Origin: a virus
Direction: 5' to 3' (one strand)
Length of the DNA: 64,000 bases
IMG/VR virus record: IMGVR_UViG_3300037311_000355
A program made the translations under genes and the position numbers. Below are positions 1 through 64,000 of this stretch, piece by piece (within the stretch, counting starts at the first letter, position 1; the number at the start of each line of letters is the position of its first letter). The notes beneath the pieces are model-generated. The model was not told where the DNA came from. It saw only the letters and a list, made by a program, of their open reading frames with translations, and did not search any database.

Positions 1-301
1 TGGCGTTTAGGGTTTCCGGCGGCGTTCCGGCGGCGATGGTGAAAAACGTGCCTGCCTCACGGCTGGAGCCGTGGAGAAGCGCGGAGTCGGCAACGATGAG
101 CTGGAGGCCGTTTGCGGCGGCGCCAATGGCGCCGGTCATGTTGATTTCCAGGCCGCGGATCACGTAGCTTTCGCCGGCGCCGGTGACGACGCCCGCTAGT
201 AACTCGTCGAAATCATTGGCAACCGCGGACTCCACGGCCCTGAGATGGGGTACGTCTACGCGGGCCTGGCTGATGAAATTGAATTGTCGCCTAACGCTCA
301 T
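1..301 (-). CDS. 5' part of a virion (baseplate/tail-associated) protein running off the left edge; MSVRRQFNFISQARVDVPHLRAVESAVANDFD...
   Basis: Manual translation (not in the ORF track). ATG at 301-299, GAGG SD at 308-311, CAATCTTT motif at 321-328, open to the window edge, follows baseplate genes. Confidence 0.7.
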   Translation of the reverse strand, partial: MSVRRQFNFISQARVDVPHLRAVESAVANDFDELLAGVVTGAGESYVIRGLEINMTGAIGAAANGLQLIVADSALLHGSSREAGTFFTIAAGTPPETLNA

Positions 302-320
302 TTAAGACCTCTGACATGAT

Positions 321-328
321 AAAGATTG
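321..328 (-). promoter_or_regulatory. putative late-promoter motif CAATCTTT
   Basis: One of 13 copies of (C/T/A)AATCTT(T/A) lying 5-62 nt upstream of mostly virion-type gene starts. Confidence 0.55.
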
Positions 329-399
329 CTCTTTTGAAAAAAAGCCGCGGAGGTTATATTTAAAGCAAGGGCGCGCCAGGGCGCGCAAAAGAGGTCCTC

Positions 400-735
400 T
401 TGGGCGGAAAAGCAAAAAACGGTCGCGGTGACAGGGAATTTACTAGAGTTCAAGAATTGTCCCATGAAAACAAGAGGTTGAAAAGGGAAATTGACCGCCT
501 TCGCAAACAGCTGCGAAGACCTCAGGAATCCGAATGCGAGGACTGCCAAGACAGACGCCCGGCGCCGGAAATCGTAGAGACCAGAGGTCCGGATCGCACG
601 TGTTACAACTGTCGCGAGCACCGCCTGGTGATGATAAAATACAGCAAGGGCGCCGACCTCTGGTATATTCGCGCGTGTCCGGGGTGCAAATATAAGACCC
701 GAGGCAAGCGCTACGAGCCTGGCGTGCGTGACTAG
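400..735 (+). CDS. coiled-coil + zinc-ribbon hypothetical protein
   Basis: Heptad-like LSHENKRLKREIDRLRKQL; CxxC pairs CYNC and CPGC; fills the gap between two minus-strand genes. Confidence 0.6.
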   Translation: MGGKAKNGRGDREFTRVQELSHENKRLKREIDRLRKQLRRPQESECEDCQDRRPAPEIVETRGPDRTCYNCREHRLVMIKYSKGADLWYIRACPGCKYKTRGKRYEPGVRD

Positions 736-737
736 CG

Positions 738-1169
738 TCATTGGTTGCGGTCGAGGGGCTCAAAAGGCACCAATCCTTTGAAAGCAAAGCTCATCCGAAC
801 CACACCCTTAGTGGCGGCCTGGTGAGACTGTTGGGAAACCTTGGCTCTGGGAACGAAAAGCAAGTCCTCGCCGGTTCTGCGGTCCTGGATACGAATGGAA
901 ACGTAGGGCGCCGATAAAAGTTGGGTGACAAGCCCGCGAGCGCCGACGGCCTGCAAACCTCCGCTATGGGTGACGCGAAGACCCTGGATTTGCCCCGACA
1001 CCGAGTTCCGCCCGGGGGCGATTTCCTGGGGCAGCACGGAGTCGATGCCGTAGATTTCTGACTCCCCGTAATCCATGGACCACGACACGCTTTGTGCCTG
1101 CGGGTACAGGGTTTGGTTGATGAAAATTCTTACGTCGGCGCCTACCATTGTTACTCTGCCAGCCATCAC
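738..1169 (-). CDS. tail-tube-like protein (tube initiator / baseplate hub paralog of the tube gene at 48477)
   Basis: Aligns by eye with 48477..48926 (TMVGADVRIFINQ vs TMTGARAVISVDNQ; SIRIQDRRTGE vs TISIKDRQTGD). Confidence 0.7.
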   Translation of the reverse strand: MMAGRVTMVGADVRIFINQTLYPQAQSVSWSMDYGESEIYGIDSVLPQEIAPGRNSVSGQIQGLRVTHSGGLQAVGARGLVTQLLSAPYVSIRIQDRRTGEDLLFVPRAKVSQQSHQAATKGVVRMSFAFKGLVPFEPLDRNQ

Positions 1170-3196
1170 TCACCCCATATCCTTGTTTTGTCACTGTCCG
1201 GGGTGCCATATTTGGCCAAGCCGATGTCGTTGGGATAAATGACGGTAATCATAACCTGGATACCCGTTGCTGCCACGGCGTTGATGAGGTCTTCGGCGTA
1301 GACGCGCCCGGCAACGACGTCGGTGAGATAGAACTGGTAGTCGCTGCCGTCTTTGGCGAGTACTACGGGCGAGTTTTGCGCGACCAGGGCAACGTCGGTG
1401 TTGACACCGTGGTTGTTTTGGATGTTGTAACTGGGGTTGACAAGCAAGGAGGTCTGACTAGGCCGGGACAGGTACGGAATCGGACCTTCTTGTCTGCTGG
1501 TGCCATAGCCTAAAATCAAATGTCCGGGGGCGTCGGGGAACTGGCTTGCGTCGGCGACCCTGATTACGCGTCCCGACGACGGCGTTACCGCGGCCTGGGC
1601 AAGGGTGCCGATGTGGGAGACGGTAAACGGCTGGCTTAGGTCGTAGATATACGGTCCTAGGTTGTTTGCGCTTGTGTCGTCGGGGTTCGGGGTTTCAACG
1701 ACCACGGTCTCGGGGTCCACGCCTTGCTGAAACACGGAAACCGATAAACCGGTTACGCTTACGTTTGCGGCGTCGGTGGCGGAGCCCGGGTTTAGGTTTG
1801 CGATCCTAACCACGGAAGCCGGAGGCGGGGCAGCGCTGAAATCCGCGACGCCTGTAACTGCTGTGGCTAGGGCCTCGGCGACCTCGGATGCCGTAGAAGC
1901 CGCGCTTACGTCAACGCGAATCCCGGTTTTGCCAACAACTGCGGGGTCGTTGAGGTCGGCGCCTGTGGTGTCGAAGTACACGTAGTACTCCGTGGAGTCG
2001 AGTGCGGAGTTTAGTAGAAAATAGGATCCGTCGACGATAGACGCCTTAGGCGGGCACGTGACGTCGGTGATTTCGTTGCTGCCGTCGATGTATTGCGTTG
2101 ACGTAAACACGGGTTCGCCGTGGACGTGGGCGGCGCCCACCCTGGATCGGCGTACTACCCTGGTAGTCGCAGGTATGAACACTTCTAAAAGCCTGGCTTG
2201 TTCCTGGTACACGGCGGCGAATCGGTTTTTCGTCGAAAGCGTGTGGCGGAAGGGTTGGAAAAACAAAACCGCGTCTGCGGTGCCCTGGACGGCGATTTCT
2301 GCGCTGCCAAGCGGGTTGTCGATTTCAAAATAGGCCTCGCCGATGTCGCCGCCCTGGGCGGCTTTGACCAAAAACGTGCCGCGGTTTTCGGGTTCAAACG
2401 CAGATCCAAACACGTTTACGTAGTCGCCGGCTCTGACGCGTCCCACGAAAGGATTGCTGCCCGCGGACCAGGTAAATCTAATGGTGCTGCCGTCGGCTAC
2501 GGTTAGCGTCCACTGGGTGTCGGCGCCGTTTAGCGTGGGTCTGGGTTTGTCGAAAACGAGTTCGTTTTGCGCGCGCCCACCCCAGACGGTAACCGACGAA
2601 CTCGGCCCTCGGGTGTCGCTGATTAGAACAACATAGGCGCCGTCGCCGTCGTCTTTGGCAAACGCGCGACCGGTTTTGCCCTGACTGCGCAAGGCACGCG
2701 TGACGGCGTCGGCGACCTCTTGGGCCTTGGCGGCTGAGATGTTTTGAAAGTCCTGGGCCTCAAACACGATGTCCGCTATCGGTCCGCCATCAAAGGAAAC
2801 CCGGAGCGTGTCGCCGTCTTGTAGTTGATATGGCTCAAGATTTGCGCTATTAGACGTTGCTTGCGTCGCCTCTTCGCCAAACAAAATCGCAAGCAGGTTC
2901 ATGATAAGGTCTCGGACTTGTTTGCGATTCACGACAGCGATGCCGATTTCCCGAAACACGTCGTCGCTGAGGCCAACGGCGGCGGGCCTGATAAGCCCGT
3001 AGTCGGCGAGGCGCTGGTCTAGGTAGCGCCCCGACGCACGACTGATGTAGATCTGATCGCCGACGGCTTGCGAGTTTTCCGTCAAGTACTGCGAAGCCAC
3101 GGCAAGCGTGCGAAGCAGTTGATCCACCGCAGGCCCGCGAATGGCGGGATTCAAAAACGCGCGTAGTTTTTTATACTCGTCGTCCACGGATGCCAA
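1166..3196 (-). CDS. baseplate wedge protein, 676 aa
   Basis: Directly downstream of the baseplate J-like gene; N-terminus YLDQRLADYGLIRP...LSDDVFRE resembles tail I/gp7-like wedge starts; shares modules with the J-like protein. Confidence 0.65.
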   Translation of the reverse strand: MASVDDEYKKLRAFLNPAIRGPAVDQLLRTLAVASQYLTENSQAVGDQIYISRASGRYLDQRLADYGLIRPAAVGLSDDVFREIGIAVVNRKQVRDLIMNLLAILFGEEATQATSNSANLEPYQLQDGDTLRVSFDGGPIADIVFEAQDFQNISAAKAQEVADAVTRALRSQGKTGRAFAKDDGDGAYVVLISDTRGPSSSVTVWGGRAQNELVFDKPRPTLNGADTQWTLTVADGSTIRFTWSAGSNPFVGRVRAGDYVNVFGSAFEPENRGTFLVKAAQGGDIGEAYFEIDNPLGSAEIAVQGTADAVLFFQPFRHTLSTKNRFAAVYQEQARLLEVFIPATTRVVRRSRVGAAHVHGEPVFTSTQYIDGSNEITDVTCPPKASIVDGSYFLLNSALDSTEYYVYFDTTGADLNDPAVVGKTGIRVDVSAASTASEVAEALATAVTGVADFSAAPPPASVVRIANLNPGSATDAANVSVTGLSVSVFQQGVDPETVVVETPNPDDTSANNLGPYIYDLSQPFTVSHIGTLAQAAVTPSSGRVIRVADASQFPDAPGHLILGYGTSRQEGPIPYLSRPSQTSLLVNPSYNIQNNHGVNTDVALVAQNSPVVLAKDGSDYQFYLTDVVAGRVYAEDLINAVAATGIQVMITVIYPNDIGLAKYGTPDSDKTRIWGE

Positions 3197-3199
3197 GCG

Positions 3200-6100
3200 T
3201 TATCCTATCTGTGAAACCGTGATGTCAGCGACGGCGTCGATGATACGCGATTTTTCGTTTTGAGCGATTCTAATGGTGTCGTTTAAGCTGTTATATAACG
3301 GACTGTCAATGGCAACCGCCCTAACTCCTGGTATCGAGTTTACGACGGCAATGATGTCGGAAATTGCAATGCTTTCTCCAATAGGATTACCTTCGATTAG
3401 CGACGCCACTGAGGTCCTCACCTGTTCGACGATTTGCGAGAACGGGATTCCGGTCTCAATTCTTGCGCTAATGGAGACCTGCACCCTGCGAATCAGAGGC
3501 CCTCGAATGAAGATTTCCGCGCCAGCCGCAGATACTCCGGGATACGTGGTGTTATCTCTGGGGTCGCCGTAGACGATTCGATTCGCCTCTCCGATGAGGC
3601 CGGTATGGTAGCGGTAGCTGTCCAAGCCTTTTCTAAGTACGGTAGAAAAACTGAGTTTACCCACGGCTTCGATTACCGCGCCGGCGTCGGCGTTGATTTT
3701 TTCAAACTGATTCCTGGATTTCAGGCACACCAGGGCTCGGTTGGAGTTCGAGGGGTCCGCGCACACGTAATGGATTTGCTTGTACCCGCGATAGGGTTGG
3801 GCTTCGCGGACAAAAACGGAGTCCTCGATGTCAAAAAGGCTTTGCGGCTCCTGGGCGGCCATGGTGCCAGCGACGACGACGGTGTCGTCGTCGAGGACGT
3901 CTTCGATGAGCCAATCGGCGCGGTTTTGCGCGCCAAGAGCATCTGTGGTGATACTAAGCGTGTCGCCGGGCTGCGTGGCTTCGTATTCGAAAAACAACAG
4001 CTGGGGCCTGTGAAACTCCAGAACGTCAGAAATCGTGATCCCGGATTCCGCGACAGCGCTGGCGTTTACGGCTTCCAGGAACGCGTGCTGGCCTTGTTGG
4101 AGGATTTCCACGTCGAAGTCGCCGCTGACGCTTACGTTTGCGGCGTCGGTGCAGGGACCCAAGGCTTGGTTTTCCACGACTACGGTGTTAGCCGACGCCT
4201 GTGCGGCAAAATCGGCGACGGCATCGACGGCTGCGGCTACGGCATTTGCCACCGCTGTCGCGGAATCCGAGGACAGAACCGCGACTTGAATGCCTGTTTT
4301 GCCAACAACCATGGGGTCGCCGCCGCCGGAGTCGACGTTGAACCATACGTAGTATTCTGTGGCGTCTTCGGCAGCGTTGAGGAGGAAATATTCGCCGCTG
4401 TTAATCGCGGAGCCCGCGGGTAGCGAAAACCTTGAGATCTCCGCCTTGCCGTCCTGGGCTCGGGAAATCATAAAAGTGCCCTGATTTGCGGCGGCGAAGT
4501 CGGTTCCCGTAGTGATTTCGTCGCCCGGCCTTAGCAGAGAAAACTGCGGTTCGGTACCAACGCCGGTCCATTGTAGTCTGAAGTTGTTGTCGGAGGCCAA
4601 TACATCGAATTCCGTAGTGCCGTCGTAGGCGGTTGCCACAGGATTTGCGGGCAAGGCCACCAATTCGTCGACGCTAGACGGGTTTTCGATGTAAAAACTG
4701 TTGGCAAACCTGCGAATGACACGGAATCTGCCTTGGTTTAGAGCGTTAAAAGGGGAGGCGATGACAACGGTGTCGCCTTCGGAGACCTCGGAGTCGCAAG
4801 AGAAGTCGCCGCTGGCATATGCGGACCCCACAAGGGTCGCCGAACTCACGGAAGCCCCTGGTGCGCCGGCGTTATTGGTGTAAGACGTAGTCAGAGACGA
4901 GCTTGGCGTGTCCGCGGTCACGACTACGGTGTTGGAAACCGCCTCAGCCTCGACGCCAGGCACGGTTCCAAGCACGGCTGCCAGGTTTTGCGCGGTTTCC
5001 GCAGCTGTTACGCCTACAGCAAAGTCTAGTCCGGCTTCAAACACGTTGCCGTCGACCTCGAAGTCGTCGCCGGCGACGTCGGCGTTGTCGGTGATGGTAA
5101 ACACGGACTGCGAGAGCTGGTTGCGCCCCAGGGGATTCAGGATTCTGAGTGTTTTGCCGTCGGCGCTGCGTCCGGTTACAAGGAATCTGCCATTGTTTTG
5201 GGATTCCGTCATGTTTTGCACGTCAATGAAGTCGCCAATGGAGACTTCGTTGAAATTCATGGGGCCGGTAAGCACAAGGATTTCGAATTCCGATCCCGAG
5301 CCCACGGAATAGATGTTCAGCGTTCCCGGTGCGGTGTCGTTGAGATTTAGCGCGTGCAGGAATTGCGGCTGCGAGCCCTGGCCGTCCCAACTAACGCAGG
5401 TAAGCAAGCCTTGTTTTTCCACTTTAAAGCTTCTCAGCTGGGTTCTGACGTGGTTTCTAGGTCTGCCGAAATGCCTGCTGTCTAGGGTGCGGTTAAATAG
5501 TTGGAAAACCGAAGATCCAACAGCCGGTACGCCCGGCATCGCCGACGCAAGCGCGGTTTCGCGGATCAGCGCGGCCTTGCGCTGGGGATTTGCGGCTTGG
5601 GCGAGCACCCATTGATCGCTGTGCAGGTTTTGCGCGCTACCCGAAGACGTGGTTAACAGAGAAAAACTGTTGTCGATGGCAATCGCGGATCCGATAACAG
5701 AGGCCAGGGCTTCGTTGGCGGCGCCGCCGATGACCTGCACGCTACCTTCGCTGCCCAAAAGCTGGGTTGCGATTTGAAGCCTGCGTTCGCGGCGGCTGGC
5801 GTCGATGTCGGCGACGGTTGTGGCGCCGGTAACCGCTAGCACGTTAAGAAGCCTGCGGACCTGGTCTATGGTGGCTGGTACGAGTTTGATTTCCGTGCCG
5901 GCGTTAAACGCATAGCCGGTCGCAGACGGCAACGCAAGCGGGCGCTTAAACGTGAATTGCGGAGATCCGCCGAGATTCGAAGCCGCAATCCAGTTGATGC
6001 CGTCTTGGAGTTGGACGGAGTCGGAGGCGAAGTCGTTGTTTTCAGCGGTGCTTAGCCCAATGACGCCTGCGCCCGTGGTACCGCCATCGTCGACTAGTTC

Positions 6101-9100
6101 GGCACCTACGATGTCGGAGAGCTGGGACTGATTGACGTATTCGACGATTTCCTCAGCAGTGGTCGGCAGGGCGGCGTAGAATTGAAACACCGACGCCGAA
6201 AGCGTGGCCTTGTCGTATTCCTCAACGGCTCCTGGCGCGCGCGCGACGGAAAAACTGTTAGCGGTTGGCGTGAAGCCGATTTCTGTGCTAACGCGGTAGA
6301 CGCCGGTGTTTTCCACACTGATTTCTGAACCCTGGGCGATCCTCACGTACTCGCCTCCGGCCAGGGCGCCAAGCGCGGGTGCGGTTCCGGCGCCGGTCCA
6401 CGTAAACGTGACCTGATCCACGCCTGCTACTGGTATGTTTGGCGTAACAGTGATATCCCATTCCGTGGTGCCATCGATGGCGGTGGGAATGGCAGCCGCG
6501 CTTTGGAGTACGATTTTTACATCAACGCTGTCCGACGCCGACACAAAGTGTGAAATAGGGCTGTTGGGCGCCGACGGGTACGCGTATCCGACGGTGATTT
6601 TTTCTCCGCTGCGCCCCCAGGCGCGGCTGCGGTACAAAATCGCGTCTTCGGCGGCGGGGGGATCGAGAACCGCACGTGCCTGCATCAGCGCCTTGAAATC
6701 GGAGAAATCAAAGCTGGCGCCAAAAAACAACGAAAACGCCGTCGTTGGACCGGCGTCGGCGTCGTAGGCGTTGAAGGTGTTGGGATTGTTTGGGATCGTG
6801 GTATTGGCGACCGCGGTTCTGAAAAACGGCATTGCAAAAGTCTTATCGGTGGCGTCGCCGTCGAAAATAGCCACAACGGAATCGTTGTGGCCGAAGTCAA
6901 GTGGGTTTGCCGCGTACAGGCGATCCCCGACTCGGAGGCGCTTCACCAGATCGTCGTTTTCGATAGAAACCAAATCAGCGACGACAAGCGTGGAAACGGT
7001 GGTTTCCCTGGGTTGTAGCACGTCTTGGGAACCCTGATAGGGTTGCAACGTGCCTACGATGACGTTGGGGTCGAGACCCAAGGCTTCCCAGTCATCGGTT
7101 ACCGATACCGACGAGATGTAAGTCGACGGCGGCACCGCACTGGCCTCCGCGTCGACCTCGCTGTGGACGAAAAGCGGGAACTCGCCCTCTTGGAATCCGC
7201 TTTCCAGGAAAGCCGTTAGGCTGTCGTTGCTGTTTGCGGTTTGTGCTTCGGGAAAAAGCAGCGCCTGTCCGCTTTCGTCTGCGGTCACGCAAAGCACGGC
7301 ACCGGAGGCGTCCAGGGTAAGCGACTCCGCGACTAGGATTTCTTCGTCGATGGCGGAAAACGTGATGCCTCTGCCCTGGGCTTGGAGTTCGGCTGCGATG
7401 GCGTTGATGGTTTTAACACCGGCGCCGACGGTAAATTTTTGCGGCACCTCTGCGGTGCGCACCACTGCAAAACCCTGCTGGTAGAAAATCCCCGATTCCA
7501 CAACGGCGGCTGCAAACTCGGAAGCCGTGACCTTGATGTCTACGGTGGTGGTCGTCGACGCCGTTACGCGACCTTCTAATCGGTTTGCCGCGCTTAACTC
7601 CGCGCTCCACACGATGACGTAATCGCCGACGGCGACGTTGGAAAACGCACCCGCGACCGCGGTGGTGTATCTGATGATATCCGTTGATGGCTTGCTTACA
7701 GCAATCAGGGTGTCGCCGCTTAGGCCCGTGTTGACGATTTCCGCGTCGGCGTCGTCGACTAAAAACCACAGGTTTGCCGCCACGCCCAGGGTGAGGCTGC
7801 CGCCTAAGATGCGTTGCGCCTGCAGGCGGGCCGCGGTGTCTGCGCTGCCAGCCGTGAGTTCGTCGCCGGCGTCCAGGGGTTGGGCGAGCTTGATTTGTGC
7901 GGTGTTGCGGCTGAATTCGTAATCGGAGGCGCGACCCTGGGATTCCAGACTTTCCTGACCGCCAAACACGCCTTTGATCACGAGGTCCGAGGACGCGTCG
8001 ATGACGACGCTTGCGCGATTGCTAGCGCCTAGATTTGACACCAGGCGGATCTGTTCGCCGATAACCGAGGCCGTGACACCGGTGATTTTGGCGTTAAACA
8101 CGTTTGCCCAGCTTTCCAAGGAATTAGACGCCGACACCGACAGATACGTGCCTTCGGCGATAAAATCGGCGTCGGTGATGGTGTAGGCGATGGCGGCGGT
8201 GCCGTCTACGGCTACGATTAACGTGTCTCCGCTGGCCAGCGACGGCGACCACTCGGCTTGTCTAAGGCTGGTTACGATAGCAATGGCGCCGTCTTTGCTC
8301 AGAGGTGTCTTGTTTTTAAACAACCGCAGGGTTTCGATTTTATTTGAAGGGAATCCTACGAGTTCCGCCACACTGCGTCCGGCCTGGACGTCGGCGATTT
8401 GCAAGTCTTCGTTGTCTTCGTTCTTTGCGGCGACGACGAGTTTTAGTCCGCCCTCTGCGGTGTAGGCCTCAAAGCCGAGATCGGCGTTGGCGTTGATGCT
8501 TGCCACAAGTTCGTATGCGGTGGCGGCGCCGGCGCTGATGAAATCCTGGGCTTGAAAGATGTGCTCGCTTACGATGCCACCCACGGCAACTGCCAATCGG
8601 TCTCCGTCCTTGACGTCAAAGGGCGCGCTTAGGTTGGATTCCAGATATGCCTTGGCAACCGATGACTGCCTGCCGCCGGTTTCAAGCTGGAAGTTGGTCT
8701 CGCCGCCGAGCGCGGAGTCGACAATGAATTCCACGCCAACGCCTTGGGTTTTTTCCTCGTAACCCGTGCCGTCGTCGATGAAAAGTGTGGTTTGTCCGCC
8801 CGCGGTTACGATTTCCGCGGAAACCACGCTTGCGTTTTCGTCGGCGGGAGTTGCGCCGATGACGGCGTTTTTAACAGCGAGGCTGGTGCCCAAGCCTTTG
8901 CTGAGCCGCGCGCGTTTGATTCTGATTCTGAGTTCTTCGTCGGTTTCCACGTCTCTGCCGGTCTTGAAGGGCAGAGGGTTGGTGACGGCGGCACCGGCAA
9001 ACGGTGCTGTGCTAAAAGCCCTGATGGCGCCGATGGCTGCGTTTCCTTTGGCGCCGAGTTCTTGGGCGCTAACCGGCACGCCTGGCGCCTCGGTTTCGCC

Positions 9101-9745
9101 GTCGAGAATCGCCGCCGGTTGATCTACGGTGTAGTTGATATCTGCGTTGCCGCCGCTGCCGGGCACCTTGACAACGGTGCCGACGGGAATCGCGCGCACG
9201 CCGCCTTGGGCAAGCGTAATGGTTTCGTTGATGTTGTGAAACTTAGTCGTCGGCGAGGACAGTGTGATAACCCAAAAGCCGCCGGTTTGCGTGGCGGCGG
9301 AGTACGCGATTGGCCCCTCGACGTTTGGCGTCCCGCGCCCGATGTAAACGCTGCCCGTGGGAGGGAACTGGCTTGCGTCGCTGGCGTTTACCGACAAGCT
9401 GCCGGGGTTTACTGGCTGACCGCCGGCGTAGACCTTGGTTGAAATCTTAGCAAAACTGGTGTCGGAAAACGTCACCTGTCCCGTCGCCACCCGTGCCGGA
9501 AGCTCTCGGAGCCCCTCGTCTCTGGCGATGGTGCGGAGCCGGTCGCCGGCTGCGCGGTCCACGCTTTGGTCGCGGAGCACTTGAAACAAGTCGCCGCTGG
9601 CCCTGGCGACGGCTAATGCTACGGCCTCGGAAAACGACACCAACGCGCCTCCGGTGCCGAGGTCGTTGACCCCGGTTTCGGAGATGTATTGGTTGAGCAT
9701 TTCGCCTAAGATTTTATCGTAGGATTTCGGTTGCGGAGTCGCCAT
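3200..9745 (-). CDS. very large baseplate J-like wedge protein, 2181 aa
   Basis: N-terminal DQSVDRAAGDRLRTIA..GLRE.PARVATG.VTF and GRDVETDEELRIRI motifs; C-terminal IGESIAISDIIAVVNSIPGV.AV motif; AGGA SD. Confidence 0.8.
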   Translation of the reverse strand: MATPQPKSYDKILGEMLNQYISETGVNDLGTGGALVSFSEAVALAVARASGDLFQVLRDQSVDRAAGDRLRTIARDEGLRELPARVATGQVTFSDTSFAKISTKVYAGGQPVNPGSLSVNASDASQFPPTGSVYIGRGTPNVEGPIAYSAATQTGGFWVITLSSPTTKFHNINETITLAQGGVRAIPVGTVVKVPGSGGNADINYTVDQPAAILDGETEAPGVPVSAQELGAKGNAAIGAIRAFSTAPFAGAAVTNPLPFKTGRDVETDEELRIRIKRARLSKGLGTSLAVKNAVIGATPADENASVVSAEIVTAGGQTTLFIDDGTGYEEKTQGVGVEFIVDSALGGETNFQLETGGRQSSVAKAYLESNLSAPFDVKDGDRLAVAVGGIVSEHIFQAQDFISAGAATAYELVASINANADLGFEAYTAEGGLKLVVAAKNEDNEDLQIADVQAGRSVAELVGFPSNKIETLRLFKNKTPLSKDGAIAIVTSLRQAEWSPSLASGDTLIVAVDGTAAIAYTITDADFIAEGTYLSVSASNSLESWANVFNAKITGVTASVIGEQIRLVSNLGASNRASVVIDASSDLVIKGVFGGQESLESQGRASDYEFSRNTAQIKLAQPLDAGDELTAGSADTAARLQAQRILGGSLTLGVAANLWFLVDDADAEIVNTGLSGDTLIAVSKPSTDIIRYTTAVAGAFSNVAVGDYVIVWSAELSAANRLEGRVTASTTTTVDIKVTASEFAAAVVESGIFYQQGFAVVRTAEVPQKFTVGAGVKTINAIAAELQAQGRGITFSAIDEEILVAESLTLDASGAVLCVTADESGQALLFPEAQTANSNDSLTAFLESGFQEGEFPLFVHSEVDAEASAVPPSTYISSVSVTDDWEALGLDPNVIVGTLQPYQGSQDVLQPRETTVSTLVVADLVSIENDDLVKRLRVGDRLYAANPLDFGHNDSVVAIFDGDATDKTFAMPFFRTAVANTTIPNNPNTFNAYDADAGPTTAFSLFFGASFDFSDFKALMQARAVLDPPAAEDAILYRSRAWGRSGEKITVGYAYPSAPNSPISHFVSASDSVDVKIVLQSAAAIPTAIDGTTEWDITVTPNIPVAGVDQVTFTWTGAGTAPALGALAGGEYVRIAQGSEISVENTGVYRVSTEIGFTPTANSFSVARAPGAVEEYDKATLSASVFQFYAALPTTAEEIVEYVNQSQLSDIVGAELVDDGGTTGAGVIGLSTAENNDFASDSVQLQDGINWIAASNLGGSPQFTFKRPLALPSATGYAFNAGTEIKLVPATIDQVRRLLNVLAVTGATTVADIDASRRERRLQIATQLLGSEGSVQVIGGAANEALASVIGSAIAIDNSFSLLTTSSGSAQNLHSDQWVLAQAANPQRKAALIRETALASAMPGVPAVGSSVFQLFNRTLDSRHFGRPRNHVRTQLRSFKVEKQGLLTCVSWDGQGSQPQFLHALNLNDTAPGTLNIYSVGSGSEFEILVLTGPMNFNEVSIGDFIDVQNMTESQNNGRFLVTGRSADGKTLRILNPLGRNQLSQSVFTITDNADVAGDDFEVDGNVFEAGLDFAVGVTAAETAQNLAAVLGTVPGVEAEAVSNTVVVTADTPSSSLTTSYTNNAGAPGASVSSATLVGSAYASGDFSCDSEVSEGDTVVIASPFNALNQGRFRVIRRFANSFYIENPSSVDELVALPANPVATAYDGTTEFDVLASDNNFRLQWTGVGTEPQFSLLRPGDEITTGTDFAAANQGTFMISRAQDGKAEISRFSLPAGSAINSGEYFLLNAAEDATEYYVWFNVDSGGGDPMVVGKTGIQVAVLSSDSATAVANAVAAAVDAVADFAAQASANTVVVENQALGPCTDAANVSVSGDFDVEILQQGQHAFLEAVNASAVAESGITISDVLEFHRPQLLFFEYEATQPGDTLSITTDALGAQNRADWLIEDVLDDDTVVVAGTMAAQEPQSLFDIEDSVFVREAQPYRGYKQIHYVCADPSNSNRALVCLKSRNQFEKINADAGAVIEAVGKLSFSTVLRKGLDSYRYHTGLIGEANRIVYGDPRDNTTYPGVSAAGAEIFIRGPLIRRVQVSISARIETGIPFSQIVEQVRTSVASLIEGNPIGESIAISDIIAVVNSIPGVRAVAIDSPLYNSLNDTIRIAQNEKSRIIDAVADITVSQIG

Positions 9746-9762
9746 AGTGTTCCTATATCAAC

Positions 9763-9770
9763 AAAGATTG
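9763..9770 (-). promoter_or_regulatory. putative late-promoter motif CAATCTTT
   Basis: 17 nt upstream of the ATG at 9745. Confidence 0.55.
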
Positions 9771-9784
9771 CATTTGCGCGGTTA

Positions 9785-12406
9785 TCATTGGTTTAAAACA
9801 AATCCCACAGGAACCACGCCGTTGCCGTTGGCGAGTTCGACCGCCAGTCTTACTCCGACCTGTGGTCCTTTTATTGTGATTTCAAGCCTTTGCAGGGCTC
9901 CGAATCTGAAGTCTTCTTCAATGGCGGCTTTCAATGACTGATAGATGTCGGCGGCGGCGATGTCTGCGTTGCTTATGCCGTGTTGGAGTCCGGATCCGAA
10001 GCTCGGATGTTTGATAAGCCTGCCTAGTGGGGTGGCGAATTTAAGCCAAAGCGCTTGTATGATGTTTGCCATGCCAAAACTAAGCCTGATCTCCGCAAAG
10101 GAGTCAAGGGCCAAATCACCGCTTTCCGTGAGCTTCCAATCGATCTTGCTGAGACCTACAAGGGGGTCGCCTTTGGTCACGGGCACGGGCCTGGTGTTGG
10201 GCTGCTCGTCGGCGGGCAGGTCGCTGGGTATAAAAATCTGGTTTTGGCTGTTGACGGTTCCCGGCAGGTAGCCACGGATTCTCGCGCCCGCGCTTAACGT
10301 GTACGGCGACAGGTCGTCGAGACCGTCGAGGGTAATGAGATAGTTGGTGTCGCTGATTCTTTCGATGTTTACAACACGTCTGGAGCGCAGGGGCTGCCCG
10401 CTTGCGATCAACGTAAGTCTTTGATTTACGTAAAGATTCTGATTTGAGGCGACGTTGATCTGTCTCCCACTTGCGTTAGATAGCAGCGGGTATTCGAACC
10501 CGCTTTCGTCGATGTAGGGGCTGCGGAGCGCGTTTAGGGTCGCGATTTCAAGCCAGCGATCGGGGTCGCCTAAATAACGGGCAGCGATTTGCTCGATGGT
10601 GAGCCCAAACGGAACCGGTACTCTGATCTTAGCCGCGGTGGTGTCGAAAGTGATGTCCGAGGCCTGGGCTAGTTCTGCCACGTATTCCATTGCGGATTGA
10701 ATTCTGCCGTCGTCGATGTCGTTGGTAACCGTGAGATCGCTGTACGCCTGCACGGTGTTGTAAATGGCGGCAAGTACGGCGTACTCGTCGATGGTGATGG
10801 GTTGCACGCGCTCGCGTTTCGTCGGCCTTCCGTAGACGCGGTTGTAGGTGTCGTCGCCGTCGCCGAAGGCGTTGCTGATCTGTAGCGCGAGATCGAGCAT
10901 GGTTTGACGGTGGCGTCTGAGGTCGTCGACGGTGAGTAGGGACACGCGCTCGACTTCGGCGTCGATGGCGTCGCGCTGGCTTGGGCTTAGCTTAAGGGTG
11001 TCAACGCCGACGGCGTCAAAAAGGTCAAAGTTTTGCTCCGGCGATTGAAACGCGTTTTGCGTGGGATCCACGGCTAACGCCGACCTCTGACGCTGACCGG
11101 CCTGCCCACGCTGTACCGCTGCCGTGTTTAGTCCCTCGCGCTGCTCGCGTTGGCCGGCGAAGCCTTGAAGCTGGGTTTTAAGTGTTTGCTGGGAAGCCAG
11201 GGACTGAAAGCTCGTGGAGTCCAGAGTTGCCAGTGCGTCGCTGACGGCGGCGAAGCTGTCGCCGATGAGCTGCGATGGTAGGTCGGCTACTGTGGCCGGT
11301 AGGCTTGCTAGTTCTTTGATGAAAAGCGCGGTTTCCCTGAGTGCGTTAAAAGGGGTCTGGAAATCACTTCTTACCGCCCTGACGAGGTTGTACGCGGTTG
11401 CAAGCGCGCGTCTGGTCTCGCGTACCGCGTTTAGCGCGGATTGAAGGATTGACGGCGTGAGGCCGGGCAGGCTTGGCGGAGGGCTGGAGTCCACGCTTTC
11501 CACTGTTATGCGGCGCCAGGCTTTGAGTTGCATGCGGTATTTGATTTCCGCCGGCGACTCAATGCTTTGCAGCCAGTCGAAAAGCATGGGGGTGACAATA
11601 AATGATTGATTTTGCTTGGGAATGTCAAGTACAAGCCTAAGTGTGGAATTTCTGGGGTCGCGCTTGAGTTCCGCGTACTGCTCCAGGAACTGGTCGAGCA
11701 AAAGCGCCTGCGCGTATCCGGTACCTGTCGCACCTTCCGGGGTTTGCGCGGGCGGAATCACCGCCGACGCCGACTGCGGGTGTTTGTTGTCGGCGATGCG
11801 GGCGAGGCCTTGGATTTGGTTGGCCAAAGCTCCTGCGAGTTGCAAAGACGAGCCCGCGGCGGCCTGGATTTCGGCTTGAATGCGAGCCTCGGGGCTTTGT
11901 GGCTTCGGTCCCTGATCCAGGGTGGGTCTAAACGGCCACACGCCCATGGTGCCGGCGAAGTTGATGAGCTTAAACCTGACGCCGCCGTGCTCTTCGACGA
12001 CGCCTTTTAAGGTGGCATAGCTTTCAACGGCAAACGGTGTCGAGATCTGCATCTGTTGGGGCGTAATAGGCAGTCTGAACTCCCATTTGTTGCCAACGGG
12101 TTCAAAAATGATGTTAAAACCACCCGTGGGTAGCTGCTCTTTTCTTGAGTTTATTTGCCCCTGTTTGCCTACGATCTTATTGCCGTTTGCGACGTCGACG
12201 ACGAGCAATCTATAAGGATAGAGCTTATCCCAGCGATCGGGCTCGATGGTAATGGGTTTGAAAAACGTGCCGGGCGTGCCCTCGGGTTTCCAGGGCGCCG
12301 CCGCTGATCGGGCTTGATTCGACGACTGTTGTCCAATCAGGTTTCTCGCTGACGCGGCTGCGGAATCGATGAGATTTGCCGGGGATGGAATCAATCTATT
12401 ACTCAT
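9785..12406 (-). CDS. baseplate protein with LysM/tail-X-like domain and C-terminal gp25-like domain, 873 aa
   Basis: PFGLTIEQIAARYLGDPDRWLEIATLN is LysM-like; C-terminal NIIQALWLKFATPLG.LIKHPSFGSGL...AAIEEDFRF is gp25-like. Confidence 0.7.
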   Translation of the reverse strand: MSNRLIPSPANLIDSAAASARNLIGQQSSNQARSAAAPWKPEGTPGTFFKPITIEPDRWDKLYPYRLLVVDVANGNKIVGKQGQINSRKEQLPTGGFNIIFEPVGNKWEFRLPITPQQMQISTPFAVESYATLKGVVEEHGGVRFKLINFAGTMGVWPFRPTLDQGPKPQSPEARIQAEIQAAAGSSLQLAGALANQIQGLARIADNKHPQSASAVIPPAQTPEGATGTGYAQALLLDQFLEQYAELKRDPRNSTLRLVLDIPKQNQSFIVTPMLFDWLQSIESPAEIKYRMQLKAWRRITVESVDSSPPPSLPGLTPSILQSALNAVRETRRALATAYNLVRAVRSDFQTPFNALRETALFIKELASLPATVADLPSQLIGDSFAAVSDALATLDSTSFQSLASQQTLKTQLQGFAGQREQREGLNTAAVQRGQAGQRQRSALAVDPTQNAFQSPEQNFDLFDAVGVDTLKLSPSQRDAIDAEVERVSLLTVDDLRRHRQTMLDLALQISNAFGDGDDTYNRVYGRPTKRERVQPITIDEYAVLAAIYNTVQAYSDLTVTNDIDDGRIQSAMEYVAELAQASDITFDTTAAKIRVPVPFGLTIEQIAARYLGDPDRWLEIATLNALRSPYIDESGFEYPLLSNASGRQINVASNQNLYVNQRLTLIASGQPLRSRRVVNIERISDTNYLITLDGLDDLSPYTLSAGARIRGYLPGTVNSQNQIFIPSDLPADEQPNTRPVPVTKGDPLVGLSKIDWKLTESGDLALDSFAEIRLSFGMANIIQALWLKFATPLGRLIKHPSFGSGLQHGISNADIAAADIYQSLKAAIEEDFRFGALQRLEITIKGPQVGVRLAVELANGNGVVPVGFVLNQ

Positions 12407-12419
12407 TGGGCCTCTGAGA

Positions 12420-12427
12420 TAAGATTA
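12420..12427 (-). promoter_or_regulatory. putative late-promoter motif variant TAATCTTA
   Basis: 13 nt upstream of the ATG at 12406. Confidence 0.4.
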
Positions 12428-12455
12428 TCACCGCTGTTTTATTCCCAAGGACCTT

Positions 12456-12599
12456 ATGGCCGACCCAAAACACCTGTTATTTCTTGTGCTTGCAAACGTG
12501 TTTGGGTGGCTGGGGTTTTACGGCATACAAAAGTTGCAAAGTAGACCTCCGAGTGTTATTATGGAAAACAGAGCTAAAAAGCTCAGGAGGCGCAAATGA
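12456..12599 (+). CDS. small membrane protein, 47 aa (MADPKHLLFLVLANVFGWLGFYGI...)
   Basis: Manual translation; AAGGA SD; one hydrophobic segment; ATGA overlap with the next gene. Confidence 0.55.
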   Translation: MADPKHLLFLVLANVFGWLGFYGIQKLQSRPPSVIMENRAKKLRRRK

Positions 12600-13159
12600 G
12601 AGCATTGGTATCCGCCCTTGTTTTTGCCATCTTAGGTGGTTGTGCCATGCCTCCGCAGGGCGCGCTTTCCAAGGTCAGCGGTGTACACCCCGAACTTAGG
12701 CCTTACTTGGGGTTTTTTGGCACCGCAAACCTAAGCGAATCCCAGCGCCGGGTTTTAGATACGCTTTCCGCGGGATTCGTGACAGACATGAACTCCGGTG
12801 TCGCGGACGAAAAAAACCTCATGCGTTTTCGCATCATAGGTATGTGCGCGAAGTTCTCCGACGGCAGGCGAGAGATCTGGATCGATGATTTTTTCTGGTC
12901 GTTGGCCACCGAAGAGGCCAGGTTACAACTCATGCTCCACGAACTTGGACATTGTGTGCTCGACCGCGGTCACGACCACGAAAACGGCACCTATAAGAGG
13001 TCCCAGGACCAAAAAAGACCCGCGGACCAGAGGGACTACGAAAGCAACGGCTATCTCTGGGACGGCTGCCCGATGTCTGTGATGTACCCCTCGCAGGTCT
13101 CCGATCTTTGTTTTTCCAAACACAACGACGCCTATCTCAGAGAGCTAATGGGACTTTAG
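12596..13159 (+). CDS. lipoprotein zinc metallopeptidase (metzincin-like)
   Basis: Lipobox-like ..AILGG-C; HELGHCVLDRGH zinc motif; Met-turn-like CPMSVMYP; AGGAGG SD. Confidence 0.75.
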   Translation: MRALVSALVFAILGGCAMPPQGALSKVSGVHPELRPYLGFFGTANLSESQRRVLDTLSAGFVTDMNSGVADEKNLMRFRIIGMCAKFSDGRREIWIDDFFWSLATEEARLQLMLHELGHCVLDRGHDHENGTYKRSQDQKRPADQRDYESNGYLWDGCPMSVMYPSQVSDLCFSKHNDAYLRELMGL

Positions 13160-15651
13160 GTCAAGTCTTTGTAAAGCCTCGCCCACTCGTTGGGCCTGTA
13201 TTTTGCCGCCACGGGCTGGCTGAGGTCAAAACTGTTGCCGTTGATGGCGACAATGGTGGCAGAAACCTCTTCTTGGGTGTCGCTGACGACAAATACGTTG
13301 TCGCCGACCTGGAAGCCGCTGGAGTCCTTGACGTGTACGGCCTTGGTGGCGTTGGTGGGCGCCGACAGCAGCACGGCGTTGCACAGGAGTCGATAGGCGT
13401 TAAAAGCGAATTCCGCGTCCAAAATCGCCTGTTGTTGTCGGGCCAAGATGTTTTCGTGGGTGCGGACGTTAAAAGAGCTGCCGCCGATGCGGGAAATCAG
13501 TAGTTTCAGGTAGGGCCAGCGCTCCACGTAGATGCCAACGCCGTCTTCGGGAATGATTGTGGGGTCCAGGGTGCCGTCCGGGGCTAGTCTTACGACGCCG
13601 TTTCTCGTGGCTCCGTTGAAAAGCGCGTACTGGCCGACTACGACGGCGCGGTTGTCGGCGTAGACGGCGATGCCAAGCACTTGTCCGGGATTGGTTGCGG
13701 TTCCGACGTTTGTGGTGAATGTGGCGTCCAGGCTGCCGTTGGTGTTTAGTAGGTTAAGATCGGTTCGCGGCGAAGGCGTAACTGCACTGTAATTGCCGCC
13801 GATGAGGATTTTTTGGTCTGGTCTGACCTTGACTACGTTTACGACCGTAAGACCTCCGCCCACGCCGCCGAAATTTGCGTAAAACCCGGCGTCGTCGCTG
13901 CCGTCGGCGTTGAGCCTAGCCGCGCGCAGTCTTACGTTGCCGTTGACGGTGTTAAAACCGCCTCCTATGACTATCTTTCCGTCGGCTTGAATAGCCACGC
14001 TGGAAACCGTACCCGCGACTCCGGTACCGATGGCTGCGGCGAATCCGGCGTCTTCGCTACCGTTGGCATTGAGTCTAACCAAAGAACCTCTGGAAACCGA
14101 GTTTAAGGTGGTAAAGCTGCCGCCGACGACTATTTTGCCATCGGCCTGAATGGCAATAGAGCTTACCACGCTGTCAAATGCGGTGCCAAGGTTGGCGTAA
14201 AACGCCACGTCTTCGCTGCCGTCGGCGTTGAGTCGGATTAGGTGATTTCTAGCGTTGCCGTTGTAAGACGTAAATTGACCGCCGACCAAAACTTTACCGT
14301 CGGGCTGAACGGCGACGGCGAGAACCGACGCGTTGGGTCCGATAAAAAGCGGACCCATAAAGGCTTCGTTAAACAACTGGTCTTCGGTGCCATTGGAAAA
14401 CAGCTTGACGAGACCTCTTCTGGACTTGCTATTAAAGGTCGTAAAGGTTCCGCCTAAAAAAAGGTTATCAGAGGCATCGGCGACGACGGCGGCAATGGTC
14501 TGCGTTTGCGCCGCGGTGCCGATGTTGGTTAAAAACCGGTCGTCGATTTTGCCGCTTTCCCTAAGCTTGACGAGCCTTGGCGCCGGAGTGCCGTTGAAGA
14601 CGTTGGTGCCGGCAAAAGAAAGCACAACGCTGCCGTCGGAGAGCACGGCGGCGCCTCTGATGTCAGCGCTAGCCGAGGCCGTGCCTGTATTAACATCGAA
14701 GGGAAATCCGTTGTAGCCGGTTTCCGTGACCTCGCCGGTTACAAGGTCTTGGCTGGGTACGCCAAAATAGGTTTGGATTTGCGCCGCACGAGCTTGTTGC
14801 TCCGTGACCCGGTTGTCTAAGACAGCGATAAGCGCGTTGGCGACCGAGGTTTGCATTTTGGTCGGGCCGAGCGTAGACGGGTCTAGGGCGTAAAAGGCCA
14901 CGCAAGTCAGCTGGCCATGGCTGGGATTGGTGTCGGGAAGACCAAGCCAGGTTTCAACAGCAGCTATTGCCGCATCTAAGACGCCGGCGTAAACGGAGTT
15001 GCCCGACTTTCTCACGCCGTCGATTTCATTGGCGGGCAACTGATCGCGGTACAGCGTTAGGCGCTCCAACCAGGCCTCGGCGTCGGCAACCGCCTGTGCG
15101 ATGGTGGCGGAGACAGCAGCGGATGGCGTAAAGATGTCACCCGAGCATTCCAGGCCGGTTACAAACTCGATTTCGGGGATCCCAGATGTGTTGACCTCGT
15201 CGAGGGAGTTCCTAAGAGCTGTGATGAGATCGGACTCCAGTAGCGCGGAATTGGTATCGGCGACCTCGTTTGCGTTAAGTCCAAAACCGATGGTGCGCAT
15301 GTAGGGCTGCAAAACCAGCCACGGCGCGGACAGGCTGGGTGGCAACGCCATCGCATTTGTGGGATAAAACCTGCTGTTGGGGTCGAGATCAACGGCTGTC
15401 TCTAAATCGAAATCCGTGACATCGCTGCGGTCGTTGCCGGCGAATCCATACATGGAGCGGTATTCGTAGTGGTACGCGGATATGCGCGCGTTTACGACGT
15501 CGAAGGCGGCTTTGTTGGCGGCGTCAAGGGATTGCGCTTCCAATAGTGCCGCTTGTATGGCGGCAATTCCATCTTCGAGACCGCGGCGCCGGCTTCGGTA
15601 GTCGACGATTTTCTTCGAAATCGATATTCGGGCGGTTTTGCTCAGTGCCAT
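13156..15651 (-). CDS. virion protein with a delta-60 (DUF5122-type) beta-propeller, 831 aa
   Basis: About seven repeats of type AVAVQPDGKVLVGG.FTSYNG..RN.L.RLNADGS.D..F at about 13550-14680. Confidence 0.75.
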   Translation of the reverse strand: MALSKTARISISKKIVDYRSRRRGLEDGIAAIQAALLEAQSLDAANKAAFDVVNARISAYHYEYRSMYGFAGNDRSDVTDFDLETAVDLDPNSRFYPTNAMALPPSLSAPWLVLQPYMRTIGFGLNANEVADTNSALLESDLITALRNSLDEVNTSGIPEIEFVTGLECSGDIFTPSAAVSATIAQAVADAEAWLERLTLYRDQLPANEIDGVRKSGNSVYAGVLDAAIAAVETWLGLPDTNPSHGQLTCVAFYALDPSTLGPTKMQTSVANALIAVLDNRVTEQQARAAQIQTYFGVPSQDLVTGEVTETGYNGFPFDVNTGTASASADIRGAAVLSDGSVVLSFAGTNVFNGTPAPRLVKLRESGKIDDRFLTNIGTAAQTQTIAAVVADASDNLFLGGTFTTFNSKSRRGLVKLFSNGTEDQLFNEAFMGPLFIGPNASVLAVAVQPDGKVLVGGQFTSYNGNARNHLIRLNADGSEDVAFYANLGTAFDSVVSSIAIQADGKIVVGGSFTTLNSVSRGSLVRLNANGSEDAGFAAAIGTGVAGTVSSVAIQADGKIVIGGGFNTVNGNVRLRAARLNADGSDDAGFYANFGGVGGGLTVVNVVKVRPDQKILIGGNYSAVTPSPRTDLNLLNTNGSLDATFTTNVGTATNPGQVLGIAVYADNRAVVVGQYALFNGATRNGVVRLAPDGTLDPTIIPEDGVGIYVERWPYLKLLISRIGGSSFNVRTHENILARQQQAILDAEFAFNAYRLLCNAVLLSAPTNATKAVHVKDSSGFQVGDNVFVVSDTQEEVSATIVAINGNSFDLSQPVAAKYRPNEWARLYKDLT

Positions 15652-15953
15652 CAGTGGATCCGGTAGGGTATGATTAGAAACGAAGAAAAGACGTCGGCGA
15701 CCTCTCTTTTTCTAGCCTCGGTCTTGGCGTCGTCGTAGGCGTCCATTAACTCTATCAGAATTTTCTCGTAGCGCTGCAAAGCAACTGCTTTGGTCATCGT
15801 AAATTCTTGATTAAAAACACAAACATTTCTGTCAAAGACGAGGTAGAACTGCTCGAACTCAGCGTTGTGCCATCGACGCAGGTCGGCTGCGGTTTTAACT
15901 GGTACCGGCAAGTCTTTGCTCTTCTTTGATCTTTTCATATCAGCTCGCCACAA
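15651..15953 (-). CDS. hypothetical protein, about 100 aa
   Basis: Stop/start overlaps with both neighbours in the operon. Confidence 0.6.
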   Translation of the reverse strand: MWRADMKRSKKSKDLPVPVKTAADLRRWHNAEFEQFYLVFDRNVCVFNQEFTMTKAVALQRYEKILIELMDAYDDAKTEARKREVADVFSSFLIIPYRIH

Positions 15954-17010
15954 ACACTTTCGAACTAAACGGACCCACGGCCTGACTTACTACTGGCGCC
16001 CCCATGTTTCCGATTCCGATATATTGCGTGCTAAGCACGGGCGCCGGCGTTCCGCCTTGGCCGCCGAGAAACACAAGACCTTTAATCGTGGCTAGCGTGG
16101 CGTCGATCTCTATTTGCGGCGCCTTTAACACCAAGCCCACCTGGGCCTCGGCCTTTATTTGCTGAGCCTTTGCTTCCAACGATTTTTGAGTGCTGATTTT
16201 AAACGCCTCCGACTCCAGGGTTGCGCTGCCCGATGCTTGTATCAGCAACGCCTTCATTTTGGCGGAAAAGTTTTCTTTGGCCTCTAGGTCTATGTTGGTT
16301 TCCGTCTTTGCTGAGATGTCTTCCTTGGCGTCTAGGCTGATTTTGGCCGCCGCTGCCACGGACACGTTGCCCTCGGCTTCGGCGCGAATAGTAACGCCTT
16401 TGTTAGCAACCTGTATGCTGCCGTCGACCTCGATGTCAACGGAAGCCGGCTCCTGGTCTTCGTTGTCTTTTTCACCCTTGTTGTCGGTGCTGCCGCGCCA
16501 GGTCAGGCTCACGCTGCCGTCGTCGCGGATTTCGATTCCGACACCGTTGAACTCGCCTGCGAGCTGCCTGCCCTCGGTGAGCTTGGACTTGCGGTCGGGG
16601 TGACTGAGAAACCCGACGATGACGCCCTTGTCGGAGTTTTTGTCCAGACACAGTAAGAGAGCCACGGCACCGTCTTGGTTACCTACGTCTAAGCCTTCGG
16701 CAGGGCCTTCAAACGACTTTTGTTCGCGAATTCGGAATTCAAGGAAATCCGCGATTGCGCCCAGGCCGTCCGCGCTTATACAATTCCTGTACCGCATCGG
16801 CGTGATGCCGCGGTTTTCGTCTTGCTCGACGACGACGACGTCGTATTCCACGCAAAGCTTGCCTACGTTGGTGTCGGCGGCGATTTCGTGGGACTTCACG
16901 ACGACGCCGACCTTGAGACCGGAGTTGTTATACGTGCGGTTGAAGCCAGACAGGCGGTCGCCGAAGTCGGTGTCAAAGAGGCCCGAGGGTAGTACGGAAT
17001 CGTTGTCCAT
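15940..17010 (-). CDS. baseplate central spike (gp5/gpV-like)
   Basis: N-terminal OB-fold-like region, then beta-helix-like short repeats and a short apex; follows the hub gene. Confidence 0.7.
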   Translation of the reverse strand: MDNDSVLPSGLFDTDFGDRLSGFNRTYNNSGLKVGVVVKSHEIAADTNVGKLCVEYDVVVVEQDENRGITPMRYRNCISADGLGAIADFLEFRIREQKSFEGPAEGLDVGNQDGAVALLLCLDKNSDKGVIVGFLSHPDRKSKLTEGRQLAGEFNGVGIEIRDDGSVSLTWRGSTDNKGEKDNEDQEPASVDIEVDGSIQVANKGVTIRAEAEGNVSVAAAAKISLDAKEDISAKTETNIDLEAKENFSAKMKALLIQASGSATLESEAFKISTQKSLEAKAQQIKAEAQVGLVLKAPQIEIDATLATIKGLVFLGGQGGTPAPVLSTQYIGIGNMGAPVVSQAVGPFSSKVFVAS

Positions 17011-18827
17011 TAGCGTCTCCGGGTTCCCGGCGGATTAAAGCCGATATTGGGTTGGGCCGTGGCTTCGCTGCCCTCGGCACGCTCGCGGGCTGCCGTGGTG
17101 AGCTGGGCCTCGGAGATCCCGGGCAACAGGCGGTCGGCGCCGAAGTCTCGGATCTGTTCGGCGATGCCGTCGGGGTTGTCCATGTAGGGGAAGATCTTCT
17201 GGTCTTTCGATGACCTGAGATCGACGCCGTGACTGAGGGCAAGCGAGGTCTTGAAATACCTGCGGCCGTCCGGCGACACTCCAAAGGCGTGCTGGACGCC
17301 CTCGATGTGGTACACGCAGCCGTCTAGTTCGAGGTTGTCGCCGACGGCGATGGGTTCTTCGATACCCGCGGAAGTCACGCTGCCGTTCATTTTTAGATGG
17401 CCGCCGATGACGGCGTCGGCGATAAGATCGGTCCACAGCGACGCCGATAGGTAGGAGTCCTTGCCTCGTGCCGTGTTTTCCAGGTAGTCGAAGTTGGAGT
17501 TTATGACGTAAGGCCGCAATCCGCTGCGCTTGACGTCGCCGATGTCAAACCGGTAGTTTTTGGCCGCGATTTGGTCGCTGATCGCGGCCTGCTGGGCGTC
17601 GCCGGACATCTGATTGACGCGCCCGAAGACCTGCACGAAATTGATTCTCGCCGTTTCGTCGCGGCCCAGGTTGACCTCTGTTAGCAGTCCGGGGTCAATG
17701 CGCCACCGGGGTAGGTTGAGAAACCGAGTGACGGGAAACCCGGTCTTTAGTTTTTCCGACGTAAATGGCATCTGCCGCATGACAACCGTTGGCATCACGG
17801 CACCCCTGCGATTCACGCGGAAACAAGTGTATAATTCGTTGACAGGCGAGTTCAGGTATTGCCTAAGGATGTCCCATGCGCGGACCTGATTCCAGTAGTC
17901 GGCCTTGATAAGCGCGGCACCCGTGACGGGATCCGGGGTTTCGACAAACCTGCCGTTGACGGCGGCGACGACGGGATTCATGCCGGCGCCGATTTCCTGA
18001 CTGGCTCCGGCGGCGTATTTTTGCACTCCGAAAAGAAAGGTATAGATGTCTCTCGCGCTTTTCGCCCTTGGCAGACCAAGCAGCTGTCCGACGAGCTTCG
18101 GAACCTCGAAATGTACGTTTGGGCTCCGCAGAAGCTCGTTTTTAGCCCGCTGACCCTCGTCGCTGACGCCGTTGCCGACTACGGCGCCGATTAGGATCTG
18201 CATAATCTTTTGCACGTTATTGACGTTTTTGTTACCAACGAGCTGATTCCATTCGTTGCCCAGTCTAGTGATGAAAAGAAACTCGTTTTGCGCCTCCGCG
18301 GGCGTGAGCAAAAAGGGGTTGAAATATATGACGTTGTTGAATTCCGTGAATCCGTAGGCGTCGATTCTAAACACGAGGTTTTTTTTGCCGGTTTCCGCGT
18401 TGACTTGCAGGGTTTTTCGCACCGAATGCACTTTAAACAGACCCTTGAACCCGTCGTGCTCGCCGTTGACGGGTCTGCGGTTAAGCGCGGCTTCCGCGAC
18501 TTCGTCGGCGTGGGATTCGAAATCCAAAATGTTTGCAAACACGAAGTCTCCGGGAGCTACCGCGGCCTCGTAACTGATGTCGCCGGGAGCCAGTGTTGCC
18601 GACATCATTGGCGTATGCGTGCCCTTCTGATAGCTGATCTGGAGCTGGAGGCAGTCGTTTCTGACGACAAGCGGGTCCCGGGTGTCCAGGCTGTCTCCGG
18701 TGTAGTCTTTGGGGAAACGATTAGACCAGCGAACAAAAGTCAGCACGCACGCCGGCGACGTCTGGTGTTCGGAGTAGCCCTGGTTGCTTGCGTTGGCCTT
18801 GACGTCCTTTACATACGCTTTGCTCAT
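17010..18827 (-). CDS. baseplate hub protein (gp27-like)
   Basis: 605 aa between tape measure and spike; C-terminal GSVTSAGIEEPIAVGDNLE...YHIEGVQHAF. Confidence 0.7.
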   Translation of the reverse strand: MSKAYVKDVKANASNQGYSEHQTSPACVLTFVRWSNRFPKDYTGDSLDTRDPLVVRNDCLQLQISYQKGTHTPMMSATLAPGDISYEAAVAPGDFVFANILDFESHADEVAEAALNRRPVNGEHDGFKGLFKVHSVRKTLQVNAETGKKNLVFRIDAYGFTEFNNVIYFNPFLLTPAEAQNEFLFITRLGNEWNQLVGNKNVNNVQKIMQILIGAVVGNGVSDEGQRAKNELLRSPNVHFEVPKLVGQLLGLPRAKSARDIYTFLFGVQKYAAGASQEIGAGMNPVVAAVNGRFVETPDPVTGAALIKADYWNQVRAWDILRQYLNSPVNELYTCFRVNRRGAVMPTVVMRQMPFTSEKLKTGFPVTRFLNLPRWRIDPGLLTEVNLGRDETARINFVQVFGRVNQMSGDAQQAAISDQIAAKNYRFDIGDVKRSGLRPYVINSNFDYLENTARGKDSYLSASLWTDLIADAVIGGHLKMNGSVTSAGIEEPIAVGDNLELDGCVYHIEGVQHAFGVSPDGRRYFKTSLALSHGVDLRSSKDQKIFPYMDNPDGIAEQIRDFGADRLLPGISEAQLTTAARERAEGSEATAQPNIGFNPPGTRRR

Positions 18828-18830
18828 ATG

Positions 18831-21203
18831 CTACCTCCGCGGCGGCAGCGCCTGTGGCTGCGTTACGGCGCGGCGTTGCGCCTGGGTTACCGTGGATTGC
18901 GTGACCCCGGATTCCAGGATCTTGCGTTGGTCGGCTATGGATTTCGCGACTTGCAGTACGGCCTCGCCGAAGCTCTGGACGTCGGCTTTGGCTTTGTCGA
19001 TGGCGCCGCCGAGGCCGCCTACGGTTTCCCGGAGGAACGCGAGTTCGCCGCCCGCGGTTTGCGCGCTTTGGATGTCTGCGATGCGGCGCTCGCCGGGAGC
19101 GACCGCCATGGCTTCCGCGGCCTCTCCTGCCGCCATTTGTTCGCCGAATACGTTACCCAGCGCAAAGGACTCCTGAGCCCGGGTTCCCTGTGGCATTTGC
19201 GTGTATTGCGCGAGTTCGGTCTGATAGGTACCCAGGGTGCGCCTGAACGCCGGGTCTCTCATGGCTTCCGTCGGGCTTCGGCCCCTGGCCATCGATCGCA
19301 ATTGGTCCCTGAGTTCGTCGGCGCGGCGCGTGGGCGCGACCGAGGACATCTTCGCAGATACCAGGCTTTGCTGGAGTTCGCCGACGTCTACGCCGGCTTC
19401 TGCGGCCATGGCTTCAATGGCGGCGCCACCGGCTTGGATTTGCTCCACAGACATGCCGACAGCCATGCTTCGGCTCGCGCGGCCGAGTCGGCTTAACACG
19501 GGATCGCTTTGCATCGCTGCGGCTTGAAGCGCGCCTACGCTGCCCCCGCGTTGCGCGGTCACGGCTTGGAAGGCCTGGTAGCCGGTCTGCGCGGCTTGCA
19601 AGCCCTGGGTGCCGCGGTCGCCGACGAAGCCCGCGAACGTGGCGCCGATACGCGTTGCCGCACCCTCGTCCCTGGCGCCCGCGCCTGCGATGGCTTGGGC
19701 GGCGATTTGGGCAAATCTGCGGTTCTCCTCTACGAATTCGCTGCCGTTGAGACCCAAGCGCACGCCTTCGGCTAAGATCTTAACTGTTGCGCTGTCCTGG
19801 GATTGGTCTTGCAAGGTGCCGCCTAACATACCGAGGATCTGCGGGGCGTTGGTTAGGTCGCGGTCTCTGGCCATGCGGTTAGCAAAGGTGGAGGAATTAA
19901 TCGCTGCCCTCGTGCCACCGCCGGCTTGCATGACTTGCATGGCCGCGCGTTCGGTTTGGTCAATGGTGAATCCCTGGCTGGCCCCGCGTTGCAGGAGACC
20001 CGTGCCGCCTCGGAGGTCGGCGTCGCTGAGACCGAGCGCGCGTTGCAGCTGTAGGTCGCGCTGCGCGTTGCCCGACAGACGGTCGATGTATTCCTTTTTC
20101 ATCGGGTCCCTGCGCTGGAGGTCCTCGAAAAAGTTTTGACCGAATCCCGCTTGTTCGGCGGCCATCTGGGCTTCGAAGGCCTCGGAATACCTGCCGCCTA
20201 AAAGCCGGGTCATGTTTGCGCTGCCCGACATGCCGTAAGCCGCAGTTGCTGCACCGCCTATGCCGCCAATGATCGCTCCTGGAATCGCTCCGATTCCAAA
20301 GAATCCCGCACCAAGGGCTGCGCCGCCGGCGGCACCTGTGACACCAGCGCCTAAGATTCCAGCGACGCCGCCGGCGGCGCGCATGTTTGCCGCCCGCCTA
20401 CGCGCGGCCTGGGTGTCTTGGGCTTGTTGGGCTGCTCTGGCGCGTTCGGGGGCGAAAAGGCTTTCCTGTAGGCCCTGGCCGCGGATAAACGCGAGTCCGG
20501 GCTGTGCGGCTGCTGTGGCAGCCGTGCCTTCGGCCTGTGCGATTTGGCCCGGCATCTCCGCGTATTGGCCGTATAACATGCCGCCGATGCCGAGAGCGCC
20601 GCCGACGCCGCCTAAGAGCCCAGAGGCCGCGCCTGCCATCAGTCCCGGTTGCCTGATTAAGGCCCGAGCGGCGCCGCCCAAGCCTCCCATTTGATACCCT
20701 CTCGCCACGCGTTGCCAACCCTGTGGCTGGGCGTTGATAAGCTGTTGGCGTTGATCCAGGGCTTGGTTGGTGGCGGAACTCGTGGCTGCGATTTGCGCGC
20801 GGGTCTGCGACGCCGATTGCGACAGTCTGTTGATTTTTTCTTTGATTTCAACGTCTTCGCGACCAAGTTTAATCATGGCCTCCTGCTCTTTTCGCAGTGC
20901 CCGCATTTGCGCGACCTGGGTCGTCAGTTCTTTGTTAAGCTTTTCTTGTTCGCGGCTCTGTTGGCGGATAAACTTTTCCAGCTCCTGGCGGTGTCTGCGC
21001 TCGTCGGCGTCGACCTTGGCCTTCTCCTGGGGCGTGACGGCGGAACCCAGGCCGGCTTGGGACACGCGTTGCCGGGTTTCCATGAGGGCGCGCTGGCTAT
21101 CGGAGCCCGAGTAGATCTCGCGGAGCTTGCGCTGCATCTGTTCGACGCTTCTGTCGAATTCCGCGGTATCGATTTTACTGGAAAACCTGAGTTCTTTTTT
21201 CAT
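18831..21203 (-). CDS. tail tape measure protein
   Basis: 790 aa, Ala/Gly/Gln-rich, helical, with a hydrophobic Gly-rich segment; upstream of hub and spike. Confidence 0.75.
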   Translation of the reverse strand: MKKELRFSSKIDTAEFDRSVEQMQRKLREIYSGSDSQRALMETRQRVSQAGLGSAVTPQEKAKVDADERRHRQELEKFIRQQSREQEKLNKELTTQVAQMRALRKEQEAMIKLGREDVEIKEKINRLSQSASQTRAQIAATSSATNQALDQRQQLINAQPQGWQRVARGYQMGGLGGAARALIRQPGLMAGAASGLLGGVGGALGIGGMLYGQYAEMPGQIAQAEGTAATAAAQPGLAFIRGQGLQESLFAPERARAAQQAQDTQAARRRAANMRAAGGVAGILGAGVTGAAGGAALGAGFFGIGAIPGAIIGGIGGAATAAYGMSGSANMTRLLGGRYSEAFEAQMAAEQAGFGQNFFEDLQRRDPMKKEYIDRLSGNAQRDLQLQRALGLSDADLRGGTGLLQRGASQGFTIDQTERAAMQVMQAGGGTRAAINSSTFANRMARDRDLTNAPQILGMLGGTLQDQSQDSATVKILAEGVRLGLNGSEFVEENRRFAQIAAQAIAGAGARDEGAATRIGATFAGFVGDRGTQGLQAAQTGYQAFQAVTAQRGGSVGALQAAAMQSDPVLSRLGRASRSMAVGMSVEQIQAGGAAIEAMAAEAGVDVGELQQSLVSAKMSSVAPTRRADELRDQLRSMARGRSPTEAMRDPAFRRTLGTYQTELAQYTQMPQGTRAQESFALGNVFGEQMAAGEAAEAMAVAPGERRIADIQSAQTAGGELAFLRETVGGLGGAIDKAKADVQSFGEAVLQVAKSIADQRKILESGVTQSTVTQAQRRAVTQPQALPPRR

Positions 21204-21265
21204 CTAAGCCCTTAAAATTACTAGCTTTTGTTGGCACAGCAAACAAAGGCAGGGATTACAGTGTT

Positions 21266-21273
21266 AAAGATTG
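21266..21273 (-). promoter_or_regulatory. putative late-promoter motif CAATCTTT
   Basis: 62 nt upstream of the tape-measure ATG, at the strand switch. Confidence 0.45.
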
Positions 21274-21305
21274 CTGCCAAAATAATACTTGTTGTCGCCG
21301 CCCAT

Positions 21306-21612
21306 ATGGACTACTATCATCGTAATGACTCAGTTTATGCTGCCATTGAAACGCGGAATGCATCGGTCTTTGTATCCCGTGAACAACCTATGTGGCTTGG
21401 CGTTGCAATTGCTTATTTTGAGCCCTTTTTGTACAGAAAAACCAGAAAACAAGGGCTTGCCCGGCTTACTCAGCGCAGCCCGTGCTTTGCAGGAAATCCA
21501 AAAGTTGCTAGGCGCAAAACATATCTGGGATCCCGACCTCAGTAGGGACCTCAGAGACGCCATGGTGGCTTTGGTTTGCGAGCAAAACGCCGACGGTCTC
21601 GGGGCGCGCTGA
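21306..21612 (+). pseudogene. possible frameshifted small gene (MDYYHRNDSV... continuing as ...ALQEIQKLLGAKHIWDPDL...)
   Basis: The N-terminal part looks protein-like in one frame and the C-terminal part in another, with A/T runs near 21425-21450. Confidence 0.3.
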
Positions 21613-21613
21613 C

Positions 21614-21871
21614 ATGGGGACGCTTACGGAATTCAAAAGCATGGTCGACTTAATGTCTGAAAAACTCAGTGTCGGCGGCTGTCGTACTAATAAATTAAGG
21701 ATTAAGACGAGCTTGTCTAGCCCAGAAGACAGGCGGATTACGTACATCGTGCGATGTTGTTGCTCAAAAAAGCGGCCGTGCGGGCTAAAAAACCTTGTTC
21801 TGGCTGTAAAAGAACCAAACTGGCCTGCCTACACATATTCGGCGATTGCTAAAAACCTTTATTTATTATGA
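21614..21871 (+). CDS. small Cys-rich hypothetical protein (paralog of 22179..22436)
   Basis: LMSEKLSVGGC vs MLTENLVVGGC; ATGA overlap with the next gene. Confidence 0.6.
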   Translation: MGTLTEFKSMVDLMSEKLSVGGCRTNKLRIKTSLSSPEDRRITYIVRCCCSKKRPCGLKNLVLAVKEPNWPAYTYSAIAKNLYLL

Positions 21872-22131
21872 AAGAATGGAAAACAAATCCGTTTTGTTTC
21901 GGACTCAGGGACGAAATCGAGCTTAAGCTGCGCAAAGCCAAAGTAAATCTTGTCATTGCCGTGCCGGTTGCACGAAACACGTACACGCTATTGGTTTTTG
22001 GGAACAAAAAAAATCCAAAGAACGATTACAGGAGTTTTGACACCTTGTATTTAAGCGACGACAAGATCTGTGCGCTGGCATCCCTCGGTATTCGTTACGA
22101 ATACCTTGACAATTGTTTGAAATCGGTGTAA
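21868..22131 (+). CDS. hypothetical protein (paralog of 22433..22696)
   Basis: DDKICALASLGIRYEYLDNCL vs GDKIWSLRSHTMRYQYLDACL. Confidence 0.65.
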   Translation: MKEWKTNPFCFGLRDEIELKLRKAKVNLVIAVPVARNTYTLLVFGNKKNPKNDYRSFDTLYLSDDKICALASLGIRYEYLDNCLKSV

Positions 22132-22178
22132 AAAGACATAAGAGATCTGAGGCATTTTTGAAAACAGCTTGGGTGGCG

Positions 22179-22436
22179 ATGAAAACAGTAACTAATCCCT
22201 TTAGTATAACAAGCATGCTGACTGAAAACCTTGTGGTGGGAGGGTGTATTTTTGATAGCGTTGGCTTGCGAGTAGACAAAGAAACCAATACGGGCACCAT
22301 CGGCTGTGAGTGCCGGCGCTCAAACTTGGGCGGGCGCGGGTGCAGGCTTACGCATGTAAGCATTGATTTAACACCTAAACAGGTCAACATTAGTCACGCG
22401 CAGTGGAAAATAAAATATAGCCGGGCGGAACCATGA
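22179..22436 (+). CDS. small Cys-containing hypothetical protein
   Basis: Start revised to the ATG at 22179; ATGA overlap with the next gene; paralogy with 21614. Confidence 0.55.
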   Translation: MKTVTNPFSITSMLTENLVVGGCIFDSVGLRVDKETNTGTIGCECRRSNLGGRGCRLTHVSIDLTPKQVNISHAQWKIKYSRAEP

Positions 22437-22696
22437 CAGCAAAACCCGTCGAGCGCGAATTCGAAGACCTTCGCCGCGTGCTGGGCACCCGACTGGACGC
22501 CGGGGCCATTGGTGCCGTCATATCTGTGAGGATTGCCAAACAAACGAACGTGTTGTTGTTTTTTAACAAAGCCGGCGATACAAACATGTTGGATCTGCCC
22601 TATTTGCAGGTCGGCGGCGACAAAATATGGTCTCTGAGGTCGCATACGATGCGATACCAGTACTTAGACGCCTGTCTTGTGGCCGATGATAGATAG
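22433..22696 (+). CDS. hypothetical protein
   Basis: Paralogy with 21868; overlap junction. Confidence 0.65.
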   Translation: MTAKPVEREFEDLRRVLGTRLDAGAIGAVISVRIAKQTNVLLFFNKAGDTNMLDLPYLQVGGDKIWSLRSHTMRYQYLDACLVADDR

Positions 22697-22707
22697 GATG
22701 TGTGGTT

Positions 22708-22878
22708 ATGCGGTCTTCGACGGTGACACCTAAGACTTATAGCTTATCTGAGTTCATTGGACTGAGGTTGTGGCAAAACAGGTCGTTTGATCAATCTTTG
22801 TTTCTAAAACCCAATAAGCGCCTCCCTCTGTATGTTTTTGTTCTTAAAAATCGAAGCATAATTAGGCTTTTGCTATAG
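22708..22878 (+). CDS. small hypothetical protein, 56 aa
   Basis: Manual translation; AGGA SD upstream. Confidence 0.35.
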   Translation: MRSSTVTPKTYSLSEFIGLRLWQNRSFDQSLFLKPNKRLPLYVFVLKNRSIIRLLL

Positions 22879-22888
22879 CGGTGCAAAT

Positions 22889-23125
22889 TTGACAAAAAAG
22901 TACAACGAATTCACATACGAGGTAAAATTTTGGAGACAGCCGTATACAATCTTTGGTTTATGGCAGGTGTTCCGCCACTCTGATTTTTTTCAGAGACACG
23001 CAGTAACCGATCAGTATTCCTGGCATCGCCTTAGAACCCCCGATTTCGACTTCGTGGCCGATGGGTGGTTGCGGGCCAGGAAAGCGTACTCAAGCGCGTC
23101 TATGGGGGGGGGTAAAGATGACTGA
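22889..23125 (+). CDS. hypothetical protein
   Basis: ORF track; aromatic-rich; contains a G9 run at 23104-23112 near its 3' end. Confidence 0.45.
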   Translation: MTKKYNEFTYEVKFWRQPYTIFGLWQVFRHSDFFQRHAVTDQYSWHRLRTPDFDFVADGWLRARKAYSSASMGGGKDD

Positions 23126-23327
23126 ACCGGACAATAGATACCGCAAATTAACGTATACGGTTCCGTCCCATCTGTCCGAGGGGGCGGAAATAAGACAGTT
23201 CAATAGTTTTTGAACTGGGTACACGAGTCTTTTATAGGTGTTAAAAAACTGCCTCGGGAAATCAGGGGTCCCAAACCTTGGGTTTTTGTTGTAAAAATGC
23301 ACAGAGTGTGCCATAGAGATCTATGTC

Positions 23328-23606
23328 ATGAAGCAATTTACGGAGGGCACGGGTATAAAATACGAAAATTTTGAATCAACGACTGCACGGTCTTCCTTGC
23401 GCTCGTTTTCTATGCCGGGCGCGAGCATCTGGGTTTTGTTTTTATGCTCGGGTTTTGCCGGAAACTGTGAAAATTTGTTTAAGAAACAAAAGTTAGTACG
23501 CCTGATGCGGGCTAAGCCAAAGTGGCTTCGGGGTTGCGAAACATGCGATTTGGTTAGCCACTACGCGGAAAACGTAACCTATTATATGCCGGGTGGCGTA
23601 TTATGA
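23328..23606 (+). CDS. hypothetical protein
   Basis: ORF track; ATGA overlap with the next gene. Confidence 0.45.
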   Translation: MKQFTEGTGIKYENFESTTARSSLRSFSMPGASIWVLFLCSGFAGNCENLFKKQKLVRLMRAKPKWLRGCETCDLVSHYAENVTYYMPGGVL

Positions 23607-23890
23607 ACAAAAAACAGACCCTGGGTATGGCCGCGCAAGCAAAAAAACCACCGACGCCGTTTTCCTATCACCGGTGCGAACACCGGGGCCTGGACTGCTC
23701 GGGGCCTTGTTTGCTTGGTATTGGCAGGATGAACCATGTCGGCATTTTGATTGCGGAAACCGTAGTAGATCGAACGTACTCCTGGAAATGGGAGCGCTAC
23801 ACAAAACTCGACAACGTCTTGCTTTTTGCCGTGCAGGCCATGGCGGACTTTTGTGATCAAAACACCTCCGACTCCGCTTTGCATCGGTGA
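23603..23890 (+). CDS. hypothetical protein (KKPPTPF motif)
   Basis: ORF track; overlap junction. Confidence 0.5.
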   Translation: MNKKQTLGMAAQAKKPPTPFSYHRCEHRGLDCSGPCLLGIGRMNHVGILIAETVVDRTYSWKWERYTKLDNVLLFAVQAMADFCDQNTSDSALHR

Positions 23891-24141
23891 TCGTTTTTGC
23901 CATAGCCCGTTTTGGGAACTCGATGTCCGTTGCTTGATGCGGTATTGGTGGCCAAAAGAAATCAAGCCCTTTTTGCACCACCACAGGACGACCAATAACG
24001 AAAGCGCTTACGGAAACCCGGTAAAACAAGGGCTAAAAGAGCTATGCGAAAACATGCCATAGGCTTGGCGTTGAGCGCTGATTTGGGTTCTGGTATTATA
24101 AGCCAGACCAAAGATTGGAAGCAAGACAGGGCGGGCGGTCC

Positions 24142-24387
24142 ATGAAAGCCGGGAAAACATTGAGCGAGTTTTATTACCACGGCTGCTCGCGACTGGGGCG
24201 GTATTGCATGCCGCCGTGTATGTTTTCCGTTTATAAAATAAAAGATATCATAGACTTAGTCGCAGATAAACATAGGCGAAATCCGCCAGCCGTTTACCGA
24301 CAAAAACACATCCCATTAGCCCATGCGCTTTTTTGGGCCACAGATAGGGTGTTAGATATCGCGTGGCGCGAGGACACCGGCCCTTAA
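24142..24387 (+). CDS. hypothetical protein
   Basis: Start revised to the ATG at 24142. Confidence 0.45.
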   Translation: MKAGKTLSEFYYHGCSRLGRYCMPPCMFSVYKIKDIIDLVADKHRRNPPAVYRQKHIPLAHALFWATDRVLDIAWREDTGP

Positions 24388-24463
24388 ACCATGGCTTGAC
24401 ACCAGAGAAGGCCGTGTTAGGCTATAGGTCAGGCCCGGGTGCCCGGGAGTCTAGGAGTGCAAA

Positions 24464-24655
24464 GTGTTTGCGAAAAAAGCGCCGACGCCCTTTATTTTTG
24501 GGTCCATCTACACGAACAATCCCTTTGTCAGTCTGTACTACTTGGGAAGAAACGGCGGGGCCACGGAGGCCGCGAGAAAATACAGCGACCACGCCAGGTA
24601 TTTTATTTCCGCAGCGGTCGCGGGACCGCATAGCTTCGCGGGGGCCATGCAATGA
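24464..24655 (+). CDS. hypothetical protein (KKAPTPF motif)
   Basis: AGGAG SD before the GTG; ATGA overlap with the next ORF. Confidence 0.5.
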   Translation: MFAKKAPTPFIFGSIYTNNPFVSLYYLGRNGGATEAARKYSDHARYFISAAVAGPHSFAGAMQ

Positions 24656-24855
24656 CGGCAGGCCTCTTATTTAGGCTTGACAGCAACCTAGGGTGTGTTA
24701 AAACAAAAAAGAGCCACGATCTTAGGCTCAGCGAGGAGCGCCCAATGTTAGTCAAGCAGACGCCGACGTTGTTTTCTTACCGCACTAAATACAGATTCCC
24801 AGATACGCTCTCCGGCATCTACTGGATCCGCATCACAAACTCGGCGATATTTTAA
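24652..24855 (+). CDS. hypothetical protein (KQTPTLF motif); true start may be the ATG near 24745
   Basis: GAGGAG SD precedes the internal ATG. Confidence 0.4.
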   Translation: MTAGLLFRLDSNLGCVKTKKSHDLRLSEERPMLVKQTPTLFSYRTKYRFPDTLSGIYWIRITNSAIF

Positions 24856-24998
24856 CTACGTTGAAAATGGATTTCGCGCACTTGCAATTACCCCCTTGCT
24901 GTATACGCCTCGAAAAAAACCCAATTAAATGTGTTTTACAATGACAATATGTTGGATGCGCTATGTCCAGAAAAGTAAGGACATTATAGGAGCCTGCG

Positions 24999-25232
24999 AT
25001 GAGCAGTGCAAGTAATAGCCCTCAAGCATCGGAATTCGTAAGCGTTTCCGCGATGAGTAGGCCCATACAGTGTTTGGTTGCTTTGTTTAAAAGAGGCGCG
25101 ACAAACCAAGACTTGTTGTCCTTCAAACACAAGGAGTGGTTTTACGAATTCGTGCCCGAGCTGTCGCAAAAGGTTACGGCTGTGACTTTTTTTCAGATGA
25201 AATTCCACCACAACAAGATATTTGAACCCTGA
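24999..25232 (+). CDS. hypothetical protein
   Basis: AGGAG SD. Confidence 0.55.
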   Translation: MSSASNSPQASEFVSVSAMSRPIQCLVALFKRGATNQDLLSFKHKEWFYEFVPELSQKVTAVTFFQMKFHHNKIFEP

Positions 25233-25716
25233 GGCACACGTGAAACCCGAGACATCTACGCAGACGCGCACATTTACGCCCGGTGATAACTTGGATCAAG
25301 TCTTCAACCGACTGATATTTAAGCAGTTTTTTACCGCCGCGCTGCTCATGGATGGCGGTTTTCTGTCTTCTGTCGTCGCTTTCGTGGGTTCGCGACCCCA
25401 TGCACTGTCGGGCCGCGCGCGAGAGATTTTTTATCTTTCGCCGATACCTGGATTGCGCGGAGCTGGAAGGGGGCGTGCGATGACAGCTGTTACCGAGTTT
25501 TTATTGCCGGAGTCCATGCGATCCTCTTACGACTTCGGCGACGACATGTGCGCATTCGCCGAAGCGCTTTTCGAGCGCTGGGTTGTTAAAAACCAGCTTG
25601 GTTTTGCCCAGTATCAGGTGTTAACCCAGATGCGTGTAAACGAAATCCATTACCTGCTACGCGGATCCAACATAAAGGGTGCTTACTTGTGTGCCGCGTA
25701 TAAGGGGGAAATCTGA
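25222..25716 (+). CDS. hypothetical protein, possibly a fusion of two small genes (second starts MTAVTEFLLP near 25480)
   Basis: Internal ATG in ATGA context, preceded by GGAAGGGGG. Confidence 0.45.
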   Translation: MNPEAHVKPETSTQTRTFTPGDNLDQVFNRLIFKQFFTAALLMDGGFLSSVVAFVGSRPHALSGRAREIFYLSPIPGLRGAGRGRAMTAVTEFLLPESMRSSYDFGDDMCAFAEALFERWVVKNQLGFAQYQVLTQMRVNEIHYLLRGSNIKGAYLCAAYKGEI

Positions 25717-25717
25717 G

Positions 25718-25978
25718 ATGGGCGCTAAAAAAGATGAGCGATCTTTGGCTTTTGGCTTCCAAAGACTCAAAAATATCATAGAAAAAAATCTGTCAGACGG
25801 CAGTGTTTGGATTTCTACCGGTGCTGAAAAAACAAATTTTTATTTTGTAACAAAACACAAAAGCTCCTCGGGCTCTTTTTGGCGCAGTTACTCGAAACCA
25901 TTTGAATTAAAGCAGCGGTTGCCGCGCTTTGTTTTTCCCACGTTTTGGCGCCGGTGTCGCAGGCTTTTAGGTGTCTGA
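25718..25978 (+). CDS. hypothetical protein
   Basis: AAGGGGG SD; start revised to 25718. Confidence 0.5.
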   Translation: MGAKKDERSLAFGFQRLKNIIEKNLSDGSVWISTGAEKTNFYFVTKHKSSSGSFWRSYSKPFELKQRLPRFVFPTFWRRCRRLLGV

Positions 25979-26076
25979 GATCTTAGTGTTGCCAACGCTC
26001 TGTAATTGTTGGCAAATACAAATGTTGACTTATAGTCTCAGGTATGAGATCTTATAATCATAGGAAGCGAGGCCCT

Positions 26077-26391
26077 ATGAAGACGTTTTATCTCTATCGC
26101 AGAGAAGACCTGCACGGACACAGTGGTCTTGGCGTCGTCGCCGAGGGTGTGATTTTCGACAACGGCATGGCCTGCATGACCTGGCTTTCCGAGTGGGCGA
26201 CGATGACCATGTTTCCAAACATTCAGACCGTGGCTAGGTTGCACAGCCACGAGGGGCGGACGCTTGTCGTCGTCGAGGGGCGCAAAAAAGACGCCAAGCT
26301 GTTCCTACAATGCCGGGAAGCCGCGCGGACCAAGGCTTCGGTGGCGAAGGCCAAAAAAGAACACGGTAACATTGTTGATAAAAAGAACTAG
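26077..26391 (+). CDS. conserved phage hypothetical protein (F.L.R.ED..G.SG.G.VAEGV.F..G family)
   Basis: Motif recognised by eye; GAGG SD. Confidence 0.7.
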   Translation: MKTFYLYRREDLHGHSGLGVVAEGVIFDNGMACMTWLSEWATMTMFPNIQTVARLHSHEGRTLVVVEGRKKDAKLFLQCREAARTKASVAKAKKEHGNIVDKKN

Positions 26392-26394
26392 GTT

Positions 26395-26691
26395 TTGCAG
26401 CTCTATTGCGGCGTTGACTGCGGTGAGTTTTTCAGATACAGTGTTGGTATGGGTTTAACTGATTTCAAAGGCGACTTTGCTGGCATTGAGTTGGCGGTTT
26501 GGCGCCTTTCCGGAGTCATGAGGGCTCATTTTTCCGACCTAAGGTGGCGACACCTACGGGTCGCCAGATTCAAATACGAGCAACAATTACAATCCGCGCA
26601 CAGGTTTTCTATGATAGATTTTAGCGACCAGTTAGGCCGCAGATATGGATACAGTTTTTGTGCCGCCTGGGGTTGTGAGGACCTTAAATGA
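26395..26691 (+). CDS. hypothetical protein
   Basis: ORF track; ATGA overlap with the next gene. Confidence 0.45.
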   Translation: MQLYCGVDCGEFFRYSVGMGLTDFKGDFAGIELAVWRLSGVMRAHFSDLRWRHLRVARFKYEQQLQSAHRFSMIDFSDQLGRRYGYSFCAAWGCEDLK

Positions 26692-26936
26692 AGGCCGTTA
26701 GCAAATTCGAGTCTCCTTATTTGCCACAAATGTTTTTTGCGCCCCGCGATGGTTGTGTGGACCAGGGCTATATCGATGACCAAATTTGCGCGTTTTTAGA
26801 ATTTTGGGAATGGCAGAAACAGCTGCGCATACGCGATTTAGTTGTTTTTTCCGGTCTTAGGACTGGTTATGCTTTGTCTGTTCTGCGAAAAGCGTCGATT
26901 AGTGGCGGCCTAAAAAGGGCGGTCACAAATGACTGA
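26688..26936 (+). CDS. hypothetical protein (possible paralog of 26929)
   Basis: IDDQICAFLEFW vs LDSQVLSFLDYF. Confidence 0.55.
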   Translation: MKAVSKFESPYLPQMFFAPRDGCVDQGYIDDQICAFLEFWEWQKQLRIRDLVVFSGLRTGYALSVLRKASISGGLKRAVTND

Positions 26937-27168
26937 GTTCCAACCGCCGAGTAAAAATCAAGACCTAAGGCTTGTCGCCGGCGACCGCTATGCTAGGCTG
27001 GACTCCCAGGTATTGTCTTTTTTAGACTATTTTTTTCAACAAAATAGAAACACGCTTCGATCCTCGGGGTTGTTAGGGGTTTTTCCCGAAAACTCGGAAT
27101 TCGAGCTGTTAGTGCTTTTGTCCGTGGATTGTCGGCGCCGGTATGCCGAAGGGTGCGGTAACACATAG
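26929..27168 (+). CDS. hypothetical protein
   Basis: Overlap junction; similarity to 26688. Confidence 0.55.
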   Translation: MTEFQPPSKNQDLRLVAGDRYARLDSQVLSFLDYFFQQNRNTLRSSGLLGVFPENSEFELLVLLSVDCRRRYAEGCGNT

Positions 27169-27407
27169 GAGGTTAGGTGAAAGAGTTTTTACCGCCCCTG
27201 CATTGGGCTAGTGTGTCATACGAATTTCGCATAAACGAGTTTTTTTGGGCAGAATCTACGATTGGGCCAACAACAGCCCGACAATAGGCCCGGTTTTAGC
27301 ACATCTCAGGGTTTTTTATAAAGAAATAAGTTGTGGAAATTGCAGGTGCGCCGGTACGCGCTTAACTCCTGTGTTTTCATAAGCAGTTACTTAGAAGGGG
27401 GTCTGAA

Positions 27408-27674
27408 ATGAAAAACGGCAAGTTTTCGGGAAAACCCATAACGGTTTTTAAAAACGCCGTGCCTTCGCTGCTTACGCGCATAAAACTAACGAGAACCACG
27501 TTGCGCTCTAATTTGTCGGCGATTATTCGGCTAAAAACAAGCAGAGAGTGTTTGGAATTAATTGAAAACAAAAAAGACGTGAGTCCAATAGATTTGTTAT
27601 TTGAAACACGATCTGCTTGGGTTTGGGGTGTTAGAGAGGCCTACAAAAGCGTTTATTGCGAGGATCAGGCGTGA
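27408..27674 (+). CDS. hypothetical protein
   Basis: AAGGGGG SD; GTGA overlap with heptad gene A. Confidence 0.55.
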   Translation: MKNGKFSGKPITVFKNAVPSLLTRIKLTRTTLRSNLSAIIRLKTSRECLELIENKKDVSPIDLLFETRSAWVWGVREAYKSVYCEDQA

Positions 27675-28309
27675 ACATCTGGCACTTTGACAGCAGTGGA
27701 AACCGGGTTGCAGGGCCCCATCAGCGCATCACCGGCGACGTGTCTGGCCTCCGCGGCAACGTGTCTGGCCTCCGCGGCGACGTGTCGGGCCTCAGTGGCG
27801 ACGTGTCTGGGCTCCGCGGCAACGTGTCTGGCCTCCGCGGCGACGTGTCGGGCCTCAGTGGCGACGTGTCTGGGCTCCGCGGCAACGTGTCCTACCTCTG
27901 GGGCGACGCGTCTGCGATCAGCGGCGACGCGTCTGCGATCAGCGGAGACACATCTGGGATCTGGGGCGACGTGTCCGGGCTCTGGGGCCGCGTTTCCAGG
28001 CTCCGCGGCGACCTGTCTGGGATCCGCGGCGACGCTTCTAATATCTGGGGCGACGTGTCTGAGATCTGGGGCGACGTGACTGGGATCTGGGGCGACGTGT
28101 CTGGGATCCGCGGCGACGCTTCTAATATCTGGGGCGACGTGTCTGAGATCCGCGGCGACGTGTCTGGTCTGCGGGGCGACGTCTCTGGCATCCGGGGCGA
28201 CGTATCCGACATCCACGGCGACGCGTCGGGACTGTTTTTGGACTGCACAGGGCTTCTCGGTGCCATCGACGAGTCGGTAAACATAGGGGATACCAAATAT
28301 GAGCGATGA
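27671..28309 (+). CDS. GDVSG-heptad repeat protein A (24 heptads + LDCT cap)
   Basis: N-terminus IWHFDSSGNRVAGPH; 21-bp repeats at 27734-28237; start revised to the GTG at 27671. Confidence 0.8.
   Translation: MNIWHFDSSGNRVAGPHQRITGDVSGLRGNVSGLRGDVSGLSGDVSGLRGNVSGLRGDVSGLSGDVSGLRGNVSYLWGDASAISGDASAISGDTSGIWGDVSGLWGRVSRLRGDLSGIRGDASNIWGDVSEIWGDVTGIWGDVSGIRGDASNIWGDVSEIRGDVSGLRGDVSGIRGDVSDIHGDASGLFLDCTGLLGAIDESVNIGDTKYER
27734..28237 (+). repeat. 24 x 21-bp coding tandem repeat (consensus GGC GAC GTG TCT GGG CTC/ATC CGC/TGG) with 63-bp and 84-bp higher-order periods
   Basis: Counted from the translation and the DNA. Confidence 0.95.
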
Positions 28310-29381
28310 AAACCTGCCGTGTTTGTATAAGCGATCAAAAACCGGCGCCACGCTATTCTGGCGAGTGCACGTGGAGGCCGAACCCAGACACGCCGTGGTT
28401 ACCGAGTACGGCGTCGTGGGCGGCGCCACGCAGGTCGCCAGGGTCGAAGTCGGCGGCAAAAACAAAGGCAGGAAGTCGGAGACCACAGACGCCGAACAGG
28501 CGGTAAAAGAGGCGCGGCAACTGTGGCGGAAACGCGTGGAACGCCAGGGCTACAGCACCGACGCCGAGGCCAAACCGAGGTTTTCACCGATGCTAGCCCA
28601 GGTTTACCGCGCCGCCGCCACGCAATGGCCGCAATACGTGCAGCCCAAACTAGACGGCCACCGCGCCACCTATGACGGCGGCCTGTGGTCGCGGACCGGG
28701 GTCCGGATTGCCGGGCTCGGGGACCTGGAAACCGAAATCCAGGCCCTGCTTGGCGAGAAGTCTTTGGTGCTAGACGGCGAACTCTACAACCACGACATGA
28801 GGGCCGATTTCGAGGCCCTGACGTCGGCGATTAGGGGTTCCGCCGAAGACCGCGGCCAGGGGGCAGTGGAGTACCACGTCTACGACTGCTACGTGCCCGG
28901 ACTCGATTTCGAAGCTCGGATGAAGGTTTTAGACCAGGTCTTCGGCGGCCTGAGTCGCCGGGGTCGCGTGGTAAGGGTGGAAACCGTAGCTGCGGCGTCG
29001 GAGGCCGAGATGTGGGACCGGTTTCGCGACTTCCGCGACAGCGGCTACGAGGGCGCCATGCTTAGGGCTCCCCGGGGCCTCTACGTCTGCCAGAGAAGCC
29101 GGGACCTACAAAAGGTAAAGGAATTCCAAGATGCGGAATTTGAAGTCGTGGCTGTAAAAGAAGGCCGTGGCCGCGCCAAGGGGTCCGCGATTCTAACATG
29201 TGTGACCGCCGACGGTCTTAGGTTCGACTGTGTGCTAAAAGCAGATTTGGAAACCCGGCGCCAGGTCTTCCGCGACCGCGAGTCCTACGTGGGGGCGCGG
29301 CTAACGGTGGGGTTTCAAAAGCTGAGCAAAAGAGGGGTGCCCGTGTTTCCCGTAGGACTTAGGTTTAGAAAAGACCTGTGA
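28299..29381 (+). CDS. ATP-dependent DNA ligase with N-terminal WGR-like domain
   Basis: Motif I YVQPKLDGHRA, LDGELY, YHVYD, EGAMLR, LQKVKEF, and an OB domain ending GVPVFPVGLRFR. Confidence 0.92.
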   Translation: MSDENLPCLYKRSKTGATLFWRVHVEAEPRHAVVTEYGVVGGATQVARVEVGGKNKGRKSETTDAEQAVKEARQLWRKRVERQGYSTDAEAKPRFSPMLAQVYRAAATQWPQYVQPKLDGHRATYDGGLWSRTGVRIAGLGDLETEIQALLGEKSLVLDGELYNHDMRADFEALTSAIRGSAEDRGQGAVEYHVYDCYVPGLDFEARMKVLDQVFGGLSRRGRVVRVETVAAASEAEMWDRFRDFRDSGYEGAMLRAPRGLYVCQRSRDLQKVKEFQDAEFEVVAVKEGRGRAKGSAILTCVTADGLRFDCVLKADLETRRQVFRDRESYVGARLTVGFQKLSKRGVPVFPVGLRFRKDL

Positions 29382-29405
29382 TTTCAGGTATTTTGTAACC
29401 CGGTC

Positions 29406-29434
29406 TTGCCTGGGAACCGTTTTTGTGCTAGAAT
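29406..29434 (+). promoter_or_regulatory. sigma70-type promoter, leaderless geometry (TTGCCT-17-TAGAAT-6-ATG)
   Basis: Read directly; also TG extended -10. Confidence 0.65.
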
Positions 29435-29440
29435 TAAACC

Positions 29441-29761
29441 ATGACAGCAGATAAATGTGAGATCTATCACTTCGACGACAGCGGAAACCAGATCTGGGGA
29501 CCCAATAAGGACCTCCGCGGCGACGTGTCTGGTCTGCGGGGCGACGTCTCTGGCATCTATGGTGACGTGACTGGGATCTGGGGCGACGCGTCTGGGATCT
29601 GGGGTGACGTGTCTGGCATCTGGGGTGACGTGTCAGGCCTCCGGGGCAACGTGTCTAGTATCTACGGCGACGTGTCTGGGATCCGCGGCGACGTATCCTA
29701 CATACAAGGAGACGTGACTGGGCTATTTTTGGACTGCACGGCAATCAGAGGTAAAATATGA
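29441..29761 (+). CDS. GDVSG-heptad repeat protein B (10 heptads + LDCT cap)
   Basis: IYHFDDSGNQIWGPNKDLR N-terminus; repeats at 29519-29728. Confidence 0.8.
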   Translation: MTADKCEIYHFDDSGNQIWGPNKDLRGDVSGLRGDVSGIYGDVTGIWGDASGIWGDVSGIWGDVSGLRGNVSSIYGDVSGIRGDVSYIQGDVTGLFLDCTAIRGKI

Positions 29762-29961
29762 GGCCAATAAAGCAATCGATAAAAATTCCGCACCCCTGGT
29801 GGCACATCGTTTTCACTTTTTCTTTAGGCAAATACGTGGTTTATGCGATGCGGGGAAGCGTGGAGCGCAAGTGGTGTCCGATTTGCGGAATCGAATATAG
29901 GATCAAGCGCCCGGGGATCAGGGATAAAGTCGTTTACGTCGGCGATAGAAGCCCGGGCTAG
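29758..29961 (+). CDS. small zinc-ribbon hypothetical protein
   Basis: CPIC motif; GAGG SD; ATGA overlap. Confidence 0.55.
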   Translation: MRPIKQSIKIPHPWWHIVFTFSLGKYVVYAMRGSVERKWCPICGIEYRIKRPGIRDKVVYVGDRSPG

Positions 29962-30004
29962 GCGTTTATAAATTAACTGTTTTTTGCAACTAAAATGAGG
30001 TCCT

Positions 30005-30184
30005 ATGTGGGATTCCGACGAAAACCGAGACCGCGAGTGCCGGAAATGCGGTAACTGGGACCGCAACTGGCGGGACACCACGGAGTGCAGGTGCGAGGCG
30101 AAACCGAAGTCGAAACCGAAGCCCGTGGATGACAGACCCGAAGACGCTTGGGAGCACTGGCGACGGGGCTGGGGCGAGTGGTGA
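30005..30184 (+). CDS. 59-aa Cys/Trp-rich protein (MWDSDENRDRECRKCGNWDRNWRDTTECRCE...)
   Basis: Manual translation; GAGG SD at 29997-30000; CxxC and CxC motifs. Confidence 0.6.
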   Translation: MWDSDENRDRECRKCGNWDRNWRDTTECRCEAKPKSKPKPVDDRPEDAWEHWRRGWGEW

Positions 30185-30252
30185 TTGCCGGACATCGGGG
30201 CCGCCTGCGCGCGCAGACATTGGATTCCAGGCCTTCGCGGGAAAGCCGACCT
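30020..30252 (+). repeat. donor copy of a dispersed direct repeat (30020-30097 + 30179-30252) re-found at 30484-30637
   Basis: A 78-bp exact match and a 74-bp match with one extra CG, joined at a GCGAG microhomology. Confidence 0.95.
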
Positions 30253-30388
30253 ATTGCTAAGTCATTGATGTCATTACTAAATATTACCGCCGGGATTCAG
30301 TCGCAGATAAGACGTTGAAACCATTGCGGTTTTGCCAATACATAGGCGGCCTCGGCGACGGTTTACCGTTACCTGTTTTTGTCATGAG

Positions 30389-30417
30389 TTGACAACGGGC
30401 TTCGGTTTTGCTATCGT
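30389..30417 (+). promoter_or_regulatory. sigma70-type promoter, leaderless geometry (TTGACA-17-TATCGT-6-ATG)
   Basis: Read directly. Confidence 0.65.
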
Positions 30418-30423
30418 AGATAT

Positions 30424-30803
30424 ATGGCAAACGATAAAATCTATCACTTCGACAAAAACGGAAACCGGGTCCGGGGACCGCATGAAAACCGAGACCGCGA
30501 GTGCCGGAAATGCGGTAACTGGGACCGCAACTGGCGGGACACCACGGAGTGCAGGTGCGAGTGGTGATTGCCGGACATCGGGGCCGCCTGCGCGCGCGCA
30601 GACATTGGATTCCAGGCCTTCGCGGGAAAGCCGACCTCCACGGCGACGTGTCTGGGATGCAAAGCAAGGCGTCCGACCTCCGAGGGAGGGCGTCGGGGAT
30701 ATGGGGTTTGGTGTCTAAAATAAGAAAGAAACTTTTTGATTTTGGCAAAACTCTGAGATCTAAAATAACAAAGAAAGTCAGCGGCGGGAAAAACAAATCC
30801 TGA
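30424..30803 (+). pseudogene. GDVSG-heptad family member C, interrupted by an insertion of about 150 bp
   Basis: Family N-terminus MANDKIYHFDKNGNRVRGPH; duplicated segment with an in-frame stop at 30565-30567; then DLHGDVSGM... plus a basic tail in another frame. Confidence 0.8.
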
Positions 30804-30843
30804 CGTCAGCGCTGGTACAAGCACCTAAGACGCCGGGTACCAA

Positions 30844-30890
30844 ATAAGTTATGAAATCGGCGCCGCCGGACTTATAACTGATCTTTTTTC
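30844..30890. terminator. possible terminator/hairpin between convergent genes
   Basis: ATAAGT...ACTTAT arms around a CGGC/GCCG stem, followed by a T-run. Confidence 0.3.
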
Positions 30891-30915
30891 CGAAACCGGG
30901 CCCTATGACAGGGCT

Positions 30916-31239
30916 CTAGCTCTGGCCTACCGTTGGCAGCTCTTGCGCCCATCGCTGGAAGCCCAAGTGAGCCGCGGAGCCCGGCTCCAGGTAGGCCAAC
31001 GCGGTTTTATAGGCGCGGAAACCAGCGACTCCGTGTTTGCCGGCGTGGGCGCGCATCTTGGCCAAGCTGTGAACTTCCAAAACCGCGCCGCAGGTCTCGC
31101 ATCTGACGTGGGTCGCCCATCCGCGTTTCCGAGACCAGCCCTTGACGTAGGCGTCGCCGGGACTGGGCTGGGCGGCTGGAGTAAAGCCCAGAGCCCTGAC
31201 GGCGGCGAGATGGAATTCCGGATGCCTGTGGGCGGTCAT
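30916..31239 (-). CDS. hypothetical protein with C2H2-like Zn finger (CETC...H...H)
   Basis: Start revised to the ATG at 31239, overlapping the stop of gene D. Confidence 0.6.
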   Translation of the reverse strand: MTAHRHPEFHLAAVRALGFTPAAQPSPGDAYVKGWSRKRGWATHVRCETCGAVLEVHSLAKMRAHAGKHGVAGFRAYKTALAYLEPGSAAHLGFQRWAQELPTVGQS

Positions 31240-31601
31240 CGCTGGTCTCGGCGGGGTTTTTTGAGCCCAAGGGGCTCGGTTTCTAGGTCGGCAACAACTG
31301 CGGTGCAATCCGCGAACAACCCAGACACGTCGCCGCGGAGCCCAGACACGTCGCCGCGAAGCCCGGATACGTTGCCGTAGATTCCAGACACACTTCCGCG
31401 GAGCCCAGACACGTCGCCGCGAAGCCCGGATACGTTGCCGTAGATTCCAGACACACTTCCGCGGAGCCCTGACACGTCGCCCCAGATATTAGAAGCGTCG
31501 CCCCAAAGCCCAGAAGCGTCGCCGCAGATGTCTTTGTGCGGTTCCCAAATTTGATCTCCGTCGCGGTCTAAGTAATACAAAAAAATCTGCTTTGTTTTCA
31601 T
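31236..31601 (-). CDS. GDVSG-heptad repeat protein D (10 heptads + ADCT cap), inverted orientation
   Basis: IFLYYLDRDGDQIWEPHKDIC N-terminus; repeats at 31314-31523, with a 63-bp unit duplicated. Confidence 0.8.
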   Translation of the reverse strand: MKTKQIFLYYLDRDGDQIWEPHKDICGDASGLWGDASNIWGDVSGLRGSVSGIYGNVSGLRGDVSGLRGSVSGIYGNVSGLRGDVSGLRGDVSGLFADCTAVVADLETEPLGLKKPRRDQR

Positions 31602-31623
31602 GTCAGATATTCTATTACAGCGT

Positions 31624-32316
31624 TCATCCTAAGGTGTCGATGGCCAAACGGGCCGCGTTTTGTTCAGCTTCTTTCTTGGAAGAGCCTTTGGCCGTGGCCA
31701 GAGGGCGGCCGCTCATCCGCACCTCGACTTCGAAGACTTTGGCATGGTCGGGGCCTTGGGTGCCGAGCAAATGGTAAGAGGGAGTGGTCCGCCACTTGGC
31801 TTGGCTGATCTCCTGGAGCTGGGTCTTGTGGTCGTAAAAGGCCATGAGCTCACGCTCTTCGGAAAAGAGCGGCTCAAAGAGCTGGCGCACCACCGGATAG
31901 ACCGCGCCGAAGCCGCCATCCAGGTAAATCGCCGCAATCAAGGCTTCAAACGTACTGGAGAGAATGGAGGGCTTGAGCGCCCCTCCGGTCGCGGCCTCGC
32001 CCTTTCCGAGGCGGATAAACTCCTGGAGCCGGAGCGAACGCGCCACCTCGGCCAAAGTTTTTTCATTCACCACCGCGGCCCGCATCTTGGAAAGCTGCCC
32101 CTCACGGGAATTGGGGAAAGACTCGAGGAGGATATCCGAAATCACCACGTCCAGGACGGCGTCGCCCAGGAACTCCAACCGCTCGTTGTCCCGGAGACCC
32201 ACCGGAACCTTCGAAAGGTGCTCGTGCCCGAAGGAGGTATGAGTCAACGACTGCAGCAGGATCGAAGAATCCCCAAAGGTGTAGCCCAGCCGTTCTTGAA
32301 GGCGTTCGAGAGTCAT
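31624..32316 (-). CDS. rnc: ribonuclease III (catalytic domain + dsRNA-binding domain)
   Basis: ALTH-like SLTHTS, signature NERLEFLGDAVL, FEALIAAIYLDGG, and dsRBD DHKTQLQE...GPDHAKVFEVEV...GSSKKEAEQNAA. Confidence 0.97.
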   Translation of the reverse strand: MTLERLQERLGYTFGDSSILLQSLTHTSFGHEHLSKVPVGLRDNERLEFLGDAVLDVVISDILLESFPNSREGQLSKMRAAVVNEKTLAEVARSLRLQEFIRLGKGEAATGGALKPSILSSTFEALIAAIYLDGGFGAVYPVVRQLFEPLFSEERELMAFYDHKTQLQEISQAKWRTTPSYHLLGTQGPDHAKVFEVEVRMSGRPLATAKGSSKKEAEQNAARLAIDTLG

Positions 32317-32534
32317 GACTGCTGGCCTTCTTTGTTGTCTGTGATGCGAATCTTAGCAATCCTGCCGTAGTTTTTCTTTTCCACAACCATGGCGTGTCCG
32401 TGGGCCACCATTATTTCCGCGGCACGGTGCTGGAGCCGGTTCTCTACTTTTGCCCAGCCGTTTAGACTGGCGTCAAAAAACCAGGCTTCCAGGGCTCGGA
32501 TGTCTGCTTTTCTGCCGTAAATGGTTGTCTTCAT
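32313..32534 (-). CDS. hypothetical protein, 73 aa
   Basis: Leaderless-type promoter upstream; ATGA overlap with rnc. Confidence 0.65.
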   Translation of the reverse strand: MKTTIYGRKADIRALEAWFFDASLNGWAKVENRLQHRAAEIMVAHGHAMVVEKKNYGRIAKIRITDNKEGQQS

Positions 32535-32540
32535 AACACC

Positions 32541-32569
32541 AGACTATCATATGCCGGCGTGTTTTGCAA
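32541..32569 (-). promoter_or_regulatory. sigma70-type promoter, leaderless geometry (TTGCAA-17-TAGTCT-6-ATG)
   Basis: Read directly. Confidence 0.6.
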
Positions 32570-32647
32570 CCGGCGTCGCTAAAACCCCAGACCCGGCTTC
32601 CCGCGTTTCTTTACATGTCTTATAAGCGCGACGAGTGCAATTAAGCC

Positions 32648-32677
32648 TTGACTTAGGCGTTGATTTCCGGCTATGGT
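32648..32677 (+). promoter_or_regulatory. sigma70-type promoter, leaderless geometry (TTGACT-18-TATGGT-6-ATG)
   Basis: Read directly. Confidence 0.55.
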
Positions 32678-32683
32678 TTGGTT

Positions 32684-33049
32684 ATGGCAAAGCATAAAAT
32701 CTGGCATTTCGACGGCAACGGCAAAAGGATTTGGGGGCAGCATGAAAAAATCCGCGGCGACGTGTCCGGGATCTGGGGCGACGTGTCCGGGCTCCGCGGC
32801 TACGTGTCCGAACTCGGCGGCGACGTGTCTGGGCTCAGCGGCGACGTGTCGGGTCTCAAGGGAGGCGTGTCGGGTCTCAAGGGAGGCGTGTCTGGGTTTA
32901 GCGGTAACATGTCTGGAATCCGTGGCAATGTGTCTGGTATCAAGAGCAAAACCTGTGTTCATTGCAACGGAAAATTACCTAAAATTAAGACTAAAAACCT
33001 CACAAATAAAACCACATCTAAGTCTGGACGCAGGAGGCGCGTGAAATGA
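32684..33049 (+). CDS. GDVSG-heptad repeat protein E (9 heptads + CxxC + basic tail)
   Basis: MAKHKIWHFDGNGKRIWGQHEKIR; repeats at 32756-32944; start revised to 32684. Confidence 0.8.
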   Translation: MAKHKIWHFDGNGKRIWGQHEKIRGDVSGIWGDVSGLRGYVSELGGDVSGLSGDVSGLKGGVSGLKGGVSGFSGNMSGIRGNVSGIKSKTCVHCNGKLPKIKTKNLTNKTTSKSGRRRRVK

Positions 33050-33468
33050 AAGCTTTGATAGGCGAAGACATCAGGACCATAGATGTTAAAAACGACGACT
33101 ACTACACCTGGGTACACATAGGCGCCGGGGATATGACGGAATACGACGCCGAAAGACTGGCCCGTATCAGAGAGCTTGAGGTCAAATACGAGCGCGAGTG
33201 GTCGAAAATAACCGACGAAGGCAAACCCTTGGTACTTTACGTGTTGGCCGGCCACCTCGTGGCGGCAAATTTCGAGGAATTCGCGGAAATTTACCTAAAA
33301 AAAGCCGAAACCGAGCACCCGACTTACCTGCGCTCGCAGGTTTTCGAGCACCTGAAACAGTTTTCCAACTATCCCCGGCTTTGGCGTGCGATTGTAAAAA
33401 GATTTGACACCAGATATTCTGAAATCGCGTTCGCCTTGACAACTATGGAAACCGGAGACGAGGAGTAG
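33046..33468 (+). CDS. hypothetical protein, 140 aa
   Basis: AGGAGG SD; ATGA overlap. Confidence 0.7.
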   Translation: MKALIGEDIRTIDVKNDDYYTWVHIGAGDMTEYDAERLARIRELEVKYEREWSKITDEGKPLVLYVLAGHLVAANFEEFAEIYLKKAETEHPTYLRSQVFEHLKQFSNYPRLWRAIVKRFDTRYSEIAFALTTMETGDEE

Positions 33469-33495
33469 CGGCACCGAGGTGTTGAGAGGAAAACT

Positions 33496-33693
33496 ATGAA
33501 AAACAAAAAAATCTGGCACTACGACGTCGACGGCAAAAAGGTATGGGGACCCAACAAAGACCTCTGGGGCGACGTGTCTGGCCTCCGCGGCGACGTGTCT
33601 AGGATATTCAGCGACACCTCTGGGCCTCTAAAGCGTAAAAATAAGACCGCGGGCGTCAAAACAAAACCAAAACGCAAGCAAAAGAAAAACTAG
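33496..33693 (+). CDS. GDVSG-heptad repeat protein F (2-3 heptads + basic tail)
   Basis: MKNKKIWHYDVDGKKVWGPNKDLWGDVSGLRGDVS; GAGGA SD. Confidence 0.75.
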   Translation: MKNKKIWHYDVDGKKVWGPNKDLWGDVSGLRGDVSRIFSDTSGPLKRKNKTAGVKTKPKRKQKKN

Positions 33694-33719
33694 ACTGTTT
33701 TTTTGGAGTCTGCTATCCT
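33691..33719 (+). promoter_or_regulatory. sigma70-type promoter with leader (TAGACT-17-TATCCT, TG extended -10)
   Basis: Followed by an AGGAG SD and the ATG at 33739. Confidence 0.5.
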
Positions 33720-33738
33720 GCCTATAGGAGATCTTGAT

Positions 33739-34698
33739 ATGGCACACGAAATCGAATCCATGATGTTTGTAGGCGAAACCCCTTGGCATAGGCTTGGCAC
33801 GCGATTTATACAGCCACCGGGTGTCGAAGAGGCCATTGTTGCCGCGGGTTTGAATTGGAATGTAAAAACCGAACCCGTGTTCACCGCTGGTATGGAGGCC
33901 GTAGAAGCCAGGGTCACAAGACGGGATTCTGACAATAAAATTCTAGGCGTCGTTGGCAAAAACTACGAGCCCCTGCAAAACACACAGGCTTTTGACTTTT
34001 TTCAGCCTTTTCTGGATTCCAAACTAGCCGCTATTGAAACCGCGGGCAGTCTTAGGGGTGGCAAGCGAGTGTTTGTGTTGGCAAAAATTAACCGCGACCC
34101 GAGTGTAATTGTGGCCGAAGACATCGTGGAAAAATACGTGCTGCTTTCCAACAGCCACGACGGGTCTACGGCAGTTCGTGTCGGTTTTACTCCGATTCGC
34201 GTTGTGTGCCAAAACACGCTTGCAATGGCCCACGGCAACGAAAGCAGTGCTTTGATTAGGGTCCGACACACATCTAAGGTAAGAGCAAATGTGGAGGCCG
34301 TCAGAGAGATCATGGACGTCGCCAATAGTCGCTTTGAGGCCACGGCAGCACAGTACCGGTTTTTGGCGTCTCGGGAAATCAACGCCGCCGATTTAGAAAA
34401 GTACGTAAAAATTGTTTTCGGCAAAGAAAAGCTTGACGCTGTGGCAAAAAATCTTGGCGTCGTTGACGTATCTGGAAAGCGCCTGATGGCCGAAATCGTG
34501 CCGCTTTTTGAATCCGGCAGAGGAAACAGCCAAAACAAAGTGCGCGGTACGTATTGGGCCGCATATAATGCGGTAACCGAATACCTGCAATACTATCGCG
34601 GTTCCAGCGAAGACCTTAGACTCGACAGTCTTTGGTTTGGCCAGGCCGGTGCGGTAAACAAAAAAGCGCTTGAAGTCGCAATGAGAGTTGCGGCCTAA
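33739..34698 (+). CDS. DUF932 family phage/plasmid protein
   Basis: MAHEIESM.FVGETPWH.LG, YEPLQN..AFDFF, ETAGSLRGGKRVF, LLSNSHDGS..VRVGFTPIRVVCQNTL. Confidence 0.88.
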   Translation: MAHEIESMMFVGETPWHRLGTRFIQPPGVEEAIVAAGLNWNVKTEPVFTAGMEAVEARVTRRDSDNKILGVVGKNYEPLQNTQAFDFFQPFLDSKLAAIETAGSLRGGKRVFVLAKINRDPSVIVAEDIVEKYVLLSNSHDGSTAVRVGFTPIRVVCQNTLAMAHGNESSALIRVRHTSKVRANVEAVREIMDVANSRFEATAAQYRFLASREINAADLEKYVKIVFGKEKLDAVAKNLGVVDVSGKRLMAEIVPLFESGRGNSQNKVRGTYWAAYNAVTEYLQYYRGSSEDLRLDSLWFGQAGAVNKKALEVAMRVAA

Positions 34699-34703
34699 TC
34701 GTA

Positions 34704-35570
34704 TTAGCTAATGGCTATTACCGAAGACAGCAGAACCGCGACTTCTTCGCCGGCACCAGATGTCTGGTTTAAGGGGTAGCCCAAAATGGTTCCTGAAGAG
34801 CTTTGCTGAACCCTACCATCGGCGGCTCCGCGTACCTGATTGGGAGGCGGACTAATGTTGAAATCAGAGGGCGTAATAATTCCCGCGGATTGAAAAATTT
34901 GAATTCTTGCCGTGGAAATTAAAACCTGACCGGATTCCAATCCTTCAATTCGTCCCACAGGGAGATCAAAAGGACCGCCTGGTATGGGGTCCTGGCCGCC
35001 GCTTGTCGCCGCCAAATCATAGGTAGCTGGCACGGGCTGACCAAGTCCAAAATTGGTGATGTCGCCGGATGCGACCGGCGAAACCGTTATCACGTTTGCA
35101 AACACCGAAACCGCAAGCAGGCCAGCCCCCAGTTGGGCGTCAAATTCGGCCTGCAAAGCCGCGCCGGCGTTTTGGGCCTCCTCTTCGGCGTCTGAGCCCG
35201 GAGTCCAGTCAACGCCGCTTTCTAGCTCTACCGAACCGTACCTGGTATCGGAAAACCCTAAAAGCTCGCCCGGGTTGGACGGAGCGTTTACAGTAAATTG
35301 AATCTCGTAGGGCTCTCCCGGGTCGGCGTCGCGTTCCTGGTATACGAAAACACCGGCGCCTTCCGAAGGCCTTAACATGGCAAGCTTCCCTACGTCGGCT
35401 TCTGTTACCGGGGTTACGGAATTGTTGTCTAAGACAACGGTTGGCGACAACCCGCCGGGGCCGGGTCCGGGGCTTCCTTGGTTGGTTGCAATTGCCGATT
35501 CCAGCTCATCGGCCGCGGATTGGCTAGTTAACGCGTGTGCGAGCCTTTGTTTAGTGTCTTGTGATAGCAT
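34704..35570 (-). CDS. orphan virion decoration/fibre-like protein
   Basis: N-terminus MLSQDTKQRLAHALTSQSAADELE matches 47303..47986; CAATCTTT motif at 35598-35605. Confidence 0.65.
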   Translation of the reverse strand: MLSQDTKQRLAHALTSQSAADELESAIATNQGSPGPGPGGLSPTVVLDNNSVTPVTEADVGKLAMLRPSEGAGVFVYQERDADPGEPYEIQFTVNAPSNPGELLGFSDTRYGSVELESGVDWTPGSDAEEEAQNAGAALQAEFDAQLGAGLLAVSVFANVITVSPVASGDITNFGLGQPVPATYDLAATSGGQDPIPGGPFDLPVGRIEGLESGQVLISTARIQIFQSAGIITPSDFNISPPPNQVRGAADGRVQQSSSGTILGYPLNQTSGAGEEVAVLLSSVIAIS

Positions 35571-35597
35571 GGTATTATCCTAGTAGGGTTTGTAAAA

Positions 35598-35605
35598 AAA
35601 GATTG
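35598..35605 (-). promoter_or_regulatory. putative late-promoter motif CAATCTTT
   Basis: 27 nt upstream of the ATG at 35570. Confidence 0.55.
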
Positions 35606-35646
35606 CTCGCGAACACAAAAACCATAAAAACATGATAATAAAAAAT

Positions 35647-35823
35647 ATGGCGGAATTTTTATCTTTTTTGGTGTCTTTTTTGGTAGTACTAGTGGTTTCC
35701 GATACCGCGCTTTTTTCTTTAAAAGCTAGGAAATCCGGATTTATCGCATACGCGCTCGCTGCCGCATCCATTGGACTGTCTGGTGTGGGTTTGTTTTTTT
35801 CAATCCTAAGGACTCTGCAATGA
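35647..35823 (+). CDS. small two-TM membrane protein
   Basis: Two hydrophobic segments; ATGA overlap. Confidence 0.55.
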   Translation: MAEFLSFLVSFLVVLVVSDTALFSLKARKSGFIAYALAAASIGLSGVGLFFSILRTLQ

Positions 35824-36335
35824 CTGGTTTTAAAAAAAACGCCAAATATATGGCCTGGGCGCTTACCAAGGCTGGGTCTCCGTTCCACTATCGCAAGCAT
35901 TTCCTGGCATGCCCAAACCTTAGTTGGGGTTTGCTGAATTGGGAAGCCGATCTGGCGGTATTTACGAAGTCGGGCTTTTTGTGGGAAATAGAGATAAAAA
36001 TAAGCGAATCTGATTGGAAGCAAGACCAAAACAAGCAAAAGTGGACGTATATGGATCGCTGGCGGGACCGAGGAGATCTGACCCCTAAGCGCTTCTATTA
36101 CGCCGCGCCTCAGGGGCTTGCCGAACGCTGGTCGGAAATAGGCATTCCGGAATGGGCGGGAGTGGTTTCCGTTGAAGAAAGCCGGGGCAGGGTTAAGGCT
36201 AAAATTATTAAAGAGTGCAAAGACAACGGTGGCGCAAGGAAAGCCACGGAATCCGAGCTGTTAAGGGCGGCTCGGCTGTCAAGCATGAGATATTGGTCGG
36301 AAAACGCCAAAAAACTGGAAAAGGAGTCGTCGTGA
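35820..36335 (+). CDS. MmcB-like PD-(D/E)xK family protein
   Basis: WEADL.V...G.LWEIEIKIS.SDWKQD..K...PKRFYYAAP. Confidence 0.75.
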   Translation: MTGFKKNAKYMAWALTKAGSPFHYRKHFLACPNLSWGLLNWEADLAVFTKSGFLWEIEIKISESDWKQDQNKQKWTYMDRWRDRGDLTPKRFYYAAPQGLAERWSEIGIPEWAGVVSVEESRGRVKAKIIKECKDNGGARKATESELLRAARLSSMRYWSENAKKLEKESS

Positions 36336-36667
36336 AAACAATCAAATCATGGTCGCAGGACATACACAGGCTTTCGCTGGAAAAGGGTTGGTACGATCCC
36401 AGCAACCCCGAACGCACAGCCTTAGAGTTTCACATGCTTTTCGTGTCAGAAATCGCTGAGGCCACGGAGGCCGTCAGAACCAACAGTCCTTCGTTTTTTG
36501 TCTCCGATTCCGGAAAGCCAGAGGGAGAGCGGGTCGAACTCGCCGACGCCGTCATTAGAATCATGGATTACTTTGAAAGCCGGGGCTGGGATTTGGAAAC
36601 GGTTATGGCGGCCAAGCACGACTACAACAAGACCCGGCCTTACCGACATGGCGGAAAAACAAAATGA
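36332..36667 (+). CDS. MazG-like nucleotide pyrophosphohydrolase
   Basis: KGW..., SEIAEATEA.R, ELADAVIRIMD, K..YNKTRPYRHGGK; GTG start with AAGGAG SD. Confidence 0.85.
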   Translation: MKTIKSWSQDIHRLSLEKGWYDPSNPERTALEFHMLFVSEIAEATEAVRTNSPSFFVSDSGKPEGERVELADAVIRIMDYFESRGWDLETVMAAKHDYNKTRPYRHGGKTK

Positions 36668-36819
36668 AATCGCTGTCTTATTTCGTGTCTAATCTTGTAA
36701 AGGCGGCTATTTTGTCCGCGGGTCTGGTTATCATAGGCGCTTCCGTCCTCGTGGTGGCGGGAATAGTAGCCGGTGTCATGGACAAGGTGCTCGGGCACCA
36801 CGATCTCATGGGTTGGTGA
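36664..36819 (+). CDS. small membrane protein, 51 aa
   Basis: Manual translation; ATGA overlap; long hydrophobic segment. Confidence 0.5.
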   Translation: MKSLSYFVSNLVKAAILSAGLVIIGASVLVVAGIVAGVMDKVLGHHDLMGW

Positions 36820-36848
36820 TTGACAGCTGAGGTTTTTTGCTGTATCTT
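36820..36848 (+). promoter_or_regulatory. sigma70-type promoter, leaderless geometry (TTGACA-17-TATCTT-6-ATG)
   Basis: Read directly. Confidence 0.6.
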
Positions 36849-36854
36849 TTAGGT

Positions 36855-37040
36855 ATGGTAAAAATCACAAAGCTTAATTCGGAGTTCATTGCATCGGTAA
36901 AAAACAGGCTTGAGTCTGAAATCCGTGCCGCGGAGGTATTGTTTTTGTCGCCTTCGCAGGCTCGTGCGCAAGCGTTTACGCTTTCCGACATACAAAAACT
37001 ACTTTCTATTTTGGAGACCTCAGATGTCAATGCCGGATGA
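36855..37040 (+). CDS. small hypothetical protein
   Basis: Start revised to 36855 from promoter geometry. Confidence 0.55.
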   Translation: MVKITKLNSEFIASVKNRLESEIRAAEVLFLSPSQARAQAFTLSDIQKLLSILETSDVNAG

Positions 37041-37290
37041 GAAGCGACGGGCGCTGGCGTACACACAGGGTTTTCTTTACGCCTTACTAGACCCAAAACT
37101 AACCCCTGGTGTGAATTCAGAGATTCGCAGGACGGCCGCGCGTTGCCTTAGGCACTATCCTTCGGAACCCATGATTCCCGAATCCCAGGAACTCGGGCCT
37201 CCGCAGAGCTGGGACGACTATCGCAGCAGTATTAAATTTATGTCCGAACACAAAATGGTGCCGGAAAAAAGGCAGGGGCGAAACAAATGA
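37024..37290 (+). CDS. BPSL0761-like conserved phage protein
   Basis: MPDE..RAL...Q.FLY.LLDPK.TP.V..EIR..A.RCLRHYP; GGAG SD. Confidence 0.7.
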   Translation: MSMPDEKRRALAYTQGFLYALLDPKLTPGVNSEIRRTAARCLRHYPSEPMIPESQELGPPQSWDDYRSSIKFMSEHKMVPEKRQGRNK

Positions 37291-37350
37291 TTTTGTTACC
37301 GTTTTTGCCCACAGAGAGTCCTGAAATCGTTTTGTTCGAGGGCGGCTCAA

Positions 37351-38448
37351 ATGCCTGATCAAAATCCCTACAAAGAGCTTTTAAAGCTGAAACGCTTTGT
37401 TGCGAAAAAAATAAAAACAACCAAATTTGGGTGCGAATACACGTTTTTACCGGCGACGTCGGCGGCAAAGGGTCTTTTGCGCGAACTAGAAAACTCTTAT
37501 ACTCTTTTACGAGAAGATAGCCAGGGTGTTAAAAAGCTGAAAAGCGTGTTTCCTCACGCCTACGAAGACGACGGATGTCTGGAGATACCAACTAAACCAG
37601 TCAGAGGTGTGCCGGCGGCGATAAAAAATTACAACAAAGCAGTTTCTTACGCGCGTAAAATCGGATTTTTACCATATATGGAGTCCGTGGATAAAAAAGG
37701 GAACCTTATTGAGCTCGGGCGCGGCGGCGGGCACGTGCACATAGAATCTCCGCTTTCCTGGCAACAAACACAAGAACTGGCGTTGTTAATAAATCTTTTT
37801 TTGTGCGCGCATCCGGCTTTGGTCTGGGGGTTTTCAGACTGGAGCGACGACCAAAACGCGATGCTATTGGCTTCGGACCCCCTAAACATGACGCGCGCGC
37901 TGTCTGGTTTTTTTGCAGACAAAATACAAAATAACAACGCCGGCCTTGAGGACTTAAGCATTGATACCAAAACCATGTGTGTGGTGCCTAGGCGACTTGA
38001 AATAAAAAAAGGTCAGCCAAAGTATACAATTGAATTCAGATTTTTTGACATGCCGTATCTAGGTTCCAAACAAGCCCGCGACCACTTAATTACGGCCGCA
38101 ACGATTTTTTGGACCATATATGCGGCACAACACAACGTGATCAAAAGCAAATACATGTCATTTTTTAAATATTTATCTAAGGAAGGAATAGCAGAGCGTG
38201 TCTTTGAACGACTGTCGCTTTGTTTTTATCCCCTCGACGCTCATCGTGCTTTTATCGAGCAACAAAAAAAGGCCAGGGAAATAAAAAAACAACTACTCAC
38301 ATTTCAAACCGATGAACAAGCCGGACGTAACATGGAAGCCGTGCAAAACGAAATGTTTTTAGGTTTCTTACCCGACCTAGGTATCCCGCTTTCCGAGCAT
38401 TTTTTTACAAACCTAGCCACCAGGATTAGGCACGGCAAGCTGGTCTAG
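37351..38448 (+). CDS. putative amidoligase (COOH-NH2 ligase / glutamine-synthetase-GCL fold)
   Basis: FGCEYT, DDGCLEIPT, GGGHVHI, TIEFRFFD motifs. Confidence 0.7.
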   Translation: MPDQNPYKELLKLKRFVAKKIKTTKFGCEYTFLPATSAAKGLLRELENSYTLLREDSQGVKKLKSVFPHAYEDDGCLEIPTKPVRGVPAAIKNYNKAVSYARKIGFLPYMESVDKKGNLIELGRGGGHVHIESPLSWQQTQELALLINLFLCAHPALVWGFSDWSDDQNAMLLASDPLNMTRALSGFFADKIQNNNAGLEDLSIDTKTMCVVPRRLEIKKGQPKYTIEFRFFDMPYLGSKQARDHLITAATIFWTIYAAQHNVIKSKYMSFFKYLSKEGIAERVFERLSLCFYPLDAHRAFIEQQKKAREIKKQLLTFQTDEQAGRNMEAVQNEMFLGFLPDLGIPLSEHFFTNLATRIRHGKLV

Positions 38449-38846
38449 ATATCTTCGCCGACAACAGGCGGGGGCTCGTCTTCGAATACGCGAGTTTTTC
38501 CTCTGGGTTTTTTAGCCGTTTTGCTAGCACCAGCCCTGGCTTTTTCCCGCGCCTCGCGTTCTTCGCGCTCGATGAACTCCTGAAGCAGCCTTTCCTCGTT
38601 TTCGTCGTAGTCTGGATCGGCGATTTTGGCAAGGTGCTCTTCTAGGTCTCCGTTTTCCTCCAGCTGCGAGGCGCGCTCTTCGAAATACGCGGAAACCACG
38701 AGTTCGGGGTCGAGATTAAATACCTGATGAAGGGGTGTGAAAAAAGTCTTGCTGTAAAACCTACATATTTGGCGGTAGTACGCTGACTCGTCGGGGTCGG
38801 CGACGTTTGCAAATGCGATTTCCGCGTATTTCTTGTACTCGATCAT
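38445..38846 (-). CDS. putative tail assembly chaperone, second gene
   Basis: YYRQICRFYSKTFFTPLHQV..L; coupled (ATGA) to 38843; inference from the pair architecture. Confidence 0.45.
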   Translation of the reverse strand: MIEYKKYAEIAFANVADPDESAYYRQICRFYSKTFFTPLHQVFNLDPELVVSAYFEERASQLEENGDLEEHLAKIADPDYDENEERLLQEFIEREEREAREKARAGASKTAKKPRGKTRVFEDEPPPVVGEDI

Positions 38847-39325
38847 TCCATTTCTCGGATTTCTTTGTTTATGGCGTCGTCGGCTTTTCTTTTTTCAACA
38901 ACGGCCTTTATTCGATTTACGGCCTCTTCGTGTTTTTTTGTTAGTCTTTCCCGGTACGCTAGCTCGGCCTCCATGCTGGCCTGTAAAACTAGATTGATGA
39001 CCTCGACGTCAAGAATGTGTCCGCCGCCGAATCTCGAACCCTGTTGGAACCAAAACGGCGGCGCCTCGATCACACGCTGTCGGAGCTGAGATAGGGCAAA
39101 AGCAAAGCTTTCCTCTTCTGTCGTGGCCTGAGAGGAATTCGGCCCAAGAAGCTCCCTATAGTCTCTGCCGGCCTCTATGACTTGAAGAGGGGTGAGCGCA
39201 CATCTGAACTTAAAAGTGCCCATATAAGACTGCCCTATGGCCGATACGTGATTGAGATCCCATTCGGCTTCGGAACCCGAGAACTTAAAACTTTCGTTGG
39301 TAATCATTGACACCTCAGAATCCAT
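38843..39325 (-). CDS. putative tail assembly chaperone
   Basis: Y.GTFKFRC.LT...GRDYR.LLG...A.AL..L...IEAPPFW pattern; acidic, helical. Confidence 0.5.
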   Translation of the reverse strand: MDSEVSMITNESFKFSGSEAEWDLNHVSAIGQSYMGTFKFRCALTPLQVIEAGRDYRELLGPNSSQATTEEESFAFALSQLRQRVIEAPPFWFQQGSRFGGGHILDVEVINLVLQASMEAELAYRERLTKKHEEAVNRIKAVVEKRKADDAINKEIREME

Positions 39326-39369
39326 ATATCACGGGTCGTGGTTAAGGAAAATAAAATCTACGCTGTGGG

Positions 39370-39377
39370 CAATCTTT
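39370..39377 (+). promoter_or_regulatory. putative late-promoter motif CAATCTTT (plus strand)
   Basis: 26 nt upstream of the plus-strand ATG at 39404, so the motif follows gene orientation. Confidence 0.55.
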
Positions 39378-39403
39378 TAAGTTGAGAACAAAGAGAGCCA
39401 AAC

Positions 39404-39769
39404 ATGGAAATCCAAGACCTACAAATAGTCATTCCCGCGGCTTCGGCCGCAACCGCCCTGGCCGGCGTCGCAGGCGCGTGGTTTAAGGCAAAAAAAGACA
39501 TAAAAGCTGAAATCGCCAAGGATATTCAGGCCTTAAAAGACCATTACAAAGCCGAGCACGAAAAAGTCGATCTGCGCCTCGACGCGGTGCGAAATGAAAT
39601 CCTCGGATTGGAAAAAAAAGTCGAGCGTGACATCGAACACGTAAGGATGACCTACAACAGTGAGGTAAGAAACCTGACCGAAAAGGTCGAAGGCCTACGC
39701 GAAGAGGTAAGACAGCATCACGGCCAGCTTTTGGGCTTGCTTGCCAAGCTCGTCAGTAGCGAAGACTAG
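39404..39769 (+). CDS. N-terminal TM + coiled-coil protein (holin/antiholin-like)
   Basis: One hydrophobic helix followed by a long coiled coil. Confidence 0.5.
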   Translation: MEIQDLQIVIPAASAATALAGVAGAWFKAKKDIKAEIAKDIQALKDHYKAEHEKVDLRLDAVRNEILGLEKKVERDIEHVRMTYNSEVRNLTEKVEGLREEVRQHHGQLLGLLAKLVSSED

Positions 39770-40035
39770 TCCCTAGGTACTCCAGGGTAGCCGTCAAAGG
39801 CGTTCTGCGAGGAGCCCGGGCATCTGACCTCGTCGAGCCCTATGAGGTCCTGGGGCCTAACGGTTACCGCTTTTTGTGCCTGTCCCGGCGGCCAATAGAT
39901 CGCGTTTCCGTCGGCGTCGGCGACGTAGATAACCACGGCGCCGGTTTTGTCTGCGTAACACGTGTTGCTGGCCACGGGAGGCGCGACGCAAGACACGAGG
40001 GTCATCAGTGCCGCGAGCACAAAAAGCGCTCTCAT
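39766..40035 (-). CDS. small lipoprotein
   Basis: MRALFVLAALMTLVS-C lipobox-like signal; GGAG SD. Confidence 0.65.
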   Translation of the reverse strand: MRALFVLAALMTLVSCVAPPVASNTCYADKTGAVVIYVADADGNAIYWPPGQAQKAVTVRPQDLIGLDEVRCPGSSQNAFDGYPGVPRD

Positions 40036-40036
40036 G

Positions 40037-40357
40037 TTAGGCTCCCCTTAGGGCTTTGGCAGCCTTTTTAGCCTGTCTTTCCTGAGACTTCTGCATTTCT
40101 TCCATGGTTTCTACTTTGGCGTCAAATCTTTTGACTCCCACGGGACGAAAGACGGTGTTTTTTTCTGAAAAGTTGTCAACGACAGAAACCACGCGGCCGT
40201 CGTCGGCGAAAAGATTGTGATTTACGCCAACGATTTCCTGGAGTTCCTGAGTTAGCTCGTCGATTTCGTCGTAAAACGGTTTAACGGCCTCCAGGGCGTC
40301 TTTTAGTTCTACGATTCGGTTTACGATTTGCCGCACGTCTTTGGTTTCGTCTTTCAT
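40037..40357 (-). CDS. hypothetical coiled-coil protein
   Basis: GGAG SD; clean ORF. Confidence 0.7.
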   Translation of the reverse strand: MKDETKDVRQIVNRIVELKDALEAVKPFYDEIDELTQELQEIVGVNHNLFADDGRVVSVVDNFSEKNTVFRPVGVKRFDAKVETMEEMQKSQERQAKKAAKALRGA

Positions 40358-40528
40358 TTTTGTTCTCCGTTGTTGTTAACAATTTAACAGTTTTTTCCAA
40401 ACTAGTCAACTGATTTCTGAACAGCTCGCCCACGGCCCCCGACATATTGATGTTGGGGCGCGTCAGCGCTATCATGGCCATGAGATGCGGGAGGTCTGAT
40501 TTTTGATACATTTGGGTCTCCGGTTGGG

Positions 40529-40903
40529 TTACCGTTGGCTTTCTCGTCTCGCCGACACCGGCGTTGAGTGAGCAAACGTGTTTAAACGCACGAGGATGGC
40601 TTCCATTGCGTTTTTGGGCATATCTGGGGTTTCTACCGGATTGTCTTCGTAGCCTAGCGCGTAGCCAATCCTGGCGAGGCTGACGGGGATTTGAGACGCT
40701 AGCTTATAACCGCCTCCCGACCTCCCTCGTCTGGAAAGTAAAATCCCGGCAGCGACGAGCTTGGCGCAAATCGACTGGATAAAGACCTTGGTGGTGTTGG
40801 ATTCCAGTGCGAGGTCCTGCGAGGAAACAAAAACGTCTCCTCGGAGAGCAATAGACTCTAAAACCGAAACCGCGATTCTCACATCTTTGTTAATTCTTAA
40901 CAT
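40529..40903 (-). CDS. Rrf2-family winged-helix regulator lacking the Fe-S cysteine triad
   Basis: VSSQDLA......FIQSI.AKL..AGIL.S.RGRSGGGYKLA; GAGG SD. Confidence 0.8.
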   Translation of the reverse strand: MLRINKDVRIAVSVLESIALRGDVFVSSQDLALESNTTKVFIQSICAKLVAAGILLSRRGRSGGGYKLASQIPVSLARIGYALGYEDNPVETPDMPKNAMEAILVRLNTFAHSTPVSARRESQR

Positions 40904-40904
40904 T

Positions 40905-41114
40905 TCAATCCTCCGTTTTTATCACCCCAACCGCTATTTCCAGGTAGTCGGTGGGAACCAGTTTTGTTTTATCGCCGAATACAACAGCAGCCATCGAGCA
41001 AGGCCGGCCCAGCCACACGCCTTCTTTGATTTCACGCACCTCATAGGTGCGACCCAAAACCGCGCCTCTGAACCTGTGCTTGAAAACCGCGACAGCTGTT
41101 ACTTTTTCCGCCAT
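40905..41114 (-). CDS. small hypothetical protein
   Basis: Start revised to the ATG at 41114. Confidence 0.5.
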   Translation of the reverse strand: MAEKVTAVAVFKHRFRGAVLGRTYEVREIKEGVWLGRPCSMAAVVFGDKTKLVPTDYLEIAVGVIKTED

Positions 41115-41124
41115 TTTTCCGCCA

Positions 41125-41343
41125 TTATTCCGTTGCGGAGAAAATAAACGTGCCCCAGTTACCAAAATGCGCGCGTCGGTGCCCGTTGGCGGTCATCGAA
41201 GACACCGCGGCCTCCAATTGCTCGAAGTCGATTTCCAGGGCCTCATAGGCGATTCGACAGCAATCCGAGAAGCTGCCGGCAAAAACCTGGCGTCCATTGG
41301 CCTTAAGAACGAATCCGGATTCGGTTTCCAAGAGGTCTGCCAT
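41125..41343 (-). CDS. small hypothetical protein
   Basis: AGGAG SD; promoter TTGACC-17-TATCCT at 41391-41363. Confidence 0.65.
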   Translation of the reverse strand: MADLLETESGFVLKANGRQVFAGSFSDCCRIAYEALEIDFEQLEAAVSSMTANGHRRAHFGNWGTFIFSATE

Positions 41344-41362
41344 AGTAGGTTCTCCTGAATCC

Positions 41363-41391
41363 AGGATAGCAAAACCCGGTCTTTGGGTCAA
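41363..41391 (-). promoter_or_regulatory. sigma70-type promoter with leader (TTGACC-17-TATCCT)
   Basis: Read directly; likely drives the small-gene/Rrf2 operon. Confidence 0.6.
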
Positions 41392-41521
41392 CAAAAAAAT
41401 AATTTAAAAAAGTTGTCACGAAAACGAAAAATTGTGATACAAAGTAATATAAATAGAGGCGTCGCGATGCTTATATTTAGAAAAGAAATTTCCCAATAAA
41501 ATCAAGGGTCTGTGAGCCAAA

Positions 41522-41794
41522 ATGGAAGCGTTGAAAATTTTCCTCGGAATCCTGTCCGGATTTAAGAAATCCATTGTCATAACCATTACCCTGGCTCTGG
41601 GCATGTTTTTGCTGGTCAAGGGCTTCATAAACGGCGAACAGTTCGTCGACCTCCTCAAGGACTCCCTAATCGCCTATATTTCGCTTTCCGGTGTGGAAAC
41701 CGTGTCTGCGACGGCGGCGAAATGGGTGGCAACCCGTGCCACGAAGGAAATCGACGGCATCGATGACTCTTTGCAGGGGGACACCGACAAATGA
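41522..41794 (+). CDS. holin-like membrane protein
   Basis: Two hydrophobic segments, charged C-terminus; first gene of a coupled cassette. Confidence 0.55.
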   Translation: MEALKIFLGILSGFKKSIVITITLALGMFLLVKGFINGEQFVDLLKDSLIAYISLSGVETVSATAAKWVATRATKEIDGIDDSLQGDTDK

Positions 41795-42078
41795 CAGCAG
41801 CGCTGCAATCGCTTTGGAAAAACGATAAAGTAAGGTTTTTACTGTGGTTTATTCCGCTGGTGTGTTTGGCACTTATGGCCGTGTTTATTCCAGGCATCAG
41901 GGAAATCCTGGCCAGGAGCGCGCAACGCATCGTAGACGCCGCGCAACGGAAATCGGATCGCCTGCAATCCGAGGCTGGAAGGGCCGACATGAACGCCAGG
42001 GAAGCGGTTTCCAAGGCCGACGGCTATCGCAGGCTCCACGACAACACGGAAGGCGATGAAAATTGGCACCTAAAATGA
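41791..42078 (+). CDS. spanin-like protein (N-terminal TM + coiled coil)
   Basis: TM FLLWFIPLVCLALMAVFIPGI followed by a helical region; ATGA overlaps. Confidence 0.45.
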   Translation: MTAALQSLWKNDKVRFLLWFIPLVCLALMAVFIPGIREILARSAQRIVDAAQRKSDRLQSEAGRADMNAREAVSKADGYRRLHDNTEGDENWHLK

Positions 42079-42458
42079 AGGCCCTAGCCGCCCTTGTATT
42101 GATGTTTTGCACCCCCCAGCTAGGGTGGGGTAGCTGTGAGTTTAAAACCGGCGTAAAAGCCAATCCTGACGGCTCCTACACGTATTCCCGGGAGTGCCAT
42201 ATAGAGGTAGGCCTGATACGCGAGCGTCTCCAGTATAAAACCGCGGAGGCCGACGAGCTTCGCCGGGCCGTAGAACTCAAAGACCTCGCGTATAAAAGCC
42301 AGGCCCAGGACACCGCCAATTGGATGCTGGCCGCGCAAAAAACCAACGACAGATTGCAGTCTTATCAAAATTTTAACATTCTTAACCAGGTGCTGTTTTT
42401 CGGCGCCGGCGTGGGCCTAACCGTGTTATCGGTGTGGGCAGCCGGTCAGCTGAGATAA
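42075..42458 (+). CDS. secreted/membrane protein with signal peptide, coiled coil and C-terminal TM (spanin-like)
   Basis: Start revised to 42075; hydrophobic segments at both ends. Confidence 0.5.
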   Translation: MKALAALVLMFCTPQLGWGSCEFKTGVKANPDGSYTYSRECHIEVGLIRERLQYKTAEADELRRAVELKDLAYKSQAQDTANWMLAAQKTNDRLQSYQNFNILNQVLFFGAGVGLTVLSVWAAGQLR

Positions 42459-42459
42459 C

Positions 42460-42488
42460 TTGACTCCACGGGTTAGGTATGGTAGATT
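42460..42488 (+). promoter_or_regulatory. sigma70-type promoter, leaderless geometry (TTGACT-17-TAGATT-6-ATG)
   Basis: Read directly. Confidence 0.6.
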
Positions 42489-42494
42489 TGATTT

Positions 42495-43061
42495 ATGGAC
42501 ATGCTAACCATCTTGATCGCCGCCGCCAAACAAGCCCAGGTCCCCGCAGCCCTGCTTATCGCGATTTGCAGCCACGAAACCAAGATCAACAACGTCGTGG
42601 TTAAAAACGACGGCAACGGCGACAGCATTGGTTATTGCATGGTCAAGCACACCACGGCACAGATGATGGGCTACAAAGGCAAGGCCTACGGAAAGCTTAG
42701 GAAAAGCAAGTTGTTTCCCGGCAGCGTCTACGAAGCCGTTGGCGCCCCCGAAGGTCTCATGGACCCCGAAACCAACGCCAGGTACGCGGCTTTGTATTTG
42801 AAGAAACAATACGACCGCTACGGCGGCGACTTTTGCATGGCCGCCGCCGCCTATAACGCCGGCAAGTTCATGCCTAGTCGCAAAAACGCCAGACAGCCCG
42901 CGAACCGCAAATACGTGGATAAAATCATCTCTGTAATAGGCGACACTCCGGAAATCCGCGATCTCTTCAATTGCAGGCACTCACGGAAGCCAGCGAAAGC
43001 CAAACACGCCGAGATCGAAATAGATTTCCTGATTCGATCTATGTCGTCTGCAAAGCAGTAA
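42495..43061 (+). CDS. SLT-family lytic transglycosylase (possible endolysin)
   Basis: AICSHET catalytic Glu, SIGYCMVK..TA, L.DPETNARYAA.YL, AAAAYNAG. Confidence 0.85.
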   Translation: MDMLTILIAAAKQAQVPAALLIAICSHETKINNVVVKNDGNGDSIGYCMVKHTTAQMMGYKGKAYGKLRKSKLFPGSVYEAVGAPEGLMDPETNARYAALYLKKQYDRYGGDFCMAAAAYNAGKFMPSRKNARQPANRKYVDKIISVIGDTPEIRDLFNCRHSRKPAKAKHAEIEIDFLIRSMSSAKQ

Positions 43062-43524
43062 TAGCAGACTCTATGTCGGCCGGAGTCAGCAAATCTAGGT
43101 CTTTTTCTATTTTCGCGCCTTTGATTACTAGTATTTCGCCAATGAGTTCCGAACAGTTAATACCTGATTTCCACGGGTTATGCCTAAGGCGAAAAATATG
43201 GGCTAGCACGATACCGAGGTTTTGCGCGAATCCATAAGACACGCCGGCCTGATCGATACACCATGTCATGGTTTTTTTATAAACGTGGTCGGAAACCAGA
43301 AACTCATAGGATCCCAGCTCCCGGCTTTGTTTTTGCCACATTTTTGATCCCACGAATCTAACGCCGCCAAAAATGGCCTCGTAAATCACAGACCTGCCTG
43401 TAAGTGAGGAATCAAAACCCAGATATACGTGTGAATACGGCTTTTTAATCCAAAGCCTGATCAGCCAACTAAATACGGGAAACATTTTTTTCGGACGCGA
43501 GAATCCAATTCTTATGGTTTTCAT
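43039..43524 (-). CDS. permuted papain-like (YiiX/YebB-type NlpC/P60) amidase/peptidase
   Basis: His before Cys: PYSHVYL ... GVSYG ... INCSELI. Confidence 0.75.
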   Translation of the reverse strand: MKTIRIGFSRPKKMFPVFSWLIRLWIKKPYSHVYLGFDSSLTGRSVIYEAIFGGVRFVGSKMWQKQSRELGSYEFLVSDHVYKKTMTWCIDQAGVSYGFAQNLGIVLAHIFRLRHNPWKSGINCSELIGEILVIKGAKIEKDLDLLTPADIESAITALQTT

Positions 43525-43997
43525 GTTAGATAGTCCAAGATGCGCTGCTTAAAGGCAAGCATTCTTGTCTCTGTAATAAATGGTTCGAGATCTACAGGAA
43601 GACCGGCTAAAATTAGCCTATCGATTTCATTTACGACCTCATATAAAGAACCCGACTGCGCGTATCGCATGAGATCCGCGAGGTAATCAGCCACGGCTTT
43701 GGTTTTTCCCGCCTGCGTGATACCCATAGCTACGTTTTCACCGGCGAACTCTATAATGAGGCCGTTGGCAAAATTGATTGCGCCGGATATGATTTGAATT
43801 GCCCACTCGTTGGGTGAAGACGGGTCGTGGCTTGCCACTATAGCAGCTATGGCGTCGAGGTCCTGTTGGCTCAAAGCCGAAGCTGTATGCACGACAAGAA
43901 CGCCGTTGCAAAAACTTAGACCGGAGATTTGAAACGCGGAAAGCTCGGATTGCAATTTTTCAATTTTAACCGATTCTTTTTGAAACTCGTAATCCAT
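43521..43997 (-). CDS. tail fibre assembly-like protein
   Basis: Follows the fibre gene; AIVASHDP motif typical of fibre chaperone N-termini. Confidence 0.5.
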   Translation of the reverse strand: MDYEFQKESVKIEKLQSELSAFQISGLSFCNGVLVVHTASALSQQDLDAIAAIVASHDPSSPNEWAIQIISGAINFANGLIIEFAGENVAMGITQAGKTKAVADYLADLMRYAQSGSLYEVVNEIDRLILAGLPVDLEPFITETRMLAFKQRILDYLT

Positions 43998-43998
43998 G

Positions 43999-45117
43999 TC
44001 AAGACTTCCTTATTAGCGTGAGATAGCGACCGGTTGCAGACGCCGTTCCCGACGGCGTACTCCATCTGATTTCAACGGTTTGTGATCCATTTGTTACGAT
44101 TTCGGAATCCGCGCCCCAAAACATAGAAACGTTGCCCTGTGTGCCTCCGCGTTTAACCGAACTTTGGGTACTGGCCACCAGACTTCCGCCCAAATACAGG
44201 CCAAAAGTAATGCTTCCGTTTGAGCTACCGTGGGTAGCGTTTACCTTTGCTGTAACCAAATAGGTGCCTGCGGCCGGAGTCACTGACATCGTGTTCATAG
44301 CAATAGGTGTACCACTATTGGTCTGCGTAGTTGTGGTTGATTTTAACGTCTGCGATACGACAGGCACGGCGTCTGCGCCGCCGGGCGCGTGGCGGCTAGA
44401 GTGGGCCTCTACTACAACACCGTTTACCGACGCCACATTTGTCGCCTGATTGCTGGCAAAGTTAAGATTTCCGGTTAGATTTCTCGCGCCGTCGGTTCTC
44501 AGGTATTGACCGTGGTCGTCTGCACCTAAATTTGTAAGATTGCTGTGACTTATGGTGCCCTGTGGGGTGCCGGCGATGAGATCGATGATATCAGCCTGGT
44601 CAAAAATTTTTACCAAAACCAGAACTCGCTCGCCGATTTGTACCGATCCGCCGCTAATACGTCTCATTCTGGCGTCTACGGCCTGGGAGCCGTTTACAGT
44701 AACCGTTGCAGCGCTCAGCGAACCCGCGGATGAATTGTTTGTAGAAAGCGTGATAAGACCGATGATATTCGTCGTGTTTCTTATTTCCCTAACTGAAGAC
44801 GAAACCACGGATCCGCCGACGTATATCGCCACTTCCGCCTCTGTGTTAACCCCAGATGTTCCAATGGATCCGTTAAAAAGAACCAAATAGCGCCCCGCGG
44901 GCGGCGTAAGAGACATCGATGGTACGGCCACAAATGACGTCGAAGTTGTGCTGGCCGGAGACACTGAGCCTACCTGATAGAAGATCGAAGACGCGCTAGC
45001 GCCGAAGTTTTTAGCCTCTACTATGGCTGCGTGCACGTTTTGCGCGGAAAAACCGTTTCCGGAGCCACTAAAAGGTATGGATTCTGCGGTGGCGTGTCTG
45101 TTGTCTCGCCTCATCAC
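43999..45117 (-). CDS. tail fibre/spike-like protein with two similar beta-sandwich domains
   Basis: Internal duplication SMSLTPPAGRYLVLFNG vs TMSVTPAAGTYLVTAKV; HSNLTNLGADDHGQYL and HSSRHAPGGAD fibre motifs. Confidence 0.65.
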   Translation of the reverse strand: MMRRDNRHATAESIPFSGSGNGFSAQNVHAAIVEAKNFGASASSIFYQVGSVSPASTTSTSFVAVPSMSLTPPAGRYLVLFNGSIGTSGVNTEAEVAIYVGGSVVSSSVREIRNTTNIIGLITLSTNNSSAGSLSAATVTVNGSQAVDARMRRISGGSVQIGERVLVLVKIFDQADIIDLIAGTPQGTISHSNLTNLGADDHGQYLRTDGARNLTGNLNFASNQATNVASVNGVVVEAHSSRHAPGGADAVPVVSQTLKSTTTTQTNSGTPIAMNTMSVTPAAGTYLVTAKVNATHGSSNGSITFGLYLGGSLVASTQSSVKRGGTQGNVSMFWGADSEIVTNGSQTVEIRWSTPSGTASATGRYLTLIRKS

Positions 45118-45422
45118 CCACGCTCCGCCACAACTATGTTAATTGTAGCGTCGGCGGCCAAAACAAATACTCGTTGGTCGTCGCCGGCCTCAACAGTGAT
45201 CAGCTCGTCTTTGAAACAGGTAAAGCCGTTGTTTTGAAGGTCTACAGTAGACGGAGTACCAGATTCGTTGCCAAAAAACATATAAAACCGACCACTGCCC
45301 TGCACGGTTATAGCCTTGCGCTCAGGTAAGGGAAAGGCTTCGATTTTAAGCTCAACCACAGTGTTCTGAGTAACAGATAGTTTTGCCTGACGCGAGGGGC
45401 CGTCTAGTGGCAGAAAAGACAT
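45114..45422 (-). CDS. small virion protein (similar to the C-terminal domain of 45645)
   Basis: PLPERKAITVQ vs PLANRKYLFIR. Confidence 0.6.
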   Translation of the reverse strand: MSFLPLDGPSRQAKLSVTQNTVVELKIEAFPLPERKAITVQGSGRFYMFFGNESGTPSTVDLQNNGFTCFKDELITVEAGDDQRVFVLAADATINIVVAERG

Positions 45423-45424
45423 AA

Positions 45425-45643
45425 TTAAGCCCCCGCATCGACGTTTGTGTTTTCGTGAACTTTTTTGATTTCCAGTATGTTTGCGTCGATCTTAGACAAA
45501 ATGACTTTTTGCATGTAGGACAGCAGCTTAAAGTATGCGATGAGTTCTTCGGTATTCATTTCAAAACGCGCGTGTTTTGCTACCGAGTTTAAAAACTCAA
45601 TTGTTTTAGTTTTGTCTTCTTCGCAAAAAGTCGTTTTTGTCAT
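45425..45643 (-). CDS. hypothetical protein, 72 aa
   Basis: Operon position. Confidence 0.6.
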   Translation of the reverse strand: MTKTTFCEEDKTKTIEFLNSVAKHARFEMNTEELIAYFKLLSYMQKVILSKIDANILEIKKVHENTNVDAGA

Positions 45644-45644
45644 C

Positions 45645-46451
45645 TTAACTTAACTCCAAAGTCCGAATTTGTAGGTTCGCTTTGTTTGAAACAAAATGAA
45701 CCACAGAGGCAGCTCCGGCGCGAAGCTCGACAAAACTTCCTGGAGACACAGGAAATCCCGTAGCGGTTGTAACTCCGCTTTGTCCGATAAACGCAATCTG
45801 GTTGTCGTTGTTTCTAATAAACAGGTACTTACGATTAGCAAGCGGGCTTGCCACCACGGCTTGCGAGGTGTTGGCGACATCCAGGGTTTCGGCAGCAGCT
45901 GCGATTGCGGTGTTTGCAAGCGCGGCGTCGCTGACAGTGAGCGTGCCGTCTTGGCCGGCGATATGGACGTTTAGACCGCCGGAAACCGCGTCTTTGCTAA
46001 GCAGCTCCGCGTCTCCGCTGACGTCATCGATGGCGTACACGAATGCGTTGGAGTCCACGGCATTGACGTCACCCAGGTTTGCTGCCGCCAAAGTAGCCAG
46101 GCCACCGGCCGTGGTACGTTCGACTTGTTCGGTGATACCAGGAGCCGCGCTACGGCTGTGGTAAATCGCGCCAGCGCTGTCTGGGGTAGGGTTTGTGCCT
46201 ACATCGTAGACGCCGTCGATGTCTACGTTAACAACTAGAGGGCTTACTAGATCCACAGGCACCGGGTTGGCGCTGGTGTAGGGGTTGCCGTCTTCGTCGT
46301 GCAGGGACGCCGCTACGTTTAACCACTGCTCGCCGCCGATTGCCTGGCTTTGAATTAGATTTCCGGCCGCGTCTCGCACATATGCGCCTACGCTGTCGCT
46401 GGCGGCAATGGAATCCACGTCTGTGGTGTCAAAAATTAGTCTGTCTTTCAT
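45645..46451 (-). CDS. virion decoration-like protein
   Basis: GAGG SD; late motif at 46472-46479; NPVPV motif shared with 46508. Confidence 0.65.
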   Translation of the reverse strand: MKDRLIFDTTDVDSIAASDSVGAYVRDAAGNLIQSQAIGGEQWLNVAASLHDEDGNPYTSANPVPVDLVSPLVVNVDIDGVYDVGTNPTPDSAGAIYHSRSAAPGITEQVERTTAGGLATLAAANLGDVNAVDSNAFVYAIDDVSGDAELLSKDAVSGGLNVHIAGQDGTLTVSDAALANTAIAAAAETLDVANTSQAVVASPLANRKYLFIRNNDNQIAFIGQSGVTTATGFPVSPGSFVELRAGAASVVHFVSNKANLQIRTLELS

Positions 46452-46471
46452 TTTATATACCTCTTCAAAAC

Positions 46472-46479
46472 AAAGATTG
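46472..46479 (-). promoter_or_regulatory. putative late-promoter motif CAATCTTT
   Basis: 20 nt upstream of the ATG at 46451. Confidence 0.55.
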
Positions 46480-46507
46480 TCTTCGAAACCCTTTTACAAT
46501 GTTTGCG

Positions 46508-47227
46508 CTAGGTTGCGTACCAAATAGCGAGTTCTAGAAATCCGGGCTGCGCGGATTGAAAAAAAACCGTTAAATCAGAAGGTCTTATGTTGTCTACGAG
46601 ATAATAGGCGCCCTTGGAAATCGTATAAAACGCACTACCTCCGCTGGAGTCATAAATCCTCAGAGGCCCCTTGCCGTCTCGCATTTGAAGCCTTATCTTT
46701 CTCGCGCTGTTGGGTACGGCGTAGGAAAACTCGGTGTTTGCCGAAGCCACTGGCAAAACCACGACCAAAAGCGCGAGACTTTCTGCCATCTCCTCGCTTA
46801 CCGGCGCCACTGGCAGCGGGTTGCTGGGACCCCAAAACCTGCCTAATTCGTCTACGCCCACCACGCGCTTGGCAAGCGTGGGCTCCTCCTCGTAAACCGC
46901 CCTTTCGTGCTCGAATTGGGGTATATTAGGCCTGGCCTGAGCCGCGGCCTCGGCGGTGGCGGAATCGGAAACCAGGTACGCGCTGAGATCAAGGCGGCGG
47001 TTGATGTTTTCGCCGGGAAGACCGACGTAAAAAGAGTTCGCGGTAAAAAATCTTTTTACTTCTACGAGCAGCGGCTCAGGCTCCGCCGCGGACTTAATAG
47101 CTATTTTTTGCTTAACCTTTACGCCACGGGCGTCGGCAAGCGTTATAAGGCCGTTGGCTGTGCCGTCGGCGACAAATGCGCGCGGACCAAAGCCAAGCCA
47201 CAGTTTTTCCGTGATCGTAATAGCCAT
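46508..47227 (-). CDS. virion-associated hypothetical protein
   Basis: Late motif variant TAATCTTT at 47277-47284; NPLPV motif. Confidence 0.65.
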   Translation of the reverse strand: MAITITEKLWLGFGPRAFVADGTANGLITLADARGVKVKQKIAIKSAAEPEPLLVEVKRFFTANSFYVGLPGENINRRLDLSAYLVSDSATAEAAAQARPNIPQFEHERAVYEEEPTLAKRVVGVDELGRFWGPSNPLPVAPVSEEMAESLALLVVVLPVASANTEFSYAVPNSARKIRLQMRDGKGPLRIYDSSGGSAFYTISKGAYYLVDNIRPSDLTVFFQSAQPGFLELAIWYAT

Positions 47228-47302
47228 ACCTTTTCCATTGACCCCAGGGCCAGGGCACCCATGCGCCCTATATGGAAAAGATTAGCTGCGAAGCCGGTGT
47301 TA

Positions 47303-47986
47303 CTACGGCGTTACGGCTGCGGCAAAACCAACAGCCGCTGCTAGCGCGGACTGGATTTCATCGGCGGCACCTTGGCTGCCCAGTGCGTGCGCGAGACAGA
47401 GCTTGGTTTCGGCGCTGAGCTGCGAAGAACCAAGTGCGGATTGAGCGGCTGCGGTGTTGGCGTCGCTGGCGTCGCTGCCGCCCGATAGCGTAATACCCGC
47501 GGTGGGTACCTGGGAGCCGTCTCCGGAAACCAGAGAAACCTCGTTGCCAGGATTGCCGGTATTCCATGCCAAGATAAGGCCGTCGATGTCCGTCACGCTG
47601 TCCGCGATAAGCGTGATGTTGCCAGCGCTACCCGCGACGTCTGCCGAGATTTCTACGTCAGTAGTCATACCGGCGACTTGTCCGGAAAAGCTCGCGGCTA
47701 CTGCTGCCACCTCTTCGCCGTCGGCGTGTGCGGCCAAAACCGCCACAATAGCGGCAAGCTTTTCCGCGATCTCGCGTCCCGCCGCACCCTGTCGGTCTCC
47801 GGCAAGCCCGGAAGCCAGTCGGTTCTCTATAGACTCCGAAGCCCGGAGGTCAAGGGAATCCAGAATTACCTGGCTGTCGGCGGGCAAAGCCGGCGTAGCC
47901 GTGATTAGTCGTTTTTCGATTTCGTCGGCGATCCCGGCGTCGGTTACGGCGTGGGAGAGGCGAAGTTTGGTTTCCTGTGAAAGCAT
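47303..47986 (-). CDS. virion protein with a repeated LS.ETK.RL.HA helical motif
   Basis: Motif at both N- and C-termini; AGGAG SD; late motif at 48016-48023. Confidence 0.7.
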   Translation of the reverse strand: MLSQETKLRLSHAVTDAGIADEIEKRLITATPALPADSQVILDSLDLRASESIENRLASGLAGDRQGAAGREIAEKLAAIVAVLAAHADGEEVAAVAASFSGQVAGMTTDVEISADVAGSAGNITLIADSVTDIDGLILAWNTGNPGNEVSLVSGDGSQVPTAGITLSGGSDASDANTAAAQSALGSSQLSAETKLCLAHALGSQGAADEIQSALAAAVGFAAAVTP

Positions 47987-48076
47987 GGTCACTCCTGTTT
48001 AAATGGTACTGAATAAAAGATTGCAATCCGAAGCTATTTTTTTGAAAAAACCCAATAAAATCAAGAACAAACGTCT

Positions 48077-48105
48077 TTGACTTTGGTACGTATTTGTTCT
48101 ACAAT
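48077..48105 (+). promoter_or_regulatory. sigma70-type promoter, leaderless geometry (TTGACT-17-TACAAT-6-ATG)
   Basis: Read directly. Confidence 0.7.
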
Positions 48106-48111
48106 GTAGAT

Positions 48112-48480
48112 ATGAGCAACGACTTAATACCGGGTTTCTCTTATGAGTTTGCAAATAATGCGCTTGCCGAACTTAAACGGGTCATAGTTGACTTGCGTGA
48201 TTCCAGACAGCTCTTTCAAAACTTTGTGAGGCAGTACGCGAGCCCAGACGCCGAAGAACTAAGACTTAGGGATATTCTTGTCTCGCCAGCTGTTACTCCC
48301 GAGCACGCGTTTCGCTTTTTAAACACGCACTACCGGTCTCTGTGTCATCACGGCGTAGAGCCCAGGCAAATAGAACATTTTGTTACAAAAAACGGTATTC
48401 TAAAAGACGACTGTGTTTTTGCCGTCTTTTCGCTGTTGTCCGCCAAACATTACTACTTGTACGAAAAAAAATACGATTAA
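48112..48480 (+). CDS. hypothetical protein inserted antisense in the tail operon
   Basis: Start revised to 48112; converges on the tail tube stop. Confidence 0.65.
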   Translation: MSNDLIPGFSYEFANNALAELKRVIVDLRDSRQLFQNFVRQYASPDAEELRLRDILVSPAVTPEHAFRFLNTHYRSLCHHGVEPRQIEHFVTKNGILKDDCVFAVFSLLSAKHYYLYEKKYD

Positions 48481-48926
48481 GGCAGGCTGACCGCGCCCGA
48501 CTCTTCTTGATCGCCGCTTTCATCGCTGAGCTTGGTGCCGGTATATGTCACGCTTACCCGCGAAGTCGCTCTTGCGTTCACCCCGCCATTATAGGCCACG
48601 GGAACCGCGCCTGTAACGGTCATAATCAAATCGCCGGTTTGCCGGTCTTTGATGGAAATCGTAACAGTGCCGAGATTCAAAAGGTCCTGGAGCCTAGGCA
48701 TCTTAGGCAGCACGTGAACTCCCTGGCCAATAACTCGGAACCCAGAACAGTTTACGGAAATCGCCTCATAAGACGTGACGGCGATTTCGTCGGCGCCAAA
48801 ACGGCCCAGGATATGAATGGGCTCATGCCCGAGGTTTGCTCCGTAGGTGCAGCTTTCGTACAGCCCTACAACCTGATTGTCTACGCTTATAACGGCTCTA
48901 GCGCCGGTCATTGTTTTCGATGCCAT
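48477..48926 (-). CDS. tail tube protein
   Basis: 149 aa directly after the sheath; GGAGG SD; tube-type beta pattern. Confidence 0.8.
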   Translation of the reverse strand: MASKTMTGARAVISVDNQVVGLYESCTYGANLGHEPIHILGRFGADEIAVTSYEAISVNCSGFRVIGQGVHVLPKMPRLQDLLNLGTVTISIKDRQTGDLIMTVTGAVPVAYNGGVNARATSRVSVTYTGTKLSDESGDQEESGAVSLP

Positions 48927-48940
48927 TTAAGTATCCTCCG

Positions 48941-51469
48941 TTATTGCGCCGCCGAACTTTGAACCTGGCTGATTTCCAGTTCGATCGGAATGAAATAGAT
49001 AGTTGTGCTGAGCTTGATTTCGACGCCTACGGACATCGTAGGTCCGCTGATTTCGATTTTTGCGTTTTTGTAACCCAGCGCTGCGTCGTCGCTTGTAGTG
49101 ATGAGCTTAAGCCTTCTATAGCCGTCCATTTTATTAGAAAGGAAGGCAAGCGCAGAAGTTTGATCGACGTCGGCAAGCGACTGACCAACAAAGGCTCTTT
49201 GGAAGCTATCTGCGAGATCAAGGCTTACGATGTCGGCGGCGTACACGGCTTGTAAGCTGTTGTAGACGAAATTGTTGTCTAAGCCATATGTAGTCTGGTC
49301 ACTAACCCATTTCGTGCCTGCGGTTTCTGCTTGCAAGATCAATAGTCCGGACTCTAATGCCTGCTCGACGTCGCCAGGGCTTCCGCTGTCGAACCCCTGT
49401 GGGTCGACGTAAGAAATTACGTTGGCAAACTTATTTGTAATGCCCTTGTAAAAACCTGCGCCCTGCATGCCCGCGGCAACACAGGCCGCATACCAGGGCT
49501 GGAACTCCTGAACCTCGCCCTGGCTGTTGACCTGAGAGACGCGCTGGAAGGCCAGCGAACATCTAAAGCTTGCCAGGGTTTGCGCCTGCGATTTCGCCGT
49601 CGCGTAATCGGACTGAATGCCGCCAATTAAAATACGGTTTCTTTTCAGCTTAGGAGTGCTCATTTTTAACACATGAGACTTCGTTGCGACCAGAATCGCG
49701 GAAATCGTGTACGTGGAACCGGAGTCGGTTTCCGCGTCCGCGATGTCTTCGCTGGCGTCGCGGCTAAACAGAGGCACGACAAAGTTGGTCTGAACGCCTT
49801 CCAATGCGGTAAGCGCATCCAGGTAGTTGGCGCCAGTCGTGGCGCCCCTGAGGCCTCCGGAAAGAAAGTCCCCCAAAGACATCGGAGACGGCAACCCCTC
49901 TACCTCGTCGGCGCTGAAATCAACGGCCTGGCTTTGTGCGATTGCTCGCTTAAAGTTTTCCAGCGAACGCTTGATGCGACCCGGCTTTTCTCCAGCGATC
50001 GAAGACGCGATGCCCATGCCCGACACCTTATCGATGGCTAGTGGCGAAAGCTGTGTGGCTTCCGGCGTCGCAGACGCGCTGTATCCGGGTTGCGATGCCA
50101 AGAACTCCGCAAGCGCGGCACATGTCGAAAACGCCGACAGGTCGACGCTAAGGTTTGCCCCGGATCCGCCGGTAACCGAAGTCGTCAATTGGTTGCCAGA
50201 AATCGACAGCGACCCCGTAGTTCCCAGGTATCCAATCTCAATAGCGATTTCACCGGCAACGACTAGGGTTTCGCTGAGTCCGATGTCGGCGCGGGAAATA
50301 GAAACCTCGATTTCCGATTCCGCCGAGCTTTCATAGGTGCCCGCGGATAGTCCCAGGAGACCGAGGTCGCCTGGAGTGCTGTCGATGAGCTGCAGGGTTT
50401 TTCCAAAACCCTTTCTGTAGTTGGCGGAATCCGCGTCTACAACCAATTTAATTGTATTAGTCGCAGTCCCGGCTTCCGCGGAAATTCCCGAAGGAAGCAG
50501 GGAGTTGAGTTCGGCAATGAGTTCAGCAATGGTGTCGTGCTCGCTTTCGTCGGAACCCAGGGTCACAACTGCTGCGGCGCCGCCGTTAATGCGAAGACTA
50601 AAGCTCGCGCCGTTTAGCGCGGAGGCGTCGAAAAGCCCGCCTTGCTGAGACACGGTAATTGCAAACGCGCCTCCGACGTCTACGTTTTCCGCGTCGCTGG
50701 CCTCGCCGTTGTCGACGTTGGTAACCGTCACCATGGCACCAAGCACGGTGGCGGCAAAATCAGCCTCGGCGTTGATGGCCAATTGAGTAGCGGTTGCCAC
50801 TGCCGTATTTGCGTCTGCGCTGGAAATCGCAACTTCGATACCGATCCGCCCCGCGGGAGCCGGGTCTCCGCCGCCGGCGTCGACGTTAAACCACACGTAG
50901 TAGGAGTCAGATGCGCTGTCGAGCAAAAAATGTTGTCCGGTAGAAATGTCGGATCCCGCGGGAAGCGTGATGTCCGTGACTTCCGCGGTTGCGCCCGGAT
51001 TTGCCAGGGCAGCTACTGCAGTGCCCGTGACTTCTGGCGCGGATTCCAGCTGAGATGCGGTGATTTGGTATCGGATTTTATTGCCATCGGTACCCCAGTT
51101 TTTAGCCCTGAGCACGCCGTAGTCGGTGTCGACATCAGCGGAGGCTTTTTCTCCGGAGTTCGTTTTTAGAATATAAACACGGCTGACGGATCCCTGAATT
51201 CCGGCGTCGGCGCTGGGCGCGCTAAGGGCGCGCATGGCGTCTACAATGGGACCTGAAACGTATTTTTCCACGACTTGAGCAACCTGGTCAGGAGAGAAGA
51301 AGTTGTCTTTAAGGCTTTCCGAAGAAAACGCCGCCCCACCCTCGGCTTCGCCGATTACGGCAATGATGCCAGTTAATCCAAGGCCGACAGGCGTGGACTT
51401 AACAGTAGTGTTTACGTATGCGCCGGGAGTCACCGTGTTCACAAAAGGTGTTACTAATCGCTGTGCCAT
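48941..51469 (-). CDS. tail sheath protein (842 aa, with inserted domains)
   Basis: PGAYV, IIAVIGEAEGG, VVEKYVSGPIVDAM..L and a C-terminal sheath domain; AGGAG SD. Confidence 0.88.
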   Translation of the reverse strand: MAQRLVTPFVNTVTPGAYVNTTVKSTPVGLGLTGIIAVIGEAEGGAAFSSESLKDNFFSPDQVAQVVEKYVSGPIVDAMRALSAPSADAGIQGSVSRVYILKTNSGEKASADVDTDYGVLRAKNWGTDGNKIRYQITASQLESAPEVTGTAVAALANPGATAEVTDITLPAGSDISTGQHFLLDSASDSYYVWFNVDAGGGDPAPAGRIGIEVAISSADANTAVATATQLAINAEADFAATVLGAMVTVTNVDNGEASDAENVDVGGAFAITVSQQGGLFDASALNGASFSLRINGGAAAVVTLGSDESEHDTIAELIAELNSLLPSGISAEAGTATNTIKLVVDADSANYRKGFGKTLQLIDSTPGDLGLLGLSAGTYESSAESEIEVSISRADIGLSETLVVAGEIAIEIGYLGTTGSLSISGNQLTTSVTGGSGANLSVDLSAFSTCAALAEFLASQPGYSASATPEATQLSPLAIDKVSGMGIASSIAGEKPGRIKRSLENFKRAIAQSQAVDFSADEVEGLPSPMSLGDFLSGGLRGATTGANYLDALTALEGVQTNFVVPLFSRDASEDIADAETDSGSTYTISAILVATKSHVLKMSTPKLKRNRILIGGIQSDYATAKSQAQTLASFRCSLAFQRVSQVNSQGEVQEFQPWYAACVAAGMQGAGFYKGITNKFANVISYVDPQGFDSGSPGDVEQALESGLLILQAETAGTKWVSDQTTYGLDNNFVYNSLQAVYAADIVSLDLADSFQRAFVGQSLADVDQTSALAFLSNKMDGYRRLKLITTSDDAALGYKNAKIEISGPTMSVGVEIKLSTTIYFIPIELEISQVQSSAAQ

Positions 51470-51480
51470 GCTCTTCTCCT

Positions 51481-51786
51481 TTAAACTTTCTTCCTAAGGC
51501 CAAAATGTGCGAGGCCTGCTTCAAACTGATGTGCGGCTGTCATTTGAATCGCCTTCAAATGCGTCCACAGAATGTCTTCGATTTCTTTGCCGCGACCGTA
51601 TTCTTTTTTAGCCCTGGCCCAAAAAACACGAAACTCCTCGCGCTGCTGGGATTCATTTTTCAAACCACGCCTGGCCTTGGACTCCCGCTTTTTGCGCAAT
51701 TCCTGGCGAAGCGCGTCCTGAGACGCGAGCTTTTGTCTAATCGCTTCTTCTCTGGTTTTGGTGTCTGGGTTTTTAGGTCTTCCCAT
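51481..51786 (-). CDS. hypothetical basic protein
   Basis: Operon position, 1-nt overlap. Confidence 0.65.
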   Translation of the reverse strand: MGRPKNPDTKTREEAIRQKLASQDALRQELRKKRESKARRGLKNESQQREEFRVFWARAKKEYGRGKEIEDILWTHLKAIQMTAAHQFEAGLAHFGLRKKV

Positions 51787-52106
51787 TACTTGCTCCCCAG
51801 TGAATTTTTTGCCCTAACTGCCTTCATAAACGCGGAAAGCGGCTTTGGTTGCGATGCCTTGGAGATCTCAGGCACCTGAGGGATAGATTTTTCGTTCATC
51901 TTAGGCGCCTTAGGCTGGGGAATACTAAACTCGCGGCTTTGCGCGACGTTTTGGTTTTCCGGCGCCTGTTTTTCCAGACTTTTTCTGAGCACAAAGTCCG
52001 AAGCCGCCTTCTTTAGGCGATTGACGGTCTCCTGCCAGGCTTGATCGGCTGTGTATTCGGTTTCGACACCATTGGCTTTCATAGTATAAATATTGCCGGT
52101 TTTCAT
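51786..52106 (-). CDS. small protein rich in Phi-x-K-(S/A) motifs
   Basis: LKKAA, LRKS, ISKAS, FMKA; late motif variant at 52125-52132. Confidence 0.65.
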   Translation of the reverse strand: MKTGNIYTMKANGVETEYTADQAWQETVNRLKKAASDFVLRKSLEKQAPENQNVAQSREFSIPQPKAPKMNEKSIPQVPEISKASQPKPLSAFMKAVRAKNSLGSK

Positions 52107-52120
52107 AAAAAAACTAATTA

Positions 52121-52450
52121 TTACAAAGATTTAGGCTTTTTTGCAGGCCTGTCAGCAAGAAATTTTCTAAGCCTTGCCACACCATTGGTCCCGGATTCTC
52201 CTGGTCTCAAGCCAACAGCAGCCCTTGCTCGGGCCTCTTTTTGGTCATGCATGGCCTTGATATCGTTTTTCTTATTAAGCACGCTTTCCGCAGACGGAGG
52301 CAGGGCCTCTTCTGGCACTTGTTTTGTGTCATTGGGGTCCAAAACATCCCTTACCACCGCCTGCGCGGCTTGTTTGGCCGGCGCGGTTTCCATGGCTTTT
52401 GAAATCGCCTGGTGCAGTGCTTTTTTTAAAACTTTGTTGATTTCACTCAT
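52121..52450 (-). CDS. small protein with Phi-x-K-A motifs
   Basis: LKKAL, ISKAM; CAATCTTT only 5 nt upstream (52456-52463). Confidence 0.65.
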   Translation of the reverse strand: MSEINKVLKKALHQAISKAMETAPAKQAAQAVVRDVLDPNDTKQVPEEALPPSAESVLNKKNDIKAMHDQKEARARAAVGLRPGESGTNGVARLRKFLADRPAKKPKSL

Positions 52451-52453
52451 AAA

Positions 52454-53449
52454 TCAAAGATTGTCTTCGTCGCTGCCGTCGGAGGTTACCCATACCTGGT
52501 CTTCAGACAACTCCGGCACGGAATCCAGGTTTGACAGGATCTTTACTGAGGCGCCGCCGTAGCAATCCTCGTTGGCAACCACAGACTCTATGACCCGGTA
52601 CGGGGTTTTAAGCCAGCTTTGCTCCGCGACTCCGGAAAGCGTGACGTAACGACTAAAGACGCGGTCGGCACCCGGGCTGTCAACGTGTTGGTTTACCACC
52701 ATGTCAGAGCTGGAAATCGAAGACCTGTCGAGTCCGTTTTGTTCAAGCAGACCCTCTCTATACCTGAGAAGGATAAAAACAACGATTTGATGTAACCAAA
52801 GCAGCGCAGACGCGTCGCCCTGTACGTGACAGCCTATGGAATACGATTCGTTAAAAAAAGCGCGCTCTCGCCTGGTACGATAGATTTGGTACTGAGGCAC
52901 CACGGCCAGTTTTGACGCCGCAAGCTCGGCACCGGCTTCGATAAACACCGAAGAGTCGCTTTTTGACTCCACAACGTACCCGTTGCCGTTTGACGGATCC
53001 ACGACAACCATACCGGGCTCCACGACATCCGAAGACACGCCGTCTGGGAGACCGATTTCTCCGGTGTCGCCGTTGTAAAACGCAGGTACGAAAGGTTTGA
53101 CAATGTATGGAATAGGCCTACCTATAGCCGACGGCATGACATCCTCGACCTCGGTACTAAGATCTGAGTTTGTTTTTAAATCCAGGTCTTCGCTGCTGTT
53201 GCCCAACGCAATAGTAACGCAGGGGTACTCGTCTTTGTCGTTTCTGTACCTGAGCAAAACATCTATTTTGTTGTTTTGAATCCATTCCTTACACCGATCG
53301 ATCTCTTTTTGTCCGTATTTTTCCCTCATAAAGGGGTTTTTCACAAAAGCCGACATCATGTCGTCGATTAGCCACGGCTGTTTTTTCAGGTCTTCGAGAC
53401 CGAGTTCGATGCACTGTTTTATGACAACGTCGCCGAAAAAGAAGCTCAT
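52454..53449 (-). CDS. tail completion/terminator-like protein
   Basis: EYPCVTIALG, YSIGCH, WL..IV.FILLRY, FSRYVTL; upstream of the sheath. Confidence 0.6.
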   Translation of the reverse strand: MSFFFGDVVIKQCIELGLEDLKKQPWLIDDMMSAFVKNPFMREKYGQKEIDRCKEWIQNNKIDVLLRYRNDKDEYPCVTIALGNSSEDLDLKTNSDLSTEVEDVMPSAIGRPIPYIVKPFVPAFYNGDTGEIGLPDGVSSDVVEPGMVVVDPSNGNGYVVESKSDSSVFIEAGAELAASKLAVVPQYQIYRTRRERAFFNESYSIGCHVQGDASALLWLHQIVVFILLRYREGLLEQNGLDRSSISSSDMVVNQHVDSPGADRVFSRYVTLSGVAEQSWLKTPYRVIESVVANEDCYGGASVKILSNLDSVPELSEDQVWVTSDGSDEDNL

Positions 53450-54192
53450 TCAAACCTCGCCATAACAGCCGGAAGCACCTCGGACTCCCAGGTTTGTTCC
53501 GCCCACTGCAGTGCCCTGCCAAGAAAGTCTTTGGGTTGCAAACCGGGGTGGTGCCACTTGTCCATGCGTTTTTCGCTGATAACCCTAAACGTAAGAATGT
53601 CGCGTCTCACGCCACCCGAGGGGGTTTTGGTTTGATATATGGTGACCCCGCTAAGCGCGGGGTGACTAGCTTTTTGACTGGGCTCCGGACTGCTGAAATT
53701 AAATCTGTGCAGCGCACCCAGCCTTGGGCTGCCATCGGCGTTGTATTCGATCTTTTTGAAAGGCACGCCGGCTTTTTTAAGCTCAGATCTTATCTTGGCT
53801 TTCATGCCCTGGGCAAAACCAGACATTTGGGAATCCGGTTTGCTGTGCTCGAAGGGAATCGCGCGATAGCGGTGACCGTCTTTGGACACCTTGGCCCCGT
53901 TTTTAAGCAGGTCTTCGTGCATGGGCCCGGCTTTGCGACCGTCTTCGATAAATAGCGCGGGTTCGTCGACGCTCACCACCCAAATGCCTGAGCTGATTTC
54001 TTCAAAACCCAGGTTATCTAGGAATTTCTTGCGCGTCGACGACAGCTCTTTGTTAGCGGTCTCCACGACATGGGCGTGAGTCATGGCTGCCAACGACTTC
54101 ACGGCCTCATCTAATGCGGCCTTGACCTCGTTTTTAAACTCGCCCATTTCTGAGACAAAAGCTTCGGTATTGAAGAAAAACCTTAATGACAT
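53446..54192 (-). CDS. neck/tail-completion protein (HK97 gp10-like fold)
   Basis: A.FIEDG...GPM...LL, TFRVIS....KW.HPG....FL.RA. Confidence 0.6.
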   Translation of the reverse strand: MSLRFFFNTEAFVSEMGEFKNEVKAALDEAVKSLAAMTHAHVVETANKELSSTRKKFLDNLGFEEISSGIWVVSVDEPALFIEDGRKAGPMHEDLLKNGAKVSKDGHRYRAIPFEHSKPDSQMSGFAQGMKAKIRSELKKAGVPFKKIEYNADGSPRLGALHRFNFSSPEPSQKASHPALSGVTIYQTKTPSGGVRRDILTFRVISEKRMDKWHHPGLQPKDFLGRALQWAEQTWESEVLPAVMARFE

Positions 54193-54395
54193 CAGTACCT
54201 TTCGTGCGTGAGATCGCCGCCGGAATCCAAGGCCACGCCTTTTTTTCTATCGATCCACTTACGTCTTCCGGTTTGGTTGTCGACGACGATTTGCAAACCC
54301 TCGTACGTTATCGCACCCTCGGGAAGGGGTTTTTTGGCCACATGCGCTGTGCTTTGTCGAGTCGGAAGACGGGCCTTTTCAACCGACTCTAGGCT
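54192..54395 (-). CDS. 67-aa C-terminal extension reached by -1 frameshift from 54389..55624
   Basis: Open -1 frame SLESVEKARLPTRQSTAHVAKK...HERY with no start codon of its own; its TGA overlaps the next ATG. Confidence 0.7.
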   Translation of the reverse strand, partial: SLESVEKARLPTRQSTAHVAKKPLPEGAITYEGLQIVVDNQTGRRKWIDRKKGVALDSGGDLTHERY

Positions 54396-54401
54396 TTTGG
54401 G
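54359..54401 (-). promoter_or_regulatory. -1 programmed ribosomal frameshift cassette
   Basis: Slippery C-CCA-AAA (54401-54395), 5-nt spacer, GAGTCGG/CCGACTC stem (54389-54383 / 54365-54359). Confidence 0.7.
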
Positions 54402-55624
54402 AGCGATTGGCCCCCGGAATCGGATTGCCCGCCTTCTTGGGCGCCAAGCTCTTTGGCCATGGCGACCATGGTTTGCAACATGGCAATCACGCTTTTATAC
54501 GCATCTGGAGCCGCGGTTTTCATTTCGTCAATAACTGACTTGTTTTGTTTGAACTGCTCCAGGATTTGCGCGATTTTTTGTCGCAACTCGTCTGGGGTAG
54601 CAGAGCTTTCCAGCATTTCCTGCAAGGCGTAAAACTCCTCGCTTGGCCCGCCGTCTTCCGGCGCGCCCTGGTTTTCCGCGTCGCCGCCGACGGCGCCGGG
54701 ATCCGAGATGTCAGGAGACTCCTGGGCTTCAGGGGCTTGCATTTCGGGTTCCGGTGATTTTTCCGCGGTTTCCGTGTTTTGCTCTTCTTCGTTGGCGTCA
54801 ACGAATTTATCAGATTCCGGGATTTCAATTGCGCCGTCTTCGTTGGAACCACTGTGGTCGCCGCCGACATCCTCATCTTCGCTGTCTTCGGACTGCTCGT
54901 CTTCGCCTAAGATCTCATCTACGTGAGACTGCGTGCTGTGTTCGGCGCTTTTTTCTGATTCGCTTTCGTCAAAGCTGTCTTCTGTAGTCGGCGATTCAAA
55001 ACCCGGAGACCACTCGTTTTCGTCGTCGGCGTCGATTTCCGGCGGCATCTCGGTATGAGTTGGCCCCTCGTCGCGGTAGTCCTGCATTGAGTCGCCGTCA
55101 AATTCGCCGATGCCATCGGATTCCGAACGCCAGTGGTCGTCGCCCTCGATCTCATCGTCGGAATCCCCCATGACGTGATCGAGGTAGTGCTCGTTAATCT
55201 TATTTTCTTCCTCGGTACCGTCTTGGTGATTATGTGCGGCGTGAAGCGCGTCTTCGACTTCGTGGCTGTATGCCATGGACTGGTTTTTACCCGAAAGCTT
55301 GCCCGCCAACAAAGATTTGCCAGCCTGGCTAAGAGTTAGCCCGTGACCGACAGTAACCGTAATGCCGCCTGAGGCGTCTGTGAATTTCTGCCTTAGGTCT
55401 TCGATTTCTTCGCGATGCCTGGGATCCAGCATTGCCGTCATTTCATCGCCGCCACTGCTGATAACCGTGCCGCCGCGCTGGGTAACCCAGGAAATCGCGG
55501 CCTGAAGCCCGAGCCCGATGTGTTTGGAAACCGAATGCAGTGCCTCTACGTCGTCCATGAGAACCGCTTGCCCCACCTTGCCTCCGGCGTTATCAGCGTC
55601 TAGTGCGATAAAAAGTTTATTCAT
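54389..55624 (-). CDS. mCpol-like (minimal CRISPR polymerase / nucleotide cyclase palm) domain + long acidic linker + helical domain
   Basis: N-terminal FIALDADNAG...VISSGGDE...TVTVGHG...A.KSLL.GK..GKN; Asp/Glu-rich middle region. Confidence 0.7.
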   Translation of the reverse strand: MNKLFIALDADNAGGKVGQAVLMDDVEALHSVSKHIGLGLQAAISWVTQRGGTVISSGGDEMTAMLDPRHREEIEDLRQKFTDASGGITVTVGHGLTLSQAGKSLLAGKLSGKNQSMAYSHEVEDALHAAHNHQDGTEEENKINEHYLDHVMGDSDDEIEGDDHWRSESDGIGEFDGDSMQDYRDEGPTHTEMPPEIDADDENEWSPGFESPTTEDSFDESESEKSAEHSTQSHVDEILGEDEQSEDSEDEDVGGDHSGSNEDGAIEIPESDKFVDANEEEQNTETAEKSPEPEMQAPEAQESPDISDPGAVGGDAENQGAPEDGGPSEEFYALQEMLESSATPDELRQKIAQILEQFKQNKSVIDEMKTAAPDAYKSVIAMLQTMVAMAKELGAQEGGQSDSGGQSLPKA

Positions 55625-56435
55625 AACGTCTCCTGGCTTTTTTGTCTCTTAGTGTCGCAAGCAACAATTCTATGTTTTCCTGATCCCAGCTCTTGGGGAA
55701 ACTAAACGCCACCCCGGTTTCCGTTTTTCTGATGTAAATCTTTGCGTTGCGGTCGTCTCCCAAACACACGCATCCCGAAAACCCGCTTTGAGCAAAAACA
55801 CACATGCCGCAGTCCGGGCATTGCACGGATTCGTTTTTGGCAATCTCCACCTTAAACTCGGGTTTCCTACGGTTTACAAACGACTTAAGCTTGAGTTCGT
55901 TTTTTTTGCCCGCGGCGGCTATTTTTTCTTCCACCAAAGCCTCGATTTGAGACTTTTGTTCCATTTTTTGTTCAACCGCAGTGGCTACTATGGCCTCCAG
56001 TGCCGGCGATAGCTCAGCGCCTTCGGTTTTTTTAGGCGACGGCAGCTGTGAGTTTATGGCGTCGATGTCATAGAGTTCAAAAGTGGTCATTATAACCAAC
56101 CCCACGCCGGGCATGCTGCGGTTCCTAAAAGTTGCCAGCGACTTGCCCTCCTGGGAAATGGATCCGCTATAGACGTCGTTGGCGTGTTTGGTTACGGCAA
56201 GGACGGCCTTGGGCTCGACGGGAAGCTCTATGTCTTTGCCGGAATCCGACTCCATGCCCTGGAGTTCTTTTTGCAGAAGCGCAAGCACGGCTTTGGGCAC
56301 GATTTGAAGCGCGGTCTTAATCTCTTCGTGGTCGACAACAGTGTTTGTCTGTTGTTTCCAAACCTCGAACTTTTTAAGACTGTCTTCGCCAAATACGGCG
56401 GCGGCGAATTTTAGCGCGGAACCGATGTCACGCAT
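55617..56435 (-). CDS. hypothetical protein with C-terminal zinc ribbon
   Basis: CPDCG...CVC; coupled to both neighbours. Confidence 0.7.
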   Translation of the reverse strand: MRDIGSALKFAAAVFGEDSLKKFEVWKQQTNTVVDHEEIKTALQIVPKAVLALLQKELQGMESDSGKDIELPVEPKAVLAVTKHANDVYSGSISQEGKSLATFRNRSMPGVGLVIMTTFELYDIDAINSQLPSPKKTEGAELSPALEAIVATAVEQKMEQKSQIEALVEEKIAAAGKKNELKLKSFVNRRKPEFKVEIAKNESVQCPDCGMCVFAQSGFSGCVCLGDDRNAKIYIRKTETGVAFSFPKSWDQENIELLLATLRDKKARRRYE

Positions 56436-56896
56436 TACGCACCCGACTGTCTCTGGTTTGTTATGTAGGATTCGTCAAAAATTTCAAATACCTGAAGCGC
56501 GACGTTGTTTGTGATAACGTATTGCTTGTCGTAGGAGTTCAGATACGTCCAGGAAAGCGGCGCACACGGCACGCCAACCTCTCCGGTGATGGGATCCGTG
56601 ACCCCCGATGCCAACGCAGTGCCTGTGGAAGCGCCGCGAATCGTAGCCGCATATACGGTTGTGGCATTGGTGTTAAAAATCGCCAGTGCCGTACCGCGAC
56701 GCATGGCACGAATAGTGGTGGCGTCGGTGGTAAATCCGCTTGCGCCGTCGTTGAGAGGCACGAGATGCGGACCCACGGAAAGCTGCTTTTGAGCGCCTGC
56801 GGGTTCGTTGTACGTAATATTGTCAATGTCTCCGGAGCCGTTGGCGTCACGGTCCTTGATCTGACGAAAGATTTTAAACGGTTTTTGAACGGACAT
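56435..56896 (-). CDS. virion-associated hypothetical protein
   Basis: AGGAG SD before the ATG at 56896; late motif at 56916-56923. Confidence 0.7.
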   Translation of the reverse strand: MSVQKPFKIFRQIKDRDANGSGDIDNITYNEPAGAQKQLSVGPHLVPLNDGASGFTTDATTIRAMRRGTALAIFNTNATTVYAATIRGASTGTALASGVTDPITGEVGVPCAPLSWTYLNSYDKQYVITNNVALQVFEIFDESYITNQRQSGA

Positions 56897-56975
56897 ACGC
56901 ACTCCTATATAAGACAAAGATTGTCGGCGCTAAGGCAAAAACCACGTTTTCTTTAATTAAAACAAGCAATTGCGT

Positions 56976-57899
56976 CTACTCTGACTCAAAATCAGCGACA
57001 TTTACTTTTATCGGAGGCTGGGCTTGTGTGGGGCCTATTTGAGCCTCGGGTTTTTGCGCAACCCTGTTGTCTGCGGCCGGCGGAGCATCGGAGGCCTTGG
57101 GGGCGTTGACACGGTTATGGTACACGTATTCGCGTTGCACCACGGCGTGGTAGGGCATGCGTTGCGGGGCTCTGCTGCCGCCGTCGGTGACGTTGGAAAT
57201 CCTGATTTCATTGGGAATAGACACCACGTACCAAAACGCGCGATAGAGGTAACGCACGGCGTAGACGCGCCCCGCACGGGTTTCGGGATCGATTCCCGGA
57301 TTGCTACCCGAAGACAACCAGCTGATATCGCCGTCGGCGGTTATGCAAAAATCCACACCCTCTTGGTAATCCAGGCCCCTGCTGTCTTTTACGGATTCAA
57401 TTTTTTCAATGGGAAACATAGGCCGGTTTGGCACCCCGGGCACGTAATCCATTCTATGATAGTTGGCAACCAACACGTCGGCGTCTTGGTCTTTGATGTA
57501 GACCCGGTCTCCGACCTGCATGTAAATCCTGTCTCCGTCGGCGACTCCGGATCCGGTGTCGTAAAACCTGGGCATAATCAGCCGCGCCGTGGAGTTGTCT
57601 AATAGCCCAGAATCGCCCCAGGACTTCGAATTTGAATTCCCTACCAGAGTAGCGGTAAAACACCCGGCCTCGGAGTACGTCATGCCGTTTGAAGTGTTTT
57701 CATCTAAGGCGTCGGGCCTGCGGTAGTCGCCGCGGTCTTTGAGGCCCAAAACCGAAGGCATGGCCTTGTAATGACGAAAAGCCACACCCAGTCCCGTGAC
57801 AAACTGATCTTGTTTGTCCAAGTTAAAACTTGGCTGAAAGAGATCGCCGGGTCTGGCGATGGTGTCTATTTGGTTGCCCCTAGGCGTTCTTTTCGGCAT
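56976..57899 (-). CDS. neck / head-closure protein
   Basis: FD..V..LG..F.HYKAMP pattern, YxEGVDF and ...Y.VRY.YRAFWYV; position in the neck cluster. Confidence 0.6.
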   Translation of the reverse strand: MPKRTPRGNQIDTIARPGDLFQPSFNLDKQDQFVTGLGVAFRHYKAMPSVLGLKDRGDYRRPDALDENTSNGMTYSEAGCFTATLVGNSNSKSWGDSGLLDNSTARLIMPRFYDTGSGVADGDRIYMQVGDRVYIKDQDADVLVANYHRMDYVPGVPNRPMFPIEKIESVKDSRGLDYQEGVDFCITADGDISWLSSGSNPGIDPETRAGRVYAVRYLYRAFWYVVSIPNEIRISNVTDGGSRAPQRMPYHAVVQREYVYHNRVNAPKASDAPPAADNRVAQKPEAQIGPTQAQPPIKVNVADFESE

Positions 57900-58164
57900 T
57901 GGCTTTTAAATCGCAAATCAGCGATTGTATTTTTTCTTCGATATCAGCGGCGCCTTGTGCCGCGGTTTTAACCAGCCACGCGTATGCCGCGGTTTTGCAC
58001 ACCCTTTGTGCTCTGTTTTTAAGACGTCGGGACGCCAGGGTTGGTCTGCATTTGAAGTCAAAAACCGGGGGCTCAAAAACCTCTAGCCTTAGTCTGTGTT
58101 CGTATTCCGCGAGGCGCCTGGCAAACGCACCGCTTTCCACGTCGGCGTCGGTTACGGCTATCAT
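57880..58164 (-). CDS. hypothetical protein
   Basis: Start revised to the ATG at 58164 (ATGA overlap with the upstream stop). Confidence 0.55.
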   Translation of the reverse strand: MIAVTDADVESGAFARRLAEYEHRLRLEVFEPPVFDFKCRPTLASRRLKNRAQRVCKTAAYAWLVKTAAQGAADIEEKIQSLICDLKANAEKNA

Positions 58165-58706
58165 TTGACGACCTCTGAGGCTTTGACGACGTTTTCTCTG
58201 ACTCTCACGTACTCGCACCCCTCTTCTAGGGCGCGGGCGGCGGCAATGTGAGCTATGGCTTGAGAGGCGATATTTGACTCCGAACCCAGGGCGTCGATGT
58301 TTGTAGGCACGTCTAGTTTTAGCTCGTTTAGCAGAATTTCTGCGCCGTATCTGAGCCTCTCAACGCCGGATTTCGTGAGTACGAACTCGATTTCAGAGTT
58401 CTTCTTAAGACTGTATAGCGCGTATCCGTTTTTCTGTGCTTCGGCGGCCAACATGTAGGAGTGTTCGCGAACCTCTTTGTCTTCGGTTTCCGACTTCATA
58501 ATATAAGGCTGAAAACCGCGAAAGTTTTTTTCCACGTTGTATCTTACAATGGCGGGATGGCTGCCGGCGGCCAGCGCTTCTTCAGTGCCGCCTTGGCTTC
58601 CGATGGCGATGCAAAGCCCGCCTTTTAGTCTAGCCATTTTAACCGGCTTTCCGTTGAGTTCTCCGATTTCGTCGATGGACTCGACTTCCGATGGTACGAT
58701 TTGCAT
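58161..58706 (-). CDS. head-associated hypothetical protein (IMKSE linker motif)
   Basis: GAGG SD; late motif at 58721-58728. Confidence 0.7.
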   Translation of the reverse strand: MQIVPSEVESIDEIGELNGKPVKMARLKGGLCIAIGSQGGTEEALAAGSHPAIVRYNVEKNFRGFQPYIMKSETEDKEVREHSYMLAAEAQKNGYALYSLKKNSEIEFVLTKSGVERLRYGAEILLNELKLDVPTNIDALGSESNIASQAIAHIAAARALEEGCEYVRVRENVVKASEVVK

Positions 58707-58719
58707 GTTTACCTCTTAT

Positions 58720-59430
58720 CTAAGATTGTCGCGGCGTTACGTCGTGTTCTTCTCCGACGTCTACGGCGTCGTATAGGGCGACTACGTGCGGGAGCGTGGG
58801 GTGGCCGCTGTTATAAAACCCCTTGTATCCCGCGGACTTAAGTCTTTCGTGGACGTCGTCGATGTTTAGCGCGCCATGGGAGGCTTGCATTGAGACCCTG
58901 ACATGAGACTCGGGATCCGTGCCCAGATCATAGAGTTTATGCGTGGCGGGAAGCCGTACCTTGTATTTCGACCGCGAGCCCTGCGCGACCAGCGACTCCG
59001 GTGTCGTGCCCTCGCGGTAGAAAAACGTGTGCGGATGCCAGGTGTCGCGTCTCGCCGAGCGATCAACGCCGGTGCCCTTGAATCTGGGGTCGATTTGTTT
59101 CAGGCCTTGTTTGGGTGAGTAGTGTTCCAGCCTGATCTCTTCAGACTTTTCAAAGTCGAAATTATGCGAGAAATGCTCGCCGCTGGGAAGCGTGGAAAAC
59201 ATATCTTTGGGCGCTTGGCTGTAAAATTGCGTTCCCGAGCCGCGGACGATGGTCCCGGCTTTGGGTCCGTGATTGAAAACCATTTTGTGCGCGACGCCGT
59301 CGCTTTCGATGTGCGATTCCTGACCCGTGGTATGAGCAAGACGTCTAATGGCTGCCAATTGCTGCTTTGAGGGTCGGGAAACCAATATCGAGCGTTCCGG
59401 AGATCCGTAGTGTCCGCTAATCGAATGCAC
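58720..59430 (-). CDS. probable C-terminal continuation of the polyvalent protein; contains an ART-like domain
   Basis: Only a GTG start, 3 nt after the G9 run; HSISGHYGSPERSILV completes the domain begun upstream; LEHYSP...GTG...TFFY...LKSAGYKG is ART-like. Confidence 0.7.
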   Translation of the reverse strand: MHSISGHYGSPERSILVSRPSKQQLAAIRRLAHTTGQESHIESDGVAHKMVFNHGPKAGTIVRGSGTQFYSQAPKDMFSTLPSGEHFSHNFDFEKSEEIRLEHYSPKQGLKQIDPRFKGTGVDRSARRDTWHPHTFFYREGTTPESLVAQGSRSKYKVRLPATHKLYDLGTDPESHVRVSMQASHGALNIDDVHERLKSAGYKGFYNSGHPTLPHVVALYDAVDVGEEHDVTPRQS

Positions 59431-62400
59431 GTCCCCCCCCCTTAATAGCGCGTAGCGCAGCTATAGCGTCGTCGTGGGAGATTTGTTTTTTTATTTTGTC
59501 CGCATATGGCGAGTTTTCCACACTAAAAATGGCATGTGGGGCGCCCACGATGGGGTGCGAGACGCTTTTGTTTTCTGACTTTTTAATAGGCCTACGAGAT
59601 CGTAAAAAGTTTTGAGCAACGCGCTCCGCTTCTTCAGGGCTGGTAACCACCCCGGCACCGGCGTAGTTGTCAGAGGTATGTTCAATGCCGTTGTGAGTCA
59701 TTACCTGCTCATGAGTTAGATCATGGGCGTCCCACATATGAAGATGCCCGTTGGGGTCTCCAAAATAACGCATTGCTTCGGCCTTGGCTCCTTGAAACAG
59801 TTTTTTTGCCTGACCCGGGGAGGGGTTTTTATGAACCCTGTGGTTAAGTCCGGTTTCTACCGGAACCCTATATACGCTCTTATTAAGAGTTTCAACTTTT
59901 TTTACAGGCTTACCAAAGCCGCGGTTTTTTTGTCTCCACAGCGCTGCGCCCTCCTTGGACTGTGCTTCGAGATCGGGCACCATACGCAACCCGGTGCGCG
60001 ACTCCAGGCTTGCGTACATCGCCGACGCCAGGCCTTTTCTTTGGTGTTCAGGGTGTACGTCAACAATATTGGCTTGCATGGTGCCGTCACCGAGGTCTTC
60101 GGCGACGACGTGACCTACGACTCGCCCACTGCTATCCAGGGCTTGCATAGCGTGGGCGCCTGGCGTCGATTTGTCGTGCAAGATTTTATAGCCCTCGGAT
60201 TTCCAATCGCCCCTGGCGCCTTTTTTTATTTCAGATCCCTGTCTTGGAGCATAGGTGCCGTGTCTGACGAAATGATTAGCGTCGGCGTATCCGATTTCCG
60301 GCCTAGTTGGATGGGCGCTAGTCCCCTGAACTGGCGATCCATCGACGTGAGCGATTTCAAAATCCCGGGTCCAAAAACCAGCGCGATTGTTTTTGTCGTT
60401 TTGCGCGTCTGCGATTAAAGATCTAAGTTTTTGATGCGCGGGGTGTCTGCGGTTTAATAACACACTGGAGTGCCCTCTAACCGAGGGTTGTCCGGCCACG
60501 CCGACGGCAATCCAGCCCTCTTTTAATTTTGCATTCATGTGGGCGCCAAGTTCGCCCTCCGTCATGTAAATTCGGTCTTCGGGTCCTATTTTTAACGTCC
60601 GTCGCGCCAAAACGGTCGAGTGCGTTTCCCCAGGGTCCATGTGGCGGTATTTGCCTTCCGGCGAAATCCAGCCATGAATGGGATTAAGTCCGGTTTTATG
60701 TCGGAGGTTTTCCCACTGCTCTTTTTTAAGCGGATTTGTTTTTTTTGGCGCCTGTTTTTCCTTTTTATCCGGATAGTATTTGTCTATAAGCGCCCACATA
60801 CGCGCGGTTTCCCGGCGTTTTTTTTCAGCCCCTGCGTCTTTGGGGGCGCCGCCGTCTGCGCTTGCGGATTTCTTAACAGCCGGTCTTGTCACGTTTGGTT
60901 TTGATTGTTTTTTGCCCGACATCGCGGCTTCGGCGGCACGCACAGCTGCGTCTATGGCCCTGCCGTGCTCGGACCTAGCCTTTTGGTCTTCTTTTGCCGT
61001 CCTGGGTCGCTGCATGCGCAGCTCAGCTAGTTTTTTATCCGTCCAGGACTTGTAAAGCAATGCCAGGCTTTCGCTGGCCGCCAGTCTTTGATCCCCGGAT
61101 TCAGGCCTTAGCTCCAAGGCCGCGGCTGCCACGCGTTTCCAGCCGCGCTTCATGTCTTGAATCAGCGCACGGCTTTTGTTGGGATCCGAGTAACTGGGAT
61201 CCAGTTTTCCCGCGTGATATATAAATCGCTGTCTTTTTTCCGGATTTGACAGCACGTCTCGGGTTGTGTTTAAAACCTCTTGAACGTAGCCGGACTTCTC
61301 GGGTTTGTAACCCACCGTTGTCAAATAGTTGTGCATCGCGCTTTGATGTTCGGCGCTGAAGTGTTTGCCAATCAAATCCCGGAGCACGGCGTCGGCGTTG
61401 CCGTGACCGATTTTGTGGCCCAGGGCGTCCATGGCTTGGTGCCCGGCCTCGTGGGCCTGCGTGTATTCCAGGCGTTTCTGCGCCGACAGCCTGCCCTCGC
61501 TTTGGCCCGGATTTCTCACTTTGTTGTATTTGCCGCCGTAGGCGAAGGCCACGTCTTTGTCTTCGGATTCGCCCTGGATCTGTGCTCCACCTAATTTAGA
61601 GGGTGCGAAATTTCTTAGCACGCGCTTGACGTTTTGCTCGACACCGGCGTCGGTTAAAAACCTAGCCCTGGGGTGGTAGTTGATGACGCGCCTGGCCTGG
61701 ATCTCCCTTTGCCTAGGTGTGGTAACTATTGCCACCGAAGACGTTTTGTCGTCGATGCCGTAGCCGGGAAACCTAAGCCTGGGTTGAGATTTTTTTACAC
61801 CAAGCTTTTCCGTCCTAGTACCAGGCCTGCGCTGCCGACTGAGTATTTTCGCGTCTCTGGGGTCAAAAACCACGTAGTTGTGATGGTCGTCGTGTTGGTA
61901 TTTGATTCCTTTTATGCCTAGTTGGTGTAAATGCGCGCTGATTTCTTTATCCGACATATTTAGATAATGCCGGTGGCCGCCGTAAAACTCGCCGCCCTTG
62001 AGCTGCTCGCCGGTTAAAAACTGTCCGGGGCTTTTTGCCGCCCTGTCGTTGGCGTCGCGATACCCCTGCGTGCCGCGGATCGCGTCTCGGACCTTTTTAG
62101 GCTGCTTGGCTACCGGAAGATCCCAGTGCAGCATCTCGTGATCCGAGGGCCTGTCGACGCGATAGAGTCCGCCCTTGCCGGGATCTGACCTTAGATTGGC
62201 GTAGAAGCCGGCTTCGTTTTTGCTCGAACTCAAGTAAATTCCATGTCCTCTGCTGGTCCCGTGTTGGGAGCCCGCCTTGTCGGTGTCAAAAGATTCGAAG
62301 TCGTTTGGGCTGCCGTGGTAGGCCAACGGGGATTTGCGAAGCTCGCTTGCCGCCAAAGGCTTTGGTTTTTGTTGCTTAGCAGATTTGTAATTGGGGTGTT

Positions 62401-63838
62401 CTGCTACCGCCCATCTCACATCTGCGTCGGCGTCGGTGTGTAGCGCGTGTAAGATGTCAGAAGGAGCCAATTCATTAGACAGCGCAGCGGTATGGCCGCG
62501 GTAGCCGTGACTGATCTTATTATGAAATATTTTTTTCACGTTTTCAGCAGAGGTATTTTTTGTCGTGTGCGGCGACACCAGATATTCGTTTTCGTTGCCA
62601 AATTTTTGACTAGTCGCGTTTTTGTGACCGAGATCGTAGCTGTACCAGATGTTGTCCAAGGGCACCATTCGGTGTTTCATCGTATCGCCGAAACCCGTGT
62701 TTTCTACGTCGCCGTAGCTGTGCAGCTGGTGTTCGGGACCGGTTTTAAAGACACCCTTGTACCCCCTGGTAAGCGCGACATGAGGCCTGCCGTCGATGGT
62801 ATGTACTCGATGACTGGCATGAGCTAAGATGTTTTCTCTCAGCCTGTTTTTGTGCCAGCGCAATTGCCGGGCTATTTTTTTACCGTGGGCGGCGGCGAAT
62901 TCGTGAAGGTCTTCAATAGTTATGTGTGAATTTTTTTCCGCCGCACCGCCGCTCTGGTGCAGGTCCATAAAGTTTTTGTCGGCTCGGGCCGCGGATTTCG
63001 CGTTGGCGTAGTTTTTGCGGTTTTCCATGACATTGACGATGTATTTAAGCGCCAGACTCGCCGGGTGATGAGGACTGTGCTTGTAGTGTCTGAAAAGCGT
63101 GCTTGCGCTGGGTTCGCGGTTTTTGTAAAACTGAAACTCTTTTTCTATTTTTGTCTTCTTGCGCTCGGCTTTTTCAAGCCCGTCGCCGTCGTCGTTTTCT
63201 TGGTGTTCGCGGTCGTGTTTGGCCTGATCCCAGGGATCGTCGAATTCCACGGGTTTCGGCGACGCCGGAGCGGGCTCTGGCTTCCGGTTTTCATTGCCCT
63301 GTTTTTCACCGTCTTCGCTCGCCGCCAGTTTTTTACCGGAAAATGGCAGCGTCTCCACGGTTACCGCGCCTTCGCAATACACGGGATCGCTGAACCGGAT
63401 GTCGGTGAACCCGGATTTCACATGCTGGTCGTAAATGGATTTGGGAACCGTGACACGGGCTTGAAAACTAGGGTACGTGTATCCGGTGCCGCGGTGGCGT
63501 TTGTAGACGTTTTTATAGGCCTCTGGCATGCCGTGGAGCTTGATGTGATAGTAGGCGTTGCCGTCGGGACCCTGAAACACACCGGGCTCCTGCGTCAGTT
63601 TGTGCTCGCCGGGGTTGGGAAGGCCTCGGAAGTCGTCAAGATGGCGTCTCGCGTTGTCTTCGGGTTTGAATTGTTTCACTGTTACGTGATACGGCAAGCC
63701 GTTGGGCTGATGGCTTTCCCCGTTTACGGCGACAGGCACTATGATGCTGTGACGCTCGCTGGCGCGGCGCTTATAGGCGGCGTCGGTTTTTTTAAGCGCG
63801 CCCGCGGCTCCACGCAGGGCATCCCAGAGTTTTCCCAT
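59417..63838 (-). CDS. polyvalent multi-enzyme protein (2H phosphoesterase-like, R-S-E ART-like, HEAT/LRV repeat, ART-PolyVal-like, HExxH peptidase, GNAT, unknown domains)
   Basis: YHVTV; LTRG/LHSY/ENEYLV; AYHGS...GHGIYLS...EAGFYA; HEAGH; VDVHPEHQRKGLASAMY. Confidence 0.8.
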   Translation of the reverse strand: MGKLWDALRGAAGALKKTDAAYKRRASERHSIIVPVAVNGESHQPNGLPYHVTVKQFKPEDNARRHLDDFRGLPNPGEHKLTQEPGVFQGPDGNAYYHIKLHGMPEAYKNVYKRHRGTGYTYPSFQARVTVPKSIYDQHVKSGFTDIRFSDPVYCEGAVTVETLPFSGKKLAASEDGEKQGNENRKPEPAPASPKPVEFDDPWDQAKHDREHQENDDGDGLEKAERKKTKIEKEFQFYKNREPSASTLFRHYKHSPHHPASLALKYIVNVMENRKNYANAKSAARADKNFMDLHQSGGAAEKNSHITIEDLHEFAAAHGKKIARQLRWHKNRLRENILAHASHRVHTIDGRPHVALTRGYKGVFKTGPEHQLHSYGDVENTGFGDTMKHRMVPLDNIWYSYDLGHKNATSQKFGNENEYLVSPHTTKNTSAENVKKIFHNKISHGYRGHTAALSNELAPSDILHALHTDADADVRWAVAEHPNYKSAKQQKPKPLAASELRKSPLAYHGSPNDFESFDTDKAGSQHGTSRGHGIYLSSSKNEAGFYANLRSDPGKGGLYRVDRPSDHEMLHWDLPVAKQPKKVRDAIRGTQGYRDANDRAAKSPGQFLTGEQLKGGEFYGGHRHYLNMSDKEISAHLHQLGIKGIKYQHDDHHNYVVFDPRDAKILSRQRRPGTRTEKLGVKKSQPRLRFPGYGIDDKTSSVAIVTTPRQREIQARRVINYHPRARFLTDAGVEQNVKRVLRNFAPSKLGGAQIQGESEDKDVAFAYGGKYNKVRNPGQSEGRLSAQKRLEYTQAHEAGHQAMDALGHKIGHGNADAVLRDLIGKHFSAEHQSAMHNYLTTVGYKPEKSGYVQEVLNTTRDVLSNPEKRQRFIYHAGKLDPSYSDPNKSRALIQDMKRGWKRVAAAALELRPESGDQRLAASESLALLYKSWTDKKLAELRMQRPRTAKEDQKARSEHGRAIDAAVRAAEAAMSGKKQSKPNVTRPAVKKSASADGGAPKDAGAEKKRRETARMWALIDKYYPDKKEKQAPKKTNPLKKEQWENLRHKTGLNPIHGWISPEGKYRHMDPGETHSTVLARRTLKIGPEDRIYMTEGELGAHMNAKLKEGWIAVGVAGQPSVRGHSSVLLNRRHPAHQKLRSLIADAQNDKNNRAGFWTRDFEIAHVDGSPVQGTSAHPTRPEIGYADANHFVRHGTYAPRQGSEIKKGARGDWKSEGYKILHDKSTPGAHAMQALDSSGRVVGHVVAEDLGDGTMQANIVDVHPEHQRKGLASAMYASLESRTGLRMVPDLEAQSKEGAALWRQKNRGFGKPVKKVETLNKSVYRVPVETGLNHRVHKNPSPGQAKKLFQGAKAEAMRYFGDPNGHLHMWDAHDLTHEQVMTHNGIEHTSDNYAGAGVVTSPEEAERVAQNFLRSRRPIKKSENKSVSHPIVGAPHAIFSVENSPYADKIKKQISHDDAIAALRAIKGGGRAFD
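59433..59441 (-). repeat. G9 homopolymer separating two halves of one reading frame
   Basis: Nine C on the + strand; G8 would fuse 63838..58720 into 1705 aa. Confidence 0.9.
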
Positions 63839-63840
63839 GG

Positions 63841-64000
63841 CTATATGTTACTCATAAAAGCTTTTTTTGCAAAAATTCTTTTAATCTGACCCAAAAGCTC
63901 TGCTTTTCTTTTTTCCAAGTCGGCGATTCTGGTTTGAAATATCTGTACGCCGGGGTTGGAACGCGATTGACTGATGCCGTCTTGGCTAAGCGCTACGCTG
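63841..64000 (-). CDS. 3' end of a head-tail adaptor/neck-like protein entering from the right edge
   Basis: Manual translation SVALSQDGISQSRSNPGVQIFQTRIADLEKRK...MSNI*. Confidence 0.65.
   Translation of the reverse strand, partial: SVALSQDGISQSRSNPGVQIFQTRIADLEKRKAELLGQIKRIFAKKAFMSNI

What the first reader, a model, noticed from the sequence alone, without database searches (positions are those of the whole stretch)
27671..33693. Six-member dispersed gene family built from variable 21-bp GDVSG(L/I)x heptads
Seen: genes A (27671, 24 heptads), B (29441, 10), C (30424, about 4, disrupted), D (31601 minus, 10), E (32684, 9) and F (33496, 2-3). All share an N-terminal cap I(W/Y)H(F/Y)DxxGxx(I/V)xG(P/Q)(H/N). 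Variation concentrates at heptad positions 5-7 (G/E/N/Y; L/I; R/W/S/Y/K/H). There are two C-terminal classes: an (L/A)DCT cap (A, B, D) or a Lys/Arg-rich tail (C, E, F). They alternate with unrelated genes (ligase, RNase III, hypotheticals), and B, C and E have their own promoter. Inference: a beta-solenoid family with a tunable surface (decoy, sponge or binder for a polymorphic host target), and/or recombination anchors that shuffle cargo genes.
Basis: partly seen in the sequence, partly recalled or inferred. Interest (0 to 1): 0.8.

Follow-up and report, generated by a model that had tools for sequence, protein, structure and literature searches.

The report
Expanded phage family of heptad-repeat proteins
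A large uncultivated freshwater phage carries at least seven diverged copies of a small gene built from 7-residue G-D-V-S-G-L-x repeats; the genes belong to a big, unnamed, almost purely viral protein family whose shape (probably a beta-solenoid rod of adjustable length) and job are still unknown.

Summary
Six genes at 27671-33693 share an N-terminal hairpin cap and 2-24 in-frame G-D-V-S-G-(L/I)-x heptads. A seventh copy lies about 78 kb further on in the same phage genome. Codon third positions carry most of the variation, so selection acts on the protein, not on the DNA repeat.

The genes belong to a large unnamed family: 2582 representatives, almost all viral and metagenomic, with no qualifying Pfam or NCBIfam match, only weak PHROG matches to coiled-coil and fibre families, and no paper found. 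This scan has met the family before on other DNA. Elsewhere it sits in early, DNA-handling regions and not in virion modules. It is often in tandem copies, and heptad number differs between near-identical strains.

The fold is unresolved. AlphaFold2 on the 24-heptad copy gives one strand per heptad and a beta-solenoid like antigen 43, at moderate confidence. Sequence profiles instead pick trimeric coiled coils (gp26, fibritin).

- B, C and E each have a sigma-70-like promoter whose -10 box ends exactly 6 nt before the ATG, with no Shine-Dalgarno sequence.
- Gene C is broken by a 100%-identical copy of a neighbouring segment.
- The recombination-anchor idea has only weak support.

Function is unknown. 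My best guess is early accessory binder rods.

The parts
27671..28309 (+). Gene A: 212 aa, made of a cap, 24 heptads (27734-28237) and a diverged L-D-C-T tail. It is acidic (pI 4.5).
   Evidence: The GTG start overlaps the stop of ORF 27408-27674, and a GAGGA box lies upstream. The AlphaFold2 model has one strand per heptad.
28299..29381 (+). ATP-dependent DNA ligase. It overlaps the end of A by 11 nt and lies between A and B.
   Evidence: Pfam DNA_ligase_A_M 5e-13 and PHROG 114 5.5e-65. Junction shown.
29406..29434 (+). Sigma-70-like promoter of B (TTGCCT, 17 nt spacer, TAGAAT). The -10 box ends 6 nt before the ATG and there is no Shine-Dalgarno sequence.
29441..29761 (+). Gene B: 106 aa, made of a cap, 10 heptads and an L-D-C-T tail. 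pI 4.3.
   Evidence: In the AlphaFold2 model the cap hairpin has pLDDT 92.
29758..29961 (+). 67-aa ORF. Its start overlaps the stop of B (ATGA). No family match.
30005..30184 (+). 59-aa Cys-rich ORF (CxxC...CxC). It lies inside the first copy of the duplicated segment (30020-30097 plus 30168-30252).
30389..30417 (+). Sigma-70-like promoter of C (TTGACA, 17 nt spacer, TG-TATCGT). The -10 box ends 6 nt before the ATG.
30424..30567 (+). Gene C, 5' part. A 20-aa cap is fused to the Cys-rich segment and ends at a TGA.
30484..30637 (+). Second copy of the duplicated segment, 154 nt. It is 100% identical to the first copy apart from one extra GC at 30590-30591. It adds a net 146 nt to gene C and shifts the frame.
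   Evidence: In a second sample the GC is absent, so the only break left is a single in-frame TGA.
30630..30803 (+). Gene C, 3' part: 4 degenerate heptads and a Lys-rich tail, in another frame.
30916..31239 (-). 107-aa ORF. Its start overlaps the stop of D (ATGA).
31236..31601 (-). Gene D: 121 aa, made of a diverged cap, 10 heptads and an A-D-C-T tail. A 63-nt unit (3 heptads) is repeated at 98% identity.
   Evidence: The contig from a second sample (L176) has no other difference across D.
31624..32316 (-). RNase III, lying between D and E.
   Evidence: Pfam Ribonucleas_3_3 1.9e-37 and dsrm 8e-18.
32648..32677 (+). Sigma-70-like promoter of E (TTGACT, 18 nt spacer, TATGGT). The -10 box ends 6 nt before the ATG.
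32684..33049 (+). Gene E: 121 aa, made of a cap, 9 heptads and a CxxC-containing Lys/Arg tail. pI 10.6.
33046..33468 (+). 140-aa ORF. Its start overlaps the stop of E (ATGA).
33496..33693 (+). Gene F: 65 aa, made of a cap, 2-3 heptads and a Lys-rich tail. pI 10.5. It has its own Shine-Dalgarno sequence.
33739..34698 (+). DUF932 protein, the gene that follows F.
   Evidence: Pfam DUF932 8.9e-54. Gene call.

Best explanation
These are at least seven diverged paralogues of one small protein in a myovirus-type freshwater phage of 118 kb or more.

Each protein has three modules:
- a roughly 20-residue N-terminal beta-hairpin cap
- a run of G-D-V-S-G-(L/I)-x heptads whose number changes by whole units through tandem duplication
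- a short C-terminal module, either the family's Cys-containing cap or, in this phage only, a Lys/Arg-rich tail

They belong to a large, unnamed, almost purely viral family.

The array most likely folds as a narrow beta-solenoid rod. Each heptad gives one strand and one G-D corner. The invariant Ser/Thr and Leu/Ile stack inside the rod. The variable positions 5 and 7, rich in Arg, Trp and Tyr, line the outside. This fold step is inferred from AlphaFold2 at moderate confidence and is contested.

The genes lie in the early, accessory part of the genome. Several sit behind their own host-type promoters, read directly from the start codon, and are translationally coupled to an unrelated downstream gene.

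I infer that the proteins are early-expressed cytoplasmic rods of adjustable length. Their repeated surface would bind a repetitive or polyvalent host or phage partner. The basic-tailed copies would bind nucleic acid. The paralogues would then be diversified binders.

Shown: the anatomy, the protein-level selection, the family membership, the genomic context and the length polymorphism. Inferred: the fold, the timing and the binding role.
For: Anatomy and in-frame repeats.

Protein-level selection:
- Entropy is 0.85-1.7 bits at codon third positions of heptad positions 1 and 3-7.
- Entropy is 0.43 bits or less at the first and second codon positions of G1 and S4.

Family size and identity:
- 488 small homologues share the cap, the heptads and the Cys tail.
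- 2582 representatives reach E<=1e-3.
- 76 of the 100 nearest ESM Atlas hits are clusters without a Pfam family; the clusters listed are about 90% Viruses.
- No Pfam or NCBIfam model passes its threshold, and PHROG gives only weak matches to coiled-coil and fibre families.
- Only one uncultured record among 50,697 GenBank phages matches.

Fold:
- AlphaFold2 of A gives an EEEEE-- pattern for each heptad, with pLDDT up to 80 and pTM 0.49.
- The best structural matches are beta-solenoids: antigen 43b at Z 15.0 and rmsd 3.3 over 171 residues, TibA at Z 14.1, and the MpAFP beta-helix at Z 13.8.
- Foldseek rows are all parallel beta-helices, none significant.
- Strictly conserved Gly, Asp/Asn and Ser/Thr fit corners and inner ladders better than a helix does (inference).

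Genomic context in 78 viral loci: the neighbours include repressors, methyltransferases, Erf, exonuclease, helicase and ligase, with only a single virion structural protein among them.

Tandem copies: 22 of 78 loci hold 2-4 copies, with 4-35 heptads per gene.

Length polymorphism: +8 and +5 heptads between strains 99.3% identical in their flanks.

Expression signals: promoter geometry and stop-start overlaps.
Against: AlphaFold2 of B gave no strand or helix in its heptads, and the model matched nothing.

Both models have only moderate confidence.

Profile searches against solved structures hit only trimeric alpha-helical coiled coils:
- gp26-type tail needle 4lin, 1e-8
- cavin HR1, 7e-5
- fibritin, 0.009

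The same heptad type occurs in a YadA-type adhesin (P0124), outside its head, stalk and anchor matches. I read that stretch as a stalk segment from the neck-like motif in front of it, which is knowledge-based and untested.

Val and Leu/Ile fall on classic a/d positions.

There is no 2- or 3-heptad super-period in 147 arrays.

There are no expression data and no partner.

The acidity is moderate (family median pI 5.3), so a DNA-mimic version of the binder idea is not favoured.
Confidence: 0.4

Rival explanations
1. The heptads form a parallel, probably trimeric, alpha-helical coiled-coil rod. Val would sit at position a, Leu/Ile at d, Gly at c and f, and Asp and Arg at g and e. The hairpin cap would act as an oligomerisation nucleus, much as the foldon does. 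The proteins would then be small fibres or spacers whose length is set by heptad number.
For: A profile of the family hits only trimeric coiled coils among solved structures: gp26 4lin 1e-8, cavin HR1, fibritin 1avy 0.009, and sigma-1.

Pfam and PHROG weak hits are LPP, Baculo_PEP_C, tail needle and minor head protein.

The same heptad type (G-N-V-T-T-L-Q) occurs in a YadA-type adhesin, P0124, between neck-like motifs.

Length changes by any whole number of heptads.

An earlier follow-up in this scan favoured this fold for a relative (e1-2051043, unchecked).
Against: No helix was predicted in any heptad of A or B.

Two Gly per heptad, with Gly1 at 98% and Ser/Thr4 at 100%, are hard to explain on the solvent face of a helix (inference).

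One-residue insertions always fall at position 5, for example in P0037 and P0118.
Confidence: 0.25
2. The proteins themselves matter little. The 21-bp arrays would act as dispersed homology that lets the phage delete, invert or swap the genes lying between copies (ligase, RNase III, small ORFs).
For: A and B share a 44-nt exact stretch in direct orientation around the ligase.

Gene C carries a 100%-identical 154-nt copy of a segment 464 nt upstream.

Arrays grow by 63-nt and 84-nt tandem duplication.

Short-read contigs break at every array.
Against: Codon-level conservation shows selection on the protein.

The cap and tail are conserved across hundreds of unrelated phages.

Other paralogue pairs share only 14-32 nt exactly.

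The one second-sample contig (L176) matches the window across RNase III, D, the 107-aa ORF and the C 3' part, apart from one 2-nt indel.

Relatives of the ligase and of DUF932 have no heptad genes nearby.
Confidence: 0.1
3. The repeats are substrates, not binders. The invariant Ser/Thr of each heptad would be modified, for example glycosylated, as in the TibA/AIDA-I solenoids. Alternatively the peptide would be processed like a repeat-containing RiPP precursor.
For: NCBIfam RiPP_TigB is the top hit, below threshold (52.9 against a cut-off of 70 bits).

TibA, a hyper-glycosylated solenoid, is the second structural match.

Paralogue G lies two genes upstream of a GT2 glycosyltransferase in an overlapping gene string.
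Against: The TigB score is below its cut-off.

The six window copies have no modifying enzyme beside them.

No such enzyme is enriched among neighbours in 78 loci.
Confidence: 0.05

Closest known systems
Unnamed viral G-[DN]-V-[ST]-x-[LI]-x heptad family (metagenomic proteins such as P0006, P0009, P0016; one GenBank record, MW202691 hypothetical protein UOF80481)
   Same: It has the same three-part plan. The N-terminal hairpin cap has an aromatic-His-aromatic ... Gly ... Gly-Pro/Val-His pattern. A variable heptad run follows, then a Cys-containing C-terminal cap. It has the same early-region context and the same tandem paralogy.
   Different: Here the C-terminal module is shortened (A, B, D, G) or replaced by a Lys/Arg tail (C, E, F). 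Such tails are rare in the wider family. The copies are dispersed among other genes and not strictly tandem.
Three-sided beta-solenoids of self-associating autotransporters (antigen 43, TibA, AIDA-I) and the MpAFP Ca-dependent beta-helix
   Same: They are the best structural matches of the model of A: Z 13.8-15.0, rmsd 3.3-3.5 over 169-197 residues. They also have short repeats with one strand per side.
   Different: There is no sequence relation (11-16% identity). The unit here is 7 residues, against the roughly 19-residue repeats I recall for those proteins (from memory). These proteins have no signal peptide or autotransporter domain and are small phage proteins without a signal peptide. 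The model itself has only moderate confidence.
Trimeric coiled-coil fibres with D-V-S-x-L heptads: P22-like tail needle gp26 (4lin), T4 fibritin (1avy), YadA-type adhesin stalks
   Same: The heptad period is the same. Val/Ile and Leu are spaced 3 and 4 residues apart, and Gly and Asp/Asn precede the Val. The profile E-value reaches 1e-8.
   Different: There are two Gly per heptad and an invariant Ser/Thr. No helix is predicted. These are not virion genes by context.
Lolium perenne ice-binding protein beta-roll (Pfam LbR_Ice_bind, PDB 3ult)
   Same: As I recall it, the protein is built on a 7-residue x-x-N-x-V-x-G unit containing V-S-G (from memory). There are weak Pfam hits (E 8.5e-4 for D, 0.015 for A). 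VIA gives Z 11.4.
   Different: The scores are below Pfam's cut-off (19.8 against 30 bits). The rmsd is 8.7. That protein is plant and secreted, and it has two heptads per turn.

Membership tests
Unnamed viral GDVSGLx heptad family | N-terminal hairpin cap (aromatic-His-aromatic, Gly turn, Gly-Pro/Val-His) | tested here: met
   The motif is present in A, B, C, E, F and G, and diverged in D. It aligns with the cap of homologues. AlphaFold2 predicts a hairpin with pLDDT 92 in B.
Unnamed viral GDVSGLx heptad family | Uninterrupted run of G-[DN]-V-[ST]-x-[LI]-x heptads | tested here: met
   56 heptads lie in register. phmmer E-values against family members go down to 1e-84.
Unnamed viral GDVSGLx heptad family | C-terminal D-x-C-E-I-T...E-R...G-I-D...L-I module | tested here: inconclusive
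   A, B, D and G keep only D-C-T or D-C-A plus a diverged remnant. C, E and F lack it. 67 of 120 small homologues have it.
Trimeric alpha-helical coiled coil (gp26 / fibritin / TAA stalk type) | Hydrophobic a/d heptad pattern | tested here: met
   Val/Ala is at position 3 and Leu/Ile at position 6 in 93-96% of heptads.
Trimeric alpha-helical coiled coil (gp26 / fibritin / TAA stalk type) | Alpha-helical secondary structure | tested here: not met
   AlphaFold2 gives no helix in the heptads of B or A. This is a prediction only, made on monomers.
Trimeric alpha-helical coiled coil (gp26 / fibritin / TAA stalk type) | Homo-oligomerisation | not testable with these tools
   It needs SEC-MALS or a solved structure. 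The one complex job gave no verdict (see Tried and rejected).
Beta-solenoid repeat proteins (antigen 43/TibA type, left-handed hexapeptide helix, pentapeptide repeat) | One strand plus one turn per repeat, stacked into a solenoid | tested here: inconclusive
   Met in the model of A, with Z 15 to antigen 43b. Not seen in the model of B. Mean pLDDT is 66-71.
Beta-solenoid repeat proteins (antigen 43/TibA type, left-handed hexapeptide helix, pentapeptide repeat) | Sequence match to a solenoid repeat model (Hexapep, Pentapeptide, LbR_Ice_bind) | tested here: not met
   Only LbR_Ice_bind matches, and it is below threshold (19.8 and 15.9 bits against 30). There is no Hexapep or Pentapeptide hit.
RiPP precursor TigB (NF047709) | Score above NCBIfam's cut-off | tested here: not met
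   The best score is 52.9 bits against a cut-off of 70.
Choline-binding / cell-wall-binding repeat (PF01473) for the N-terminal cap | Score above Pfam's cut-off | tested here: not met
   Only the cap of C hits, at 12.8 bits against 20.5, E 0.16. The other caps give no hit. The likeness is a lead from memory only.
DNA-mimic anti-restriction proteins (Ocr, ArdA, MfpA type) | Strongly acidic surface | tested here: inconclusive
   A and B have pI 4.3-4.5, D and G 5.3, and C, E and F above 10. The family median pI is 5.3.

The most novel reading that the evidence does not exclude
The family would be a new class of phage early accessory proteins. Each would be a single-chain heptad beta-solenoid of a fold type not yet solved, with length and outer Arg/Trp/Tyr ladder that evolve quickly by whole-repeat gain and loss. 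Phages would use it to bind, and blunt or redirect, a repetitive host target such as a defence sensor, nucleic acid or envelope polymer. In this phage, seven paralogues each head their own leaderless mini-operon and carry an unrelated cargo gene.
Probability: 0.12. Interest if true: 0.75.

Novelty: new variant of a known kind. Interest (0 to 1): 0.5.

Why it matters
The family is large. It has thousands of representatives, almost all from uncultivated phages. It has no name, no solved structure, no paper and practically no member in cultured phages, so it is a real blind spot in phage biology.

This phage is an unusually rich case:
- It holds at least seven paralogues with 2 to 24 repeats.
- It has two tail types.
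- It has its own promoters.
- One copy was caught mid-rearrangement.

It therefore offers a natural series for testing fold, oligomeric state and function.

If the solenoid model holds, the heptad would add a repeat length to the known hexa- and pentapeptide solenoids. It would also give a simple scaffold of adjustable length. If the coiled-coil reading holds, it would be an unusually Gly-rich coiled coil.

Tried and rejected
- **Homotrimer prediction of B** (complex prediction): no verdict, score 0.01. It is evidence neither way.
- **Fold searches with the B model**: no meaningful match.
- **Foldseek with the A model** against PDB, BFVD and the Atlas: nothing at E<=0.001. All rows are beta-helices, which is only suggestive.
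- **Rfam on 26-35 kb**: only a chance microRNA hit.
- **RNA fold of the duplicated segment in C**: z = 0.68, so no structure.
- **Near-identity search against GenBank phages**: no match.
- **Synteny test:** relatives of the ligase (best 38-43% identity) and of DUF932 (up to 66%) carry no heptad genes within 10 kb. They are too distant to say whether cargo between copies varies.
- **Source contig lookup in IMG/VR**: not found.
- **Whole genome:** none is held, and the Logan record could not be searched through its handle.
- **Sequencing runs**: one DNA run, probably the source sample, and no RNA holder listed. Expression is therefore untested.
- **Laid contigs**: they break at every array and show joints that turned out to be a paralogue (G), not rearrangements.
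- **Exact look-ups of B and E in other samples**: nothing beyond the source.
- **Search for a 2- or 3-heptad super-period** in 147 arrays: flat, so it does not separate the fold models.
- **Literature string and phrase searches**: nothing on this family.
- **DNA-mimic idea:** acidity is only moderate.
- **Diversity-generating retroelement idea:** considered but not pursued. The variation is not adenine-specific, and no reverse transcriptase appeared among the few window proteins scanned; most of the window was not scanned.

Full report
**1. Setting**

The window is part of a large tailed phage.
- It holds a tail sheath (48941-51469) and a baseplate protein (9785-12406).
- It has no tRNA genes.
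- No whole genome is held for it, and it has no near match among GenBank phages.
- The only run that holds the DNA is a freshwater metagenome.
- Its Logan contigs of 33 kb and 82 kb flank the repeat region. Together with the gap between them they span about 118 kb.

Walking along the 82-kb contig shows more of the gene content:
- a portal protein
- two ClpP-type proteases
- a Cpn60 chaperonin
- a DnaE-type polymerase
- a faint gp32-like hit
- DnaB
- an SbcC-like protein

The finding lies in a 13-kb stretch of small, mostly unannotated genes (about 21.9-34.7 kb). This stretch sits between two blocks of mostly large minus-strand genes, which hold the baseplate and tail-sheath genes.

**2.

Tandem Repeats Finder finds 21-nt arrays at each gene. 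It also finds 63-nt and 84-nt higher-order units in A, B and D, which are recent tandem duplications of 3-4 heptads. The unit in D is 98% identical between copies.

Start sites:
- A starts at GTG 27671. The start overlaps the stop of the upstream ORF, and a GAGGA box lies upstream.
- E starts at ATG 32684.

Over 56 heptads the consensus is as follows:
- position 1: G 98%
- position 2: D/N 89%
- position 3: V/A 93%
- position 4: S/T 100%
- position 5: G 75%
- position 6: L/I 96%
- position 7: free

Variation at the DNA level sits mainly in codon third positions of the conserved residues. The frame is therefore under protein-level purifying selection. The long ORFs in the other frames and on the opposite strand are by-products of the repeat.

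The two tail classes are real:
- A, B and D are acidic (pI 4.3-5.3).
- C, E and F end in Lys/Arg-rich tails (pI above 10).

**3. More than six copies**

Contigs laid on the region showed pieces resembling B, C and E at the far end of the 82-kb contig. Walking there revealed a seventh member, G (L142:18073-18450, 125 aa). It has a cap, about 13 heptads and an A-D-C tail. It is identical in a JGI contig (L141). G is 72-82% identical in DNA to the window copies.

**4. Gene C**

C has an intact cap of 20 residues. It then carries a 154-nt segment that is 100% identical to parts of a region 464 nt upstream (30020-30097 and 30168-30252). That upstream region encodes a 59-aa Cys-rich ORF.

Compared with its paralogues, C has a net 146 extra nucleotides. 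It also has an in-frame TGA at 30565-30567 and a frame shift.

A contig from another sample (L176, JGI 3300043244) is otherwise identical over 1.8 kb but lacks one GC of a (GC)n run at 30590-30591. In that variant the cap and the heptads are back in one frame, and the only break left is the single TGA.

So C is a recently rearranged copy and a variable one. Whether it is dead, or read through, is open.

**5. The family**

Size and distribution:
- B finds 488 small proteins of 58-186 aa at E<=1e-3.
- B finds 2582 representatives in the exhaustive search, 456 of them at E<=1e-10.
- 76 of the 100 nearest ESM Atlas hits are clusters without a Pfam family; the clusters listed are about 90% Viruses.

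The small proteins share one plan:
- a Lys-rich N-terminus
- a hairpin cap
- n heptads
- a D-x-C-E-I-T...E-R...G-I-D...L-I tail

Annotation:
- No Pfam or NCBIfam model passes its threshold, and PHROG gives only weak matches.
- The sub-threshold hits are coiled-coil families, the grass ice-binding beta-roll and the RiPP precursor TigB.
- Only one record among 50,697 GenBank phages, an uncultured podovirus, carries a true member.
- A string search and a phrase search of the literature found nothing.
- Long proteins also use the heptad as a module. Examples are a YadA-type adhesin and a subtilase.

This scan has met the family several times on other DNA. Those notes are unchecked. They agree that the family is unnamed, common in phages and of unresolved fold.

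**6. Context elsewhere**

I examined 78 viral loci that carry a member.
- 22 hold 2-4 copies, usually tandem.
- Heptad number runs from 4 to 35.
- The nearest neighbours include repressors and regulators, DNA methyltransferases, Erf, exonuclease, helicase, ligase and thymidylate synthase, with only a single virion structural protein among them.
- Many members lie at contig ends. This fits the assembly breaks seen here.

Two strains whose flanks are 99.3-99.4% identical differ by 8 heptads in one gene and 5 in the next. Length is therefore polymorphic in whole heptads.

A different subfamily occurs in three copies on contig L001.

**7. Expression signals**

B, C and E each have a sigma-70-like -35/-10 pair. 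The -10 hexamer ends exactly 6 nt before the ATG, and no Shine-Dalgarno sequence is present. This geometry would give leaderless mRNAs (inference from known promoter-to-start spacing).

The region has 10 promoter-like sites, against 4.3 +/- 2.1 in shuffles.

A and F have Shine-Dalgarno boxes.

A, B, D, E and G overlap the start of the next, unrelated gene by 4 or 11 nt. Such overlaps are common in phages, so on their own they mean little.

**8. Fold**

Two lines of evidence disagree.

(a) AlphaFold2:
- For B (10 heptads, 61-row alignment) it gives a confident cap hairpin. The heptads have no assigned structure, with pLDDT 64-78. The model matches nothing.
- For A (24 heptads, 28-row alignment) it gives one 5-residue strand per heptad, with the G-D pair as the turn. 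pLDDT reaches 80 and pTM is 0.49.
- Exhaustive structural alignment of the A model puts three-sided beta-solenoids on top: antigen 43b (Z 15.0, rmsd 3.3, 171 residues), TibA (Z 14.1) and MpAFP (Z 13.8).

(b) A profile of the family against solved structures finds only trimeric coiled coils. The heptad has Val and Leu/Ile on a/d spacing.

I weigh the near-invariant Gly and the invariant Ser/Thr, together with the absence of any predicted helix, in favour of the solenoid. My estimate is about 0.55-0.6 for the solenoid and 0.25 for the coiled coil.

A test for a 2- or 3-heptad super-period in 147 arrays was flat and does not discriminate.

**9. Function**

Nothing here shows function.

What the evidence does show:
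- Context places the genes in an early, accessory, DNA-handling neighbourhood.
- The proteins have no signal peptide.
- The array length is adjustable.
- Variable positions 5 and 7 would lie on one side of each strand, opposite the conserved Ser/Thr and Leu/Ile.
- The paralogues have diversified.

These features fit early cytoplasmic rods that bind a repetitive or polyvalent partner. The basic tails of C, E and F suggest nucleic-acid contact.

Alternatives:
- A DNA-mimic role is not favoured, because acidity is only moderate.
- The recombination-anchor idea has weak support. A and B share 44 nt of exact identity around the ligase, but other pairs share 14-32 nt. The only second-sample contig has the same arrangement.
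- A role as a substrate for modification is a long shot.

**10. Verdict**

This is a real, well-described and lineage-expanded instance of a large, uncharacterised viral repeat family. The solenoid inference is plausible but unproven. The functional ideas remain untested.

Noticed in passing
L142:18073-18450 (Logan contig SRR13020431_83316, about 78 kb beyond gene D; identical in JGI contig L141): A seventh family member, G (125 aa, about 13 heptads, A-D-C tail). It heads an overlapping gene string with a 111-aa ORF and a GT2 glycosyltransferase (PF13632).
   Followed up: partly
window 30020-30252 and 30484-30637: A segment duplicated at 100% identity. It encodes a CxxC...CxC peptide followed by TGA. 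One copy is a free-standing 59-aa ORF with a 26-codon insert, and the other lies inside gene C. A (GC)n run at 30590-30591 differs by one unit between samples and changes the reading frame of C.
   Followed up: partly
window 29406-29441, 30389-30424, 32648-32684: Three promoter-like sites with identical geometry. The -10 box ends 6 nt before the ATG and there is no Shine-Dalgarno sequence, which suggests leaderless transcripts in this phage-host pair.
   Followed up: partly
window 59417-63838 (-): A 1473-aa protein with an ART-PolyVal domain (PF18760, precomputed hit). This is a polyvalent ADP-ribosyltransferase-type protein lying among apparent virion genes.
   Followed up: no
window 54389-55624 (-): A 411-aa protein with a precomputed hit to the mCpol domain (PF18182, minimal CRISPR polymerase).
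   Followed up: no
window 31624-32316 (-): A full-length phage-encoded RNase III with a dsRBD. It is 100% identical in a second JGI sample (3300043244).
   Followed up: partly
window 3200-9745 (-): A 2181-aa ORF next to the baseplate and fibre genes. It was not examined.
   Followed up: no
L110:3558-4970 versus L112:4207-5346 (IMG/VR contigs): A tandem trio of family genes in two strains that are 99.3% identical in their flanks. The middle gene differs by an exact 8-heptad duplication and the third gene by 5 heptads.
   Followed up: yes
L001:6451-7029, 7697-8182, 10001-10354 (ENA contig, 75 kb): Three paralogues of a different subfamily of the same heptad family. They have another N-terminus and a T-I-E-E-L-K tail, and lie just upstream of the portal gene, downstream of two methylase genes.
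   Followed up: partly
L122:9992-10504 and L125:3631-4143: A family member whose tail is a hydrophobic, membrane-anchor-like segment in place of the Cys cap.
   Followed up: no
L137:3564-5324; L140:11217-14774: The same phage genome encodes a Cpn60/GroEL-type chaperonin and a DnaE-type Pol III alpha subunit with a PHP domain.
   Followed up: no

Follow-up and report, generated by a model that had tools for sequence, protein, structure and literature searches.

A predicted three-part -1 frameshift cassette, conserved in a phage gene family that carries an mCpol-like domain

Results

We analyzed a 64,000-nucleotide stretch of viral DNA (hereafter, the window) and found that the gene for an mCpol-like protein on its minus strand ends in a three-part cassette: an internal Shine-Dalgarno (SD)-like sequence, a slippery heptamer and a predicted stem-loop, with a coding tail (domain E) in the -1 frame. 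A programmed -1 ribosomal frameshift that uses all three parts and sets the ratio of short to long carrier chains is the best overall explanation, and we put its probability at roughly 85%. That the window site itself shifts is, judging by its sequence, very likely. The initial annotation had proposed that such a shift yields two isoforms of the mCpol-like protein. This proposal held up, because the heptamer, spacer, stem and coding tail were all kept in homologues and the N-terminus belongs to PF18182; the frameshift, however, belongs to the part of the carrier formed by domains H and E, and not to the cyclase domain as such. The upstream SD, a class of -2 sites, a reversed polarity and a site in Myxococcus phage Mx1, all described below, are additions beyond the heptamer and stem first noticed.

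Predicted frameshift site of the window phage

The 0-frame end of the 411-aa ORF reads CTC CCA AAA GCC TAG on the minus strand, with GCC as the sole codon before the TAG (54391–54389). As first described, the heptamer C_CCA_AAA is in frame with this ORF one codon before its stop, a 5-nt spacer leads into a 7-bp stem (here calculated at -13.1 kcal/mol), and the -1 frame stays open for 67 codons to a TGA (54194–54192) that overlaps the ATG of the next gene (Table 1). The predicted products of 411 aa (44 kDa) and 477 aa (52 kDa) and the junction ...SLPK/SLESVEK were reproduced as well. Two details changed. The proposed stem extension AAG/CUU did not form, and ViennaRNA instead added GA/UC over a 2x2 loop. 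The -1 frame had also been said to have no start codon of its own: it has no ATG, but GTG (54341) and TTG (54296) are present, both within the conserved domain E and neither with an SD. The third element of the cassette, the SD-like GGGGG upstream of the heptamer, was absent from the first description.

Table 1. Features of the carrier gene, its frameshift cassette and the following gene in the window.
Feature	Position	Strand	Remarks
0-frame ORF; short product, mCpol - acidic linker - H	54389..55624	-	411 aa
mCpol (PF18182), residues 5-117	55274..55612	-	E-value 1.2e-10, above cut-off
Acidic low-complexity linker, residues ~150-330	54635..55177	-	36% D+E
H domain, residues 333-397, three helices	54434..54628	-	In nearly all full-length homologues
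Internal Shine-Dalgarno-like GGGGG	54411..54415	-	Ends 10 nt before P-site codon; anti-SD energy -8.6; predicted 5' stimulator
Slippery heptamer C_CCA_AAA (Pro-Lys)	54395..54401	-	Sequence and homologues
Spacer, 5 nt	54390..54394	-	Most homologues 6 nt; last base of TAG (54391-54389) is first stem base
Stem-loop, predicted stimulatory	54359..54389	-	Arms 54389-54383 and 54365-54359
-1 frame extension, 67 codons + TGA	54192..54395	-	SLES-VEKA linker, then domain E (basic, pI 9.5)
Next gene, conserved putative neck protein	53446..54192	-	248 aa; ATG overlaps E stop; SD-like GAAAGG at 54203-54198

The window stem alone was within chance (z = -0.96 against shuffles and z = -1.3 against synonymous recoding), and heptamers alone were frequent, with 43 in the 36 genes of the window (13,990 codons). 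Among the 43, only the heptamer described here was accompanied by both an SD and a stem. What lies beyond chance here is this combination and its conservation, not the stem or the heptamer by itself. The coding strand had no terminator-like site at the junction.

A one-base assembly error or a decayed gene was also considered, and it is true that in-frame fusions of E exist elsewhere in the family. However, the gene and junction were identical in two JGI assemblies from other samples, which excludes a one-base assembly error for practical purposes, and the same break with the same signals recurred in about 50 divergent loci. We regard error or decay as having a negligible chance of being correct. 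The source contig (82 kb, depth 26) showed no variant at the site, although this observation is not independent of the window sequence. The window phage came from a freshwater sample.

Conservation of the cassette across the family

Scans of viral and metagenome contigs gave a homologue set of 71 non-redundant loci that span about 40–60% protein identity; because these loci are related, the counts given below overstate their independence. In the set tested for the signals, an X_XXY_YYZ heptamer was present in the last 10 codons of 37 of the 38 loci with E in the -1 frame, where 1.5 were expected. Its letters varied (C_CCA_AAG, C_CCA_AAA, C_CCA_AAC, G_GGA_AAG, A_AAA_AAR and C_CCU_UUU) under a constant pattern, and synonymous recoding retained that pattern with p~0.10 per locus. 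Together these two results argue for selection on slipperiness, not on the encoded peptide.

Pairing downstream of the site set in at nt 7 (probability 0.84–0.99). Stem stability relative to synonymous recoding was z = -2.3 at the site and z = -0.5 sixty nt downstream. The 5' arms of the stem comprised 48 distinct sequences in 60 loci, and covariation analysis found 17 compensatory cells, a value reached by 0 of 500 shuffles and above every slid control. Anti-SD pairing in the family was -8.6 kcal/mol, compared to -5.8 after recoding and -2.7 for the gene background; 55 of 60 loci were below their own null, and the profile peaked 8–14 nt before the P-site codon. Published backward shifts of dnaX and IS elements have an SD spacing of 9–14 nt (PMC5009743). 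By its sequence the window site is of the bacterial dnaX/IS type, with an in-frame X_XXY_YYZ, an SD at 9–14 nt, a conserved stem after a 5–9-nt spacer and a coding shifted frame, the stem being a family-wide result that is not significant for the window sequence alone.

Continuous in-frame homologues without heptamer and stem, which the initial annotation had named as evidence against a shift, did occur, as a minority of 6 of the 71 loci. These six exceptions show the tail to be a genuine domain of the carrier protein.

The C-terminal extension, domain E

Mismatches in E by codon position were 0.19/0.125/0.60 in its own frame. This frame contained 0 stops in 47 loci, and both other frames were interrupted in 47 of 47; E is under purifying selection. 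Conservation at the protein level extends over the full length of about 60 aa, with invariant L, T, H, G and G. E also occurs in frame, as the C-terminus of this carrier, in more than 120 database proteins, of which about 68 contain mCpol and about 50 full-length ones do not. E is retained where mCpol is degenerate (Mx1) or missing (~50 H-E proteins), and it is always C-terminal.

The domain is basic, with a median net charge of +7 in the family, and its predicted model consists of one hairpin with extended arms (pLDDT 84, pTM 0.51). Searches of Pfam, PHROGs (E as part of P0016), ESM Atlas features, PDB, BFVD and Atlas structures returned no significant match. Likeness to lambda integrase or WW domains was set aside, as the Foldseek rows were weak and based on the one hairpin, with the lambda integrase N-terminal domain at an E-value of only 2.4–5. 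Co-folding of E with the 248-, 272- and 307-aa neighbor proteins gave a score of 0.00, which we count neither for nor against an interaction.

Could E be made without ribosomal slippage, by transcriptional slippage or from a start of its own? The site does contain a short A run, and 10 of 47 loci have an ATG, GTG or TTG near the junction. Against this, most loci have only three A (C_CCA_AAG), the SD and stem lie at ribosome-fitting distances and so resemble translational stimulators, and 37 of 47 loci, the window included, lack a start codon ahead of the conserved LP motif. Because of these 37 loci, and because the GTG and TTG of the window lie inside the domain, independent initiation appears unlikely from the sequences, and we consider the two routes together to be very improbable.

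Probable backward shifts by two and proposed reversed polarity

At nine loci E lies in the +1/-2 frame, and in all nine a CC_CCA_CAR immediately precedes the stop (0.3 expected). Each has a 6-nt spacer and a stem, and an SD 11–14 nt upstream. A +1 shift would need the SD at 3 nt (PMC5009743). Re-pairing of both tRNAs is possible at -2 (CCA to CCC, CAG to CAC) and impossible at +1, which makes a tandem -2 slip the likely interpretation of these sites. Grouping of the nine loci as one clade was rejected on the neck-gene tree (p-AU 3e-136).

Eight in-frame fusions retain the heptamer and stem, and seven of these also have the SD. A -1 stop follows within 1–2 codons in 6 of the 8 (background 0.29 for three codons, p~0.01), and the -1 stops include TAA, TAG and TGA. 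Four-fold sites among these loci were mostly 20–50% identical. Two of the loci, L181 and L182, were chosen for their dipeptide; the unbiased count is 6 of 13. Between the close relatives L111 (C_CCA_AAG) and L182 (G_GGA_AAG) the letters changed and the heptamer pattern stayed constant, and an in-frame locus (L154) likewise retains a -2 site. The simplest reading of these cassettes is a reversed polarity, in which the long form would be the default and the short form would be made by the shift. A scan with a narrow DNA pattern found no further reversed cassettes.

The only cultured relative found, Myxococcus phage Mx1, has the same gene order behind its portal, protease and capsid genes (OR576727.2; PMC10720576). 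Its protein WNM70340.1, annotated as hypothetical with no frameshift mentioned, contains a degenerate mCpol-like domain (catalytic residues lost), H and an E-family C-terminus. The last assignment was made through a deep-clade profile that scored 72 bits for Mx1 and 25 bits for the window E, and which bridges a weak direct profile comparison (19%). A C_CCA_AAA directly follows H (record 34805–34811). GGAGG lies 10 nt upstream of it, an 8-bp helix is separated from it by 5 nt, and the -1 frame closes one codon on (OR576727.2:34780-34870; L060:10780-10870). This site has the strongest SD of the 8 heptamers in 36 genes (13,012 codons); its stem was not beyond recoded controls (25%). Mx1 differs from the window in that E is in frame behind an inserted domain and a shift would give the short form (283 vs. 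468 aa). On sequence grounds we lean toward WNM70340.1 carrying a reversed-polarity cassette, and the cultured phage offers a bench system for the carrier. Mx1 also has a separate gene annotated 'nucleotide cyclase' (WNM70324.1; L183:17173-17904) between its protease and capsid genes.

The in-frame heptamers might instead be relics of a fixed 1-nt insertion that no longer shift, with the Mx1 site a chance by-product of an IPKA motif; this bears on the claim of reversed polarity only. A spacer of 8 nt in several in-frame loci would fit such decay, as would three other in-frame loci where Pro-Lys persists with a broken heptamer, the Mx1 stem that did not exceed its controls, and the failure to reject a single clade of reversed-polarity loci (p-AU 0.31). 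The intact pattern across the L111–L182 switch argues otherwise, and so do the three kinds of -1 stop, the SD in seven of eight loci, the -2 site kept in L154, and the prompt stop and leading SD of Mx1. Relics are, on this evidence, a minority explanation to which we give about one chance in a few, and we retain reversed polarity as our reading.

Both trees suggest several origins of reversed polarity, but a single origin was not rejected. The -1 loci were nested among reversed-polarity loci in one tree, a nesting that was not repeated on the neck-gene tree, and the latter required at least 16 state changes. Retention of the short and long pair, by -2 shift or by reversed polarity, suggests that making both forms matters, and we think it probable that both are selected. 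A slippery dipeptide precedes in-frame E in 41 of 68 proteins with mCpol vs. 8 of 59 without it (background 5%). This hints that two forms matter mostly when the cargo is present, though the proteins that lack mCpol could all belong to a single lineage.

Not every member of the family would make two forms, given the six loci without a cassette, the H-E proteins that mostly have no slippery dipeptide, and L022 and L137, which have no E. At L022 (5335) and L137/L146 (3770), where E is absent, the next gene begins within ~15 nt of the stop; the C-terminus of L137 is still PQQ, and its -2 site is broken. At another locus, L028 (2130–2230), a 12-bp stem precedes an E in the -1 frame, but there is no canonical heptamer and no clear SD. 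The sole candidate there is C_CCC_CAG, on which re-pairing is limited to the P site; it is possibly a single-tRNA slip derived from a -2 type site. L028 is the same phage as L045 and L046, and P0069 has a like C-terminus.

Comparison with known frameshift genes

The cassette resembles those of E. coli dnaX (gamma/tau) and the IS911/IS3 family, which combine an internal SD 9–14 nt upstream, X_XXY_YYZ and a 3' stem-loop (PMC5009743). By analogy to these systems, the ribosome would be held between 16S rRNA-SD pairing and the stem, and tRNA-Pro and tRNA-Lys would slip from CCA-AAA to CCC-AAA. Unshifted ribosomes would then stop one codon on, while the shifted fraction would add E and terminate where the following gene starts. 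The purpose would be to set the ratio of carrier chains with and without E. As proposed for the in-frame loci of our family, E. coli dnaX makes its long form by default and its short form by shifting into a -1 frame that closes after one codon; the opposite arrangement of dnaX has been noted in a few bacteria (PMC5009743). Unlike in dnaX and the IS elements, the extension is the common state, the main site is C_CCA_AAR, and one gene family includes -1, -2, reversed and non-shifting states.

The end of the shifted frame on the next start allows a different purpose: the shift could be real and regulatory, metering the ribosomes that reach the overlapping start of the 248-aa neck gene, with E secondary. 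The overlap of the E stop with the next start was seen in the window and in 19 of 61 loci scored, and the final E codons carry the SD of the 248-aa gene. But most loci have no such overlap, the 248-aa gene has its own SD, and E is conserved as protein throughout and also exists as a fused domain. Such coupling is improbable as the main role, and the ratio of carrier forms remains our preferred account.

Tail chaperones G/GT use a -1 shift in lambda, -2 in Mu and +1 in others (PMC5009743, PMC10885494). The carrier is similar in being a phage morphogenesis gene that keeps a ratio of short to C-terminally extended chains whatever the shift direction, and the G/GT extension adds a binding function to which E may be likened. 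Unlike G/GT, the gene lies upstream of a terminator-like gene, sheath and tube and not before the tape measure, and it carries an enzyme-like domain; there was no chaperone match in Pfam or PHROG. We know of no description of reversed polarity for G/GT. The frameshift of Lactobacillus phage A2 occurs at the same CCCAAAA site as in the window, with a stem. Frameshifts that add C-terminal, mostly Ig-like domains have been reviewed for Lactobacillus phage A2, T3, T7 gene 10 and Listeria A118/A500/PSA (PMC5009743). Like these, the carrier has a small C-terminal domain on a predicted fraction of chains, with in-frame and out-of-frame versions coexisting. Unlike them, E is ~60 aa, basic, not Ig-like, and native and vertically kept, as opposed to a roaming module, and the carrier is neither a capsid nor a major tail protein. 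We considered membership in the G/GT and Ig-extension classes, and the carrier belongs to neither.

With this family, the phage genes that use frameshifts gain a class other than the tail chaperones and the capsid/tail Ig extensions. Such genes hide in databases as a truncated gene followed by 200 nt of 'intergenic' DNA, and our literature search, which was of incomplete coverage, found no paper on the mCpol-carrier family or its frameshift. The roughly 60 cassettes of the family, diverse in site, direction and polarity, form a natural series, which includes a candidate -2 site with SD and stem. Phage Mu is the only case of bacterial -2 decoding named in a review (PMC5009743), and the rules of choice between -1 and -2 become testable on native sequences in this series. 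The ratio itself is argued to be functional, as both forms were kept through the frame flips.

The carrier protein and its gene neighborhood

The mCpol domain matched the solved OptS structures 9nwn and 9mnr (E-value ~1e-17). Residues D9, D11, S33 and D60 are kept; D9, S33 and D60 align with OptS D6, S30 and D57, and their equivalents were conserved in all 59 classed loci scored. In OptS, D6 and D57 are catalytic, S30 contacts the base, and the mCpol active site is shared between two protomers (PMC12657218). The palm fold, the D6/S30/D57 equivalents and the two-protomer active site liken the domain to Panoptes OptS (PF18182; 9MNR, 9NWN; PMC12657218, PMC12657230), and the cargo amounts to a phage version of the Panoptes signal synthase. 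Unlike OptS, it is phage-encoded, fused to linker, H and E, and it keeps a GGD(E/Q) motif that is nearly missing in OptS. Assignment as a Panoptes system was rejected, as the protein is a 411/477-aa fusion and not a stand-alone protein of ~125 aa, and its neighbors have no effector domain (2TM-beta, CARF-TM). H was modeled with pLDDT >90 in a fused homologue, and a model of H with E gave two parts, each confident, joined by a low-confidence linker (pTM 0.39).

Upstream in the gene order are an ART-PolyVal/GNAT polyvalent gene and a phrog_1004 virion structural gene (E-value 1e-3), and downstream are the 248-aa conserved gene, an SP10-terminator-like gene, sheath and tube. From these weak matches, the carrier gene sits in a putative myophage head/neck module. 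A Phi-x-K-(A/S) motif, which is a candidate maturation-protease site, often precedes E; it is common in the genes of this block and was not seen in the sheath, tube or terminator.

These features bear on what E might do. E is always C-terminal, outlasts loss of the cyclase, lies in the structural module and often follows Phi-x-K-(A/S), which would suit a virion anchor. We tentatively propose that E, a basic C-terminal module, docks the long form at a restricted set of sites in the head or neck during assembly. Short chains would either be incorporated by way of H and the obligate mCpol dimer or remain free. The mCpol domain would be the cargo, probably an active one, that the virion delivers or that works at a late stage of infection. 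In another view, E would bind nucleic acid or be directed at the host, and would relocate the mCpol cargo or control it in the infected cell. A basic E on a very acidic chain is consistent with this, as is the presence of the DNA-binding N-terminal domain of lambda integrase among the best Foldseek rows. However, those fold matches were not significant, E is retained with a dead or absent mCpol, and the structural setting with its frequent Phi-x-K-(A/S) fits poorly. This second role seems rather unlikely to us, and docking is the one we carry forward. A bolder extension, which we offer as speculation with odds well against it, is that Mx1-like myophages tune the anchored:free ratio of a virion-carried active mCpol by one cassette that switches between -1, tandem -2 and reversed states, and that the cyclic nucleotide of the packaged cyclase keeps Panoptes-type effectors shut or otherwise rewires host signaling.

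Several minor observations concern the carriers and their neighbors. The 272-aa gene upstream (window 55617–56435, minus strand) was found in nearly all loci with enough flank; it has no family match, an invariant CPDC...CxC motif and several Phi-x-K motifs. The 1473-aa polyvalent protein (window 59417–63838, minus strand) has ART-PolyVal at residues 507–664, GNAT at 1211–1290 and eight Phi-x-K-(S/A) motifs. Deep-clade carriers (P0129, P0140, P0143, P0145, P0146, P0152, P0153, P0156, P0159, P0160 and L052) have variable domains inserted between H and E and flanked by Phi-x-K-(S/A) motifs, which suggests that the carrier serves there as a polyvalent scaffold for cargo. In P0245, GNAT domains come ahead of mCpol. 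In P0176, P0177, P0183, P0211, P0241, P0013 and P0015, CxYC/DCxYC repeats stand in the linker, in place of or after mCpol, and are possible metal-binding repeats.

One family member (L098), the only match among GTDB genomes, lies on a contig of 14 kb that was assigned to a Planctomycetaceae MAG (UBA969); we set it aside as evidence of host, as it may be mis-binned phage DNA. The closest homologue of the window gene (L008; mCpol 70% identical) has an in-frame TAG in its acidic linker at 2528–2530. Beyond this TAG, which may reflect stop reassignment, readthrough, error or decay, the same frame goes on in homologous-looking sequence, and the contig ends shortly after.

What the first reader, a model, noticed from the sequence alone, without database searches (positions are those of the whole stretch)
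55275..55624. Phage-encoded mCpol-like cyclic-nucleotide synthase domain among neck/head genes
Seen: the N-terminal ~115 aa keep an acidic metal-binding pair (LDADN) and a GGDE motif in a minimal palm fold, followed by a ~200-aa acidic linker. Established: mCpol is a minimal Cas10-related polymerase domain, and in the bacterial Panoptes system the mCpol enzyme OptS makes a cyclic di-AMP decoy whose depletion by phage anti-CBASS proteins triggers defence. Inference: a late, possibly virion-associated phage copy could synthesise decoy or jamming nucleotides, or be a repurposed structural domain.
Basis: partly seen in the sequence, partly recalled or inferred. Interest (0 to 1): 0.8.

Follow-up and report, generated by a model that had tools for sequence, protein, structure and literature searches.

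The report
Phage mCpol cyclase on structural carrier
An uncultured freshwater phage related to Myxococcus phage Mx1 encodes, among its head-to-tail joining genes, an apparently working copy of the small bacterial signal-nucleotide synthase mCpol, tied by a long acidic tether to a conserved carrier made in two lengths by ribosomal frameshifting. Phages may therefore make immune-type nucleotides themselves, but activity and purpose are untested.

Summary
ORF 54389..55624 (-) encodes 411 aa. Residues 1-155 are a genuine mCpol palm domain: Pfam PF18182 scores 42 bits against a cut-off of 26. The model superposes on Panoptes OptS with TM 0.87-0.89. D9, D11 and GGDE align with the OptS catalytic Asp6 and Asp57.

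A 173-aa acidic disordered linker follows, then a conserved helical domain. A 67-codon basic extension is reached by -1 frameshifting at C-CCA-AAA. In relatives this extension lies in the -1 frame (27), the +1 frame (5) or in frame (13).

The gene holds a fixed place in the neck module of Mx1-like myoviruses of about 150-170 kb. Hundreds of sequence clusters carry it, and the catalytic Asp is kept in 206 of 209 sequences. Mx1 itself has a dead active site, and one relative lacks the domain yet keeps the carrier.

My best reading is an active cyclase head on a structural carrier, probably loaded into the particle. Product, packaging and target are all untested. No receptor or effector gene lies beside it, so it is not a Panoptes system. 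No paper I found describes it.

This scan had already reported the same family on at least eight other genomes, with concordant conclusions.

The parts
54389..55624 (-). Zero-frame ORF of the mCpol-carrier protein (411 aa, P0001). Its ATG overlaps the stop of the upstream gene by 8 nt.
55160..55624 (-). Structured N-terminal domain, residues 1-155: mCpol minimal palm (Pfam match residues 5-117) plus two extra helices ending in the conserved EExxKxxEHYL motif.
55589..55603 (-). LDADN, residues 8-12. D9 aligns with the catalytic Asp6 of OptS, and D11 with Asp8.
55442..55453 (-). GGDE, residues 58-61, on the beta-hairpin. D60 aligns with the catalytic Asp57 of OptS.
54641..55159 (-). Acidic, intrinsically disordered linker, residues 156-328 (36% D+E, pI 4.05).
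54431..54640 (-). Conserved C-terminal helical domain, residues 329-398 (FKxNK...AP.LY motif). It is present in 149 of 166 family proteins examined.
54395..54401 (-). Slippery heptamer C-CCA-AAA, in frame, one codon before the stop. It explains the invariant terminal Pro-Lys of the family.
54359..54389 (-). Stem-loop (7-bp stem GAGTCGG/CCGACTC) starting 5 nt after the heptamer. An equivalent stem with different sequence follows the heptamer in most of the 20 distinct relatives folded.
54195..54395 (-). The -1 frame extension, 67 codons (P0167), basic (pI 9.5). It gives a 477-aa long isoform. Its TGA (54192-54194) overlaps the ATG of the next gene (TGATG).
55617..56435 (-). Upstream syntenic gene (272 aa) with a C-terminal C4 zinc ribbon. 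Function unknown.
53446..54192 (-). Downstream syntenic gene (248 aa, phrog_16819). Atlas leads point to HK97 gp10-like, tail-completion or neck proteins.

Best explanation
The gene encodes a two-part protein.

Part 1 (shown by sequence and model): an mCpol-family minimal palm nucleotide cyclase, residues 1-155, with every residue known to matter in Panoptes OptS. It is predicted to form the same symmetric active-site-to-active-site homodimer.

Part 2 (shown by sequence comparison): a carrier made of a 173-aa polyanionic disordered tether, a conserved helical domain, and a basic 67-aa extension added to a fraction of chains by programmed -1 frameshifting at C-CCA-AAA.

The gene is a core, position-fixed member of the neck (head-to-tail joining) module of Mx1-like myoviruses and is co-translated with structural genes.

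Inferred mechanism: the carrier docks the protein into the assembling particle, either the head interior or the portal-neck region. The frameshift would set the ratio of anchored to unanchored chains. The tethered cyclase dimer would then be delivered with the DNA, or released at assembly, and would make a cyclic di- or oligonucleotide from NTPs inside the host cell. The most likely purpose is interference with nucleotide-based immunity, for example replacing the decoy signal that Panoptes-type guards monitor, or jamming receptors. The product, the packaging and the target are not shown.
For: - Domain identity: PF18182 scores 42.2 bits against a cut-off of 26.4. phmmer against the PDB finds only mCpol/OptS chains. 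Foldseek top hits are 9pd0, 9mnr and 9nwn, with TM 0.87-0.89 and rmsd 1.5-1.9 A.
- Catalytic residues: D9 and D60 align with OptS Asp6 and Asp57, and S33 aligns with the base-selecting S30.
- Purifying selection: over 209 family sequences, D9 is kept in 201, D11 in 206, G59 in 205, D60 in 206, K109 in 208 and G93 in 209.
- Homodimer prediction: score 0.77 against a best control of 0.00. That mark was reached by 20 of 30 proteins solved as pairs of one chain and by 1 of 23 solved as single chains. The runs agree in at least 58% of contacts and the partner pLDDT is at least 84. The interface is residues 20-37, 55-60 and 97-103. A like complex (the mCpol dimer) has been solved, so the pass may only reflect that likeness.
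- Carrier: the helical domain is in 149 of 166 proteins. Among 45 distinct relatives the extension lies in the -1 frame in 27, the +1 frame in 5 and in frame in 13. It is also in frame in Mx1. A stem-loop follows the heptamer in most of the 20 distinct relatives folded. The stop of the extension overlaps the next ATG.
- Synteny: g181-g307-g160-g272-mCpol-g248-g331-...-sheath-tube holds in all 43 relatives checked, on contigs of up to about 170 kb.
- Neighbours: tail sheath phrog_279, an HK97-gp10-like lead for g248, and a 1473-aa ART-PolyVal/GNAT polyvalent protein upstream.
- Modularity: some relatives add GNAT domains to the same carrier. One relative (L071) keeps the carrier but lacks mCpol.
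Against: - There is no proteomic, structural or expression evidence that the protein is in virions.
- The only cultured relative, Mx1, has a dead active site (S-x-D and LGAV in place of D-x-D and GGDE). L071 lacks the domain altogether. The conserved job of the gene can therefore be done without catalysis.
- A two-isoform frameshift is also the hallmark of assembly chaperones that are not in the final particle.
- No cyclic-nucleotide receptor was found in five complete relatives, although that search also rang in no control genome.
- The fold searches of the carrier gave nothing specific.
Confidence: 0.45

Rival explanations
1. It is an assembly factor for the neck or head-tail joining step and is not retained in the particle. 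It would work like the G/GT tail assembly chaperones: the short and long isoforms in a fixed ratio scaffold a joining step, and the mCpol dimer serves as a nucleotide-regulated or purely dimerising head.
For: Conserved programmed frameshift giving two isoforms. Fixed place among neck genes. The carrier is retained when the active site is dead (Mx1) or the domain is absent (L071). The acidic disordered region is typical of chaperone- or scaffold-like proteins.
Against: The catalytic residues are almost invariant over 209 sequences, which a mere dimerisation module would not need. The gene is not between the tube and tape-measure genes, where tail chaperones lie. No similarity to known chaperone families was found.
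Confidence: 0.25
2. It is a soluble late enzyme that acts only in the producing cell, for example by making nucleotides late in infection to keep guard effectors silent or to time lysis. The acidic tail would be a regulator or DNA mimic, and the place among structural genes would only reflect late timing.
For: Intact active site and predicted dimer. A cyclase needs cytoplasmic NTPs. Phage-encoded GGDEF proteins exist elsewhere, including a second palm cyclase in the Mx1 head module.
Against: Strict synteny, translational coupling to neck genes, and a conserved carrier with recoding are not expected for an accessory soluble enzyme. Accessory anti-defence genes usually vary in place and presence.
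Confidence: 0.2
3. It is a vestigial palm domain: a purely structural virion protein whose N-terminal fold no longer catalyses anything.
For: Mx1 has lost the catalytic residues yet keeps the gene. L071 has lost the domain.
Against: D60 is kept in 206 of 209 sequences, D11 in 206 and K109 in 208. The base-contacting S33 is conserved, and the predicted dimer places the two GGDE hairpins face to face as in the active enzyme.
Confidence: 0.1

Closest known systems
Panoptes OptS / mCpol (Pfam PF18182; PDB 9mnr, 9pd0, 9nwn; type I makes 2',3'-c-di-AMP, type II makes cA3; PMC12657218, PMC12657230, PMC13577387)
   Same: Same minimal palm fold (TM 0.87-0.89), the same catalytic Asp positions and base-contacting Ser, and the same predicted symmetric homodimer.
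   Different: It is encoded by a phage, not a bacterial defence island. No 2TM-beta-barrel or CARF-TM effector lies next to it. It carries a canonical GGDE where OptS has AADG. It has two extra helices, a 173-aa acidic tether, a helical domain and a frameshift extension. It is a core gene of a structural module.
Cas10 palm domains and GGDEF diguanylate cyclases
   Same: Same palm superfamily and the same GGD(E/D) hairpin. Structural matches have TM about 0.5-0.56 normalised by target.
   Different: The Cas10 palm HMM is below threshold (PF22335, 17.7 bits against 27), and GGDEF PF00990 does not appear among the matches listed at E<=1. The domain is much smaller and has no regulatory domains.
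Polyvalent proteins and other phage-packaged effector proteins (Iyer, Burroughs, Anand, de Souza and Aravind 2017, from my own knowledge; T4 Alt and internal proteins)
   Same: An enzyme head on a carrier, encoded in a structural module and next to an ART-PolyVal polyvalent protein. Relatives add GNAT domains.
   Different: A single small enzyme domain, a long polyanionic tether, and recoding at the C-terminus. Packaging is unproven.
Programmed -1 frameshift pairs of phage structural genes (lambda G/GT, T7 10A/10B; from my own knowledge)
   Same: An X-XXY-YYZ heptamer just before the stop, a downstream stem-loop, and a conserved extension that is fused in frame in some relatives.
   Different: Not located between the tube and tape-measure genes, not a capsid or tube protein, and it carries an enzyme.
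Encapsulin cargo proteins with C-terminal loading peptides (from my own knowledge)
   Same: The layout of enzyme, disordered linker and short conserved C-terminal docking element.
   Different: No sequence relation. This is an analogy only.

Membership tests
mCpol (Pfam PF18182) | Profile HMM match above the curated gathering score over the whole domain | tested here: met
   42.2 bits against 26.4, E=1.2e-10, profile positions 1-112 of 114
mCpol (Pfam PF18182) | Minimal palm fold superposable on solved mCpol/OptS | tested here: met
   Foldseek 9pd0/9mnr/9nwn: TM 0.86-0.89 normalised by target, rmsd 1.5-1.9 A over 116-118 columns. Model pLDDT 96-98
mCpol (Pfam PF18182) | Catalytic acidic residues equivalent to OptS Asp6 and Asp57 | tested here: met
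   D9 and D60 align with them (residues named in PMC12657218). They are kept in 201 and 206 of 209 family sequences
mCpol (Pfam PF18182) | Homodimer forming a shared pocket for two NTPs | tested here: met
   Prediction only. Score 0.77 against a best control of 0.00. The mark was reached by 20 of 30 solved one-chain pairs and 1 of 23 single chains. At least 58% contact agreement and pLDDT at least 84. The interface includes residues 55-60 of both copies. A like complex is solved, so this shows likeness, not binding
mCpol (Pfam PF18182) | Synthesis of a cyclic di- or oligonucleotide | not testable with these tools
   Needs an enzyme assay
Panoptes defence system (OptS plus OptE, or mCpol plus CARF-TM) | Adjacent effector gene with transmembrane helices and a cyclic-nucleotide receptor domain | tested here: not met
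   The flanking genes are conserved phage neck genes with no such Pfam match. PF18153 found nothing in five complete relatives, but that search also rang in no control genome
Panoptes defence system | Encoded in a bacterial or archaeal genome, often beside CBASS | tested here: not met
   Located in a phage structural module. There were 42 IMG/VR viral loci and only one hit in 185,579 species genomes, on a 14-kb MAG contig
GGDEF diguanylate cyclase (PF00990) | Profile HMM match | tested here: not met
   PF00990 is not among the matches listed for P0001 at E<=1. There is only fold-level similarity, TM about 0.55
Cas10 palm (PF22335) | Profile HMM match above cut-off | tested here: not met
   17.7-20.4 bits against a cut-off of 27
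Programmed -1 frameshift gene pair | In-frame X-XXY-YYZ heptamer, downstream structure, and a -1 ORF conserved as protein and fused in frame in some relatives | tested here: met
   C-CCA-AAA at 54395-54401. A stem-loop follows here (its energy alone is not unusual, z=-0.87) and in most of the 20 distinct relatives folded, with different sequences. The extension lies in the -1 frame in 27, the +1 frame in 5 and in frame in 13 of 45 relatives
Tail assembly chaperone (G/GT type) | Gene lies between the tail tube and tape-measure genes | tested here: not met
   The gene lies upstream of the sheath, among neck genes
Virion-packaged effector (polyvalent-protein-like cargo) | Physical presence in purified virions and delivery into the host | not testable with these tools
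   No proteome exists for this clade, and Mx1 is the only cultured member

The most novel reading that the evidence does not exclude
The phage loads an active mCpol dimer into its particle and delivers it with the DNA. The incoming phage would then supply the very cyclic nucleotide (or a mimic) that Panoptes-type guard systems use as their 'all is well' signal. That would keep the guard's membrane effector silent while phage nucleases or sponges strip the host's own immune nucleotides. In effect this is a viral antidote to a guard system. A corollary is that the largest and most diverse clade of mCpol enzymes is viral rather than cellular.
Probability: 0.2. Interest if true: 0.9.

Novelty: new variant of a known kind. 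Interest (0 to 1): 0.72.

Why it matters
So far mCpol has been studied only as the bacterial synthase of the Panoptes guard system. Here the same enzyme, with an intact active site, is a core gene of a large clade of phages. The clade has at least 473 clusters at 50% identity with E<=1e-10, whereas one published study aligned 163 mCpol proteins and another called mCpol systems relatively rare. The enzyme is wired into the particle-building module by a carrier with conserved translational recoding.

If it is active, phages themselves make immune-type nucleotides. That would add a new move to the nucleotide-signalling arms race: supplying or counterfeiting signals, not only degrading or sponging them. 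It would also give a direct test of whether guard systems can be blinded. Separately, the enzyme-tether-anchor design with a frameshift-set isoform ratio is a natural cargo-loading device worth understanding.

Tried and rejected
- PHROGs gave no family for the protein or its N-domain.
- tblastn of P0001 against 50,697 cultured phage records found nothing. Megablast of 12 kb around the gene found nothing. Only Mx1 appears when neighbours or the Mx1-type relative P0123 are used as queries.
- No whole genome is held for the window.
- Profile searches of neighbours g307, g272 and g248 against PDB sequences gave nothing meaningful.
- g307 is not the capsid protein. Mx1 annotates its capsid, portal and protease elsewhere.
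- Pfam found nothing for the helical domain or the extension.
- The VIA-wide search and the Atlas shape search of the carrier model gave only generic helical matches (Z at most 6.5, TM at most 0.31).
- The Atlas gave nothing usable for g272.
- No g272-mCpol fusions were found.
- PADLOC had no hit for the phage-type domain.
It remains unverified.
- The search for the Cap15/OptE receptor domain PF18153 in five complete relatives was blank, but it rang in no control genome either.
- Burroughs et al. 2015 could not be retrieved.
- No RNA holder was listed among public runs. The only holder is the probable source, a freshwater metagenome.
- Two alignments were too loose for pattern scans.

Full report
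**Observation.** The minus-strand ORF 54389..55624 encodes 411 residues. LDADN (residues 8-12) and GGDE (residues 58-61) are present as described. Pfam's mCpol model PF18182 matches residues 5-117 end to end (profile positions 1-112 of 114), with E=1.2e-10 and 42.2 bits against a curated cut-off of 26.4. The Cas10 second-palm model is sub-threshold, and GGDEF is not among the matches listed.

**Fold and active site.** An AlphaFold model built on 84 homologues has pLDDT 96-98 over the palm core and about 90 to residue 150. Residues 156-328 are disordered, and a helical C-terminal domain (329-398) has pLDDT 73-94. Foldseek against the PDB ranks the Panoptes OptS and mCpol crystal structures first: 9pd0, 9mnr and 9nwn, with TM 0.86-0.89 normalised by target, rmsd 1.5-1.9 A and 26-27% identity. 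GGDEF domains and Cas10 follow at lower scores.

A plain sequence search of the PDB also finds only these chains. In that alignment D9 and D60 fall on Asp6 and Asp57, the active-site residues named in PMC12657218. S33 falls on S30, one of the two base-selecting residues named in PMC12657230. The second of those, N34, corresponds to G37 here and varies across the family (D, N, E, T, R, Q), so the substrate or product may differ between members.

A homodimer prediction with two ATP riding along scored 0.77 against a best control of 0.00. That mark was reached by 20 of 30 proteins solved as pairs of one chain and by 1 of 23 solved as single chains. The runs agree in at least 58% of contacts, and the partner pLDDT is at least 84. 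The symmetric interface comprises residues 20-37, 55-60 and 97-103, which places the two GGDE hairpins face to face. A like dimer has been solved, so this shows likeness to the active enzyme rather than independent proof.

**The family.** A word-indexed search returned 28 proteins with the same layout. An exhaustive HMMER search with residues 1-135 returned 674 cluster representatives at E<=0.001 and 473 at E<=1e-10. Nearly all are 350-800 aa long with the domain at the N-terminus.

Over 209 sequences the key residues are almost invariant: D9 in 201, D11 in 206, G59 in 205, D60 in 206, G93 in 209 and K109 in 208. The linker is always acidic, with a median length of 190 aa, a median of 30% D+E and a median net charge of -52. 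In this window the linker has 62 D+E against 5 K+R. The helical domain is found in 149 of 166 proteins.

**A second isoform.** The ORF ends ...CTC CCA AAA GCC TAG, with the heptamer C-CCA-AAA in frame. Five nucleotides later a 7-bp stem begins. The energy of that stem is not unusual on its own (z=-0.87).

The -1 frame is open for 67 codons (54395-54195), and its TGA overlaps the ATG of the next gene. This exactly fills what would otherwise be a 197-nt gap. The extension is a conserved, basic protein segment (pI 9.5). A profile of it hits the window only there (E=1e-26), and it hits the C-terminus of the Mx1 orthologue.

Among 45 distinct relatives the extension lies in the -1 frame behind CCCAAAR or AAAAAAG in 27. 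It lies in the +1 frame behind a shared CCCCACAG motif in 5, and it is fused in frame in 13. A stem-loop with varying sequence follows the heptamer in most of the 20 distinct relatives folded. The invariant terminal Pro-Lys of the family is therefore the footprint of the slippery site. The long isoform would be 477 aa.

In a model of an in-frame relative, the helical domain and the extension are both confidently predicted (pLDDT about 90 and 94-97) but are not packed together. Fold searches gave nothing specific.

**Genomic setting.** Forty-two IMG/VR viral loci and one NCBI MAG contig show the same gene order: g181-g307-g160-g272-mCpol-g248-g331-...-g101-sheath-tube. Sheath identity to the window falls as low as 27%. 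The viral records reach about 150-170 kb, and five are 96-100% complete.

The sheath is phrog_279. Atlas leads tie g248 to HK97-gp10-like and tail-completion proteins, and they tie g307 weakly to head-tail adaptor or neck proteins. g331 weakly matches the SP10 terminator. Upstream lies a 1473-aa ART-PolyVal/GNAT polyvalent protein.

Stop and start codons overlap along the block, so the gene is co-expressed with neck genes. Only one of 185,579 species genomes carries a relative, on a 14-kb MAG contig. This is therefore a gene of lytic phages. The source is a freshwater metagenome.

**The cultured relative and the exceptions.** Myxococcus phage Mx1 (169.6 kb) is the only cultured phage with this module. 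Its capsid, portal and protease genes are elsewhere, which shows that the block here is a neck block.

The Mx1 protein at the same position (WNM70340.1) keeps the fold-level match, the helical domain and an in-frame extension. It has S-x-D for D-x-D and LGAV for GGDE, and it scores 21 bits, below the Pfam cut-off. One uncultured relative (L071) has the carrier with Cys-x-x-Cys repeats and no mCpol domain at all. Other relatives insert GNAT domains. The carrier is therefore the indispensable part and the enzyme head is a module. That module is nevertheless retained with an intact site in more than 95% of members.

**Interpretation.** Two things are shown. The protein is a true mCpol-family domain with all known catalytic features, and it is fused to a conserved, recoded carrier in a phage neck module.

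The rest is inferred. On my reading the carrier docks the protein into the particle or an assembly intermediate, and the cyclase acts in the host cytoplasm, most plausibly on nucleotide-based immunity.

It is not a Panoptes system. No effector or receptor gene accompanies it, and it is viral.

The main rival is an assembly chaperone of the G/GT kind. That reading fits the frameshift and the dead Mx1 site, but it does not explain the near-invariant catalytic residues.

**Literature and earlier scan notes.** Searches of the held library found no description of a phage-encoded mCpol. This included both Nature Panoptes papers, the type II paper and a November 2026 review of phage countermeasures. 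UniProt viral entries of the family are unnamed.

This scan had already reported the same family on at least eight other genomes, with concordant verdicts. I re-derived those claims independently here. I add the frame census of the extension, the dead Mx1 site, the domain-less L071 variant and the dimer prediction.

Noticed in passing
L047:17173-17904 (Myxococcus phage Mx1, WNM70324.1): Mx1 encodes a separate 243-aa GGDEF-domain protein with an intact GGDEF motif (PF00990, E=1.3e-9), lying between its prohead protease and capsid genes. Mx1 thus has a live palm cyclase in the head module and a dead mCpol in the neck module. A GGDEF match was found in only 1 of 5 complete relatives (G005, inside an 808-aa open frame).
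   Followed up: partly
L071:4768-6201: A relative has, at the syntenic position, a 477-aa protein with no mCpol domain. Its N-terminus has six Cys-x-x-Cys pairs instead, followed by the usual helical domain and an in-frame extension. Similar CxxC pairs occur inside the linkers of P0019 and P0025.
   Followed up: partly
L016, L021, L036, L037, L053 (ends of the mCpol ORFs): In five distinct relatives the conserved extension lies in the +1 (or -2) frame, behind a shared CCCCACAG motif shortly before the stop. This suggests a different recoding event on tRNA-Pro in that subclade.
   Followed up: partly
window 55617-56435 (-): The upstream 272-aa protein has an invariant C-terminal C4 zinc ribbon (CPDC...C.C) and overlaps the mCpol start by 8 nt. 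No family or fold match was found.
   Followed up: partly
window 59417-63838 (-): A 1473-aa protein with ART-PolyVal (E=1.2e-8) and GNAT domains lies at the head of the same block. I found no sequence support for that in the PDB or Pfam.
   Followed up: partly
L075 (DBCB01000363.1): The only relative found in species genomes is on a 14-kb contig binned into a Planctomycetaceae MAG. This is either a mis-binned phage contig or a hint to the host.
   Followed up: no
window 22001-28000 and 32001-46000: G+C drops to 0.47-0.52 in these stretches, against 0.55-0.61 in the tail-gene region (1-22000).
   Followed up: no
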